Positions 1 to 64,000 of a DNA stretch of 64,000 nt are shown here, piece after piece. The notes beneath the pieces were generated by a model that was not told where the DNA came from, searched no databases, and worked only from the letters and a program-made list of their open reading frames with translations. Every line of letters begins with the position of its first letter. The stretch's first letter is position 1. A program made the translations under genes and the position numbers. This stretch comes from Heteronotia binoei (taxonomy: Eukaryota): contig NC_083227.1 in assembly GCF_032191835.1 (NCBI RefSeq), positions 6,324,001 through 6,388,000 of the forward strand. The letters are read 5' to 3'.

Positions 1-203
1 GGTCACACACTCATTAGCATATTAGGCCACACCCTCTGGATAATCAAGTGCAAACTGAACACTGACAGTAACTTTTCCAGACCCTGCAGCAATTCTGTCC
101 GGCCAGCCAGGCCCCAGGGAGGCTGCCGCACAGTACATCTGGGCCCTGTGATCCCTGGGGAGGCTGCTGTACAGCGCGGCTGGGCCCCACGATCCTCGCT
201 GGC

Positions 204-720
204 TAGGCTTCCCAATCCCCAGGTCCCAGCGGGGATCCCCTGGTATTACAGGCTTCCCCCCTCCCCAGCCAGCTGGCTGGCGGGGGAAGCTCCACCCCCA
301 CAGCTATTATGCACCTCCAGGAACGATTCCCATAGGGAATGATGGGGAATTGATCCGCGGGTGTCAGGGGCTCTGGGGGGGGGCTGTTTTTTGAAGTAGA
401 GATGCCAAATTTTCCGTATAGCATCTAGTGCCTCTCCCCAAAATACCTCCCAAGTTTCAAAGGATTGGACCAGGGGGTCCAATTCTATGAGCCCCAAAGA
501 AGGTGCCCCTATCCTTCATTATTTTCTATGGAAGGAAGGCATTCTAAAAGGTGTGCCGTCCCTTTAAATGTGATGGCCAGAACTCCCTTGGAGTTCAATT
601 ATGCTTGTCACACCCTTGCTCCTGGCTCCGCCCCCAATGTCTCCTGGCTCCACCCCCAAAGTCTCCTGGCCCCACCCCCAAAGTCCCCAGATATTTCATG
701 AGTTGCATTTGGCAACCCTA
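204..720. mobile_element. Non-autonomous DNA transposon (MITE) with TAGGGTTGCCA-type ends
   Basis: Starts taggcttccca and ends ttggcaacccta. Internal sequence is shared with copies at about 2007-2200, 7595-8110 and 46009-47728. Confidence 0.6.
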
Positions 721-1078
721 TCGCTGGCCAGCCAGGCCCAGGGAGGCTGCCACATGGCTCGGTTTGGCCCAGCAATCCCCGAGGGCCACACCAAGTGACC
801 TCGAGGGCCACATACGGCCCTCGGGATGGAGGTTCCCCCCCCCGCCCTACTGGACTGGAGCTGCAGCAGCCGTTTCCGCACCTCTGAACAAAGGACAGCT
901 CAACAGCATCTCTCCACTGCCTGTTAGCAAGAGAAAGGAGGAAGGAAGGGTGTCTGTCATGACTTTCTATCGCAGGAGTGTTAAATTCATTTGTTATGAA
1001 GGCCGGACTCGACACAAATGGGACTCTGCGGGGCCGAGCCATGAATGCATAAAATGTATTGCCAGGTAGTGGACATAT

Positions 1079-1079
1079 A

Positions 1080-1138
<59 letters not shown>
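1079..1138. repeat. (AAT)n microsatellite, the tail of a minus-strand L2-like 3' end (to about 1270)
   Basis: About 20 AAT units followed by tttatatcccgccctcc, as in the L2 tail at 12882. Confidence 0.8.
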
Positions 1139-1141
<3 letters not shown>

Positions 1142-1281
1142 CAACATTTCATTTATATCCCGCCCTCCTCGCCAAGGCAAGCTCAGGGCGGCTCACGACA
1201 CGATATAAAATACAGAGATTACATAATAAAACAACAACCTACAACATGGTACAATTTCCTTAAAATTCCCTTAAAACCATC

Positions 1282-1472
1282 TACCCGTATTTTTCGCTCC
1301 ATAAGACGCACCTGAGCATAAGACGCACCTAGTTTTTAGAGCCGTTTGTGTGAATTTAGAGGCATCTGTGTGAATTTTTTGCAGTATTCGCTCCTTAAGA
1401 CGCACACACTTTTCCCTCCACTTTTTAGGGGGGGGGGGGGGAAGTGAGTCTTATGGTGCAAAAAATACTGTA
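1282..1472. mobile_element. Tc1/pogo-like MITE
   Basis: Imperfect terminal inverted repeats: tacccgtatttttcgctccataagac versus gtcttatggtgcaaaaaatactgta, with TA at both ends. Confidence 0.6.
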
Positions 1473-1720
1473 ATTAAAACCAACGATTGCCCTGCAATCG
1501 TACTCGGCGCTACGTTTTCAAAAATTACCAATCTTACTCATTGACAGATTTTCGCAATGGCGGTGCAGCAGAATCCGCATTAAGAAAAGGCCAGCTGAAA
1601 GAGGGTAGTCTCTGAGCCTCCTCGGAGTGGAAGGCGGGATATAAATCCAATATCTAGGACCCGGACTCGCGGCTTGCCACGCTCCTGGCCTGCCTGCACC
1701 CTCCTCCTCTCTGATTTCAC

Positions 1721-1879
1721 CTCGGAGGCGGAGCGGAGCGGGCGACGCCGCCGCGCTGCCACCTCTTCTCGGCTTCGCCGTAGCTGCTCCTCCGAGATGG
1801 GCTCAGCCCGAGCGAAGGGAAGGATACGCTGGAGGCAGAAGGTGCCCTCTGAGGCGGAGACCGGGGCCGCCTCCTCCAT
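1721..1879 (-). CDS. Candidate first coding exon of an unidentified gene in a CpG island (MEEAAPVSAS...RSASE, 53 codons)
   Basis: gccATGG Kozak context, CpG-rich sequence and a GAG|GTGAAA donor in phase 0. No recognisable domain and no downstream exon in the window. Confidence 0.3.
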
Positions 1880-1921
1880 GGCTCCTCAGCCTCGCGGCCG
1901 GCCCAGACGACGCCACCGCCG

Positions 1922-1935
1922 GTTGCCACGGCAAC
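1922..1935. promoter_or_regulatory. Palindromic RFX X-box in a CpG island (about 1650-1990)
   Basis: GTTGCCACGGCAAC matches the RFX1-3 consensus GTTGCCATGGCAAC at 13/14. Confidence 0.65.
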
Positions 1936-2848
1936 GCCCAGCCCGCTTCCACTTCCCCCCGCGCCATGGCGGAAGACGAGGAAAAAGAAGGCATGCAGAG
2001 GCAGGAGGGAAGGAAGACATTTAAAAAGGTGTGCCGTCCCTTGAAATGCGATGGCCAAAACTCCCGTTGGGGTTCAGTGATGCTTGTCACACCCTTGCTC
2101 CTAGCTCCACCCAGTGTCTCCTGGCTCCACCCCCAAAGTCTCCTGGCTCCACCCCCAAAGCCCCCAGAGATTTCTTGAATTGGACTTGGCAACCCTATAC
2201 GCTGGCTTTCCAGCGCGCTCAGCAAGTTCAGCACTGGCCACCCCAGAAGTGGCGGCGGAGAGAGTGGGGGGCCACCAGAAAGGAGGGCCTTCCACCGAAA
2301 TTTTTTTTCCAAGGGTCCCCCCCCCCCTCCCCAAAACTAAAATTTTCTAGCTATGGGCCTGGCTTCCTGCATTGTGCAGGGGGTTGGACTAGATCAGGGG
2401 TGGCTAACGGTAGCTCTCCGGATGTTTTTTTTTTGCCGACAATTCCCATCAGCCCCAGCCAGCATGGCCAATGGCTGGGGCTGATGGGAGTTGTAGCAAA
2501 AAAAACCTGGAGGTCCCTTCCAACTCTATGATTCTATGAGGCTGCATGACCGTCACATTCGCCCAAACGTGACTTGAGTGTATTTGGGAGACTTGAGGGT
2601 AATATAGGTGAGTTTTCAGAGTGTCTCTGGCCATGCGAACTTCACAACCAGGTTTTCAGCCAGATGCAACATCGACGTGACATCACAGCTGCCTCAAGCC
2701 CCACCCCAAAGCCCCTGGGGGTCCCAGGCCACAGCCCACCATCCTACTCCAGCATCCTGTTTCCTAGAGCGGCCCACCATATGTCTTTATTAGCACAGGT
2801 ACAGAAGCTGAATTTTCCCATTATTTATTTTTCAGAGTTCTGCTGCCA

Positions 2849-3560
2849 TATGAACGTATGAACCTGCCTTCTACTGAATGAGACCCTCCTGGGTCCATCA
2901 AAGTCAGTCTTGTCAACTGAGACTGGCAGCGGCTCTCCAGGGTCTCCAGCTGAGGTTTTCCACGCCTACTTGCCTGAACCCTTTTTAGTTGGAGATGCTG
3001 GGGATCGAACCTGGGACCTTCTGCTTACCAAGCAGACGCTCTACCACTGAGCCACAGCCCCATTCATGGCTCTCCAGGGTCTCAAGCTGAGGTTCTTCAC
3101 GCCTACTTGCCTGACCTTTTTAGTTGGAGATGCTGGGGATTGAACCTGGGACCTTCTGCTTACCAAGAGATGCTCTACCCCTGAAACACAGCCCCATTCA
3201 TGGCTCCCCAGAGTATCAAGCTGAGGTTCTTCACGCCTACTTGTCTGGACCCTTTTTAGTTGGAGATGACGGGGATTGAACCTGGGTCCTTCTGCTTACC
3301 AAGCAGATGCTCTACCAATGAGCCACCATCCCTCCCCTTAATCCATATGAACATATGAAGCTGCCTTCTACTGAATCAGACCCTCGGTCCATCAATGTCA
3401 GTATTGTCCACTCAGACTGGCAGTGGCTCTCCAGGGTCTCAAGCTGAGGTTTTTCACACCAACTTGCCTGGACCCTTTTTAGTTGGAGATGCCAGGGATT
3501 GAACCTGGGACCTTCTGCTTATCAAGCAGATGCTCTACCACTGAGCCACCGTCCCTCCTC
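2849..3560 (-). mobile_element. Squam2-like tRNA-derived SINEs: one three-headed copy (2849-3335) and one monomer (3345-3560)
   Basis: A box tggctcagtgg and B box ggttcaatccc in tRNA-Ala-like heads, with an (ATGTTC)-type tail on the minus strand. Confidence 0.8.
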
Positions 3561-3587
3561 CAGGAGGTGGATGCACCCTTTACTCAC

Positions 3588-3619
3588 TGAGTTGAATAGC
3601 TGTACCGAGATGTGTTGAC
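3588..3619 (-). CDS. Candidate third coding exon of the minus-strand SCAN gene (GQHISVQLFNS)
   Basis: Long pyrimidine tract plus ctataag acceptor and CA|GTGAGT donor. 32 nt, phase 1 to 0, like exon 3 of the plus paralog. Confidence 0.4.
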
Positions 3620-3721
3620 CTTATAGAAGGAGGGAGAAAGATGAACATTTTAATTAATGTCAGGAATTGCCTTCCCTGAATTTGCCTAATCCCCTTTGAG
3701 AGACATCACAAAAATATGTGA

Positions 3722-4207
3722 GGAGGGACAGTGGCTTAGTGGTAGAGCATCTGCTTGGTAAGCAGGAGGTCCCAGGTTCAATCCCCGGCATCTCCAACTA
3801 AAAAGGGTCCAGGCAAGTAGGCGTGAAAAACCTCAGCTTGAGACCCTGGAGAGCCATGAATGGGGCTGTGGCTCAGTGGTAGAGCATCTGCTTGGTAAGC
3901 TGAAGGTCCCAGGTTCAATCCCCGGCATCTCCAACGAAAAAGGGTTCAGGCAAGTAGGTGTGGAAAACCTCAGCTTGAGACCCTGGAGAGCCACGAATGG
4001 GGCTGTGGCTCAGTGGTAGATCATCTGTTTGTTAAACAGGAGGTCCCAGGTTCAATCCCCGGCATCTCCAATGAAAAAGGGTTCAGGCAAGTAGGTGTGG
4101 AAAACCTCAGCTTGAGACCCTGGAGAGCCGCTGCCAGTCTGAGTAGACAATACTGACTTTGATGGACCAAGGGTCTGATTCAGCATAAGGCAGCTTCATA
4201 TGTTCAT
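3722..4207 (+). mobile_element. Three-headed Squam2-like SINE (137-bp head unit x3 plus tail)
   Basis: gtggc(t/c)cagtggtag recurs at 3731, 3868 and 4005; a single 3' tail ends atatgttcat. Confidence 0.8.
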
Positions 4208-4337
4208 AGTGGACATTGAATCCCGCAAATTAACTCTGTGTTGTGCCAAGAAGTGCTGAATTCCTGTCTGACCTGAACTCTCTACCCATCAAATTCACTG
4301 GGTGCCCTCATCATATCCAGGCTCAAAGAGTCCTTAC

Positions 4338-4452
4338 CACAGGAGAGGGCATCTTGGGCATGCTCCATGGCCTGCGCCCTCTTCTCTTGTTCCAAGGAAG
4401 CTCCTTTTTCCTCAGGGATTGCAGCTTCCATCTTCAAAGAGGGTCCCCACAT
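4338..4452 (-). CDS. Second coding exon of the minus-strand SCAN gene (MWGPSLKMEA...DALSC)
   Basis: tttcag|ATGTGG acceptor and TG|GTAAGG donor; homologous to plus-strand exon 19338-19395. Confidence 0.75.
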
Positions 4453-4651
4453 CTGAAACAGCAGCCAGGGAGATGGGTAAGATATGGAATGGAACAGACT
4501 AAGGAATGGATCCTGCCCCACCTCCCCGACTTTGCACCTGGTGAATTATCTGGAGGGATCTGAAATTCTCCAGTAGATAAGACAGGTGAAGGAAGCTGTA
4601 AAATCTCCCATTTGGATAATTAACACTTGGATAAATATCTCTTGGTAAATA

Positions 4652-4930
4652 GAGTCCCATGGCGCAGAATGTTAAAGCTGCAGTACTGCAGTCCTAAGCT
4701 CTGTTCATGAGCTGAGTTCGATCCCTGGCGGAAGCTAGGTTTTCGAGGTTGACTCAGCCTTCCATCCTTCCGAGGTCGGTCAAATGACTACCCAGATTGC
4801 TGAGGGAAAGCGTAGATGACTGGGGAAGGCAATGGCAAACTACCCCGTAAAAAGTCTGCCATGAAAACGTGAAAGCAATGTCACCCCAGAGCTGGAAACG
4901 ACTGGTGCTTGCACAGGGGACCTTTCCTTT
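4652..4930 (+). mobile_element. Sauria SINE (Squam1); further copies at about 6908-7075(-), 39185-39445, 41455-41710, 41783-42062 and 51825-52125
   Basis: tRNA-like head tggcgcag...gagttcgatccc and BovB-like tail ggtgcttgcacaggggacctttcc. Confidence 0.8.
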
Positions 4931-4999
4931 CCCAAATATCTCTCAGGAACACTTTTAGATAAGGCCAGCTATTGTTGCTTGAATTAAATCCCCTCTCAC

Positions 5000-5422
5000 C
5001 TGTTCTGCCTGCCTCTTCTCCTCTGCCTGACTCAGGAGGAAACCTTCGGCCAGGGCCACCGCCTGGGAACTGGTCTCCGGCCCACATCCTCTCACCCAGC
5101 CCTGCATTTCCTGGGGCAGGAGAGTCAGGAACTGCTCCAGGATCACCAGGTCCAGGATCTGCTTCTTGGTGTGCCTCTCCGGCTCCAGCCACCGGTTGCA
5201 AAGTCCATGGAGCTGGCTGCAAACCTCTCGGGGCCCATCGGCCTCACGGTAGCGGGACAGCCGGAAGCGTTGGCAGTGTACATCTGAGGTCATGGTGTCC
5301 TTAGCCAGGATCTCTGGCCCAGCCCTTTCCCAGAATTCAACACCACTCCCTGCATGGAGGAGAAGGGGGCCTTTGCTTGCCATCTTGCCAATTCCCGGTC
5401 CTTCTGGGCCCCGCTCTTCCAT
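5000..5422 (-). CDS. SCAN-domain exon of a ZSCAN/ZKSCAN-like gene (5' part only in this window)
   Basis: [49 protein letters not shown] is a SCAN box. 423 nt from ATG to the CAG|GTGAGA donor; acceptor at 5481. Confidence 0.92.
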
Positions 5423-5769
5423 CTCCTGCCCCTTCTATTTGAGTCCGCTCCACTTGTGAAAAGCTGCCTTCATTCACTTAGCTGTGAAAAGAAGCTTCTT
5501 TCTGGGGAAGGAGAGACACGGACAGTAACGAATTGCAAAGAAAAAGGGGAATGGAGGCATACCAGCGAACATCACAAACCTTCATATGCTCAGGGAAGAC
5601 ATGAGAATTGCCCTGTGGGTTCAGAACAAAAGTGCTTCTTCTGCTTTGCAGACAAGATTTAATATCATTTTGCTATATTTACACACCAAGGTATTTTAGA
5701 TATGCCACCTTGGGTTTTACGGAAAGCTAAACGTCTCTGTTTGTCTTTTGAGAGATTTTACAAGCCTAG

Positions 5770-6705
5770 CCTGGCGTAGTGGTTAAGTGGGCTCTTATCT
5801 GAGAGAACCGGGTTTGATTCCCCACTCCTCCACTCGCAGCTGCTGGAATGGCCTTGGGTCAGCCAGAACTCTCTTGTCTGGGAGAACCAGGTTGGATTCC
5901 CCCCTCCTCCACTTGCAGCTGCTGGAATGGCCTTGGGTCAGCCACAGCTCTCTTATCTGGGAGAACCGGGTTTGATTCCCCACTCCTCCACTTACACCTG
6001 CTGGAATGGCCTTGGGTCAGCCATAGCTCTCTTATCTGGGAGAACCGGGTTTGTTTCCCCACTCCTCCACTTGCACCTGCTGGAACGGCCTTGGGTCAGC
6101 CAGAGCTCTCTTGTCTGGGAGAACCAGGTTGGATTCCCCCCTCCTCCACTTGCAGCTGCTGGAATGGCCTTGGGTCAGCCACAGCTCTCTTATCTGGGAG
6201 AACCGGGTGTGATTCCCCACTCCTCCACTTACACCTGCTGGAATGGCCTTGGGTCAGCCAGAACTCTCTTATTTGGGAGAACCGGGTTTGATTCCCCACT
6301 CCTCCACTTACAGCTGCTGGAATGGCCTTGGGTCAGCCAGAGCTCTCTTATCTGGGAGAACCGGGTTTGATTCCCCACTCCTCCACTTACACCTGCTGGA
6401 ATGGCCTTGGGTCAGCCAGAGCTCTCTTATCTGGGAGAACCGGGTTTGATTCCCCACTCCTCCACTTACACCTGCTGGAATGGCCTTGAGTCAGCCAGAA
6501 CTCTCTTATTTGGGAGAACCGGGTTTGATTCCCCACTCCTCCACTTGCACCTGCTGGAATGGCCTTGGGTTAGCCATAGCTATTGCAGGAGTTGTCCTTG
6601 AAAGGGCGGCTGCTGTGAGAGCTCTCTCGGCCCCACCCATCTCCCAGGGTGTCTGTTGTGGGGGGAGAAGATATGGGAGATTGTAAGTCATTTTGAGTCT
6701 CTGAT
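5770..6705 (+). repeat. Squam3-like SINE internally expanded by a 79-bp unit (about 10 copies)
   Basis: Head tggcgtagtggtt, repeated unit tcttatctgggagaaccgggtttgattccccactcc... with 79-bp period, single tail. Confidence 0.85.
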
Positions 6706-7184
6706 TCTTGGGCTCTGCTAATTCTTAAGGTGAACCAGAGCCCCCAAAAGTAAATTAGGTGGACAGAAACACCTCTAAGAAAAAGATGCTCTCAGTTCAA
6801 TCCATGCCTGAGGAGAGCAATTAACATTTATTGCCTTGAGAATCATAAAGCCGGAAGGGACCTACAGGGCCATCTAGTCCAACCCCTTGCACAATTCAAG
6901 AAACTCACAAATTAAAAAAGGTAATGGTAGTCCCCTGTGCAAGCACCAGTCATTTTCGACTCTGGGGTGATGCTGCTTTCACGTTTTCACGGCAGACTTT
7001 TTACGGGGTGGTTTGCCATTGCCCTCCCCAGTCATCTACACTTTCCTCCCAGTAAGCTGGGGACTCATTTTACCTCCCCATAAATTCACAAGATCCTCAT
7101 TGCTGTCAGATAGCCATCTAGCCTCTACTTAAAAACCGCCAAGGAAGGTTTAAAAACCTCCAAGGAAGGAGAGCAGACAGATGG

Positions 7185-7540
7185 AAATAGGCAGGACCAG
7201 AACCAATGGATTGAAATTAAATCAGAAGAGTTTCCAGCTCAACATTAGGAAGAACTTCCTGACCGTTAGACGGTTCCTCAGTGGAACAGGCTTCCTCGGG
7301 AGGTGGTGGGCTCTCCTTCTTGGAGATTTTCAAACAGAGGCTAGGTGGCCATCTGGCAGCAATGAAGATCCTGTGAATTTAGGGGGAGGTGTTTGTGAGT
7401 TTCCTGCATTGTCCAGGGGGTTGGACTAGATGACCCTGGAGGTCCCTTCCAGCTCTATGATTCTATTTTATGAATAGAGTTTCCAGCTTAACATTAGGAA
7501 GAACTTCCTGACCATTAGAGCGATTCCTCAGTGGAACAGG
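7185..7540 (+). mobile_element. CR1 family B 3' fragment; others at about 9860-9960(-), 30845-31262(-), 34812-34930(-), 40206-40845(+) and 49845-50530(-)
   Basis: Encodes the end of ORF2 ([22 protein letters not shown]) and has an (ATTCTATG) tail. The 40343 ORF has [14 protein letters not shown]-type CR1 motifs. Confidence 0.85.
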
Positions 7541-8912
7541 CTTCCTCGGGAGGTGGTGGGCTCTCCTTCCTTGGCTTTCCTCTCTCTACCATTCCTGGTT
7601 CTGGCAGTCCCCCCTCCCCCCACTGCAGCCAAGGATGGGCACAGGGAGGTCCAATTCAAGAAATATCTGGGGACTTTGGGGGTGGAGCCAGGAGTAAGGT
7701 TGCGGTGGAGCCAGGAGCAAACCAGGAGCATCTGAACTCCAAAGGGAGTTCTGGCCATCACATCTAAAGGGACTGTACACCTTTTAAATACTTTCCTTCC
7801 ACTGGAAATTATGAAGGATAAAGGCACCTTCTTTGGGGGCTCAAAGAATTGGACCCCCTAGTCCAAAGCTTTTGAAATTTGGAGAGTATTTTGGGGAGAG
7901 GCACTGGATGCTCTGCTGAGAATTCCGTGCCTCTACCTCAAAAAACAGGCCCCCACCCCAGATACCCAAGAATCAATTCTCCATTATACGTTATGGGAAT
8001 TGATCTCCATAGGGAACGATGGAGTGCCCAGCAGACATTTCCCTCCCCACTCCCCCCACCCCCCGCTTTCTGATTAGCCTGATGCCCCCACCTGCAGATT
8101 GGCAACCCTAAGGTCCACACAATTCCCTCCGCCCCCCTTGCATAGCGAGTGTCCTTCCCCATTTTCTCTCCCCTTTGTCCGCCTTTCAGCCTCTCCCCCA
8201 CCCCTGCCCCAAGAGAAGAAGAACTGCAGATTTATACCCCGCCCTTCTCCCTGAATCAGAGACTCAGAGCGCCTTACAATCTCCTATATCTTCTCCCCCC
8301 ACAACAGACACCCTGTGAGGTGGGTGGGGCTGAGAGGGCTCTCACAGCAGGCGAGGGCTTTGAGGTCTTCCCCCAGGAAAGGGGCTGGAGGCTTTCCTCC
8401 CTGTGCAAAGGGGAACGTAGCTCCCCACTGTGGGAGGGGGGGGGGTGCGCAAAGACAGACGAAGTGCACGGAGTCCCTCCCCTCTCTGCACCCACAGATG
8501 CTCACCAGATCCCAGCTGTAGCCTCAGGAGCACCACGTGCGAACACCGCAGTCCCCCCCCCCCCGCTTCCTGCCTCTCTAGGAAGCGAAACTCTCTTGCT
8601 TTCACCACCCCCCCCCCAGCATTTTTTAGAAGGGGGATCCCAATTCCTGCAAGGGGGAGGGGATCTGTATGCCTGAAGGGCTCAGAGAGAATCTGCTCAA
8701 AGAAGCTTTGGGGGGGAGAAAAAAAGGGGGAAATCTGGGGTTGTGGGCTGCAATGCAAGAAAGCAAGGAGGGGGGATGTAGTGGGGGGTGTGTGTGAAAG
8801 AAAGCAAACCCCCCCCCCCCGAGTTTCTTCCTTCCCCCCTCCTCCCCCGCTTCTGCCCCACGGGCCGCTTGTCCCCTTTGCACAGAGCCACTTGGTTCCC
8901 GCAGTGGCGTAC

Positions 8913-9000
8913 CTGAGCGCAGGATTCGAATCCAGCACCGCTGGAGGGACGGGAGGAAGCTCAAGCAGCTGCTCTTTCCAGAGGCACGTTTAGGAAGCGG
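8913..9000 (-). other. Candidate non-coding first exon of the minus-strand SCAN gene
   Basis: CpG-containing unique sequence ending in a CTCAG|GTACGC donor; could splice to the acceptor at 5481. The 5' limit is a guess. Confidence 0.4.
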
Positions 9001-9289
9001 TGGGAGTTTGGCAGTGAGATTTGGGGCGGGGTGAGGGGGATAATTTGGGGGCGGGGGGGGGCAAAGGCGGACAGGCTGAAAGGAAGGATGTGTGCCGCTT
9101 GTCCTTCAAGAAGATCCACTTTCATTTATCCATTTCAGGGGTGGCCAACGGTAGCTCTCCAGATGTTTTTTTGCCTACAACTCCCATCAGCCACAGCCAT
9201 TGACCATGCTGGCTGGGGCTGATGGGAGTTGTAGGCAAAAAAAAAACATCTGGAGAGCTATTGAATTTTGAAAATATACACGTTAATGT

Positions 9290-9660
9290 TAATATCAATG
9301 CTCAATACAATTGATCTTATGGAATCAGGTTATAAACAAGCATAAATACTTGCATACATGCAATAAAATATCTGGTAAGGCTTTTAAGTGATATAGACGC
9401 GTCTAGATACGTAGACCCGTTTTCTATCCAAGGAGAGAGATCTCACGATGAAAACAAGATTAAAGTTAAGGCAATAATGTCTACATCAAAATGCAATCAA
9501 TCTAATTGAACCCATATTGTCATCATTAAACTTATTAAGTAAGCGTTGCTAAGAATTCTTAACTGCCGAAATAATCTTTATGCAAACTATTACAGATTAT
9601 TCCAAAAATTACTATCGAGTAATTACTATTCGGCGTGATCCACGAACTAACACAGTAAAA
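9290..9660 (-). mobile_element. AT-rich L1-like 3' fragment; related copy at 23085-23495; other L1 3' pieces at about 10760-11360(+), 15440-16225(+) and 39490-39770(-)
   Basis: Clear similarity between 9290-9660 and 23085-23495. The plus copies encode KSWTFYPSCWLGNL-type L1 C-terminal remnants. Confidence 0.6.
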
Positions 9661-10184
9661 GAAAAGGAAGGTAGAAGACCCACTTGAAGCAGAATCTGGA
9701 AAGTGCAAAATGTAGGTTTCCGAAGGAAATCTTCCTCCGGATCCGGAAAGGGCAGTCAGCATTTCCCATTGGCCTGCAGCACTGAAAGGGTTAAACCCAG
9801 AAAGCCATCTGCTAGACGGGAGTGGGGGGGAGGGGCGTGGAGAGAGAAGACGAATCCTAGAGTTGGAAGAAGGGACCTCCAGGGTCATCTAGTCCAACCC
9901 CCTGCACAATGCAGGAAACTCACAAACACCTCCCCCTAAATTCACAGGATCTTCATTCAAGAGGGAAGGGGGGGGGGGGGGGGGGGGGGAAGGGGTTGCT
10001 GCTGGATCCCCAAAGAGAGGGAGGGAGGGGTGCAGAGAAGCAGCAGCCGGGAAACACCTCCCCCCTTGCAGTGAGATCCTGGGAAGGCTTACTCACAAGT
10101 AGGTCACGGGGAAGAGGGAGGAATAAGCATTGCATTCTTGGCAGAAAAGAATGCCCTTATAGTCTTATAGGTCCAAGCGGGAAG

Positions 10185-10520
10185 CCGTGCTGGTCTGAAG
10201 CAGTTGAACAAAGCAGGAGTCAAGGGACACCTTTAAGACCAACCCATTTTTATTGAGAACGTCCGCTTTCGTGTGCTCTTAAGCACACTTCATCAGACGA
10301 GGGATCCAGCACAGTGAGCAAAGCCATACAGAGCTGAGCAGAGCCACACAGAGCTGGTAGGCAGTGGCCCAGAATGTAACAGGGTGCAGATTTAAGAACC
10401 AATGACAGTGAAGTCAAATTATCTGGTCGGCTGTGGTTTAGAATGTAAAACGGTACAATGACAGAATAGTAAAATTAACAAATGGAGCAAACCTTTGATC
10501 CGAGCAGCAGGAGCATATAT
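10185..10520 (-). mobile_element. Penelope-like element pLTR remnant with a degenerate hammerhead (10257-10299)
   Basis: Minus strand reads CTGATGAA-GTGTGCT-taag-AGCACAC-GAAAGC then ggtcttaaaggtg...cttcagaccagcacgg; same family as 40930-41395. Confidence 0.7.
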
Positions 10521-11929
10521 AAGGGGAGGGGGAGAGTTTTAAACTGTATTTTTAAAAAAAAAAATTGGAGAGAGAGGCGGGACTTGCCTTTTTTAAATGA
10601 ATAGAAATGAACAGGAGTCGTTTTGGAGAAAAACAGGCGGTGCGGCTTATCCAGGGATTGTTATGCAGCTGCACCTACTAGGCAATGGACAAGGAGGTGG
10701 AACTCTCAGAAGGAGGAGGAGGAACTCTCAGAAAGGTTCAGGAGCACACGCCCACTGAATCCGAGGCCTGGAAATGAAAATTCAATTCTCAAGCAGAGCT
10801 GGACTTTCTATCCCAGCTGTTGGCTGGGAAATCTAAAGAAGAAGCAAGAAAATACTGGATGGAATTTTATGCCTAGTTAGACATTCAAGACCCTTAAGAT
10901 TCTCTGGTGTGAACTTATTTCTCCTCCCCCCCCCATATTTTATATTATAAAATTGCCTTTACTGGAATTAAAATTAAAATGTTTATAATGTTTAAATGTA
11001 TTTTTATCTATTTCTGTATAACTAAACCTAAATTATGTTGTTAGCCGCCCTGAGCCTGCTCCGGCGGGGAGGGCGGGATACAAATAAAATTTTGTTGTTG
11101 TTTGTTGTTGTTGGAATTGTCAAAACTAACAGATTACTTTAACAAAAGATTTATGCTACGAAATTTTAAAAATGTGGATGATGTTTAGTTTAGACGGCGT
11201 AATATGGGGCAATTTATGTAAAGAAAGTATTATAGAATTAAGCTTGTACGTTCTGAAAGTATTTCCATGCAGAACAAGGCCAAAATGTATTGTGCTTTCT
11301 ACTCCCCCCTATTCCCTACCCTCACTCTTTCTGAAACCAATAAAACTTTTGAAAACCTGGAAAATACAATTCTCAGCCCCGGAGGGGGGGCAGGTTGTAG
11401 GGAGGCCCAAATGAGAGTCATCCGTGCCCATAGCATGCCCTGCGTTTTTGTCAGTGATGCCCCTCCCATCTGCCCTTGGACCTGGGTGGGGTGCCCCCCC
11501 TGCATCTTGCCTTCGCCTGGAGAGATGCCCCACTGACCCTTCCCCTCCAGAGGCAGGGGTTGAGTTCTGACCAGCCTCTTTGTCCCCAGCTCCAGTTTAC
11601 ACACTGAAACAGAGCCCCACCCACCCACCCAGGACAGATCGATGCTCGGTCTTTGGAGGGCAAGATCCTACCATCTGCAGCAGGTTTTTAAAGAGTCCAA
11701 GAGAGATGGTTTATTTTCCTGAAAGACCAAACAAACATGTCTTATTTTATTGATTGATTGATTTGATTTGATTTGATTTGTATCCTGCCCTCCAGTGGAG
11801 AGCCAGCTTGGTGTAGTGGTTAAGTGCGTGGACTCTTATTTGGGAAAACAGGGTTTGATTCCCCATTCCTCCACTTGCACCTGCTGGCATGGCCTTGGGT
11901 CAGCCATAGCTCTGGCAAAGGTTGTCCGT

Positions 11930-14035
11930 AGGATGGTGTGGAATTGTTTTCAGTGGCCCCAGAAGGTAGGACCAGAACCAATGGGTTGAAGTTAAATCAA
12001 AAGAGTTTCCAGCTCAACATTAAGAAGAACTTCCTGACGGTTAGAGCGATTCCTCAGTGGAACAGTTTCCTCAGGAGGTGGCGGGCTCTTCTTCCTTGGA
12101 GGTTCTTAAACAGAGGCTAGATGGCCATCTGACAGCGATGAAGATCCTGTGAATTTAGGGGGAGGTGTTTGTTTTTCTGCATTGTGCAGGGGGTTGAACT
12201 AGATGACCCTAGAGGTCCCTTCCAACTCTATGATTCTTTGGGAGGTGGTGGGCTCTCCTTCCTTGGAGGTTCTTAAACAGAGGCTAGATGGCCATCTGAC
12301 AGCGATGAAGATCCTGTGAATTTAGGGGGAGGTGTTTGTTTTTTCCTGCATTGTACAGGGGGTTGAACTAGATGACCCTAGAGGTCCCTTCCAACTCTAT
12401 GATTCTTTGGGAGGTGGTGGGCTCTCCTTCCTTGGAGGTTCTTAAACAGAGGCTAGATGGCCATCTGACAGCGATGAAGATCCTGTGAATTTAGGGGGAG
12501 TTGTTTGTTTTTTCCTGCATTGTACAGGGGGTTGAACTAGATGACCCTAGAGGTCCCTTCCAACTCTATGATTCTTTGGGAGGTGGTGGGCTCTCCTTCC
12601 TTGGAGGTTCTTAAACAGAGGCTAGATGGCCATCTGACAGCGATGAAGATCCTGTGAATTTAGGGGGAGGTGTTTGTTTTTTCCTGCATTGTACAGGGGG
12701 TTGAACTAGATGACCCTAGAGGTCCCTTCCAACTCTATGATTCTTTGGGAGGTGGTGGGCTCTCCTTCCTTGGAGGTTTTTCAACAGAGGCTAGATGGCC
12801 ATCTGACAGCAATGAAGATCCTGTGAATTGAGGGGGAGGTGTATGAGAGTTTCCTGCATTGTGCAGGGGGTTGGACTAGATAATAATATAATAATAATAA
12901 TGTTTTATTTATATCCCGCCCTCCCCGCCGAGGCAGGCTCACGGCGGCTAACAACATATCAATACAATAAATTATACAATAGGTATTAAAAACAGCATTT
13001 AACCTTAAAAACATTCCAGTTTAAAATTACACATTAAATATTTCTGGTGCTATTCCAGAAATAAATATGATGGCAGATCTCATTTAAGGCGAATCCATCA
13101 AGCGTTTAGTCAGGCAAAGGCCATCCTTAAAAGGATGGCCTTGCAGGCCCTGCGGAACTGTTCGAGACTCCGCAGGGCCCGCACTTCTTCCGGGAGCTGG
13201 TTCCATAGGTGTGGGGCTGCAATAGAGAAGGCTTGTATACGGGTGTTCTGTAGTTTTGCCTCCTTCGGCCCAGGGATAGTCAGTTGGTTCTTCCCCACTG
13301 ACCTCAGTGCTCTAGATGACCCTAGAGGTCCCTTCTAACGCTATGATTCTTCGGGAGGTGGTGGGCTCTCCTTCCTTGGAGGTCTTTCAACAGAGGCTGG
13401 ATGGCCATCTGACAGCAATGAAGATCCTTTGAATTTAGGGGGAGGTGTTTGTGAGTTTCCTGCATTGTGCAGGGGGTTGGACTAGATGACCCTAGAGGTC
13501 CCTTCCAACTCTTATGATTCTTCGCGAGGTGGTGGGCTCTCCTTCCTTGGAGGTTTCTCAACAGAGGTTAGATGGCCATCTGACAGCAGTGAAGACCCTG
13601 TGGATTTAGGGGGAGGTGTTTGTGAGTTTCTTGCATTGTGCAGGGGGTTGGACTAGATGACCCTAGAGGTCCCTTCCAACTCTTATGATTCTTCGCAAGG
13701 TGGTGGGCTCTCCTTTCTTGGAGGTCTTTCAACAGAGGCTAGAGGGCCATCTGACAGCAATGAAGATCCTGTGAATTTAGGGGGGAGGTGTTTGTGAGTT
13801 TCCTGCATTGTGCAGGGGCTTGGACTAGATGACCCTAGAGATCCCTTCCAACTCTAGGATTCTTTGCGAGGTGGTGGGCTCTCCTTCCTTGGAGGTCTTT
13901 CAACAGAGGCTAGATGGCCATCTGACAGTGATGAAGATCCTGTGAATTTAGGGGGAGGTGTTTGTGAGTTTCCTGCATTGTGCAGGGGGTTGGACTAGAT
14001 GACCCTAGAGGTCCCTTCCAACTCTCGGATTCTAT
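11930..14035 (+). repeat. Tandem array of a CR1-B 3' end (about 169-bp unit, about 9 copies)
   Basis: ggaggtggtgggctctcc recurs at 12241, 12410 and onward; each unit ends ccaactctatgattct. Confidence 0.9.
12882..13311 (-). mobile_element. 5'-truncated L2 LINE inserted in the CR1-B array
   Basis: (TTA)n tail and TSD CTAGAT at 12876-12881 and 13312-13317; similar to the L2 at 60915-61720. Confidence 0.8.
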
Positions 14036-14384
14036 ATGCAAAGTGGCACCGCTTGCTTCCCACCGATTTCTTTCTCAGGATGTGGCAGAGCATCCCACGG
14101 AATGTGGCCATACTCAGCACAAAAAAGATGACCCTAAAACTGCAACTATAAGCATTGGTGTAAAGGGTGCCCTTCCTTAAACCACCCCTCCTGAAAATAT
14201 CCTTTAGACTAACCCCCCCCCCCCCCAAACCTCTGAGGGATGGGGAAGAGGCCAAATGTCGAGAAATTTCCCAATAGGTTTGCAAGGGTTTCTCTTGCCA
14301 CCAGGGCTGACCACCAGGGGCGTGGTTTTCCAGGAAGACTTGCCTGGCGCCGCCCCCCCCCCCCCAGCTTCCTCCAAAGGAGAT

Positions 14385-14900
14385 TGTAGGCCGCTCTGAG
14401 CCTGTCCTCGAAAGGGCAGTTGCTGTGAGAGCCCTCTCAGTCCCACCCTCCTCACAGGGTGTCTGTTGTGGGGAAGGAAGGGAAAGGAGATTGTAGGCAG
14501 CTCTGAGACTCTGTCCTTGAAAGGGCAGCTGCTGTGAGAGCCCTCTCAGCCCCACCCACCTCACAGGGTGTCTTGTGGGGGAGGGAGATAAAGGAGATTG
14601 TAGGCCACTCTGAGCCTCTGTCCTTGAAAGGGCAGCTGCTGTGAGAGCCCTCTCAGCCCCACCCACCTCACAAGGTGTCTGTTGTGGGGGAGGAAGGGAA
14701 AGGAGTTTGTGAGCCCCTCTGAGACTCTGCAGAGTGGAGGGTGGGATATAAATCCAATATCTTCATCTACTTCAGAGGGTGTCTGTTGTGGGGGAGGAAG
14801 GAAAAGGAGATTGTGAGCCGCTCTGAGACTCTCCGGAGTGGAGGGCGGGATATAAATCCAATATCTTCATCTACCTCACAGGGTGTCTGTTGTGGGTGGG
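14385..14900 (+). repeat. Squam3-derived 109-bp tandem units; also at 18130-19085, 19550-20265, 35340-36362(-), 39785-40206(-) and 44560-45080
   Basis: Unit gaaagggcagctgctgtgagagccctctcagccccacccacctcacagggtgtctgttgtgggggagg..., period 109 (18241 to 18350). Confidence 0.85.
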
Positions 14901-14904
14901 GGAA

Positions 14905-15440
14905 GCCCCCATCAGGGTCTTCTCCAGGGAGTGCTCCCTTCTAATGGGGTAGCCAAAGTGTTTGAGCTTCAGCTTCAGCATTTGACCTTCCAGGGAACAG
15001 TCTGGATGGATTTCTCTTTTGTTGTTCAGTCACACAGTCGAGTCCGACTCTTTGCGACCCCCTGGACCAAGTCACGCCAAGTCCTGTCTTCCACCATCCT
15101 CCAAAGTCTGCTCAAATTCGTGTTTGTTACATCAGTAACGCTGTCCAGCCATCTCCTCTTTTGCCATTCCCTTCTTCTTTGGCCTTCTGTCTTTCCCAGC
15201 ATCAGGGTCTTCTGCAGGGAGGGCTTCTCATTGGGTGGCCAAAGTATTGGAGCTTCAGCTTCTGCATCTGACCTTCCAGGGAACTGTCTGGGTTGATTTC
15301 CTTTAGGATTGGCTTATTTGATCTTCTTGCAGTCCAAGGGACTCTCAAGAGTCTTCTCCAGCACCACAGCTTGAAAGCATCTATTCTTCTGAGCTCGGCC
15401 TTCCTTATGGTCCAGCTCTCACAGCCATACATTACTACAT
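14905..15440 (-). mobile_element. BovB (RTE) LINE 3' fragments; also at 20375-20695 and 34932-35165
   Basis: Translation YGCESWTIRKAELRRIDAFKLWCWRRLLRVPWTARRSN...LQYFGH is the BovB RT C-terminus. Confidence 0.9.
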
Positions 15441-17268
15441 TGGAAAGGGCAGTCAGACTATTCTAAAGAAATGAGACATTTCTTGGCACATTTCAATACA
15501 GCTGCCAGGATTCTCTTGGTGCAGAGATGGAAATCTCAGGAAATCCCCATGAGAATGGATTTGCGGGGGGGAAATTCTGGAAACAGCAGAGCTGGACTTT
15601 TTATCCCAGCTGTTGGCTGGGAAATCTAAGGAAGAAGCAAGAAAATATTAGATGAAATTTTATGCCTGGCTAGATGAACATATGAACATATGAAGCTGCC
15701 TTCTACTGAATCAGACCCTTGGTCCATCAAAGTCAGTATTGTCTTCTCAGACTAGCAGTGGCTCTCCAGGGTCTCAAGCTGAGTTTTTTCACACCTCTTT
15801 GCCTGGACCCTTTTTTGGAGATGCCAGGGATTGAACCTGGGACCTTCTGCTTCCCAAGCAGATGCTCTACCACTGAGCCACCGTCCCACCCCAATACTCA
15901 AGACTCTTCAGATTCTCTGGTGGGAACTTATATCTCCTTTTTCCTGTACTCTGTATTACAAGATTGCCTTTATTGGAAATGTCAATTTTAATAGATATTT
16001 TAACAAAAAAAAGATTTATAATATAAAATATCAAAATGTTGACGGTGCATAGTTTAGAGACAACAATATGTGGCAATTTATGTATTTTGAGATTTATACT
16101 TGCATTCTTTGAAAGTATTTTTATGCAGATTAAGACTGATTTGTAATCTTCTCCCTTCCTACTCCCTAATTCCTAATCTCTTGAAACTAATAAAACTTTT
16201 AAAACAAACAAAAAACAAAAACAAAACGGAAAGGGCAGTCAGCACTGTTGTATTGAGTCTGCAGCTGAAAGGGTGAAACCCACAGAGCTGTTTGCTAGAC
16301 AGGCCGCTAAAGGAGGGGGAGGGGAGGGGAGGGGGAAGGGTTAGGGCTGGATGTCTAAAGAGGGGGGGGGTGCTGCAAAAAAAAAACAGCTGCAGGGAAA
16401 GCTCTCTTGCAGGTGGACCCTGGGGAGGCTTACTCACAAGTAGGTTGATGGGGGGAAGAGGGATGAACGTTGCATTCTTGGCAGAATGGAACGCTCTTAT
16501 GGTCTGTGGCGGAGGGGGAGAGTTTTAAACTGTGATTTTCTTATGTTATCTTTTATTTTTAATTTGGAGAGAGAGAGAGGCAGGACTTGCATGTGGTCAA
16601 GGAGCAGAAGTAAATCCTGGCCGCAGCCCCCTCCCGTGTCTGCCGGCTACTCTGACAGAGGTTTTGCCAAGCACTCCCAGAGGAGTCAGCCGCAGGGGCT
16701 GAGCCTGAACCAGCCTCTTTGTCCCCAGCTCCAGTTTACGCACTGAGAAGCAGCCCCACCCACCCCACCCCCCACACCCCCAGACAGACTGCTGCTCTGT
16801 CATTGGAGGCCAAGATCCTACCATCTGCAACAGGCTTTAAAAAGAGCCAAGTTAGAGATGGTTTATTTCCGTGAAAGACCAAAACAGGCATTAACAGGCT
16901 TTAAAAAGAGCCAAGTTAGAGATGGTTTATTCCCCTGAAAGACCAAAACAGGCATTAACAGGCTTTAAAAAGAGCCAAGTTAGAGATGGTTTATTCCCCT
17001 GAAAGACCAAAACAGGCATATGTCTAAAAAACCTTGACACCCAATGTAGCAAAACAGCAGTAATCCCGACCCACAAATTATAACCGGGACAGCCTTATGG
17101 TCTGTGGGGGCAACCTTTCAGGGGTTCCTTGACCAGAACCGTTGATTTAGCTCAGTTCTCCTTTGCTTTCTTCCTGACTTCTTGATTAACGTTTTCTCTC
17201 CCTCTTTAAGAGCCGCATCGGGAAGGCCGTCTTTCCAGAATCTGGCAAGCCGAGAGGAGGGCAAGGAG

Positions 17269-17691
17269 ATGGAAGAGAAGGACCCAGAAGGTCCTGAAGA
17301 GGACCCAAAATCAAGCCACAGTCCCCCTCCTGTCCAAGCAGGGAGTGGGGTTGTGTTCTGGGAAAGGGCTGGGCCAGAGATCTGGGCTAAAGACATCATG
17401 ACCTCAGATGGACATTGCCAACACTTCCGGGAATTTCTCTACCGTGAGGCCGATGGGCCCCGAGAGGTTTGCAGCCGGCTCCATGGACTTTGCAGCCAGT
17501 GGCTGAAGCCGGAGAGGCACACCAAGAAGCAGATCCTGGACCTGGTGATCCTGGAGCAGTTCCTGACTCTCCTGCCCCAGGAAATGCAGGGCTGGGTCAG
17601 AGGATGTGGGCCGGAGACCAGTTCCCAGGCGGTGGCCCTGGCCGAAGGTTTCCTCCTGAGTCAGGCAGAGGAGAAGAGGCAGGCAGAACAG
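17269..17691 (+). CDS. SCAN-KRAB-C2H2 zinc-finger gene, coding exon 1 (SCAN)
   Basis: SCAN box; acceptor at 17211, ATG at 17269, CAG|GTGAGG donor, 423 nt. Confidence 0.95.
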
Positions 17692-18061
17692 GTGAGGGGG
17701 TTTCCTTCACTCAGGTCAAGCTTATCCTAGGGCAGGGGTGGCCAACGGTAGCTCACCAGATATTTTTTGCCTCCAACTCCCTGATGGGAGTTGGAGGCAG
17801 AAAACATCTGGAGAGCTACCGTTGGCCACCACTGTCCTAGGGCTTTCCTGCCAGATGTTTCTGCCTCTAGAGCAAAAACATGTGGCTCTTTCACACACAT
17901 TGTGTGGCTCTCGAAGGCCCCACTGCCCTGTCGGCCAGCTTAGAGAAGGCATTTGTCTCTTTAAATCACTTCTCAAAGTCAGCCAGCAGCTTGGAGAATG
18001 CAATTGAAGTTAAAGTTGCTTTCTTTCCACCTCCTCCCTCTTCCTTCCCCCATCTATTTGC

Positions 18062-18128
18062 CTTCCTTCCTTCCTTCCTTCCTTCCTTCCTTCCTTCCTT
18101 CCTTCCTTCCTTCCTTCCTTCCTTCCTA
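18062..18128. repeat. (CCTT)n microsatellite
   Basis: Seen directly. Confidence 0.95.
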
Positions 18129-19337
18129 CAGTTTGGTGTAGTGGTTAAGTGTGCCGACTCTTATCTTGGAGAACGGGGTTGGAGTTGTCCTTGAAAGGAC
18201 AGCTGCTGTGAGAACCCTCTCTGCCTCACCCACCTCACAGGGTGTCTGTTATGGGGGAGGAAGGGAAAGGAGATTGTAGGCCGCTCTGAGCCTCTGTCCT
18301 TGAAAGAGCAGCTGCTGTGAGAGCCCTCTGAGCCCCACCCACCTCACAGGGTGTCTGTTGTGGGGGGAGGAAGGGAAAGGAGATTGTAGGCTGCTCTGAG
18401 CATCTGTCCTTGAAAGGGCAGCTGCTGGGAGAGCCCTCTCAGCCCCACCCACCTCACAGGGTGTCTGTTGTGGGGGAGGAAGGGAAAGGAGATAGTAGGC
18501 TGCTCTGAGCCTCTGTCCTTGAAAGGGCAGCTGCTGTGAGAGCCCTCTCAGCCCCACCCACCTCACAGGGTGTCTGTTGTGGGGGAGGAAGGCAAAGGAG
18601 ATTGTAGGCCGCTCTGAGCCTCTGTCCTTGAAACGGCAGCTGCTGTGAGAGCCCTCTCCAGCCCCACCCACCTCACAGGGTGTCTGTTGTGGGGGAGGAA
18701 GGCAAAGGAGATTGTAGGCCACTCTGAGCTTCTGTCCTTGAAAGGGCAGCTGCTGTGAGAGCCCTCTCCAGCCCCACCCACCTCACAGGGTGTCTGTTGT
18801 GGGGGAGGAAGGGAAAGGAGATTGTGAGCCGCTCTGAGCATCTGTCCTTGAAAGGGCAGCTGCTGTGAGAGCTCTCTCAGCCCCACCCACCTCACAGGGT
18901 GTCTGTTGTGGGGGAGGAAGGGAAAGGAGATTGTAGGCCGCTCTGTCCTTGAAAGGGCAGCTGCTGTGAGAGCCCTCTCCAGCCCCACCCACCTCACAGG
19001 GTGTCTGTTGTGGAGGAGGAAGATAAAGGAGATTGTAGGCCGCTCTGAAACTGATTCAGAGTATAGGGTGGAATATAAATCCAATGTCTTCTTCTTCCTT
19101 CCTTCCGGCTCTCAAACATCTGATGTTTATTCTATGTGGCTGTTGCATTAAGCAAGTTTGGCCACCCCTGTTCTAGAGTATTCATGAGGCTGAGAAGAAA
19201 GCTCAGCCCAGATTCTTGCATCTCAGTTTGAAGCAGCAGAGCTGGTCAATCAATGCAAGGGCGAGGAATCTGCAAACGGGGCAGGATTCATCTCCGCAGC
19301 CTGTTCCTTTCCTTCTCATGCCTTGCTCTCGTTTCAG

Positions 19338-19395
19338 ATGTGGGAAAGTCAGAGAGTGCAGGCCCAGGAGCGCGCCCAAGATGATCTGTCAAGAG
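19338..19395 (+). CDS. SCAN-KRAB-ZNF coding exon 2 (MWESQRVQAQERAQDDLSR)
   Basis: tttcag acceptor and AG|GTAAGA donor, phase 0 to 1; homologous to 4338-4452. Confidence 0.8.
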
Positions 19396-20871
19396 GTAAG
19401 AGAGGAGAAAAAGGAAGTATTTCTGCTCACTATGCAGAGTGGACTTCTGGGACTTCATGCCGCAGGATGTAGCGATGGCCACTCACTTGAAGGGGGAGTA
19501 GACAGATTCATGGAAGGCAATTCTGTTCAGTTCAATTCAGTTCAGACTGGAGAGCCGGTTTGGTGTAGTGGTTAAGTGCGCGGACTCATAACTGGAAGAA
19601 CTGGGTTTGATTCCCCACTCCTCCACTTGCGCCTGCTGGAATGGCCTAGGATGAGCCATAGCTCTGGCAGGGATTGTACTTGAAAGGGCAGCTGCTCTGA
19701 GAGCCCTCTCAGCCCCACCCACCTCACAGGGTGTCTGTTGTGGGAGAAGAAGGGAAAGGAGATTGTAGGCCGCTCTGAGCCTCTGTCCTTGAAAGGGCAG
19801 CTGCTGTGAGAGCCCTCTCAGCACCCATCCACCTCACAGGGTGTCTGTTGTGGGGGAGGAAGGGAAAGGAGATTGTAGGCCGCTCTGAGCCTCTGTCCTT
19901 GAAAGGGCAGCTGCTGTGAGAGCCCTCTCAGCCCCACCCACCTCACAGGGTGCCTGTTGTGGAGGAGGAAAGGAAAGGAGATTGTAGGCTGCTCTGAGTC
20001 TCTGTCCTTGAAAGGGCAGCTTCTGGGAGAGCTCTCTCAGGCCTACCCATCTCACAGGGTGTCTGTTGTGGGGGAGGAAAGGAAAGGAGATTGTAGGCCG
20101 CTCTGAGCCTCTGTCCTTGAAAGGGCAGTTACTGTGAGAGCCCTCTCAGCCCCACTCACCTCACAGGGTGTCTGTTGTGGGGGAGGAAGGGAAAAGAGAT
20201 TTATGAGCCGCTCTGAGACTCTTCGGAGTGGAGGGCGGGATATAAATCCAATGTCATCTTCTTCTTCATCATCTGTACATGAACTAAAATCTTCGTATTT
20301 TACCTACCTTCCTTCCATCAGAAGGACTCCAGGTGGCTTAAATAAGAAGAGGAAGACAAATTTGGGTGCAGCTATTGTTCTTCAGTCGCACAGTCGAGTC
20401 CGACTCTTTGCGACCCCATGGCCCTCCTGTCTTCCACCATTCTCCGAAGTCTGCTCAGATTCATGTTTGTTACATCAGTAACACTGTCCAGCCATCTCCT
20501 CTTTTGCCATCCCCTTCTTCTTTGGCCTTCTGTCTTTCCCAGCATCAGGGTCATCTCCAGGGAGTGCTCCCTTCTCATTGGGTAGCCAAAGTCTTTGAGC
20601 TTCAGCTTCAGCATCTGACCTTCCAGGGAACAGTCTGGGTTGATTTCCCTTCAGACTGACTGATTGGATCTCCTTGCAGGCCAAGGGACTCTGAATACCC
20701 GATAATTTACTAAAATTCATGAGAATTTTTTTCTGATTGAATATAGGGCAAAGTTTCACAACTCTGAGAAGGTGTGTGTGTGAAGGGGTGGAGGATTCGA
20801 ACAAGCAAATGAACTCAGGAGTCTAGGCTGAGACCCTTCCTTCCTTCTCTCTCTCTCTCTCTTTCTCTCAG

Positions 20872-20942
20872 GCGGTGAAGAAACAGTATTGAGCCATCAA
20901 TTTTGTGAAGATGTGGAAAGAGCTGCTGAACCAACACTCCAG
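20872..20942 (+). CDS. SCAN-KRAB-ZNF coding exon 3 (GGEETVLSHQFCEDVERAAEPTLQ)
   Basis: (CT)n-ctcag acceptor and CAG|GTAAGG donor, phase 1 to 0, open frame. Confidence 0.8.
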
Positions 20943-20986
20943 GTAAGGGAGATGAGTGTGGGACAGCTTGGCCCTCCCTTTTTCTC

Positions 20987-22470
20987 ATAAGAACATAAGA
21001 GAAGCCATGTTGGATCAGGCCAGTGACCCACCCAGTCCAACACTCTGTGTCACATAAGAACATAAGAGAAGCCATGTTGGATCAGGCCAATGGCCCCTCC
21101 AGTCCAACATTCTGTGTCACATAAGAACATAAGAGAAGCCATGTTAGATCAGGCCAATGGCCCATCCAGTCCAACACTCTGTGTCACATAAGAACATAAG
21201 AGAAGCCCTGTTGGATCAGGCCAGTGACCCACCCAGTCCAACACTCTGTGTCACATAAGAACATAAGAGAAGCCATGTTGGATCAGGCCAGTGACCCATC
21301 CAGTCCAACATTCTGTGTCACATAAGAACATAAGAGAAGCCATGTTAGATCAGGCCAATGGCCCATCCAGTCCAACACTCTGTGTCACATAAGAACATAA
21401 GAGAAGCCCTGTTGGATCAGGCCAGTGGCCCATCCAGTCCAACACTCTTAGTCCCATAAGAACATAAGAGAAGCCATGTTGGATCAGGCCAGTGGCCCAT
21501 CCAGTCCAACACTCTGTGTCACATAAGAACATAAGAGAAGCCATGTTGGATCAGGCCAATGATCCATCCAGTCCAACACTCTGTGTCACATAAGAACATA
21601 AGAGAAGCCATGTTGGATCAGGCCAATGGCCCATCCTGTCCAACACTCTGAGTCACATAAGAACATAAGAGAAGCCATGTTGGATCAGGCCAATGGCCCA
21701 TCCAGTCCAACACTCTGTGTCACATAAGAACATAAGAGAAGCCATGTTGGATCAGGCCAGTAGCCCCTCGAGTCCAACACTCTGTGTCACATAAGAACAT
21801 AAGGGAAGCCCTGTTGGATCAGGCCAATGGCCCATCCAGTCCAACACTCTGTGTCACATAAGAACATAAGAGAAGCCCTGTTGGACCAGGCCATTGGATC
21901 AGGCCAGTGGCCCATCCAGTCCAACACTCTGTGTCACATAAGAACATAAGAGAAGCCCTGTTGGATCAGGCCAGTGGCCCCTCCAGTCCAACACTCTGTG
22001 TCATACAGCTGCCATAAAACCCAGGTGCCTTCAGGAGGTCCACCAGTGGGGCTAGAAGCCCTCCCACTGTGCCCCCCCCAAGCACTAAGAATACAGAGCA
22101 TCACTGCCCCAGACATCTATACCTTGTAGCTAATAACCACTGATGGACCTTTGCTCCATATGTTTATCCAATCCCCTTTGCTTCATATGATGGACCTTTG
22201 CTCTATATGTTTATCCAATCCCCTCCATATGTTTATCCAATCCCCTCTTGAAGCTGTCTATGCTTGTAGCCGCCACCACCTCCTGTGGCAGTGAATTCCA
22301 CATGTTAATCACCTTTTGGGTGAAGGACTTCCTTTTATCCGTTCTAACCTGATTGCTCAGCAATTTCATTGAATGCCCACGAGTTCGCGTATTGTGAGAA
22401 AGGGAGAAAAGTGCTTCTTTCTCTACCTTCTCCATCTCGTGCATAATCTTGTCAACCTCGATCATGTCTC
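20987..22470 (-). repeat. Truncated CR1-A with about 15 tandem copies of its terminal 67 bp (20987-22005)
   Basis: gaagccatgt recurs at 21001, 21068, 21135 and onward; ORF2 C-terminal remnant at 22211-22465. Confidence 0.9.
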
Positions 22471-22641
22471 AAGGGGCTTTTGCTCCTGCAGTTGCTGCAA
22501 AGGTGACTGAGCAGAAGTGGTTCTAATTGGCACTCCTTTTCCCCACACCAAGCCATCCTGTACCCTCCCATAGTGCCCCCTTCCAGAGTGCGTTCTCTGC
22601 TTGGCACAATCTCCAACAAGGGAATCCGCTTTTCCTTCCAG

Positions 22642-22777
22642 GGTCCCTTTTCCTTTGAGGACGTGTCCGTCTCTTTCTCTGAGGCAGCCTGGGTCCCTCC
22701 TCCTTTCTCAGGGGAGCTTTTGTTCCTTCAGTTTCTACAAGGGGTCCGTGAGAGAGATTCTCTGAATGCTGTAACAG
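22642..22777 (+). CDS. Degenerate KRAB-A-like candidate alternative exon ([17 protein letters not shown]...)
   Basis: Intact ttccag acceptor, open frame and ACAG|GTACCC donor, phase 0 to 1. Confidence 0.4.
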
Positions 22778-22829
22778 GTACCCATCCCAAGCCTTACTTT
22801 CTGTGCCTTCCCAGACAACTCCCTTCCAG

Positions 22830-22998
22830 TGTGAGAGCTCTGAAGAGGAGGGAACTTTCTTTTTCTTCCCGGGACCCTTTTCCTTGGAGGAGGTGTCCGT
22901 CTCTTTCACGGAGGCAGAGTGGGCCCTGCTGGATCCAGGACAAAGAGCTCTGTACAGGGAAGTCATGCTGGAGAACTGTGGGAACGTGGCCTCTCTGG
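22830..22998 (+). CDS. KRAB-A exon ([42 protein letters not shown] from 22872)
   Basis: Canonical KRAB-A box and TG|GTAAGG donor. The expected acceptor at 22870-71 reads CG; in-frame CAG acceptors precede 22815 and 22830, so the start is uncertain. Confidence 0.85.
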
Positions 22999-23504
22999 GT
23001 AAGGATCTTTCCTAGGTGTGAATGGTGCAAACTGCTGCCACTGGGAGGGTGCATGACTCAAAACATTGAACAGCAATTCGTTGCTTTACTCTTTATATTT
23101 TTTATTGATTTTTTTTAAATATACAAGTTAATATCAATATTCATATGCAATTAATTAAACTTACGGAATCAGGTGGTAAACCAGCATAAATACTTACGTG
23201 CATACAATAAAGCATCAAGTAAGGATCTTAAGTTATAAAGATGTATCTAGATATGTAGACCATTTTCTCTCCAAGGAAAGAGAGGTCAAGATGAAAACAA
23301 AATTAAGATTAAGACAATAATCCCTGTATCAAAACACAGCTGATCTAATTGAACCCATATTATCATTAAACTATTAATTATGCACTGCTATGAATTCTTA
23401 ACTGCCTAAATTTTCTCCATGCAAACTATTACAGGTGATTCCAAAATTTACTATCTGGTAATTATGATTAGGTGCAATCCACGACTAGCACAGTAAAAGA
23501 AAGG

Positions 23505-24020
23505 AAAAGGAAAGGTCCCCTGTGCAAGCTCCCGTCATTTCCGACTCTGGGGTGACGTTGCTTTCACAACGTTTTCACGGCAGACTTTTTACGGGGTGGT
23601 TTGCCATTGCCTTCCCCAGTCCTCTCCACTTTCCCCCCAGCAAGCTGGGGACTCATTTTGCCAACCTTGGGAGGATGGAAGGCTGAGTCAATCTTGGGCC
23701 GGCTACCTGAACCAGCTTTCGCTGGGATCGAACTCAGGTCATGAGCAGAGAGTTCAGATCACATTACTGCAGTACTCTGCTCATGACCTGAGTTCGATCC
23801 CAGCGAAAGCTGGTTCAGGTAGCCGGGCCAAGGTTGACTCAGCCTTCCATCTTTCTGAGGTCGGTAAAATGAGGACCAGGCTTGTTGGGGGGGAAATGTA
23901 AAAGACTGGGGAAGGCAATGGCAAACCACCCTGTAGAAAGTCTGCCGTGAAAACGTTGTGGAAGCAACGTCACCCCAAAACTGGAAACGACTGGTGCTTG
24001 CACAGGGGACCTTTCCTCAA
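23505..24020. mobile_element. Head-to-head pair of Sauria SINEs forming an inverted repeat
   Basis: Minus copy about 23505-23760 and plus copy about 23770-24020. Confidence 0.85.
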
Positions 24021-24672
24021 TAGTTAAGGGGAGGTAGCAAATGTTCCCACAGCACCGACAATCCCACTGGACAAATATAGATATTGAGAAACAGCAACGT
24101 GCATCTTGGATTTTATGGTTAAAGTGTGTAGAATTGATTTTATTGTATATTGTTTTTAGCATTCTATGTGGTTTCTAACTGTTGTCAGTCGACTTGAGCC
24201 CATTTGGGGAGAGCGGGCAGGGCCGGTGCTAGACTTCCTGGCACCCTAAGCGAATCATCCACTAGCGCCCCTCCCCCTATTAAAAAATATAGGGAAAATG
24301 AAGAGTGTCAAATTTGAAACTTCACATTTTTAATTTACTGATTTTATCAGTAAAGGAACTGGGGATGTTTAGCCTGGAGAGGAGGCGGCTGAGAGGTGAG
24401 AGGATCACCATCTTCAAGGACTTGAAGGGCTGTTCTATAGAGGATGGAGTGGAATTGTTTTCTGTGGCCCCAGAAGGAAGGACCAGAACCAACGGGTTGA
24501 AATTAAATCAAAAGAGAACATAAGAACATAAGAACATAAGAGAAGCCATGTTGGATCAGGCCAACGGCCCATCAAGTCCAACACTCTGTGTCACACAGTG
24601 GCAAAAAATGTTATATACACACATACACTGTGGCTAATAGCCACTGGTGGACCTGTGCTCCATACACTGTGG

Positions 24673-27639
24673 CTAATAGCCACTGATGGACCTGTGCTCC
24701 ATATTTTTATCTAAACCCCTCTTGAAGGTGGCTATACTTGTGGCCGCCACCACCTCCTGTGGCAGTGAATTCCACATGTTAATCACCCTTTGGGTGAAGA
24801 AGTACTTCCTTTTATCCGTCTTAACCTGTCTGCTCAGCAATTTCATCGAATGCCCACGAGTTCTTGTATTGTGAGAAAGGGAGAAAAGTACTTCTTTCTC
24901 TACTTTCTCTATTCCATGCATTATCTTGTAAACCTCTATCATGTCACCCCGCAGTCGACGTTTCTCCAAGCTAAAGAGTCCCAAGCGTTTCAACCTTTCT
25001 TCATAGGGAAAGTGCTCCAGCCCTTTAATCATTCTAGTTGCCCTTCTCTGCACCTTCTCTAAAGCTATAATATCCTTTTTGAGGTGCGGCGACCAGAACT
25101 GCACACAGTACTCCAAATGAGACCGCACCATCGATTTATACAGGGGCATTATGATACTGGCTGATTTGTTTTCAATTCCCTTCCTAATAATTCCCAGCAT
25201 GGCATTGGCCTTTTTTATTGCAAACGCACACTGTCTTGACACTTTCAGTGAGTTATCTATCATGACCCCAAGATCTCTCTCTTGATCAGTCTCTGCCAGT
25301 TCACACCCCATCAACTTGTATTTGTAGCTGGGATTCTTAGCCCCAATGTGCATTACTTTGCACTTGGCCACATTGAACCGCATCTGCCACGTTGACGCCC
25401 ACTCACCCAGCCTCAACAGATCCCTTTGGAGTTCCTCACAATCCTCTCTGGTTCTCACCACCCTGAACAATTTAGTGTCATCCGCAAACTTGGCCACTTC
25501 ACTGCTCACTCCGAACTCTAAATCATTTATGAACAAGTTAAAAAGCATGGGACCGAGTACCGAGCCCTGCGGCACCCCACTGCTTACCGTCCTCCACTGC
25601 GAAGACTGCCCATTTATACTCACTCTCTGCTTCCTATTACTCAGCCAGTTTTTGATCCACAAGAGGACCTGTCCTTTTACTCCATGATTCTCAAGCTTTC
25701 TAAGGAGCCTTTGATGAGGAACTTTATCAAAAGCTTTCTGGAAGTCAAGGTAAACAACATCTATCGGGTCTCCTTTGTCCACATGTTTGTTCACCCCCTC
25801 AAAGAAATGCAATAGGTTAGTGAGGCAAGATCTTCCCTTGCAGAACCCATGCTGAGTCTTCCTCAATAACCCGTGTTCATCAATGTGCCTACTCATTCTG
25901 TCCTTGATAATGGTTTCTACCAACTTTCCCGGTATTGAAGTCAGACTGACTGGCCTGTAGTTTCCCGGATCTCCTCTGGAACCTTTTTTAAAGATGGGGG
26001 TGACATTTGCTACCTTCCAGTCCTCAGGAATGGAGGCAGATTTCAATGAAAGATTACAGATTTTTGTTAGAAGATCCACAAGTTCAACTTTGAGTTCCTT
26101 CAGAACTCTCGGATGTATGCCATCCGGACCCGGTGACTTATTAGTTTTTAATTTGTCTATCAGTTGTAGGACCTCCTCATTTGTCACCTCAATCTGACTC
26201 AGGTCTTTCAACACCCCTTCCAAAATTAGTGGTTCTGGGGCGGGCAAAAAGTTCTCGTCTTCTACAGTGAAGACGGAGGCAAAAAATTCATTTAGCTTTT
26301 CAGCCATTTCCCTATCCTCCTTCAGTAATCCTTTTACCCCATGGTCATCCAAGGGCCCCACTGCCTCCCTGGCTGGTTTCCTACTTCTAATATATTTGAA
26401 GAAAGTTTTATTGTTGGTCTTTATGTTTTTTGCAATATGCTCCTCATAGTCCCTTTTTGCCTGCCTGATCACAGTCTTGCATTTGATTTGCCACAGCCTG
26501 TGTTCCCTTTTACTAATCTCACTTGGACTGGTTTTCCACCGCTTAAAGGAGTCCTTCTTACCTTTTACAGCTTCCATTACTTTATTTGTTAACCACGCAG
26601 GCCTTTTCTTATGCCTGTTTGTGCCTTTCCTAACTTGTGGTATGTATTTTATCTGAGCTTCTAGGATTATAGTTTTAAATAGCGTCCAAGCTTTCTCAAG
26701 GGTTTTGACCGTATGTACCTTTCCTTTCAGTTTCTTCCTCACATGCCTCCTCATCTCAGTGTATTTACCCCTTTTAAAGTTAAACGTGGTTGTGGTGGTC
26801 TTTTTGGACAACTCCCTATTTATACAAACGGTGAAATCAATAACATTATGGTCACTGCTCCCAAGCGGCGCAATCACTTTTACATCTCTCACCAAGTCTT
26901 GGGCATTACTTAGGACCAAATCCAGGATCGCCCCACCCCTGGTAGGTTCTGAGACCATCTGCTCCATAGCACAGTCATTGAGAGCATCAAGAAACTCAAT
27001 CTCTTTCTCTCGACCAGAACACATATTGACCCAATCAATCTGCGGGTAGTTAAAATCACCTATTACAACACAGTTTTTACGTTTAGCCGCTATCTTTAAG
27101 CCTTCCATCATATTATAATCGTCCTCTCTCTTTTGATTTGGTGGGCGATAACAAACTCCCATAGTTAAATTTCCTTTTGGGCCCTCTATTTCAACCCAAA
27201 GCATTTCTAAAAGTGAATCTAATTCTCTGATCTCAGCCTTACTGGACCGTATATCCTCTCTGACATACAGAGCCACCCCACCTCCAACCCTTCCCTCCCT
27301 ATCCTTCCGATATAGCTTATATCCAGGAATCACCGTGTCCCACTGATTCTCCTCATTCCACCAAGTTTCTGAAATTCCCACAATGTCTATGTTTTCTCCC
27401 AGCACTAAACATTCCAATTCACCAATTTTACTTTGAACACTTCTAGCATTTGCATACAAACATCTATAATTTCCCAGGCGAGCTAGGCCCGCCACCTTCC
27501 TCCTGCCGCCTCGAGACACTGGCAGACAGTCCATATTGTTTGTCACCTTCACAGTGGACAACTCCGGTCCGTTACCCGGTAGAAAAATAGCAGCTAACCC
27601 TTCATCTCTTTGAGACGAGTCCTCCCGAACCAGAGACAT
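24673..27639 (-). CDS. CR1 ORF2: APE endonuclease plus reverse transcriptase (988 aa)
   Basis: LYANARS, GISETW and IGDFNYP endonuclease motifs; YRPVSLTS, YLDFQKAFD, GVPQGSVLGP and KFADD RT motifs; no stops. Confidence 0.97.
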   Translation of the reverse strand: MSLVREDSSQRDEGLAAIFLPGNGPELSTVKVTNNMDCLPVSRGGRRKVAGLARLGNYRCLYANARSVQSKIGELECLVLGENIDIVGISETWWNEENQWDTVIPGYKLYRKDREGRVGGGVALYVREDIRSSKAEIRELDSLLEMLWVEIEGPKGNLTMGVCYRPPNQKREDDYNMMEGLKIAAKRKNCVVIGDFNYPQIDWVNMCSGREKEIEFLDALNDCAMEQMVSEPTRGGAILDLVLSNAQDLVRDVKVIAPLGSSDHNVIDFTVCINRELSKKTTTTTFNFKRGKYTEMRRHVRKKLKGKVHTVKTLEKAWTLFKTIILEAQIKYIPQVRKGTNRHKKRPAWLTNKVMEAVKGKKDSFKRWKTSPSEISKREHRLWQIKCKTVIRQAKRDYEEHIAKNIKTNNKTFFKYIRSRKPAREAVGPLDDHGVKGLLKEDREMAEKLNEFFASVFTVEDENFLPAPEPLILEGVLKDLSQIEVTNEEVLQLIDKLKTNKSPGPDGIHPRVLKELKVELVDLLTKICNLSLKSASIPEDWKVANVTPIFKKGSRGDPGNYRPVSLTSIPGKLVETIIKDRMSRHIDEHGLLRKTQHGFCKGRSCLTNLLHFFEGVNKHVDKGDPIDVVYLDFQKAFDKVPHQRLLRKLENHGVKGQVLLWIKNWLSNRKQRVSINGQSSQWRTVSSGVPQGSVLGPMLFNLFINDLEFGVSSEVAKFADDTKLFRVVRTREDCEELQRDLLRLGEWASTWQMRFNVAKCKVMHIGAKNPSYKYKLMGCELAETDQERDLGVMIDNSLKVSRQCAFAIKKANAMLGIIRKGIENKSASIIMPLYKSMVRSHLEYCVQFWSPHLKKDIIALEKVQRRATRMIKGLEHFPYEERLKRLGLFSLEKRRLRGDMIEVYKIMHGIEKVEKEVLFSLSHNTRTRGHSMKLLSRQVKTDKRKYFFTQRVINMWNSLPQEVVAATSIATFKRGLDKNMEHRSISGY

Positions 27640-27668
27640 TTCATCTCCTGTCGGCTTTCCCCCAAGAT

Positions 27669-28577
27669 TTAGTTTAAAAACTGCTCTGCCACCTTTTTGA
27701 TTTTAAGCGCCAGCAGCCTGGTTCCATCCGGGGACAAGTGGAGACCGTCTCTTTTGTACAGCTCCCGCTTGTTCCAGAAAGCATCCCAGTGCCTAACAAA
27801 CTTAAACCCTTCCTCCTTACACCATCGTCTCATCCACACATTGAGACTTCTAATTTGTGCCTGTCTCTCCTGCCCTGCACGTGGAACAGGTAGCACTTCC
27901 GAGAAGGCTACCTTGGAGGTCCTGGCCTTAAGTCTCCCGCCTAGCAGCCTAAATTTTTCCTCCAGGACCTCACGACTGCATTTCCCCACATCGTTGGTGC
28001 CAACATGCACCACGACCACAGGCTCCTCCCCAGCACTGTCTATCAGTCTATCTACTACACGCGTAATGTCCGCTACCTTCGCACCAGGCAGGCAAGTCAC
28101 CATACGGTCAGTACGCGGTTTCGCCACCCGGCTGTCTACTTGCCTAATGATCGAATCACCAACTACCAATACCCCCCCTCTCCCCCTGCTCAGGGATGGT
28201 TCCTTGGCGCGAAAGGATTCCCGCTCACCGACCGAAGAAGAGGTCCCTTCTGAGGGCGCATTCCCCTTATCCTCAGCACGGTGCCCTGTTCCCTCTCGAC
28301 CCTCACGCTCTCTGGCAGCAACGGGGCTGCTACGTTCAGAGCGGGGCTCATCTAATACGCCCCCGAGAGTCTTCCCCAAGTGCCTAACTGACCGTCTCTG
28401 CTTCTCCAGGGCAGTCACCTCGGCCTCAAGGGTACGAACTCGTTCCCTGAGGACCAGGAGCTCCTTGCATCGAGCACACACCCAAGACTTCTGTCCTTTG
28501 GGCAGATAGTCATACATGTGACACTCAGTGCAAAACACTGGAAAGCCCCCAACCCCCTGCTGGCATTCTATCTTCAT
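27669..28577 (-). CDS. CR1 ORF1: zinc finger, coiled coil and SGNH esterase (302 aa)
   Basis: CxxC...CxxC, heptad LRERVRTLEAEVTALE, and SGNH blocks VGDS, LPGA, HVGTND and DGLH. Confidence 0.95.
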   Translation of the reverse strand: MKIECQQGVGGFPVFCTECHMYDYLPKGQKSWVCARCKELLVLRERVRTLEAEVTALEKQRRSVRHLGKTLGGVLDEPRSERSSPVAAREREGREGTGHRAEDKGNAPSEGTSSSVGERESFRAKEPSLSRGRGGVLVVGDSIIRQVDSRVAKPRTDRMVTCLPGAKVADITRVVDRLIDSAGEEPVVVVHVGTNDVGKCSREVLEEKFRLLGGRLKARTSKVAFSEVLPVPRAGQERQAQIRSLNVWMRRWCKEEGFKFVRHWDAFWNKRELYKRDGLHLSPDGTRLLALKIKKVAEQFLN

Positions 28578-29207
28578 TGTATATATATATATTAAAATAT
28601 ACAGTCCTCTTTAAATGCTGTTTAAGTGGCTCCCCTTCTGGCGGGTCAACTTACCTAAACTTACCTTATTGGGAACTTACCTTATTTGGAGAACAAGGAA
28701 GCCAGGGATCTGGGTTCCTGCTCCTTAGAGTTTCCAACGCAACCTTAGGAAGAACTTCCTGACGGTTAGAGCAGTTCCTCAATGGAACAGGCTTCCTTGG
28801 GAGGCGGTGGGCTCTCCTTCCTTGGAGGTGACCAAAGATTTTTAATTTTAATTTTTTAAAAAATGCAATATGTTATAAAAAAAGCTTGTGAGAATAAGTT
28901 CTTGCCGGCCACACCAGGAAAGAGGGTGGCGGGATAGGATGAGGTGGGAGGCCAAGTCACACATCGGGGAGAGGGGGGTGGCTTGGCTTTGTTGAGGGCA
29001 GCTTGGTGATGGGAGAAGACAAGGTGACAGCGGTCAGAAGCCAGAGTCATGCGTCTGGGAGGGAGCATCCAGTGGTGTCCCCAGGCCAGTTGGCACCCTA
29101 GGCAACTGTCTACTTTGCCTACTCCCATGCACCGGCCCTGGGGGCAGGATATAAATCTGATTAAATATCAAAGATTTCAGGTTTTCACGGCTGGTAACAT
29201 CATTAGG

Positions 29208-29427
29208 GTTTGTAGAATCTTTCGGGCTCAAGTGCCGTGTTCTACTGGAGAAATAGCAGCTCTCCAGCAGCCCTGGCCTCATTCAATGCACAGCAGCCAA
29301 GAAGGTCAGAGCGCCTGCTCCGGCTGCAACGCCACTGAGGATGTTCTCCGCAGCTGAGAACGAAACGTCTGAAAGAAAAACTTTCTCCAGTAGAACACGG
29401 CACTTGAGCCCGAAAGATTCTACAAAC
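29208..29427. mobile_element. Compact Penelope-derived element with 46-bp perfect inverted repeats
   Basis: 29208-29253 is the exact reverse complement of 29382-29427 and encloses a hammerhead motif. Confidence 0.7.
29332..29372 (+). ncRNA. Minimal type I hammerhead ribozyme motif (Penelope type)
   Basis: ca-CUGAGGA-u-GUUCUC-cgcagcu-GAGAAC-GAAA-CG-UC^ug: conserved core, 6-bp stem II, palindromic ACGU, GUC triplet. Confidence 0.75.
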
Positions 29428-29816
29428 TCTGATTAAATAAATAAATATTTCCTTTTGTTTGTCCTGAATCTGCTGCCCAAGAGTTTCATCGGATGCCTTC
29501 GCGTTCTAGTATCTTGAGAGTGGAAGAAAAAAAATTATCTTTGCCAACTCTCTCCACCCCGTGCCTAATTCTATAAATCTCTATCATGCCCCCCCTTAAT
29601 TGTCTCTTTTCTAAACTTAAAAGCTCCAGACTCAGTATTTCCTCCTAGGGAAGGTGCTCCGATCCTCTGATCATCTTGGACATACGGACATATGAAGCTG
29701 CCTTATACTGAATCAGACCCTCGGTCCATCAAGGTCAGTATTGTCTACTCAGACTGGCAGCGGCTCTCCAGGGTCTCAAGCTGAGGTTTTTTCACGCCTA
29801 TTTGCTTGCCCTATGC

Positions 29817-30431
29817 CAGGGGTGTTGAACCCATTTATGAGGCCAGATCTGACATAAACGAGTCCTTGTTGGGCCGGGCCATGTCGGGCTGAGCTGTATG
29901 TGTACCTATTTTAAGACTAGGTAGCAGAGATATGAACTTTATAAAGGACACAGACAAATACAATTAAAGATTTTTTAAAAAGAAAAACTTAAAATATGCT
30001 TAAAACATTAGCACTTGTTGGTGCTTAAAGGTGCTTTCTTTGTGTCTCTCACACGGGATCCAGGGAACTGGACAAAGGAAGCTCTGGCTCTTCCCTTCCT
30101 TCCCCGGGGGGTGGGTGGTGGGTGGGAGGGAGAGGAGCCTCAGCCAATAGAAGGGAGAGAGGCTTGGCTCAATAGCTCTGCTGCGCAATTCAGAGAGCCT
30201 GGCAAAGGAAGCTCTCCCACCACCAAAGTGAGGAGTCTCAACCGATGGAGAAAGTGGAGACTTTGCTCTGTAGCTCCTGTACTATCGAGCAAGCCTTGCT
30301 AAGCAAACTGCTATGCAGAAGGAAGCAAGAGAGAAAGAGAAGAAAGCAGACGGCAGCCAGTAGCTCGGGAGCCTGATAAGAGCCCTCCGAGGGCCTGATT
30401 TGGCCCCCGGTCTGCATGTTTGACACGCCTG
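29817..30431. mobile_element. hAT MITE; related partial copy from about 58326
   Basis: CAGGGGTG...CGCCTG ends with a perfect 8-bp TSD ccctatgc. Confidence 0.85.
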
Positions 30432-32257
30432 CCCTATGCTGTACTTTTCGCATCTCTGTGATGTCCTTTTTTTAAGATATGGTGACCAAATGTGCACCAC
30501 ATTCCAAATGAGGTCACACCATAGATCTATATAGGGTTATTCTGCCATCGACTGCTTTTCTTTTCAGTCCTTTTCCTGATGATCCCTAACACAGAGCTTA
30601 CATTTTTCACCCCTGCACTGGGTTGACATTTCCATTGAGTTGGCCACTGTGACCCCCAAGACCTTCTCCTCTCTCAGTCTCCCCAAGTTGCTTAAGAATA
30701 GCCAAAGTGGAAGAGGCCGGAGGCCTGTGGACTCTTTCTCCTGCCTTCACCAGGATGCCTCATCTCCCCCCCCCCCCGCAACTGTCATGTATTCCAAAAA
30801 ACACTGGGGAGGGGCTTGAACTGAGAGATTCACATTTCTTATATAGAATCACAGAGTTGGAAGGGATCTCTAGGGTCATCTAGTCCAACCCCCTGCACAA
30901 TGCCGGAAACTCACAAACACCTCCCCCAAAATTCACAGGATCTTCAATGCTGTCAGATGGCCCTCTAGCCTCTGTTTCAAAACCTCCAAGGAAGGAGAGC
31001 CCACCACCTCCCGAAGAATCATAGAGTTGGAAGGGACCTCCAGGGTCATCTAGTCCAACCCCCCTGCACAATGCAGGAAACTCACAAACACCTCCCCCCT
31101 AAATTCACAGGATCGTCACTGCTGTCAGATGGCCATCTAGCCTCTGTTTCAAAACCTCCAAGGAAGGAGAGCCCAATTTCATAGAATCATAGAGTTGGAA
31201 GGGACCTCTAGGGTCATCTAGTCCAACCCCCCTGCACAATGCAGGAAACTCACAAACACTTCCCCCTATCTTGGCTCCCCCTTCCCATAGCAAACATGCA
31301 TTTTTGGGATCCTGAAAGCTGGCCCCTCATGCCTCTTGTCGCAATTGGAAGGAAATTCTTAATACAGTTGGAGGACAGAATATCATGATAACCAGAGTGG
31401 TGTAATACTTAAGAGTGCACAGGGCTTTTTGTTTTGAACAGGAACGCACAGGAATGCAGTTCCGGCTGGCTTGGTGTCAGGGATGTGGCCTAATATGTAA
31501 ATTAGCTCCTGCTAGGCCTTTCCCACAAAAAGCCCTTTGGTGAAACCATAGTGAAATCAGGGGTGTGTGGCCTAATATGCAGATGAGTTCCTATTGGGCT
31601 TTTTCTACAAAAATAGCCCTGAGTGTGCGAACTCTTATCTGGGAAAACTGGGTTTGATTCCACACTCCTCCACTTACAGCTGCTGGAATGGCCTTGGGTT
31701 AGCCATAGCTCTTGTAGAAGTTGTCCTTGAAAGGGCAGCTTCTGTGAGAGCCCTCTCAGCCCCACCCACCTCATAGGGTGTCTGTTGTGGGGGGAGAAGA
31801 CATAGGAGATTGTAAGCCACTCTGAGTCTCTGATTCGGAGAGATGGGTGGGCTATAAATCTGCAGTCTTCTTCTTCTTGTATTTTAATTCTCAAGGTCAG
31901 AGAATCAAAAGAGTTGTGCCGAAAGTGGGCAAACTGTGGGGGATTCATTCTTTCCCACTTTCCCACTAAAAGTACCTACAGAAAGGGGTGGGAAGGGGAG
32001 GGATAGTCAGAAGAGCAGCTTAACCGAAGGGGCTGAGTGTGGTAAGGTGCGACCAACTACTCAGTCTGGTGGGAAAGAAGTTCTGATAAAGGAATTGCAC
32101 ACCCATTCATAACCAATTCCTGATTGGTGGTTTGGCTTCTTTTATGGCTCCCACTTAGACCTCTTTCTTTATTCCAACAGGAAGAAGCCACTGAACTCTT
32201 TAGGGAGTGGATGTAAATTCACGGGTAGACCAGACCACTTTCTAACAAGATCTCTCT

Positions 32258-32925
32258 CTTAGCTTGGAGAAACGTCGACTGAGGGGTGACATGATAGAGG
32301 TTTACAAGATGATGCATGGGATGGAGAAAGTAGAGAAAGAAGTACTTTTCTCCCTTTCTCACAATACAAGAACTCATGGGCATTTGATGAAATTGCTGAG
32401 CAGTCAGGTTAAAACGGATAAAAGGAAGTACTTCTTCACCCAAAGGGGGATTAACATGTGGAATTCACTACCACAGGAGGTGGTGGCGGCTACAAGCATA
32501 GCAAGCTTCAAAAGGGGATTGGATAAGAATATGGAGCAGAGGTCTATCAGTGGCTATTAGCCACAGTGTGTGTGTGTGTGTGTGTATTGGCCTCTGTGTT
32601 GGACTGGATGGGCCATTGGCCTGATCTAGCATGGCTTCTCTTATGTTCTTATGTGACACAGAGTGTTGGACTGGATGGGCCACTGGCCTGATCCAACAGG
32701 GCTTCTCTTATGTTCTTATGTGACACAGAGTGTTGGACTGGATGGGCCACTGGCCTGATCCAACAGGGCTTCTCTTATGTTCTTATGTGACACAGAGTGT
32801 TGGACTGGATGGGCCACTGGCCTGATCCAGCATGGCTTCTCTTATGTTCTTATGTAACACAGAGTGTTGGACTGGATGGGCCATTGGCCTGATCCAACAT
32901 GGCTTCTCTTATGTTCTTATGTTCT
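32258..32925 (+). mobile_element. 5'-truncated CR1-A with about 5 tandem 67-bp 3' units, inserted 10 nt before the last-exon boundary
   Basis: ORF2 C-terminus at 32264-32560, then repeats ending ttatgttct|attctggcag. Confidence 0.9.
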
Positions 32926-32935
32926 ATTCTGGCAG

Positions 32936-34800
32936 GGAATGATCAGAGCAACGGGGAAGATGAGGAATTTAATCCTTTATTGCCTGATGTAGTCCAAAAT
33001 GAAGACCTGAGAGGAGATGTCAGGAATCAAGGCAGACGTAAGAGGCAAAAAGGAAGCCATATGTTGGAGAAGAGGAATAAAAGCATTCCTTGCCAAGGGG
33101 GGAATCTCCATGAAGTCATTCACATGGTGGGAAAAGCATATAAGTGTTTAGAGTGTGGAATGAATGTCTCAGATAAAACCCAATATAATAAGCATTTGCG
33201 AATGCACAGTGGAAAGAAGCCCCATCAATACCCGGAATGTGGAAAGAACTTCCTTTGTAGAGCAGAGCAAATTAGACATCTAAGAACACATTCAAGAGAG
33301 AAGCCATATAGCAGTTCACTCTGTGGCAAGAGGATCTCAGAGAATTCAGACTTTGATCATTCAGGAGAGAAATTACTTATCTCTTCAGAGTGCGGAATGC
33401 TGCTTCCCGATGGGAAAAAGGGTAACATACACTTTCTAAAGCACAGCATAAGGAGATCCCATAAATATTTTTGGTGTGGAAAGGACTTCAAACACAAATC
33501 GCAGCTCCTTTTGCACCAAGGAGTCCACACAGGGGAGAAATCTTCTGAATATGTAGAGAGTGGAAAGAGATGCAGTCAGAGTGGCTTTCTTCAACAGCAT
33601 GAAAGAACCCGCACAGGGGAGAAACCTTTTGAATGCTCAGAGTGTGGAAAGAGGTTCAGTTATAGTGGCAGACTTCAACAGCATAGAAAAACCCATAGAA
33701 GGAACAAATCTTGTATATGTTCTGAGTGTGGAAAGAGATTCAGACATAGTAGCAGCCTTCAATATCATCAAAGAACCCACACAGGAGAGAAACTTTTTGA
33801 ATGCTCAGAGTGTGGAAAGAGATTCGGACACAGAGGCCATCTTCACCAGCATGAAAGAACCCACACAGGGGAGAGACCTTTTAAATGCTCAGAATGTGGA
33901 AAGAGATTCAGTCGGAGTAGCGGTCTTAAACGGCATCAAAGAAACCACACAGGGGAAAAACCTTTTGAATGTTCAGAGTGCGGGAAGAGATTTAGTCGGA
34001 GTTGCCATCTTAAACGACATCAAAGGTATCATACAGGGGAGAAACCTTTTGAGTGCTCAGAGTGTGGAAAGAAATTCAGTCAAAACATCGGTCTCCAACA
34101 GCATCTAAGAACCCACACAGGGGAGAAACCTTTTGAATGTTCAGAGTGTGGAAAGAGATTCCGTCAGGGTGGCGGTCTTCGTGAGCACCAAAAAGCCCAC
34201 ACAGGGGAGAAACCTTTTGAATGTATCGTATGTGGAAAGAAATTCTGCCGGAGTGGAGAGCTTCGGCGGCACCGGAGAATCCACACCGGGGAGAAACCTT
34301 TTGAATGCTTTGAGTGTGGAAAGAGCTTCAAGTTGAGTGACCAACTTCAACAGCATGTAAGAATCCACACAGGAGAAAGACCTTTTGAATGCTTAGAGTG
34401 CGGAAAGAGATTCAATCAGAATGGCCATCTTCAGCTGCATCTAAGAACCCACACAGGGGAGAAACCTTTTGTATGCTCAGAGTGTGGAAAGAGATTCAGT
34501 ATGAGTGGCAGTCTTCGATCACATCAAAGAATCCACACAGGAGAAAAACCTTTTGAATGCTCAGAGTGTGGAAAGAGATACCGTACAAGCAGCAGTCTTC
34601 AATCACACCAAAGAACCCACACAGGAGAAAAACCTTTTGAATGCTCAGAGTGTGGAAAGAGATTCACTACAAGTAGCAATCTTCAATCACACCGAAAAAC
34701 CCACACAGGAGAGAAAACTTTTGAATGTTCAGAGTGTGGAAAGAGATTCATTTGGAGTAGGAGTTTTCACAGACATCTACGAATCCATGTAACGGTGTAG
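32936..34800 (+). CDS. SCAN-KRAB-ZNF last exon: C2H2 array (15 intact and about 5 degenerate fingers)
   Basis: ggcag|GG acceptor in phase 1, [15 protein letters not shown] linkers, stop TAG at 34798-34800. Confidence 0.97.
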
Positions 34801-36424
34801 CCTGTGAAAAGAATCATAGAATCATAGAGTTGGAAGGGACCTCTAGGGTCATCTAGTCCAACCCCCTGCACAATGCAGGAAACTCACATCCCCCTAAATA
34901 CACAGGATCTTCATTGCTGTCAGATGGCCATCAGTAACGCTGTCCAGCCATCTCCTCTTTTGCCATCCCCTTCTTCTTTTGCCTTCTGTCTTTCTCAGCA
35001 TCAGGGTCTTCTCCAGGGAGTGCTCCCTTCTCATTGGGTGGCCAAAGTGTTTGCGATTCAGCTTCAGCATCTGACCTTCCAGGGAACAGTCTGGGTTGAT
35101 TTCCCTTAGGACTGACTGATTGGATCTTCTTGCAGTCCAAGGGACTCTCAAGAGTCTTCTCCAGCAATGATATGGGAGTAGGGAGTGACATTTTATATAC
35201 TGAACAGCATCTGAAATGTAATATTGTCAACTGATAATAGCACCAGACTGTTTCAACTGTTTTAATTGTTTATTTTAATTTATAATGCAACGTATTGTGA
35301 ACTGTTCTGATTTTAGTGGTTGTGAGTTGCCCTGAAGAAGAAGATATTGGATTTATATCCCGCCCTCCACTCTGAAGAGGCTCAGAGCGGCTCACAATCT
35401 CCTTTCCCTTCCTCCCCCACAACAGACACCCTGTGAGGTGGGTGGGGCTGAGAGGGCTCTCACAGCAGCTGCCCTTTCAAGGACAGAGGCTCAGAGCGGC
35501 CTACAATCTCCTTTCCCTTCCTCCCCCACAACAGACACCCTGTGAGGTAGATGAAGATATTGGATTTATATCCCACCCTCCACTCCGAAGAATCTCAGAG
35601 CGGCTCACAATCTCCTTTCCCTTCCTCCCCCACAACAGACACCCTGTGAGGTAGATGAAGATATTAGATTTATATCCCGCCCTCCACTCCGAAGAGTCAC
35701 AGAGCAGCTCACAATCTCCTTTCCCTTCCTCCCCCACAACAAACACCCTGTGAGGTGGGTGGGGCTGAGAGGGCTCTCACAGCAGCTGCCCTTTCAAGGA
35801 CAGAGGCTCAGAGCAGCTCACAATCTCCTTTACCTTCCTCCCCCACAACAGACACCCTGTGAGGTGGGTGGGGCTGAGAGGGCTCTCATAGCAGCTGCCC
35901 TTTCAAGGACAGTGTCTTAGAGCGGCCTACCATCTCCTTTCCCTTCCTCCCCGACAACAGACACCCTGTGAGGTGGGTGGGGCTGAGAGGGCTCTCACAG
36001 CAGCTGCCCTTTCAAGGACAGAGGCTCAGAGCAGCTCACAATCTCCTTTACCTTCCTCCCCCACAACAGACACCCTGTGAGGTGGGTGGGGCTGAGAGGG
36101 CTCTCATAGCAGCTGCCCTTTCAAGGACAGTGTCTTAGAGCGGCCTACAATCTCCTTTCCCTTCCTCCCCGACAACAGACACCCTGTGAGGTGGGTGGGG
36201 CTGGAGAGGGCTCTCACAGCAGCTGCCCTTTCAAGGACAACCTCTGCCAGAGCTATGGCTGACCCAAGGCCATTCCAGCAGGTGCAAGGGGAGGAGTGGG
36301 GAATCCAACCCAGTTCTCCCAGATAAGAGTCCACACACTTAACCACTACACCAAACTGGCTTTCCAAATTGAGCCTGCTCCAGCAGGGAAAGCAGGATAT
36401 AAATCCAATAAACTTAAACTTAAG

Positions 36425-37300
36425 ATGAAATTATAAAAGATTGTATGATTAAATGGGCGAAGAATATAGGCCGCAATATTGATTTAGATGAGTGGGAGGC
36501 TTTATGGAAGTTTAATATGAAATTAACTAAGTCATTTGCCCTTAAAGAGAATGTGTATAACATTTTTTATAGATGGTATGTAACTCCTGAAAAATTATCC
36601 AAAATGTATGTCAAAGTGTCTAATAAGTGTTGGAGATGTACATCTCGCATTGGAACTTTTTGCTATATCTGATGGACTTGTGATACGGTCAAAGACTATT
36701 GGAAGATGGTAAACGAACTATTGCAGAAAATACTAAAAAGACAAATTCATTTTAAACCAGAGTTATTTTCATTGAATTTGTATCCCAAGGACTATACAAT
36801 AGAGACAAGACATCTGATGGCGTGTTAATACAGCCGCGAGAATATTGTTTGCACAAAAATGGAAACACCAGGGACCGCCTACAAAGCAAGAACTGATTGG
36901 GAAAATACTGGAGACCGCTGAACTGAATTATCTATTGTCTTTACTTGGTGGAAAGACTAAGGAGAAAGCTGAAAAACATGGGGAGGCATTATATATTTGG
37001 CTTAATACTTCTGGTTGATTTCCCAAACGATGATATCCAATGATAATTGCTATTTTTCTCCCCCCCAATCTAGATATGTATAAGCTAGAACTTACAGTAT
37101 TCTTTATTTTTAATGTATTTTGAACTTATTGAATCTTTTTTTCCCCATTTACCTTTGTTGATATATTGATATGCAGAATGTAACATTTCTATATTTACTC
37201 TCATATTTGGCTCTTATTGCCTATTCTCTTTCCCCTTTCTATAGAAAATTTAATAAAATTCTTGAGCAAAAAAAATAAATAAATTAGTTATTGCAAAAAA
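36425..37300 (+). mobile_element. L1/Tx1-clade LINE 3' fragment with poly(A)
   Basis: FYRWYVTPEKL...KCWRC...GTF.(stop)WTC cysteine-rich C-terminus, then AATAAA and an A-rich tail. Confidence 0.8.
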
Positions 37301-38550
37301 AGAGAGAGAGAGAGGCCTTTTTAGGCAGTGTGGTGCAATGGTTAAGAGCAATGAACTCTAACCTGGAAAATGAAGAAGAAGAATTGCAGATTTATACCCT
37401 GTCCTTCTCCCTGAATTAGAGACTCAGAGCGGCTTACAATCTCCTATATCTTCTCCTCCCACAACAGACACCCTGTGAGGTGGGTGGGGTTGAGAGGACA
37501 ACCTGCCAGAGCTATGGCTGACCCAAGGCCATTCCAGCAGGTGCAAGTGGAGAATCAAACCCGGTTCTTCCAGATAAGAGTCCACGCACTTAACCATTAC
37601 ACCAAACTGGCTCTTTTCGATTTTTTTCATTCCCCTATGTGAAGCCAACTGGGTAGCAACCTTGGTCCAGTTCTGATTTTCTCAGACCACCTACCTCACA
37701 GGGTGTCTGCTGTGCGGAGAGGAAGAGAAGGAAATTGTAAGCTGCTTTGAGACTCCTTCGGGTAGAGAAAAGTGGAGTATAAAAAACAACTCTTTTCTTA
37801 GTGGCTGCCCACCTGTGAAACTCACTGCTTCAGGTTCTCTGCCAAGCTAACCCTTTTTGACATCTGCGATCACAAATTGGGGTCTACAGTTGTTTTTTTG
37901 GTATTGTTAAAACAAACAAACACAGACCCCAATTTGTGATTCTTTTAATCTGCTAAAAACATCCCCATGACTCTGCATGCCAACTCACTGCCCNNNNNNN
38001 NNNNNNNNNNNNNNNNNNNNNNNNNNNNNNNNNNNNNNNNNNNNNNNNNNNNNNNNNNNNNNNNNNNNNNNNNNNNNNNNNNNNNNNNNNNNNNNNNNNN
38101 NNNNNNNNNNNNNNNNNNNNNNNNNGCCCTATACTCTGAATCTCAGAGTCTCAGAGTGGTCACAATCTCCTCTACCTTCCCCCCCGCCCTCAACAAACAC
38201 CCTGTGAGGTAGGTGGGGCTGAGAGTGCTTTTATAGTGGACCATACACTGAACACAAGTCAGCAGTGTGGTGTGGCTGGGATGACTATTTCTCAGAGGTT
38301 TGTAAGGAGACCAGAGTCTCAAGGACTTTGAAGTTAATTCAGCCGATTGTCCAGAGTCGCCACTGGTCCAGACAGAGGAGTTTGAACTTATCTTTATTTT
38401 ATTTATTTATTTTTATACTTATTTTGATTTGATTTGATTCCATTCGATTTGATTCAATTTATTATTATTCAACTTATTAAACCAGGGAAGGCCCCAGGTC
38501 CAAATGTTATTCCTCTAGAGCTTAGTAAGGCATTCCTTGAGTGGTGGACC

Positions 38551-38723
38551 CAGGGGTGGAATTCTAGAAGGAGCTCCTTTGCATATTAGGCCGCACCCCC
38601 CCCCAATATAGCCAGTCCTACAAGAGCTTACAAAAAAGAGCCTTGTGAGCTCTTGGAGGATTGGCTACATCAGGGGGGTGTGGCTTAATATGCAAAGGAG
38701 CTCCTGCTAGAATTCCGCCCCTG
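38551..38723. mobile_element. Palindromic hAT MITE
   Basis: Long TIR caggggtggaattctag(a/c)aggagctcctttgcatatta; TSD ggtggacc/agtggacc. Confidence 0.8.
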
Positions 38724-38779
38724 AGTGGACCCCCTTTTTGGCACCTCTATTCACAGCCATTGATAAGACAGGTGTAATA

Positions 38780-39120
38780 CTTGAAGCCCGGACAAATGCA
38801 TAGTGTTCCCTGTATTCAAAAAAGGAGATGGCTATCTTTCTAGTAATTATAGACCTATTAGTCTTCTTTCTACTGCTGGGAAACTCTTTGCAAGATATTT
38901 GGCCAAAAATCTTAAATCATGAATGTCGGAACAGCAAATCTTAGGTATACAGCAGTCTGGTTTTTGTAACGGGAAATCGACCCCTGATCGCTATTTAGTG
39001 TTAAATCATCTAGTGGACAAGGATAGGAAAGAAAAGGGCCTTAAGTTGTTTGCAGCCTTTCTGGACCTCAAGCGTGCCGAGAGACCTACTCTGGAATAAA
39101 TTTAGGGATCAAGGGATTGA
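38780..39120 (+). mobile_element. Degenerate non-LTR reverse transcriptase fragment
   Basis: Translates to VPVFKKGD...SNYRPISLLSTAGKLFA and LFAAFLDLK; disrupted. Confidence 0.7.
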
Positions 39121-40929
39121 TGAGAGACTTCTTTTCCCAATCAAAAATTTATATTCTAATAAAGGTAAAGGTAGTTCCCTCTGTAAGCAGCCCCGTGGCA
39201 CAGAGTGGTAAAGCTGCAGCGTTGCAGTCTGAACTCTCTGCTCACGATCCCGGCGGAAGCTGGGTTCAGGTAGCCGGCTCAGGGTTGGTTAAAATGAGTA
39301 CCCAGCTTGCTGGGGGGAAAGTGTAGATGACTGGGGAAGGCAATGGCAAACCACCCCGTAAAAAGACTGCCATGAAGACAACGTAATGCAACGTCACCCC
39401 AGAGTCGAAAACGACTGGCGCTTGCACAGGGGACTACCTTTACCTTTTTAGTCCCCTATGTACAATTAAAGCAGTGTACTTAATATCTCCAACACATTAA
39501 AAAAAATTACACAGAACACTAGTAACGCTTATGAGAAAAAATCAAAATGTTGTAACACACACACTGTTGCCAATAAATACAATAACCAGAGTTACCTAAA
39601 TCGAACCACCAAATTCCGTTACAGTTCCATCCAAGGAGTATGTAAAGACTTGTTCAGCACTCAAAAGTGATATGAATATAAATTCTCCAAATGTGCATGA
39701 AGTAGATTCTCAATGGAATTTTGATCGTTACAATTCCCATTTTGATAAATATCTTTGTCAAGAGATGCACATATAAGAAGAAGAAGATGATGATATTGGA
39801 TTTATATCCCGCCCTCCACTCCCAAGAGTCTCAGAGCAGCTCACAATCTCCTTTCCCTTCCTCCCCCACAACAGACCCCTGTGAGGTGAGTGGGGCTGAG
39901 AGGGCTCTCACAGCAGCTGCCCTTTCAAGGACAGAGGCTCAGAACGACTCACAATCTCCTTTCCCTTCCTCCCCCACAACAGACACCCTGTGAGGTGGGT
40001 GGGGCTGAGAAGGCTCTCACAGCAGCTGCCCTTTCAAGGACAGTCTCAGAGCGGCCTACAATCTCCTTTCCCTTCCTCCCCCACAACAGACACCCTGTGA
40101 GGTGGGTGGGGCTGAGAAGGCTCTCACAGCAGCTGCCCTTTCAAGGACAGTCTCAGAGTGGCCTACAATCTCCTTTCCCTTCCTCCCCCACAACAGACAC
40201 CCTGTGACCTTGACAGGCTGGAAAACTGGGTGAAAATCAATAAAATGAATTTTAACAGGGATAAATGTAAAGTTCTGCTTTTAGGTAGGAAAAATCCAAT
40301 GCATGGTTATAGGATTGGGGAGACTTGTCTTAGCAGTAGTCTGTGCGAAAAGGATCTAGGGGTCTTAGTGGACCATATGCGTGTGATACGGTGGCTAAAA
40401 AGGCAAATGCAATTTTGGGCTGTATCAACAGAAGTATAGTGTCCAGATCACGTGATGTGATGGTATCGCTTTACTCTGCTCTGGTAAGACCTCACCTGGA
40501 GTATTGTGTTCAGTTTTGGGCTCCACATTTTAAAAAGGATACAGACAAGCTGGAACGGGTCCAGAGGAGGGCGACGAAGATGGTGAGTGGTTTGGAGACC
40601 AAGTCCTATGAGGAAAGGTTGAAGGAGCTGGGGATGTTTAGCCTGGAGAGGAGGCGGCTGAGAGGTGATAGGATCACCATCTTCAAGGACTTGAAGGGCT
40701 GTCCTATAGAGGATGGTGTGGAATTGTTTTCTGTGGCCCCGGAAGGTAGGACCAGAACCAATGGGTTGAAATTAAATCAAAAGATTTTCCGGCTCATCAT
40801 TAGGAAGAACTTCCTGACCGTTAGAGCGGTTCCTCAGTGGATCAGGCCAATGGCCCATCCAGTCCAACACTCTGTGTCACACAGTGGCCAATGCACACAC
40901 ACACATATGTAGTGTTTGTGACACTACAG

Positions 40930-41395
40930 AAAGAAATGCCTTCTTTTTGACCCAGGTTTATCAGCAATGCAATCATTAACCGGTAGTCTCACATTCTCAC
41001 ATGTTCCTGTTTGATGGTTTCCCACGCTCATGCAACCCAGATCAAAGGTTTTCTGAATTTATTAATTTTGCTATTCTGCAATTGCAGGGGTGGCCAACGG
41101 TAGCTCTCCAGATGTTTTTGCTTACAACTCCCATCAGCCCCAGCCATTGTAGGCAAAAAAACATCTGGAGAGCTACCGTTGGCCACCCCTGGGCTATTGG
41201 TTTATAACTTTGTACCACTTGGCATTCCAAACCTCACCAGCGATATGTGTCTCCGCTTACTGTACCTCATTCCTCGTCTGAAGAAGCGGGCATGCACACG
41301 AAAGCTTGCGTTCTGAATAAAACTACGTCTTAAAGGTGCAATCGACTCCTCTTTTGTTCTACTGCTTCAGACCAACACGGCTGCCTATTTGGATC
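40930..41395 (+). mobile_element. Penelope pLTR remnant with a hammerhead motif (41275-41310) and a nested palindromic MITE (41086-41190)
   Basis: cgt-CTGAAGA-a-stem II-GAAAGCTT-gcg, then aataaa...tcttaaaggtgc...cttcagaccaacacggctgcc. Confidence 0.7.
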
Positions 41396-42114
41396 TTTTT
41401 AACCTTTTGTGACAGATCAAGATGGGGAGCCCAGTTCGACTGTCTGTAGCAGAAGAACCCCGTGGCGCAGAGTGGTAAAGCTGCAGTACAGCAGTCTGAG
41501 CTCTGCTCACAACCTGAGTTCGATTTCGGTGGAAACTGGATTCAAGTAGCCGGCTCCAGGTCGACTCAGCCTTCCATCCTTCCGAGGTTGGTAAAATGAG
41601 TCCCCAGCTTGCTGGAGGGAAAGTGTAGAGGACTGGGGAAGCCAATGGCAAACCACTCCGTAGAAAAAGTCGAAACGACTGGTGCTTGCACAGGGGACTA
41701 CCTTTACCATTTTTAGCAGAAAAGCACAAGAGCCCAGCAGCACCTTTAAAGGCTAACAAAATTTGCGGCATGATAGGAGCCCTGTGACGCAGAGTAGTAA
41801 GCTGCAGTGCTGCAGTCCAAGCTCTGCTCACGACCTGAGTTTGATCCTGGAGGAAGCTGGGTTCAGGTAGCCGGCTCAAGGTTGACTCAGCCTTCTGAGG
41901 TTGAGGTCGGTAAAATGAGTACCCAGCTTGCTGGGAGGGGGGGAGGGTAAAGTATTGATGTCTGGGGAAGGCAATGGCAAACCACCCCGTAAAAAAAGTC
42001 TGCACATCATCCCAGAGTCAGAAACGACTGGTGCTTGCATAGGGGACTACCTTTACCTTTTTAGGAGCTTTCAGGAAAGCCCCAACCCTGCCACAAATTT
42101 TGTTAGTCTTTAAG

Positions 42115-43693
42115 GTGGTGGCTACAGGAGGTGGTGGCTGCTGCAAGCATAGACAGCTTCAAGAGGGGATTGGATAAGCATATGGAGCAGAGGTCCATCC
42201 GTGGCTCTTAGCCACAGTGTATTGTTGGAATTCTGTCTGGGGCAGTGATGCTCTGTATTCTTGGTGCTGGGGGGGCAACAGTGGGAGGATTTCTAGTGTC
42301 ACAGGAGGAGGTGGTGGCTACAAGCATAGACAACTTCAAGAGGGGATTGGATAAGCATCTGGAGCAGAGGTCCATCAGTGGCTATTAGCCACAGCGTACT
42401 GTTGGAACTCTCTGTCTGGGGCAGTGATGCTCTGTATTCTTGGTGCTTGGGGGGAGGGACAGTGGGAGGGCTGGGTGTTGGGGGGGCCACAGTGGAAGTG
42501 CTTCTAGCCACACTTGTGAACCTCCTGATGGCACTTGGGTGGTTTTTTTGGGGCCACTGTGTGACACAGAGTGTTGGACTGAATGGCCATTGGCCTGATC
42601 CAACATGGCTTCTCTTATGTTCTTATGTGACACAGAGTGTTGGATTGGATGGGCCATTGGCCTGATCCAACATGGCTTCTCTTATGTTCTTCTGTGACAC
42701 AGAGTGTTGGACTGAATGGCCATTGGCCTGATCCAACATGGCTTCTCTTATGTTCTTCTGTGACACAGAGTGTTGGACTGGATGGGCCATTAGCCTAATC
42801 CAACATGGCTTCTCTTATGTTCTTCTGTGACACAGAGTGTTGGACTGGATGGGCCATTGGCCTGATCCAACATGGCTTCTCTTATGTTCTTATGTGACAC
42901 AGAGTGTTGGACTGGAGGGGCAATTGGCCTGATCCAACATGGCTTCTCTTATGTTCTTCTGTGACACAGAGTGTTGGACTGGATGGGCCATTGGCCTGAT
43001 CCAACATGGCTTCTCTTATGTTCTTCTGTGACACAGAGTGTTGGACTGGATGGGCCATTAGCCTAATCCAACATGGCTTCTCTTATGTTCTTCTGTGACA
43101 CAGAGTGTTGGACTGGATGAGCCATTGGCCTGATCCAACATGGCTTCTCTTATGTTCTTATGTGACACAGAGTGTTGCACTGGATGGGCCACTGGCCTGA
43201 TCCAACATGGCTTCTCTTATGTTCTTTTGTGACACAGAGTGTTGGACTGGATGGGCCATTGGCCTGATCCAGCATGGCTTCTCATATGTTCTTATGTGAC
43301 TCAGAGTGTTGGACTGGATGGGCCACTGGCCTGATCCAGCATGGCTTCTCTTATGTTCTTATGTGACACAGAGTGTTGGACTGGATGGGCCATTGGCCTG
43401 ATCCAACATTGCTTCTCTTATGTTCTTATGTGACTCAGAGTGTTGGACTGGATGGGCCATTGGCCTGATCCAACATGGCTTCTCTTATGTTCTTATGTGA
43501 CACAGAGTGTTGGACTGGAGGGGCCATTGGCCTGATCCAACATGGCTTCTCTTATGTTCTTATGTGACACAGAGTGTTGGACTGGATGGGCCACTGGCCT
43601 GATCCAACATTGCTTCTCATGTTCTTATGTGATACAGAGTGTTGGACTGGATGGGCCACTGGCCTGATCCAACATGGCTTCTCTTATGTTCTT
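42115..43693 (+). repeat. CR1-A 3' region with about 17 tandem 67-bp terminal units (42560-43693)
   Basis: Same unit and junction as 20987-22005, in the opposite orientation. Confidence 0.9.
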
Positions 43694-45399
43694 AAGGTGC
43701 TGCTGGACTTTTGCTCTTTTATACTCTTCTAGTGTGGGGTGGGGCGTGTGGGGGAATCAAAACGACCGACAACAGCCCATCAGATATAACTCTATCATGA
43801 ACTGCAGCCGGACATAGGTCAAACCAAAGGGGATTTTATGATCTTTAATGTATAGATTGGGGCAAGAACTGGTTTTGAAAGCAGAACAGCTGGATAGGTT
43901 TCCTTCTGAGGCCTGGGTGCGGTTTCTGCTCCACTTCCTTCCGGTTTTTTCCCCCTCCCTTCAGCTGGATCAGGGTAAACCACCTGTTACCCCAGTCTAC
44001 GGGTAAATGTATCCCATTGGTTGGACCTTGGATTTAAGAGCTGTGTGTGTCTCTGGAATGCTCAGCTTGCCTTTAAAAAGCACGTCATTCATTTTAAAAG
44101 AGAAAATATTTGACAGTATTCCCCCCCTTCACCTCCAGTCAGGAAAGAAAAAATGCAAAAAGAGGAGCAAAGGTGTGTGTGTGTGATTTAAAAACCACAA
44201 TTTCCTCCCCTCCCCCCCACCCCAGGCCTTCATGAGGGAAAAGGTAGACGCCATAATGCCGTAAAACTTGTAATTATATACCTTTGTTTTCCATCGGAAT
44301 CAGCTTGCTGAGGCAACCATAATGCAATATAATGAAGTTGGGCAAAAGTTAAAGTTTAAGAAATGAGAATCGCTACATGCGCAAACAGGCCAAGACAGCC
44401 AGACAGGGAGCAGATGTTTCCCATTGTTTGTCTTCTAGACTAACACAACCTGAGATAACAGGAAAGCCACAAACGTCTGAGAAGATAAGAAGACAAAAAA
44501 GGAGGTAAGGAGGTGGTAAGGAGAAGACAAAAAAGACGAAAAAGACGACAAAGAAGATGATGTTGGATTTATACCCCACCCTTCTCTCTGAATCAGAGCG
44601 GCTCACAATCTCCTTTCCCTTCCTCCCCCACAACAGACACCCTGTGAGGTGGGTGGGGCTGAGAGGGCTCTCACAGCAGCTGCCCTTTCAAGGACAGAGG
44701 CTCAAAGCGGCCTACAATCTCCTTTCCTTTCCTCCCCCACAACAGACATCCTGTGAGGTGAGTGGGGCTGAGAGGGCACTCACAGCAGCTGCCATTTCAA
44801 GGGAAAGGAGATTGTAGGCCACTCTGAGCCTCTGTCCTTGAAAGGGCAGCTGCTGTGAGAGCCCTCTCAGCCCCACCCACCTCACAGGCTGTCTGTTGTG
44901 GGGGAGGAAGGGAAGGAGATTATAGGCCGCTCTGACACTCTTTCCTGAAAGGGCAGCTTCTGGGAGAGCTCTCTCAGCCCCACCCACTTCACAGGGTGTC
45001 TATTGTGGGGGAGGAAGGGAAAGGAGATTGTGAGCGCTCTGAGACTGGGAGTGGAGGGCGGGATATAAATCCAATATCCTAACTTAAGAACATAAGAGAA
45101 GCCATGTTGGATCAGGCCAACGGCCCATCAAGTCCAACACTCCGTGTCACACAGTGGCAAAAAATGTTATATACACACATACACTGTGGCTAATAGCCAC
45201 TGATGGACCTGTGCTCCATATTTTTATCTAAACCCCTCTTGAAGGTGGCTATACTTGTGGCCGCCACCACCTCCTGAATTCCACATGTTAATCACCCTTT
45301 GGGTGATGCAGCAGCTTCCAACTTCCAGGCCAGCAGCTCACCCAGTAGAATTTTTGCTTGCCCAACTCCACAGCTCAGCCTTAGGGGGAACATTGGGGA

Positions 45400-45605
45400 G
45401 GGACGGTGGCTCAGTGGTAGAGCATCTGCTTGGGAAGCAGAAGGTCCCAGGTTCAATCCCTGGCATCTCCAAAAAAGGGTCCAGGCAAATAGGTGTGAAA
45501 AGCCTCAGCTGGAGACCCTGGAGAGCCGCTGCCAGTCTGAGAAGACAAGACTGACTTTGATGGACCAAGTGTCTGATTCAGTATAAGGCAGCTTCATATG
45601 TTCAT
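45400..45605 (+). mobile_element. Squam2-like SINE just upstream of the MHC I promoter, preceded by a CR1-A 3' end (45083-45306, minus)
   Basis: A/B boxes and tail as at 3722-4207. Confidence 0.8.
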
Positions 45606-45692
45606 ATTGCTACTCGGGCTGCCTTTGCAGCCTGCCTTCCCTGCAGCAGGTGGAGAAAGCCACGGGACCCGCAGCCTCCCTGCGAAGGGGCG

Positions 45693-45703
45693 GGGGCTTC
45701 CCC
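45693..45703. promoter_or_regulatory. NF-kB site resembling MHC class I enhancer A
   Basis: GGGGCTTCCCC versus enhancer A GGGGATTCCCC, about 165 nt upstream of the ATG in a CpG island. Confidence 0.6.
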
Positions 45704-45867
45704 AAAGGGAGCTTTCTCCTTCCCCCCCCCCCCCGCCTCCCCTGGGAGTTCACAGGGGACTTTGTTCCCTACCCCGCCCCCTCCACGGCCCGGGATCGGT
45801 CCAGCTTTCCCTGCCCGGATTCCCCTCCGAAGCATCTCGGCCCCGAGGGCGCGGCCAGGCTCCGGCG

Positions 45868-45946
45868 ATGTCGACCACCTGCGCGCCCTCCCCCCTGCTC
45901 TTCCTCCTGGTGGGGGTCGCCCCCCTGCTCGCCGGGGGCACGGCCG
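45868..45946 (+). CDS. MHC class I heavy chain exon 1 (signal peptide MSTTCAPSPLLFLLVGVAPLLAGGTA)
   Basis: Hydrophobic leader, CG|GTGAGT donor in phase 1, CpG island. Confidence 0.85.
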
Positions 45947-46008
45947 GTGAGTCAGTCGGGGGGGGGAGAGGGGGGGACCCGCGGACCCATCCCAGACGGG
46001 GGGGGGGG

Positions 46009-47728
46009 CTAGAGTTGCCAAGTCCAGTTCAAGAAATATCTGCAGACTTTGGGGATGGAGCCAGGAGACTTTGGAGTGGAGCCAGGAGACCTTGGGGTGG
46101 GGCCAAGAGACTTCGGGGGTGGAGCCGGGAGACTTTGGGGGTGGAGCCAGGAGACTTTGGGATGGAGCCAGGAGACCTTGGGTTGGAGCCAGGAGACTGG
46201 GGGTGGAGCTAGGAGATCTTGGGGTGGAGCCAGGAGACTTTGGGGATGGAGCCAGGAGACTTTGGAGTGGAGCCAGGAGACCTTGGGGTGGAGCCAAGAG
46301 ACTTTGGGGGCGGAGCCAGGAGACTTCGGGGGTGGAGCCACGAGACTCTGGAGTGGAGCCAGGAGACCTTGGGGTGGGGCCGGGAGACTTTGGGGGTGGA
46401 ACCAGGGGACCTTGGGGTGGAGCCAGGAGACTTTGGGGGTGGAGCTAGGAGATCTTGGGGTGGAGCCGGGAGACTTTGGGGGTGGAGCCAGGAGACTTTG
46501 GGATGGAGCCAGGAGACCTTGAGTTGGAGCCAGGAGACTGGGGGTGGAGCTAGGAGATCTTGGGGTGGAGCCGGGAGACTTTGGGGATGGAGCCAGGAGA
46601 CTTTGGAGTGGAGCCAGGAGACCTTGGGGTGGAGCCAAGAGACTTTGGGGGCGGGGCCAGGAGACTTTGGGGGTGGAGCCACGAGACTCTGGGGTGGAGC
46701 CAGGAGACCTTGGGGTGGGGCCGGGAGACTTTGGGGGTGGAACCAGGGGACCTTGGGGTGGAGCCAGGAGACTTTGGGGGTGGAGCTAGGAGATCTTGGG
46801 GTGGAGCCGGGAGACTTTGGGGGTGGGGCCAGGAGACTTTGGGATGGAGCCAGGAGACCTTGGGTTGGAGCCAGGAGACTGGGGGTGGAGCTAGGAGATC
46901 TTGGGGTGGAGCTGGGAGACTTTGGGGGTGGAGCCAGGAGACTTTGGGATGGAGCCAGGGGACCTTGGGGTGGAGCCAGGAGACTGGGGGTGGAGCTAGG
47001 AGATCTTGGGGTGGAGCCGGGAGACTTTGGGATAGAGCCAGGGGACCATGGGGTGGAGCTGGGAGACTTTGGGGTGGAGCCAGGAGACCTTGGGTTGGAG
47101 CCAGGGGACCATGGGGTGGAGCCGGGAGGCTTTGGGGGTGGAGCCAGGAGATCTTGGGGTGGAGCCGGGAGACTTTGGGAGTGGAGCCAGGAGACTTTGG
47201 GGTGGAGCCAGGAGACCTTGGAGTGGAGCCAGGAGACTTTGGGGTTGGAGCCAGAAGACCTTGGAGAGGAGCCAAGAGACTTAGGGGATGGAGCCAGAAG
47301 CAAGGGTGTGACAAGCATCATTGAACTCCTGGCCCTCACATTGAAAGGGACTGTCTGCAGACGTTTTAAATGCCTTCTCTCCATTGGAAATAATGAAGGA
47401 TAGGGGCACCTTCTTTGGGGGCTCATAGAATTGGACCCCCTGGTCCAATCCTTTTGAAACCTGGAGGGCCTTTTGGGAAGAGGCTGAGGATGCTATGATG
47501 AAAATTTGGTGTCTCTGCCTCAAAAAACAGCCCCTCCCTAGAGCCCGAGATACCCGCAGATCAATTCTCTATTATTTCCTATGGGAATTGGCCTCCATAG
47601 AGAATAATGGAGTGCCCAGCTGACATTTCCCTCCCTCCCCCCGCTTTCTGATGACCTTGAAGCGGGGGGGGGGGGCCAAACCGGGGGGGGGTATCCCCTG
47701 CCTCCACTTGGGGATTGGGCAACTAGAA
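46009..47728. repeat. MITE (family of 204-720) with an internal G-rich 20-22-bp VNTR (about 46045-47300)
   Basis: Unit ggggtggagccaggagact(t); identical ORF starts at 46219 and 46560 show a 341-bp higher-order repeat. Confidence 0.85.
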
Positions 47729-47949
47729 AAGAGTCACACGGGATGTGGAACTGGAGAACTAGTGTAGGCACCGTGTACCACTAACTCCTGTAATAGAGTT
47801 AACCCAAAAATAATTATTCATTAATTAAGTAGAAACCACAAGGGTATGGAAATTTCTTCAATGTCAAAAATTAGTTCCCACAAGGGAGTAAAGCTGACAG
47901 GCAAAACTGGTCTATTTCCCCCCTGTTTCGCTGCAAGCTTTATCTAAGC

Positions 47950-48083
47950 CAGGGGTGGCCAACGGTAGCTCTCCGGATGTATTTTTGCCTACAACTCAGC
48001 CCCAGCCATCAGCCATGCTGCCTGGGGCTGATGGGAGCTGTAGGCAAAAAAAACATCTGGAGAGCTACCGTTGGCCACCACTG
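47950..48083. mobile_element. Palindromic hAT MITE; also at about 2396-2510, 9137-9260 and 17735-17830
   Basis: caggggtggccaacggtagctctcc arms with a perfect TSD atctaagc. Confidence 0.85.
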
Positions 48084-50622
48084 ATCTAAGCCATCACTTA
48101 TTCGCTTTTCAAAACGACTTCCGCTCTCAAAGAACTTATCGTGGTAGTCCTTTCGCTTACCCTTGTGGTTGTGCTTTACCACTTAATTAATGAATAAATA
48201 TTTTGGGGCATAATTTCAATTTTTTTTTTGTATCGGTTTGTCCCAAGGGCCTTCTCACCATTGGATTACAGGAGTCAGTGGTACACACTGCCTACGCTGG
48301 TTCTCCAGTCCCACCTGGAGATTGGCAACCCTAGGGGGGACCCCCTAGAGATAGAGGTTTACAAGATAATGCATGGGATGGAGAAAGTAGAGAAAGAAGT
48401 CCTTTTCTGCCTTTCTCACAATACAAGAACTCGTGGGCATTCGATGAAATTGTTGAGCAGACAGGTTAAAACGGATAAAAGGAAGTACTTCTTCACCCAA
48501 AGGGTGATTAACATGTGGAATTCACTTTGGGGGTGGAGCTAGGAGATCTTGGGGTGGAGCCGGGAGACTTTGGGGTGGAGCCAGGAGACCTTGGAGAGGA
48601 GCCAAGAGACTTTGGGGATGGAGCCAGAAGCAAGGGTGGGACAAGCATCAGTGGCTATTAGCCACAGTGTGTGTATATATAAAAAAATTTTGCCACTGTG
48701 TGACACAGAGTGTTGGACTGGATGGGCCGTTGGCCTGATCCAACATGGCTTCTCTTATGTTCTTAATGCGTGTCTCCAGCCAGAACCCCCTTTGTGCATC
48801 CCAGCAGCACCCCCCATCCTAGAAAGGCTTTTGCTCCACAGTAACAGTGCTTGGCGAAGGGTCCAAGAAGTGTGCCTCCCGTCCTGTCTCCGTCCCCTCC
48901 TTCACCGGCTCTGCTTTCCAGACCCTCAGCATTTTCTCCCCCTTCGAGCTGGCTGGTTCTAGAGGCCCTGCAGGAGCTCCCCCCTAGGTAGGCAGGAGAG
49001 GGCGAGTGGGTGCCACACCTCTGTGCCTTCCCCCTAGCAGCCCTGGATGGGACAGGGCAGTCAAGCAGGAAGGCAGGAAGGAAAATAGATGGGAGGGAGG
49101 GAGTGGCGGAAAGAAAGCAACTTTAATTGTATTCTTTAACTGCAACTTTAACTGCATTCTCCAAGCTGCCATTTGATTTAGAGCGACACAAAATGTGTGT
49201 GAAAGAGCCACGGGTGGCTTCTGAGTTCCAGTTTGGCCACCCCCTGCTTAGAATACCATCCTTCTTTTTCCTTTCTCACCCAGATGAATGCTTGTCCATC
49301 GGTAGGTATGGATGGAACTCTGTCTGGGGAAAGTGATGCTCTGTATTCTTGGTGCTTGGGGAGGGGACTGTGGGAGGGCTTCTAGTGTCCTGGCCCCACT
49401 GGTGGACCTCCTGATGGCACCTGGGTTTTTTGACCACTGTGTGACACAGAGTGTTGGACTGGATGGGCCATTGGCCTGATCCAACATGGCTTCCCTTATG
49501 TTCTTATGTGACACAGAGTGTTGGAATGGATGGGTCATTGGCCTGATCTAGGCTTCTCTTATGTTTTTATAGATGGAACTCTCTGTCTGGGGCAGTGATG
49601 CTCTGTATTCTTGGTGCCGGGGGGGGGGGGGGCACAGTGGGAGAGTTTCTAGAAGTCCTGGCCCCACTGATGGACCTTCTAATGGCACAAGGTGGTTTTT
49701 GGTTTTTTGGTTTTTGCCACTGTGTGACACAGAGTGTTGGACTGGATAAGCCACTGGTCTGATCCAACATGGCTACTCTTATGTTCTTATGTTGTAAGCA
49801 AACGTTCCCTGGGCTAGAGCTTAACAGAGTTACAGCAGGGGATCACAGAACCATAGAGCTGGAAGGGAACCCCCATGGTCATCTAGTCCAACCCGTTACA
49901 CAATGCAAAACATTCACCAGTACTTCCTACTAAGTTCACAAGATCAGCATTGCTCTCAGTTTGGCCATCTAGCCTCGCTTTTAAAAGGAAGGAGAGCCCA
50001 CCACCTCCCAAGGAAGCCTATTCCGCTGAGGAACCAATCTAACTTTCAAGAATTGTCAGTAATCATAGAATCATAGAGTTGGAAGGGACCTCCAGGGCCA
50101 TCTAGTCCAACCCCCCTGCACAATGCAGGAAACTCACAAACACCTCCCCCTAAATTCACAAGATCTTCATTGCTGTCAGATGGCCACGTAGACTCTGTTG
50201 AAAAACCTCCAAGGAAGGAGAGCCCACCACCTCCCAAGGAAGCCTGTTCCACTGAGGAACCGCTCTAATGGTCAGGAAGTTCTTCCTAAGGTTGAGCCAG
50301 AAATTCCTTTGATTTAATTTCAACCCACTGGTTCTGGTCCTACCTTCTGGGGCCACAGAAATAACTCAGCAGCATCCTCTCTATAACAGCCCTTCTAGTC
50401 CTTGAAGATAGTGATCATATCACAGGCTAAACATGCTCAGCTCCTTCAACCTCTCCTCGTAGGACTTGGTCTCCGGACTCCTCACCATCTTTGTTGCCCT
50501 CCTCAGGACACATCTCAGCATGTCTATATCCTTCTTAAAATGTCGATTTAATGGTGGCACAAAGGGGGTCTCGGGGAGTCCTTGGTTGTTGCCCCGCAAC
50601 TCTAACCTCCTTTTGTTCCCAG

Positions 50623-50895
50623 ATGCCTTCTTTCGACACACCCTCCACTATTTCGAGACGGCCATCTGGGAGCCGGGCTGGCGGCTTCCCCAGTTCACCT
50701 CTTTGGCGTATGTGGATGACCGGCTGATTGGCAGCTACGACGGTCACGCTGACCAGTGCGTGCCTCAGTCGCCCTGGATAGACGACATCATCCATGATGA
50801 CTCTGACTTCTGGGCTAAGACCACGGAATGGGACTTTGCCTCAAGCCTTGTCATGGATCTGATGATTCTGAAGAATGCTCACAACCAGAGTAGGG
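50623..50895 (+). CDS. MHC class I exon 2 (alpha1)
   Basis: HTLHYFET, PQF..AYVDD, PQSPW and NQS motifs; cccag acceptor and GG|GTGAGT donor, phase 1. Confidence 0.92.
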
Positions 50896-50984
50896 GTGAG
50901 TGGAGGCACGCAAAGGGGCAAGGCTGCCGGGTATCCCTGAGGGTGTGAAAGGAGCATGGCGCAGAGTGGTAAAGCAGCAGGCGA

Positions 50985-51670
50985 GCCGGTTTGGTGTAGT
51001 GGTTAAGTATGTGGACTCTTATCTGGGAGAACTGGGTTTGATTCCCCACTCCTCCGCTTGCACCTGCTAGCATGGCCTTGGGTCAGCCATAGTTCTGGCA
51101 GAGGTTGTCCTTGAAAGGGCAGCTGCTGGGAGAGCCCTCTCAGCCCCACCCACCTCACAGGGTGTCTGTTGTGGGAGAGGAAGGGAAAGGAGATTGTGAG
51201 CTACTCTGAGACTCTTCGGAGTGGACGGAGGGATATAAATCCCATATCTTCATCTACCTCACAGGGTGTCTGTTGTGGGGGAGGAAGGTAAAGGAGATTG
51301 TGAGCCGCTTTGAGACTCTTCGGAGTGGAGGGCGGGATATAAATCCAATATCTTCATCTACCTCACAGGATATCTGTTGTGGGGGAGGAAGGTAAAGAAG
51401 ATAGTGAGCCGCTCTGAGACTCTTCGGAGTGGAGGGCGGGATATAAATCCAATATCTTCATCTACCTCACAGGGTGTCTGTTGTGGGGGAGGAAGGTAAA
51501 GGAGATTGTGAGCTGCTTTGAGACTCTTCGGAGTGGAGGGCAGGATATAAATCCAATATCTTCATCTACCTCACAGGGTGTCTTGTGGGCGGGGGGAGGT
51601 AAAGGAGATAGTGAGCCGCTCTGAGACTCTTCGGAGTGGAAGGTGGGCTGTAAATCCAATATCTTCTTCG
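50985..51670 (+). repeat. Squam3 SINE with its 104-bp 3'-terminal unit reiterated about 5 times
   Basis: ctacctcac recurs at 51254, 51358 and 51462. Confidence 0.85.
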
Positions 51671-53481
51671 GTATTGTGATCTGAACTCTCTGCTCACAAC
51701 CTGCTTTTTACCTCTACATTTCACATCCTCCCTCCTACACCGTCTTTTATTACCAAGGAAGAGGGATGGAGAGAAACATAAACATACATATTCCCCCCCC
51801 CTCTTCCCTCCATGCTTAATAACGGCCCCGTGGCGCAGAGTGGTAAAGCAGCAGTACTGCAGTACTGTGGTCTGAACTCTCTGCTCATGACCTGAGTTCG
51901 ATTCCGGCGGAAGCTGGTTTCAGGTAGCCGGCCCGAGGTTGACTCAGCCTTCCATCCTTCCGAGGTCGGTCAAATGAGTACCCAGCTTGTTGGGGGAAAA
52001 GCGTAGATGACTGGGGAAGGCAAGGGCAAACCACCCCATAAAAAGCCTGCCGTGAAAACGTCGTGAAAGCAACGTCACCCCAGAGTCGGAAGCAACTGGT
52101 GCTTGCACAGGGGACCTTTCCTTTTTCCATGCTTAATGGATCTTCATAGATGCTCCCAGGGGTCATTTAGTGGCAAAAGAGGTGCCAGAGCTCATTAGCA
52201 CAACTTATTTGCATATGCCACCTACCCCTCACCTCACCGGAAGGTGGACTAAATTACATCATCTCAGCATCTACCTTAAAATGCTGCTGCTGAAGAAGAA
52301 AAAGATATTGGATTTATATCCCGCCCTCTACTCTGAAGAGTTTCAGAGCGGCTCACTATCTCCTTTCCCTTCCTCCCCCACAACAGACACCCTGTGAGGC
52401 GGGTGGGGCTGAGAGGGCTCTCACAGCAGCTGCCCTTTCAAGGAAAACCTCTGCCAGAGCTCTGGCTGACCCAAGGCCATTCAGCAGCTGCAAGTGAAGG
52501 AATGGGGAATCAAACCCGGTTCTCCCAGATAAGAGTCCGCACACTTAACCACTTCACCAAACTGGCTCTCCTGGAATTAGAACTGTCATAATAAAACCAT
52601 ACTCCCATCAGACTTCTAAAATGATTTTTTCCTAGGTGGCCACAGTGGCACGAGGAAGATTTCCATCTGTCCGCTTTATAGGCATTTGCTATTTCTCCAT
52701 TGTTTGTGGGGAAAATATTAGAAAGTTTGTCAAATCCTAAGAATTCAGCAAAATTCTCTCAGGGAACCTGAACCATGGAGCCCAGAANNNNNNNNNNNNN
52801 NNNNNNNNNNNNNNNNNNNNNNNNNNNNNNNNNNNNNNNNNNNNNNNNNNNNNNNNNNNNNNNNNNNNNNNNNNNNNNNNNNNNNNNNNNNNNNNNNNNN
52901 NNNNNNNNNNNNNNNNNNNNNNNNNNNNNNNNNNNNNNNNNNNNNTAGAACCTTCCAGGGGACCTGAACCATGGAGCCCAGAAGCAAGTATTTGTGGGGA
53001 AGGAAGGGAGGGAGGGTGGGAGGGAGGGAGGAAGGGAGGGAGGGAGGGAGGAAGAAAGGATGGGAGGAAGAAAGGAAGGAAGGAAGTTTAGAGGTTCTAG
53101 AGCTCCACTCCTGTCAGCTGGATGCTCTTGAGTTAGGGAGACCTGGATGCTCTTGAGTTATACGGGCAGATCCTCCAAATGCAGCAGAAATGGGGGTCTC
53201 CATTTATTCACATTCTCAGTGCCACTGAGCCCCTGACTGCAACGCTTTGTGGCACACGACACACAGTCCTTGCTTAACAATCCGTGAAAACTGAGCTCCC
53301 CATCTGAGGTCATAGAGCTAAGCATCCAGCAGATCTGAAGCCCCCCACCCCGATATGCGCCTTAAGAATTCTCCAGGGCACTGGAACATTATACAGAATT
53401 CTGAAGGCTCAGGCTGGCGCAAGTGCCGGAGATTGGTCATGAGTGATTGACTCCAGAGTAGTGCTGAGAAATGCTATAGAG

Positions 53482-53688
53482 CAGGGGTCCCCAGCCCCTG
53501 GACTGCGGACTGGTACTGGTCCGTGGCCTGTTAACAACCGGGCCATGGAGTGAGGCAGAGACTTTCACCTACTCATTTAAAGATCCCCGGGGGGGGGGGC
53601 AGCAAAAACCCCAGCACCCCCACCAGTCTATGGAAAAACTGCCTTCCGCAAAACTGGTCCCTGGTGCCAAAAAGCTTGGGGGCCACTG
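53482..53688. mobile_element. hAT-Charlie MITE with MER1-like termini
   Basis: caggggtcccca...tgggggccactg with a perfect 8-bp TSD ctatagag. Confidence 0.85.
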
Positions 53689-53942
53689 CTATAGAGGGTG
53701 TTCCAAAATACTGAACGGAAGGTGTGCGAATATAGACTCCCATCCAGCTCACCCTGGCACACACCTGACTGTGTCATGCGCAGGAAGTCGGTGACCCTTT
53801 CTTTCCCCAAACACCCTCTTTCAGCTTCTATTCCTGTCTATTTATGATTCAGTTTATATGCTGCCTTTGCAGAGATGGGGCAAGGCAGCTTACATTTTAA
53901 TCCAAACCAATAAAACACAACCTTTAACAAGACACAACGAGT

Positions 53943-56860
53943 GAGAGCCAGTTTGGTGTAGTGGCTAAGTGCGCGGGCTCTTATCTGGGAGAACCGGGTT
54001 TGATTCCCCACTCCTCCACTTACAGCTGCTGGAATGGCCTTGGGTCAGCCACAGCTCTCTTATCTGGGAGAACCGGGTTTGATTCCCCCCTCCTCCACTT
54101 GCACCTGCTGGAATGGTCTTGGGTCAGCCACAGCTCTCTTATCTGGGAGAACCGGGTTTGATTCCCCACTCCTCCACTGGCACCTGCTGGAATGGCCTTG
54201 GGTCAGCCATAGCTCTCTTATCTGGGAGAAGCGGGTTTGATTCCCCACTCCTCCGCTTGCAGCTGCTGGAATGGCCTTGGGTCAGCCAGAGCTCTCTTAT
54301 CTGGGAGAAGCGGGTTTGATTCCCCACTCCTCCACTTGCACCTGCTGGAGTGGCCTTGGGTCAGCCAGAGCTCTCTTATCTGGGAGAAGCGGGTTTGATT
54401 CCCCCCTCCTCCACTTGCACCTGCTGGAATGGCCTTGGGTCAGCCACAGCTCTCTTATCTGGGAGAACCGGGTTTGATTCCCCACTCCTCCACTTACAGC
54501 TGCTGGAATGGCCTTGGGTCAGCCACAGCTCTCTTATCTGGGAGAACCGGGTTTGATTCCCCCCTCCTCCACTTGCACCTGCTGGAATGGTCTTGGGTCA
54601 GCCACAGCTCTCTTATCTGGGAGAACCGGGTTTGATTCCCCACTCCTCCACTGGCACCTGCTGGAATGGCCTTGGGTCAGCCATAGCTCTCTTATCTGGG
54701 AGAAGCGGGTTTGATTCCCCACTCCTCCGCTTGCAGCTGCTGGAATGGCCTTGGGTCAGCCAGAGCTCTCTTATCTGGGAGAACCGGGTTTGATTCCCCC
54801 CTCCTCCGCTTGCAGCTGCTGGAATGGCCTTGGGTCAGCCAGAGCTCTCTTATCTGGGAGAACCGGGTTTGATTCCCCCCTCCTCCACTTGCACCTGCTG
54901 GAATGGCCTTGGGTCAGCCACAGCTCTCTTATCTGGGAGAACCGGGTTTGATTCCCCCCTCCTCCACTTGCACCTGCTGGAATGGTCTTGGGTCAGCCAC
55001 AGCTCTCTTATCTGGGAGAACCGGGTTTGATTCCCCACTCCTCCGCTTGCAGCTGCTGGAATGGCCTTGGGTCAGCCAGAGCTCTCTTATCTGGGAGAAC
55101 AGGGTTTGATTCCCCACTCCTGCACTTGCACCTGCTGGAATGGTCTTGGGTCAGCCACAGCTCTCTTATCTGGGAGAACCGGGTTTGATTCCCCACTCCT
55201 CCACTTGCACCTGCTGGAATGGTCTTGGGTCAGCCACAGCTCTCTTATCTGGGAGAACCGGGTTTGATTCCCCACTCCTCCACTTACAGCTGCTGGAGTG
55301 GCCTTGGGTCAGCCACAGCTCTCTTATCTGGGAGAACCGGGTTTGATTCCCCACTCCTCCACTTGCACCTGCTGGAATGGTCTTGGGTCAGCCACAGCTC
55401 TCTTATCTGGGAGAACAGGGTTTGATTCCCCACTCCTCCGCTTGCAGCTGCTGGAGTGGCCTTGGGTCAGCCACAGCTCTCTTATCTGGGAGAACAGGGT
55501 TTGATTCCCCACTCCTCCATTTCCACCTGCTGGAATGGCCTTGGGTCAGCCATAGCTCTCTTATCTGGGAGAACCGGGTTTGATTCCCCACCCCTCCACT
55601 TACAGCTGCTGGAGTGGCCTTGGGTCAGCCACAGCTCTCTTATCTGGGAGAACAGGGTTTGATTCCCCACTCCTCCACTTACAGCTGCTGGAGTGGCCTT
55701 GGGTCAGCCACAGCTCTCTTATCTGGGAGAACCGGGTTTGATTCCCCACCCCTCCACTTACAGCTGCTGGAGTGGCCTTGGGTCAGCCACAGCTCTCTTA
55801 TCTGGGAGAACAGGGTTTGATTCCCCACCCCTCCACTTACAGCTGCTGGAGTGGCCTTGGGTCAGCCACAGCTCTCTTATCTGGGAGAACCGGGTTTGAT
55901 TCCCCACCCCTCCACTTACAGCTGCTGGAGTGGCCTTGGGTCAGCCACAGCTCTCTTATCTGGGAGAACAGGGTTTGATTCCCCACTCCTCCATTTCCAC
56001 CTGCTGGAATGGCCTTGGGTCAGCCACAGCTCTCTTATCTGGGAGAACCGGGTTTGATTCCCCACCCCTCCACTTACAGCTGCTGGAGTGGCCTTGGGTC
56101 AGCCACAGCTCTCTTATCTGGGAGAACAGGGTTTGATTCCCCACTCCTCCATTTCCACCTGCTGGAATGGCCTTGGGTCAGCCATAGCTCTCTCTTATCT
56201 GGGAGAACCGGGTTTGATTCCCCACTCCTCCACTTAAAGCTGCTGGAGTGGCCTTGGGTCAGCCACAGCTCTCTTATCTGGGAGAACCGGGTTTGATTCC
56301 CCACTCCTCCGCTTGCAGCTGCTGGAATGGCCTTGGGTCAGCCAGAGCTCTCTTATCTGGGAGAACGGGTTTGATTCCCCACTCCTCCACTTTCAGCTGC
56401 TGGAATGGCCATGGGTCAGCCATAGCTCTGTTATCTGGGAGAACCGGTTTTGATTCCCCACTCCTCCACTTGCAGCTGCTGGAATGGCCTTGGGTCAGCC
56501 ACAGCTCTCTTATCTGGCAGAACCTGGTTTGATTCCCCACTCCTCCACTTGCAGCTGCTGGAACGGCCTTGGCTTAGCCAGAGCTCTCGCAGAAGTTGTC
56601 CTGGAAAGGGCAGCTGCTGGGAGAGCCCTCTCAGCCCCTCCCACCTCACAGGGTGTCTGTTGTAGGCGAAGGAGATAAAGGAGGTTGTAAGCCGATCTGA
56701 GACTTTGTCCTTGAAAGGGCAGCTGCTGTGAGAGCTCTCACAGCCCTACCCACCTCACAGGGTGTCTGTTGTGGGGGACGAAGATATAGGAGATTGTAAG
56801 CCACTCTGAGTCTCTGAGTTCAGAGAGAAGGCTGGGGTATAAATCTGCAGTCTTCTTCAA
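53943..56860 (+). repeat. Squam3 SINE expanded to about 2.9 kb by about 33 copies of the 79-bp unit (MHC I intron 2)
   Basis: ORF starts recur every 79 bp; one head at 53943 and one tail at about 56600-56860. Confidence 0.92.
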
Positions 56861-57161
56861 AGAAGCCAGGGCGTAAAATGAGCATTAAACACAGACTGAG
56901 CAGTGGAAAGAGGTCAACAAGACACGTTTGGGAATAGGTCTGTCCAAGTAAGAACTGACCACTGGAGCAGGGTGCATGCCCCACCCCCCGCACCGTTCTG
57001 AACTTGGCCAGCCTCTCCAGAAAGATGTGGTGGTTGATCTTATTGAAAACCAGCATGGGATTTAGGGGAATCAGTGGAAAGTCCCAAATAATTCGAGACC
57101 AGAAAGAACTTTTCATGTTCTGCTGGCTTTGAGGCCTCTGGTTTGCGTGTGTCTTCTACAG

Positions 57162-57428
57162 GGATCCACACCCTACAGGTGCTCTCTGGCTGCGAACTGA
57201 ATGAGGACAACGGAGCCACCAGAAGGTTTGCGAAGTACGGCTACAACGGGAGGGACTTCCTCAGCTGGGACCAGGAGACGCTCACCTGGACGGCAATGGA
57301 TGCAGAGGCTGAGCCAACCAAGAGGAAGTGGGAAGCCCAGCGGCACCGTGGGAAACTCTGGAAGCAATTCCTGACCAACACCTGCGTGGAGTGGCTGCGC
57401 TACGGGAAGGAGACCCTGCTGGAAGCTG
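57162..57428 (+). CDS. MHC class I exon 3 (alpha2)
   Basis: HTLQ..SGCEL, YGYNGRDF, TKRKW and TCVEWL motifs; ctacag acceptor and TG|GTGAGG donor. Confidence 0.95.
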
Positions 57429-57467
57429 GTGAGGAGGGGAAATGGGGTGGCAGAGAGAAGGAAGAGG

Positions 57468-57871
57468 CAGGGCAGCTGCGTGGGAGTAGGCAGTCGCCTA
57501 GGGCGCCACCAGGCCTAGGGGGCACCACTGGGCGCCCCTTCCCGGACGCATGACTCTGGCTCCTGACCGCTGTCACCTCGTCCTCTCTCATCGCCAAGCT
57601 GCCCTCAACAAAGCCAAGCCACCCCCCTCTCCCCGATGTGCGACTTGGTCTCCCACCTCATCCTATCCTGCCATCCTCCTTCCTGGAGTGGCCAGCAAGC
57701 ACTTCTTCGCACGATTTTTAAATAATTTATCACATTTTTTTGAAATATTAAAAATCAGTAAATTAAAAATGTGAAAAGTTTCTCTTCAATTACGCTGTAT
57801 TTTTTTAATAATGGGGTGGGGGTGGGGCAGGTGATTCGCCTAGGTTGCCAGAAAGCCTAGCACCAGCCCTG
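57468..57871. mobile_element. hAT MITE 39 nt downstream of the alpha2 exon
   Basis: CAGGGC...GCCCTG ends with a perfect TSD ggaagagg. Confidence 0.85.
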
Positions 57872-59004
57872 GGAAGAGGGCAGTTTGGTGTAGTGGTTAA
57901 GTGCTCGGACTCTTATCTGGGGAAACCGGGTTTGATTCCCCACTCCTCCACTTGCACCTGCTGGAATGGCCTTGGGTCAGCCAGAGCTCTCTTATCTGGG
58001 AGAACCGGGTTTGATTAACCACTCCTCCACTTGCACCTGCTAGCATGGTCTTGGGTCAGCCAGAGCTCTGGCAGAGGTTGTCCTTGAAAGGGCAGCTGCT
58101 GTGAGAGCCCTCTCAGCCCCACCCACCTCACAGGGTGTCTGTTGTGGGGGGAGAAGAGATGGGAGATTGTAAGCCACTCTGAGTCTCTGATTCATGGAGA
58201 AGGGCAGGGTATAAATCTGCAGTCTTCTTCTTTCTTCTTCCCTTGCTGGGAAGCCTCCTTGGGCCAAGGGGAAAGTACCCTGGTAACCAACCACCACCCC
58301 TCAAGGACTTCCTGAGAATCTAGACCAGGGGTATCATACTAATTTGTTATGAGGGCCGGATCTGACATAAATGAGACCTTGTCGGGCGGGCCATTTCAGG
58401 GTGGGCCATGCATGTTCCTATTTTAGATTAGGTACCTGAGATATAAACTTAATAAGGAACACAAACACAATTAAAGATTTTTTTTTACAAAAAAAACTTA
58501 AAATAAAACATGTTTAAAATATTAACATTAGTCTTAAAGGTGCTTTCTTTGTATTTCTCCCNNNNNNNNNNNNNNNNNNNNNNNNNNNNNNNNNNNNNNN
58601 NNNNNNNNNNNNNNNNNNNNNNNNNNNNNNNNNNNNNNNNNNNNNNNNNNNNNNNNNNNNNNNNNNNNNNNNNNNNNNNNNNNNNNNNNNNNNNNNNNNN
58701 NNNNNNNNNNNNNNNNNNNNNNNNNNNNNNNNNNNNNNNNNNNNNNNNNNNNNNNNNNNNNNNNNNNNNNNNNNNNNNNNNNNNNNNNNNNNNNNNNNNN
58801 NNNNNNNNNNNNNNNNNNNNNNNNNNNNNNNNNNNNNNNNNNNNNNNNNNNNNNNNNNNNNNNNNNNNNNNNNNNNNNNNNNNNNNNNNNNNNNNNNNNN
58901 NNNNNNNNNNNNNNNNNNNNNNNNNNNNNNNNNNNNNNNNNNNNNNNNNNNNNNNNNNNNNNNNNNNNNNNNNNNNNNNNNNNNNNNNNNNNNNNNNNNN
59001 NNNN

Positions 59005-59660
59005 CTGACTTCAATACCGAGGAAGTTGGTAGAAACCATTATCAAGGACAGAATGAGTAGGCACATTGATGAACACGAGTTATTGAGGAAGACTCAGCAT
59101 GGGTTCTGTAGGGGAAGATCTTGCCTCACTAACCTGCTACATTTCTTTGAGGGGGTGAACAAACATGTGGACAAAGGAGACCTGATAGATGTTGTTTACC
59201 TTGACTTCCAGAAAGCTTTTGATAAAGTTCCTCATCAAAGGCTCCTTAGAAAGCTTGAGAGTCATGGAGTAAAAGGACAGGTCCTCTTGTGGATCAAAAA
59301 CTGGCTGAGTAATAGGAAGCAGAGAGTGAGTATAAATGGGCAGTCTTCGCAGTGGAGGACGGTAAGCAGTGGGGTGCCGCAGGGCTTGGTACTGGGTCCC
59401 ATGATAATGCATGGGATGGAGAAAGTAGAGAAAGAAATACTTTTCTCCCTTTCTCACAATACAAGAACTCGTGGGCATTCGATGAAATTGCTGAGCAGAA
59501 AGGTTAAAACGGATAAAAGGAAGTACTTCTTCACCCAAAGGGTGATTAACATGTGGAATTCACTGCCACAGGAGGTGGTGGCGGCCACAAGCATAGCCAC
59601 CTTCAAGAGGAGGTTAGATAAAAATATGGAGCAGAGGTCCATCAGTGGCTATTAGCCACA

Positions 59661-59706
<46 letters not shown>

Positions 59707-59836
59707 TTGGCCGCTGTGTGACACAGAATGTTGGACTGGATGGGCCAGTGGCCTGATCCAACATGGCTTCTCTTATGTTCTTATGTGACACAGTGTTGGA
59801 CTGGATGGGCCACTGGCCTGATCCAACATGGCTTCT
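59005..59836 (+). mobile_element. CR1-A fragment with an internal deletion of about 0.6 kb; flanked by N gaps
   Basis: Translation jumps from GLVLGPM to IMHGMEK relative to ORF2 at 24673-27639. Confidence 0.9.
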
Positions 59837-60219
59837 NNNNNNNNNNNNNNNNNNNNNNNNNNNNNNNNNNNNNNNNNNNNNNNNNNNNNNNNNNNNNNNN
59901 NNNNNNNNNNNNNNNNNNNNNNNNNNNNNNNNNNNNNNNNNNNNNNNNNNNNNNNNNNNNNNNNNNNNNNNNNNNNNNNNNNNNNNNNNNNNNNNNNNNN
60001 NNNNNNNNNNNNNNNNNNNNNNNNNNNNNNNNNNNNNNNNNNNNNNNNNNNNNNNNNNNNNNNNNNNNNNNNNNNNNNNNNNNNNNNNNNNNNNNNNNNN
60101 NNNNNNNNNNNNNNNNNNNNNNNNNNNNNNNNNNNNNNNNNNNNNNNNNNNNNNNNNNNNNATGTAAGGAAGCAGGGAGTTGCTGCATTCTTAAGGCCCA
60201 ATACTGGTTATTTTCACAG

Positions 60220-60504
60220 AGCCACCAATGGTTCGCATAACCCACAAGGCAGGATCGGAGGGCCTGGAGACTCTCGTCTGCCGACTCCACGGCTTCTACC
60301 CCAAAGAGATCGATGTGACATGGAGAAAGGGCAGGGAAGTTTGGCACCAGGACATCCTGACGGGGGGTGTCGTCCCCAACTCAGATGGGACTTACCACAC
60401 CTGGATAAGCATTGATGTTGACCCCAAAGAGAGGGGCCACTACCGGTGCCACGTGGAACATGATGGCCTTCCAGAGCCCCTGGACTTGGCCTGGGAGGAG
60501 CCAG
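60220..60504 (+). CDS. MHC class I exon 4 (alpha3, Ig C1 domain)
   Basis: LVCRLHGFYPKEIDVTW, PNSDGTYH and YRCHVEHDGL motifs; canonical splice sites. Confidence 0.97.
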
Positions 60505-60914
60505 GTGAGAGACAGAAGGGGGTTGGGGTGGCTTTTGGGGGGGGAAGTCAGCAGATTATAGGTGCCATTATATCACGGGAAGTTGTGAATTTGGTTATGT
60601 TCCCCTACTGAGCTATATAGTTATTTTCCCCTGGTTCCTTAGAGCCAAGAAAAGCATGTGCTTCAGATTAGTTTCATTTTCCTATGCTGGTGATTTGCTG
60701 AACTCTCACCTTCCACACAATAGCACTCCGCTAATTCTCCCCAGCAGTTAAGAAAAGGCGATTAAGAAAAGGCAAACACTCATCCCTTCAGCAGCACCCT
60801 CTCCCTCTCTCTCTCAGAGCTCAACTGACTGTACTCTGCCTCTAGTGAGGTGCAGCCTTAGAAACGCAAAGAGGGTGGGGCTAGCAGTCAGGCAACATAG
60901 ACTCTTCCAATCAG

Positions 60915-61720
60915 CAACAATAACAACAACAACAGCAACAACAATTTTTATTTGTATCCCGCCCTCCCCGCCGAAGCATAGTCATACAATCAATAAAACT
61001 ACATTGACAATTTAATTAAAATTCTAATTAAAATCTAAAGTTAATAAATTAATAAAATATATACTGGAGCTATGATTACGTTTACATTTATGATGGCGAG
61101 TTCTTTAGCAGTTCCCTCTTAATCGGTGAAGGCCAACCGGAAGAGGGTAGTCTTGCAGGCCCTGCGGAACTGTTCAAGGGCCCGCAGGGCCCGCATTTCC
61201 TCTGGAAGTTGGTTCCACAGGCGTGGAGCCATGGTAGAGAAAGCTCGGTTGCGGGTGCTTTGCAACTTCACCTCTTTCGGCCCGGGAATGTTTAGCAGGT
61301 CTTCCCAGCTGACCTCAGTGCTCTCTGGGGTTCATACGGGGAGAGACGGTCCCTAAGGTAGGCAGGTCCTCACCGTATAGGGCTTTAAAGGTGAAAAACA
61401 GCACTTTGTAACGAATCCAGTATACAACTGGCAACCAGTGCAGTTCGCGCAGCCCAGGCTGTATGTGACCCCACATTGGGAGCCCCAACAGCAATCTAGC
61501 CGCCGCATTCTGCACTAGCTGCAGCTTCCGGGTTCGGTACAGAGGCAGCCCCATGTAGAGGGCATTACAGTAGTCTAGTCTCGAGGTGACCGTTGCATGA
61601 ATCACAGTTGCCAGATCTTGACGCTCTAGGAAAGGAGCCAGCTGCTTTGCCCGCCTCAGGTGAAAAAAGGCTGACTTGGCAGTGGCTGCAATCTGGGCCT
61701 CCATTGATAGTGAAGGCTCC
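60915..61720 (-). mobile_element. L2 LINE 3' fragment
   Basis: SRLDYCNALY.GLP...LQLVQNAAARLL...LHWLPV motifs and a (TTG) tail. Confidence 0.88.
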
Positions 61721-61952
61721 AGTAAAACTCCCAGGCTCCTGACCCGGCACCTGATGCAATCAGCTACACTTGGCTACAGCCCTGTTGAAACGGACAACGG
61801 AAACAGCAGTTCTTCTTCCCCAGCAAGCAAACACACAAATTTCAGACTCTCTGCATCCACACAGTAGCACTCAACTAATTCTCCCCAGCAGCTAAGAAAA
61901 GGCAGTTAAGAAAAGGCAGTTAAGAAAAGGCAAACACTCACCCCTTCAGCAG

Positions 61953-62009
<57 letters not shown>

Positions 62010-62132
62010 AGCTCAACTGACTGTGACTGTTGATCTGTCCCTTGCAGTGCCACATTCTGCATAGATATTTCTGCTGGAGGCCTTGCAGATATGGGGCCAG
62101 CCTGAGTAGATGCATTTTTCCTCTCATTTCAG

Positions 62133-62219
62133 CATCCGAAGTGGGGCTCATCGTGAGAGTCCTGCTAGGGGTCATGGCTGCTCTCATCCTGGTGGGGGCC
62201 GGGCTCACCTTCCACATCA
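62133..62219 (+). CDS. MHC class I exon 5 (connecting peptide and transmembrane, ASEVGLIVRVLLGVMAALILVGAGLTFHI)
   Basis: tttcag acceptor, hydrophobic helix and CA|GTAAGT donor, phase 1. Cytoplasmic exons were not identified in the window. Confidence 0.88.
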
Positions 62220-63236
62220 GTAAGTAAAATGCCGCTTGAAAGGGGCCGTGGCGGAGTGGGAGAGCATCTGCTCGGCATGCAGAAGGCCCCCAAGGTCAAG
62301 CTCCAGCATCTCCAGTTAAGAGGTCAAGGTCAGGGGTGGCCGATCTGTGGCTCTTTCACACATGTTGTGTGGCTCTTGAGGGCCCCACGAGCCCATTGGA
62401 CAGCTTGGAGAAGGAATGTCTCTCTTTAAATCACTTTGCCAGGCCAAGCCAGCTGGTGTGAGGGGCTTGGAGAACACCCTTAAAAGTTTCTATCTTTTCT
62501 TTTCTCTCTCTCTCTCTTGGTCCCTCCCCCCCTATCCCTCTTTCCTGCCCATTTGTTTGCTTTGTTTCNNNNNNNNNNNNNNNNNNNNNNNNNNNNNNNN
62601 NNNNNNNNNNNNNNNNNNNNNNNNNNNNNNNNNNNNNNNNNNNNNNNNNNNNNNNNNNNNNNNNNNNNNNNNNNNNNNNNNNNNNNNNNNNNNNNNNNNN
62701 NNNNNNNNNNNNNNNNNNNNNNNNNNNNNNNNNNNNNNNNNNNNNNNNNNNNNNNNNNNNNNNNNNNNNNNNNNNNNNNNNNNNNNNNNNNNNNNNNNNN
62801 NNNNNNNNNNNNNNNNNNNNTCTAGTAGTTCAGTTTATTACCATTAATGATCAGTTATAAAAGGCTGCTTTTATTCTTGCCTGATGCTCTCTCTCTCTCT
62901 CTGTATGTGTAATAATATATAATTGTGCAATGTTTGGACAGGGGCATGGTTGCATCTCAGGAGGTGGTGGGCCAGAGTGAGCTCTTTCACACATGTTGTG
63001 TGGCTCTTGAGGGCCCCACCGCCCCCGCTGGCCAGTTTGGAGAAGGAGTTTCTCTCCTTAAATCACTTTGCCAGGCCAAGCCAGCTGGTGTAGGAGGCTA
63101 GGGAAACACGTTTAAAGTTCTTTTTTTTCTTTCTTTTCTCTCTCTCTCTGTCCCTCCGTTCCTCTCCTTCCTTTCCTGCCCATCGGTTTGCTTTGTTTCT
63201 CTTCCCCCCTACCTCCCTCCTTCCCCCCATCTATTA

Positions 63237-64000
63237 TGAACATAAGAGAAGCCATGTTGGATCAGGCCAACGGCCCATCAAGTCCAACACTCTGTGTCAC
63301 ACAGTGGCAAAAAATTTTATATACACACATACACTGTGGCTAATACCAACTGATGGACCTGTACTCCATATTTTTATCTAAGCCCTTCTTGAAGGTGGCT
63401 ATACTTGTGGCCGCCACCACCTCCTGTGGCAGTGAATTCCACATGTTAATCACCCTTTGGGTGAAGAAGTACTTCCTTTTATCCGTTTTAACCTGTCTGC
63501 TCAGCAATTTCATCGAATGCCCACGAGTTCTTGTATTGTGAGAAAGGGAGAAAAGTACTTCTTTCTCTACTTTCTCCATCCCATGCATTATCTTGTAAAC
63601 CTCTATCATGTCACCCCCGCAGTTGACGTTTCTCCAAGCTAAAGAGTCCCAAGCGTTTCAACCTTTCTTCATAGGGAAAGTGCTCCAGCCCTTTAATCAT
63701 TCTAGTTGCCCTTCTCTGGACTTTCTCCAATGCTATAATATCCTTTTTGAGGTGCGGCGACTAGAACTGCACACAGTACTCCAAATGAGACCGCACCATC
63801 GATTTATACAGGGGCATTATGATACTGGCTGATTTGTTTTCAATTCCCTTCCTAATAATTCCCAGCATGGCGTTGGCCTTTTTTATTGCAAACGCACACT
63901 GTCTTGACATTTTCAGTGAGTTATCTACCACGACCCCAAGATCTCTCTCTTGGTCAGTCTCTGCCAGTTCACACCCCATCAACTTGTATTTGTAGCTGGG
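63237..64000 (-). mobile_element. CR1-A copy running off the window end
   Basis: Near-identical to 24530-25330. Confidence 0.92.

Follow-up and report, generated by a model that had tools for sequence, protein, structure and literature searches.

Chicken YF1*7.1 (PDB 3p73) and mouse H2-M3 both have a normal MHC class I fold with an altered groove, which takes lipids in the former and N-formylated peptides in the latter. MR1, a mammalian, metabolite-presenting and monomorphic-type class I relative, forms a Schiff base with its ligand through Lys43. Among solved structures, the best sequence relative of the gene described here is the classical-type chain of Anolis carolinensis (PDB 7cpo), with E values of 1e-12 for alpha1 and 5e-37 for alpha3. 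In the Galapagos marine iguana, Amcr-UA is regarded as non-classical on the basis of sequence, expression and purifying selection, according to its description (PMC2483932). As described there, Amcr-UA keeps most peptide-binding residues, whereas the gecko gene has lost half of its anchors; Amcr-UA is without transmembrane and cytoplasmic regions, whereas the gecko gene keeps a transmembrane exon. Searches of the accessible literature for gecko class I lineages returned no relevant paper, the matches being swamped by the GeCKO CRISPR library.

The window (the whole stretch of DNA analysed, 64,000 nucleotides) carries the first five exons of an MHC class I heavy-chain gene on its + strand, encoding, in order, the leader, alpha1, alpha2, alpha3 and transmembrane domains:

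45692..45723, + strand: candidate class I promoter elements, 145-175 bases 5' of the ATG (sequence reading)
45868..45946, + strand: exon 1, ATG and signal peptide MSTTCAPSPLLFLLVGVAPLLAGGTA, GT donor, phase 1 (sequence)
50623..50895, + strand: exon 2, alpha1, with Y7, Cys45, F59, a helix 2 residues short, A84 and the NQS sequon
50757..50759, + strand: unpaired Cys45, TGC codon, groove-floor strand (sequence alignment)
52788..52945, no strand: assembly gap in intron 2 (flanking exon blocks colinear with H. binoei locus L001)
57162..57428, + strand: exon 3, alpha2, with C101, T134, T143, K146, W147, F159 and C164
57394..57399, + strand: junction of an apparently private 12-base in-frame deletion (pairwise alignment to L001)
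58562..59004, no strand: assembly gap in intron 3 (bridged by the RNA joint 57428 to 60220)
59837..60161, no strand: assembly gap in intron 3, ending 58 bases upstream of the exon 4 acceptor
60220..60504, + strand: exon 4, full alpha3 Ig C1-set domain; both cysteines present, and the conserved W close to the end
62133..62219, + strand: exon 5, connecting peptide and transmembrane segment ASEVGLIVRVLLGVMAALILVGAGLTFHI (sequence, RNA joint)
62156..62158, + strand: AGA codon (Arg) in the transmembrane segment (comparison with the orthologue and the clade)

When the frames were re-derived from the sequence, 330 codons were open across the five exons, with no stops, frameshifts or splice-site losses. 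All exon borders are in phase 1, with AG acceptors (exon 1 starts at its ATG instead) and GT donors. The gene is intact-looking over its five exons, in agreement with the preliminary description of open, in-phase exons with canonical splice sites. All three assembly gaps are intronic and leave the exons untouched, and exon order and orientation across them agree with L001, which comes from an independent assembly, and to which exon 2 aligns ungapped at 96% nucleotide identity (L001 12150-12674) and the sequence from 60162 onwards aligns at L001 16795-17199. The region was assembled with many small gaps. In exon 1, the H. binoei orthologue, P0165, can be aligned over the 3' half only. Upstream of the gene are a kappaB-like element (GGGGGCTTCCCC, 45692-45703) and an ISRE-like element (AGCTTTCTCCTTCC, 45710-45723), which resemble promoter motifs and are possible class I promoter elements; the case for them is weak, the stretch that holds them aligning poorly with the region upstream of the H. 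binoei orthologue.

Downstream of exon 5, a scan of 62220-64000 for acceptors and open frames found no convincing cytoplasmic exons. In the orthologue, exon 6 follows exon 5 at a distance of 1.2 kb, where KQQGSTYKATP is encoded; by motif and DNA comparison, it is without a counterpart in 62220-64000 of the window, a stretch that contains a CR1 copy and a locally duplicated segment. Local tblastn of the joined translation against the window found no second class I gene. The adjoining genes in the window are SCAN/KRAB/C2H2 zinc-finger genes, accompanied by CR1 elements, with no core-MHC/TAP setting.

One exon per domain, with introns all of phase 1, is the layout of an MHC class I heavy chain, and exon-by-exon searches of the window assign the expected domains. 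Pfam MHC_I (PF00129, cut-off 28.3 bits) matches exon 2 (E 2e-10, 40.8 bits) and exon 3 (E 2e-24, 86.7 bits), and C1-set (PF07654, cut-off 21 bits) matches exon 4 (E 1e-14, 55.1 bits). The cysteine pairs 101/164 and 203/259 and the NQS sequon at N86 are present in the exon translations and in the alignments to solved chains. Alpha3 aligns with that of the anole over 90 residues without a gap (E 5e-37), including a Gln-Asp pair that falls on the anole's own; the pair lies in the loop that in HLA holds the CD8-contact residue Gln226.

Residue states in the groove were read from HMMER alignments to solved class I chains and from a comparison of squamate class I sequences. At the eight positions that bind peptide termini, the window gene has Y7, F59, A84, T143, K146, W147 and F159, and 171 is deleted. 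Four of the eight are kept, two have changed from Tyr to Phe, one is R84A (position 84 is R in birds) and one lies within the deletion, so that the gene does not carry the eight-residue peptide-terminus set of classical class Ia. Alignment to the solved chains confirmed Y59F, R84A and Y159F as initially reported, and alignments and exon translations agree on the retention of Y7, T143, K146, W147, the N86 sequon and both disulfides. The earlier wording that most anchors were lost was slightly strong: half of the eight are changed, but Y7, T143, K146 and W147 remain.

The distance from W60 to N86 is 25 residues in the window, compared with 27 in 63 of 64 other squamate class I sequences, which bears out an alpha1 helix two residues short. 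The same segment is 52% hydrophobic, against 30% in the classical-like gecko consensus, and its description as a hydrophobic helix therefore stands. A PDB search with the alpha1 helix alone (41 residues) gave no match at E values up to 10, and the alpha1 alignment between anole 7cpo and the window ends at residue 69, where the helices diverge. The preceding W51-W60 loop is three residues longer than in HLA; this is the squamate norm, and the loop has the same length in 7cpo, to which it aligns ungapped. Cys45 is found in all 14 full-length rows of the clade described below and in the partial sequences P0169 and P0162, compared with 1 of 64 other squamate class I sequences. It aligns ungapped to Lys43 of the MR1 sequence P0109, so that where MR1 has a reactive lysine on the groove floor the gecko clade has a cysteine. 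MR1 is mammalian and is not an orthologue; squamate proteins called 'MR1-like' owe the name to automatic annotation. We know of neither a shortened alpha1 helix nor Cys45 in YF1*7.1 or H2-M3. These two molecules provide a precedent for losing the clamp on a free N-terminus, without any specific relationship to the gecko gene; matches to YF1*7.1 (3p73; alpha1 E 6e-7, alpha2 8e-18) do not surpass the matches to classical chicken chains.

For phylogenetic comparison with squamate class I sequences, each domain was aligned separately from the exon translations, and the alignment columns were concatenated. The window falls inside a gecko-only clade of 14 tree rows from Gekko, Heteronotia and Paroedura (100/100 support, stem 0.42), and its pairing with P0165 is also supported at 100/100. 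The clade as a whole is defined as P0165, P0018, P0159-P0163 and P0166-P0173. C45, F59, F159 and a W60-N86 length of 25 occur in the window and in all 14 rows of the clade, and the loss of R84 and the hydrophobic alpha1 helix are common to the clade, which has several paralogues in Gekko. Partial Eublepharis and Gekko sequences carry the signature as well. The clade is old, and its groove changes are at least as old as the Eublepharidae/Gekkonidae split. It may not be strictly gecko-only, given a Hemicordylus protein (P0213) that shares C45, F59, I143 and F159, and whose grouping with the clade is not rejected (p-AU 0.34). A full protein scan and a search with full-length P0018 matched hundreds of relatives.

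Gecko class I genes fall into three groups: classical-like genes, a second divergent clade, and the clade of the window gene. The classical-like genes form a separate clade and keep Y59, R84, Y159, Y171 and full-length helices, so that the indels of the window gene are not the standard state of classical gecko class I; one classical-like H. binoei gene (P0175) is annotated around a TAP-like ABC transporter. The suggestion of a gecko-specific class Ib lineage is thus upheld, the clade being distinct from the classical-like genes. Mean entropy of the groove helices in the clade and the classical-like genes is 1.00 vs 0.95 for alpha1 and 0.76 vs 0.78 for alpha2; overall the helices are not more conserved in the clade than in the classical-like genes, and the DLMILKN segment alone stands out. 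Assignment of the window gene to the non-classical class I type is supported, and its sequence indicates a further member of a gecko-wide family of such genes.

The closest member is P0165, with the automatic RefSeq name 'major histocompatibility complex class I-related gene protein-like' (GCA_032191835.1, CM063329.1 at 6.41 Mb). It and the window gene are orthologues. They are 90% identical in alpha1, 92% in alpha2, 95% in alpha3 and 89% in the transmembrane domain (94% over the three extracellular domains), and comparison with L001 shows the same order of exons and introns, with 89-96% of nucleotides identical. P0165 resembles the window gene in exon layout, C45, F59, F159, the short alpha1 helix and transmembrane type. 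It differs in having the residues LHTH in alpha2 and a transmembrane Gly, whereas the window gene is without LHTH and has Arg; at the AGA position, Gly (IVGVLL) is found in the orthologue and in most clade members with the same transmembrane type. Conversely, P0165 has Leu at the conserved alpha3 Trp, which the window keeps, and a different leader, and its intron 2 is about 1.9 kb long compared with 6.3 kb in the window. Between the two genes dN/dS is 0.49 (dS 0.062), with 8 derived non-synonymous changes on the branch of the window and 7 on that of the orthologue, counts that rule out faster decay on the window's branch. In alpha1, 9 non-synonymous and 3 synonymous differences separate the two, which is close to neutral.

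Exon 3 has 88 codons where 92 are expected. Solved class I chains (duck, dog, HLA-A68 and anole 7cpo) confirm the four-residue gap reported after CVEWLR, which takes position 171; 7cpo has four more residues after CVEWL than the window. The orthologue DNA at the junction reads GAGTGG-CTGCACACACAC-CTGCGC and its protein at the same site is CVEWLHTHLRYGKE. The residues removed are LHTH or HTHL, at positions of about 168-172, and the deletion is flanked by CTGC direct repeats. From C164 to G175 there are 8 residues in the window, 12 in 77 of 78 other sequences and 13 in one, the four-residue deletion being found only in the window among 79 squamate sequences. From this comparison, the alpha2 deletion appears to be a recent, private 12-base loss in this genome's copy of the gene. 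Both helices are indeed shortened, as first described, but not by one design, since the alpha1 change is clade-wide and the alpha2 change private.

Transcription of the lineage, as RNA contigs related to the window's allele, is supported. Contigs 96-97% identical to the window, with a depth of 23-36 in one metatranscriptome, span the joints of exons 3-4 (57428 to 60220) and 4-5 (60504 to 62133) with GT..AG borders. They differ from the window at 8-9 sites per exon and do not come from its allele. The contig over exon 3 covers 57161-57398, and both RNA contigs stop aligning exactly at 57395-57398, past which 14 and 16 letters are unlike those of the window; this is what would be expected of an undeleted transcript. 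Two raw RNA-seq runs with a related-species label, sampled at 6%, gave an exon depth below about 2. No read-level match to a deleted transcript was found in the RNA contigs or the two sampled runs. The clade member P0159 is carried on an intronless contig of 1321 bases.

The fold was predicted for P0165, the orthologue, and not for the spliced protein of the window itself. Its AlphaFold2 model (pLDDT 89.4) has the usual helices, and its best Foldseek matches are anole 7cpo, chicken, duck and mouse class I (E 4e-30), with a TM of 0.85-0.90 to 7cpo; there were no CD1 chains among the 50 best structural matches. A CD1-like or MR1-like fold is not indicated; the P0165 model matches ordinary class I best. 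Identity with MR1 was rejected, given a Cys in place of Lys43 and nearest relatives that are squamate class I genes.

The preliminary description had proposed a groove for lipid or other non-peptide ligands, and none of the tests supported this: the P0165 fold is nearest to peptide-presenting class I, not to CD1, and K146, W147, T134 and N86 are kept. Presentation of lipids or small metabolites in the manner of CD1, YF1*7.1 or MR1, with Cys45 tethering the ligand covalently where MR1 has Lys43, seems to us rather unlikely. The hydrophobicity of the alpha1 helix (52% against 30% in the classical-like gecko consensus), the loss of N-terminus anchors and the fixation in the clade of a Cys aligned with Lys43 would fit such a role. 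They have to be set against the predicted fold, with CD1 absent from its top 50 matches, a score of 20.5 bits for the CD1-type Pfam family MHC_I_3 on the window (cut-off 35), K146 and W147 mostly kept in the clade, and paralogues that vary at groove-helix positions about as much as classical-like genes. It is very improbable, on the other hand, that the gene is a classical, polymorphic, peptide-presenting class I whose odd residues are merely typical of its lineage. The N86 glycan site, T134, K146 and W147 are those of such a molecule, and any two of the window, the H. binoei reference and the RNA contigs are about 3% apart in exons 3-4. However, intron divergence at least equals exon divergence, as expected from species divergence and not from balanced alleles, and the three are related sequences that resemble different lineages, not alleles. 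The classical-like gecko genes, moreover, sit in a separate clade with intact anchors, one of them beside a TAP-like gene, whereas the window gene has SCAN/KRAB zinc-finger neighbours.

Two further explanations concern the window copy itself. A non-classical gene that is otherwise functional could be represented here by a null or decaying allele, with open frames that reflect recent inactivation; we consider this unlikely but by no means far-fetched. The alpha2 deletion is seen once among 79 sequences, a conserved transmembrane Gly is now Arg, the tail exons may be lost (exon 6 of the orthologue being without a counterpart in 62220-64000), the deleted transcript is without a read-level match and alpha1 dN/dS is near 1. 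Yet 330 codons have no stops, frameshifts or splice-site losses, derived non-synonymous changes are balanced between window and orthologue (8 and 7), and it is the orthologue that has lost the conserved alpha3 Trp. The 20 hydrophobic residues after the Arg suffice for a membrane span, and the four deleted residues amount to about one helical turn, so that the rest of the helix stays roughly in register. That the 12-base deletion is instead an assembly or polishing error in a CA-rich stretch between CTGC repeats, the real gene being like the orthologue, is improbable. The many small gaps of the region, the low complexity of the missing bases (CTGCACACACAC) with their direct-repeat flanks, and the undeleted appearance of all transcripts seen would agree with an error; but the loss is exactly in frame with clean sequence on either side, microhomology-mediated deletions of this kind are common as real events, and the transcripts differ from the window at so many other sites that they are uninformative on the source individual.

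We therefore favour, as the probable reading, an old gecko class I clade with a remodelled groove and a restricted, unusual ligand set, of which the window carries a member with an additional deletion. On the stem of the clade, the alpha1 helix would have lost two residues and turned hydrophobic, and the residues hydrogen-bonding the free peptide N-terminus would have changed (Tyr59 to Phe, Tyr159 to Phe, and Tyr171 to His, Leu or Tyr). Arg84 would have been lost at the same stage and an unpaired Cys fixed at groove-floor position 45. The remainder is that of an ordinary class I molecule: signal peptide, N86 glycan site, disulfides, T134, K146/W147, alpha3 and transmembrane segment. The product would thus be a beta2-microglobulin-bound surface molecule holding its ligand in a class I-type groove with the free amino terminus unclamped, which would imply a restricted, unusual ligand set instead of the classical peptide repertoire. 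The window copy would add its private 12-base deletion, which takes roughly a single turn from the long alpha2 helix, close to its C-terminal end and next to the A pocket, and a change from Gly to Arg where the transmembrane segment begins. Ligands would be shown to alpha-beta T cells or NK-type receptors. A more specific role for Cys45, as a covalent tether for thiol-reactive or disulfide-forming small ligands or Cys-containing peptides under the short hydrophobic alpha1 helix, is a speculative idea that we think improbable. If true, it would make the clade a new kind of ligand-capturing class I molecule and a Cys-based parallel to Schiff-base capture by MR1, independently evolved in a lineage that, as stated in a reference which PMC9679377 cites, is without gamma-delta T cells.

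To our knowledge, no vertebrate group examined is without non-classical class I lineages of its own, and for this reason a gecko lineage is no surprise in kind. Squamate MHC biology is nevertheless thinly described, and the clade is a defined candidate for unconventional antigen presentation in reptiles that is open to testing. Its conserved Cys45 is an obvious target for mutagenesis, and the window allele, as a natural four-residue deletion variant, would show how much change at the end of the alpha2 helix the class I fold tolerates.

The class I gene (45868-62219, forward strand) was re-derived from the sequence as five open, in-phase exons with canonical splice sites, in agreement with the preliminary description, and Pfam domains fall on exons 2-4. 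All acceptors are AG and all donors GT, the introns are all phase 1, and 330 codons are open. The window contains five N runs, three of which lie within the gene, all intronic.

Exons of the class I gene and assembly gaps within it
45868-45946, +, exon 1: ATG and leader; open frame, GT donor
50623-50895, +, exon 2: alpha1; Pfam MHC_I
52788-52945, assembly gap, intron 2
57162-57428, +, exon 3: alpha2; Pfam MHC_I
58562-59004, assembly gap, intron 3
59837-60161, assembly gap, intron 3; its end lies 58 bases short of the exon 4 acceptor
60220-60504, +, exon 4: alpha3; Pfam C1-set
62133-62219, +, exon 5: connecting peptide and transmembrane segment; open frame

Since the last intron 3 gap ends ahead of its acceptor, exon 4 is complete. 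The window is colinear with the orthologous locus L001 (Heteronotia binoei GCA_032191835.1), order and orientation being equal on either side of every gap. RNA contigs from a public metatranscriptome span two of the joints, 57428 to 60220 and 60504 to 62133, each flanked by GT..AG. A 549-base RNA contig reaches 297 bases beyond the exon 3 start on the upstream side; exon 2 together with 24 bases of exon 1 has this length, and these bases probably represent exon 2 and part of exon 1. No second class I gene was detected in the whole window by tblastn with the gene model.

Searched by a full HMMER scan, the alpha2 exon gave 1157 matches, of which the best single-domain match was P0018 (Gekko kuhli), and a word search with full-length P0018 gave 172 named squamate class I proteins. 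The nearest is P0165, a Heteronotia binoei protein with 90% identity in alpha1, 92% in alpha2, 95% in alpha3 and 89% in the transmembrane segment. Exons and flanking introns are 89-96% identical to L001, the locus of the P0165 gene, at the nucleotide level and in equal order, so that the two genes are orthologous, in related but different genomes. For a maximum-likelihood tree of 79 sequences, alpha1, alpha2 and alpha3 were aligned apart and the columns concatenated. The window gene groups with P0165 (100/100 support) within an all-gecko clade of 14 rows, drawn from Gekko kuhli, G. japonicus, H. binoei, Paroedura picta and one transcript contig (100/100, stem 0.42 changes per site); the partial Eublepharis protein P0169 also has the clade signature. 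A separate clade of 22 rows unites the classical-like gecko class I genes, and a third gecko clade holds five. Grouping of P0213, from the cordylid Hemicordylus capensis, with the gecko clade was not rejected (p-AU 0.34), and the lineage may therefore be older than geckos. P0213 has C45, F59, I143, F159 and a non-Tyr residue at 171 in common with this clade, and a full-length alpha1 helix.

Groove residues were assigned by HMMER alignments to solved class I chains, some being read directly from exon translations, and the residue list of the preliminary description was borne out by these alignments. Y7, T143, K146 and W147 are retained, and the translations also show T134, the two cysteine pairs and, at N86, an NQS sequon. 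Substitutions give F59, A84 (where birds and reptiles have Arg) and F159, and a four-residue gap follows CVEWL(R) relative to duck, dog, HLA-A68 and anole. Between W51 and W60 there are three residues more than in HLA; this is the squamate norm, since the anole classical-type structure 7cpo aligns there ungapped. The helical half of alpha1 is strongly divergent and alone has no PDB match at E up to 10. The alpha3 domain is of the usual kind and aligns without gaps to 90 residues of anole class I (E 5e-37).

Most of these features belong to the clade as a whole.

Groove traits in the gecko clade (14 rows) and in other squamate class I sequences (64 rows)
Cys45: clade 14/14; others 1/64
Phe59 and Phe159: clade 14/14; others mostly Tyr
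W60 to N86 length: clade 25 in all 14 rows; others 27 in 63/64
Arg84: clade 2/14; usual in others
Position 171: clade His, Leu or Tyr; others mostly Tyr
Position 143: clade mostly Ile or Val, with Thr in the window gene and P0165; others mostly Thr

The clade consensus for the alpha1 helix, GWDFASSLVTDLMILKN, is hydrophobic; the window gene has 13 hydrophobic residues among the 25 of this helix, whereas the classical-like gecko consensus has 8 among 27. The refuting condition named in the preliminary description, that the indels be standard in classical gecko class I genes, does not hold: those genes keep their anchors (Y7, Y59, R84, T143, W147, Y159 and Y171), and the 27-residue spacing prevails outside the clade. 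An ABC transporter with ABC_membrane and ABC_tran domains lies within the annotated range of one such gene, P0175 of H. binoei, the arrangement expected of a classical gene linked to TAP. The proposal of a gecko class Ib lineage is thus supported.

The shortening of alpha2 has a different history. From C164 to G175 there are 8 residues in the window gene, 12 in 77 of the 78 other sequences and 13 in the remaining one. The orthologue reads GAGTGG CTGCACACACAC CTGCGCTAC and the window GAGTGG CTGCGCTAC, a loss of 12 bases between CTGC direct repeats. Because this loss is found in the window only, the alpha2 shortening is, to judge from the sequences compared, a recent private event outside the clade's design. 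Both groove helices are indeed short, as first described, but they do not reflect one design, the alpha1 change being clade-wide.

Between window and orthologue, exons 2-5 differ by 12 synonymous and 21 non-synonymous changes (dS 0.062, dN 0.030, ratio 0.49); alpha1, with 9 non-synonymous versus 3 synonymous, is near neutral. When polarised by other clade members, 8 derived non-synonymous changes fall to the window and 7 to P0165, and therefore the window branch decays no faster. A conserved alpha3 Trp is kept in the window and lost in P0165. Near the start of the transmembrane segment the window gene has Arg, followed by 20 hydrophobic residues, where P0165 and most related segments have Gly.

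The correctly spliced RNA contigs are 96-97% identical to the window, differing mainly at third codon positions, and 9 of the 16 listed differences are the H. binoei state, so that they derive from a third, related sequence. In both contigs the match ends exactly at 57395-57398, where 14 and 16 more letters fail to fit, a pattern that would be expected of a transcript with the 12 bases undeleted. The clade member P0159 lies on an intronless 1321-base contig. Together these contigs show expression of the lineage, not of the deleted allele. Raw RNA-seq under a related species label gave exon depth below about 2 in a 6% sample of each run. Other RNA contigs that match the end of alpha3 (60505; loose ends, runs X1 and X4) go on into a different exon reading ...GPSWGLILGV..., which shows that these samples also contain transcripts of class I paralogues that use another transmembrane exon.

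In the orthologue, exon 6 (KQQGSTYKATP) follows 1.2 kb after exon 5; no counterpart was found in the window from exon 5 to 64000. This interval holds a local duplication (62336-62568 and 62925-63219), a gap (62569-62820) coinciding with the CT microsatellite of the H. binoei locus (L001 18669-18781) and a CR1 copy, in which the window ends before any counterpart of the exon 6 region (L001 18965-19879). A subclade of Gekko and Eublepharis members of the gecko clade (P0018, P0160, P0161, P0159 and P0169) has a short hydrophobic C-terminus, for example ...SSVSDLGFTGRGLVGVTIGAILLGATVLF, and no cytoplasmic tail; this looks like a GPI-anchor signal, unlike a transmembrane segment with tail. At the 5' end, conservation between the orthologues is poor across the promoter and the first half of exon 1 (window 45640-45946, L001 9760-10100), exons 2-5 being 95-97% identical, and the two leaders have ATGs a few bases apart and different signal peptides.

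Elsewhere the window carries zinc-finger genes (SCAN, KRAB and C2H2) together with CR1 elements, and the class I gene lies at the margin of a SCAN/KRAB zinc-finger cluster, not amid antigen-processing genes. The H. binoei orthologue maps to 6.41 Mb, with a further class I cluster on the same chromosome at 9.39-9.48 Mb.

Other features of the window
4955-5422, -, SCAN-domain exon
17182-17730, +, SCAN-domain exon
24673-28577, -, apparently intact CR1-type LINE: 988-codon ORF2 (endonuclease and reverse-transcriptase motifs), 302-codon ORF1
32899-34800, +, C2H2 zinc-finger exon, 633 codons
45395-45470, tRNA-derived SINE; the class I ATG follows about 400 bases downstream
46044-47297, 21/43-base minisatellite, intron 1: 59 copies, higher-order period 341; short copy 48524-48627
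53978-56588, tandem array of a 79-base unit: 33 copies, 94% matches; also 5848-6370 and 57910-58069
59005-59655 and 63340-64000, truncated 3' CR1 copies

Intron 2 measures 6.3 kb, versus about 1.9 kb in the H. binoei orthologue, and the 79-base array, which occupies much of it, would account for much of the extra length. Overlapping ORFs of 62-68 codons run in rows along both strands of the array; the intron 1 minisatellite likewise gives spurious ORFs on either strand, the longest with 405 codons. Pieces related to the SINE recur in the class I introns.

The fold was predicted on the orthologue ectodomain (P0165:25-310), standing in for the window protein, with a 71-sequence alignment. The model has a mean pLDDT of 89.4 (78-82 around the alpha1 helix) and a normal sheet-and-helix pattern. 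Its long alpha2 helix passes through LHTH almost to its end; the window deletion thus takes about one turn, 3-6 residues before the helix terminus and beside the A pocket. Anole 7cpo was the top Foldseek match, followed by class Ia chains of chicken, duck and mouse, with no CD1 chain among the best 50. By BLASTP alignment, the clade's Cys45 falls on Lys43 of the MR1 sequence P0109.

Among squamates, the marine iguana has a described non-classical class I gene (PMC2483932), and a map of the anole MHC exists (PMC9679377); the searchable literature yielded no account of class I lineages in geckos. The class I gene with a remodelled groove noted earlier is confirmed: it is a non-classical MHC class I gene, in a gecko clade uncharacterised in the literature searched. 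It has a class I fold and a C-terminal clamp that is partly kept, it lacks the three tyrosine hydroxyls by which a free N-terminus is held, and its floor strand bears an unpaired Cys that is fixed in the clade; from this, its product would be a beta2-microglobulin-bound surface molecule with a restricted ligand set that is not anchored by a free amino terminus. The lipid or non-peptide ligand originally proposed, now put as a lipid or metabolite, is hypothetical; the groove may hold peptides that are modified or extended, or small hydrophobic compounds, or it may have no ligand.
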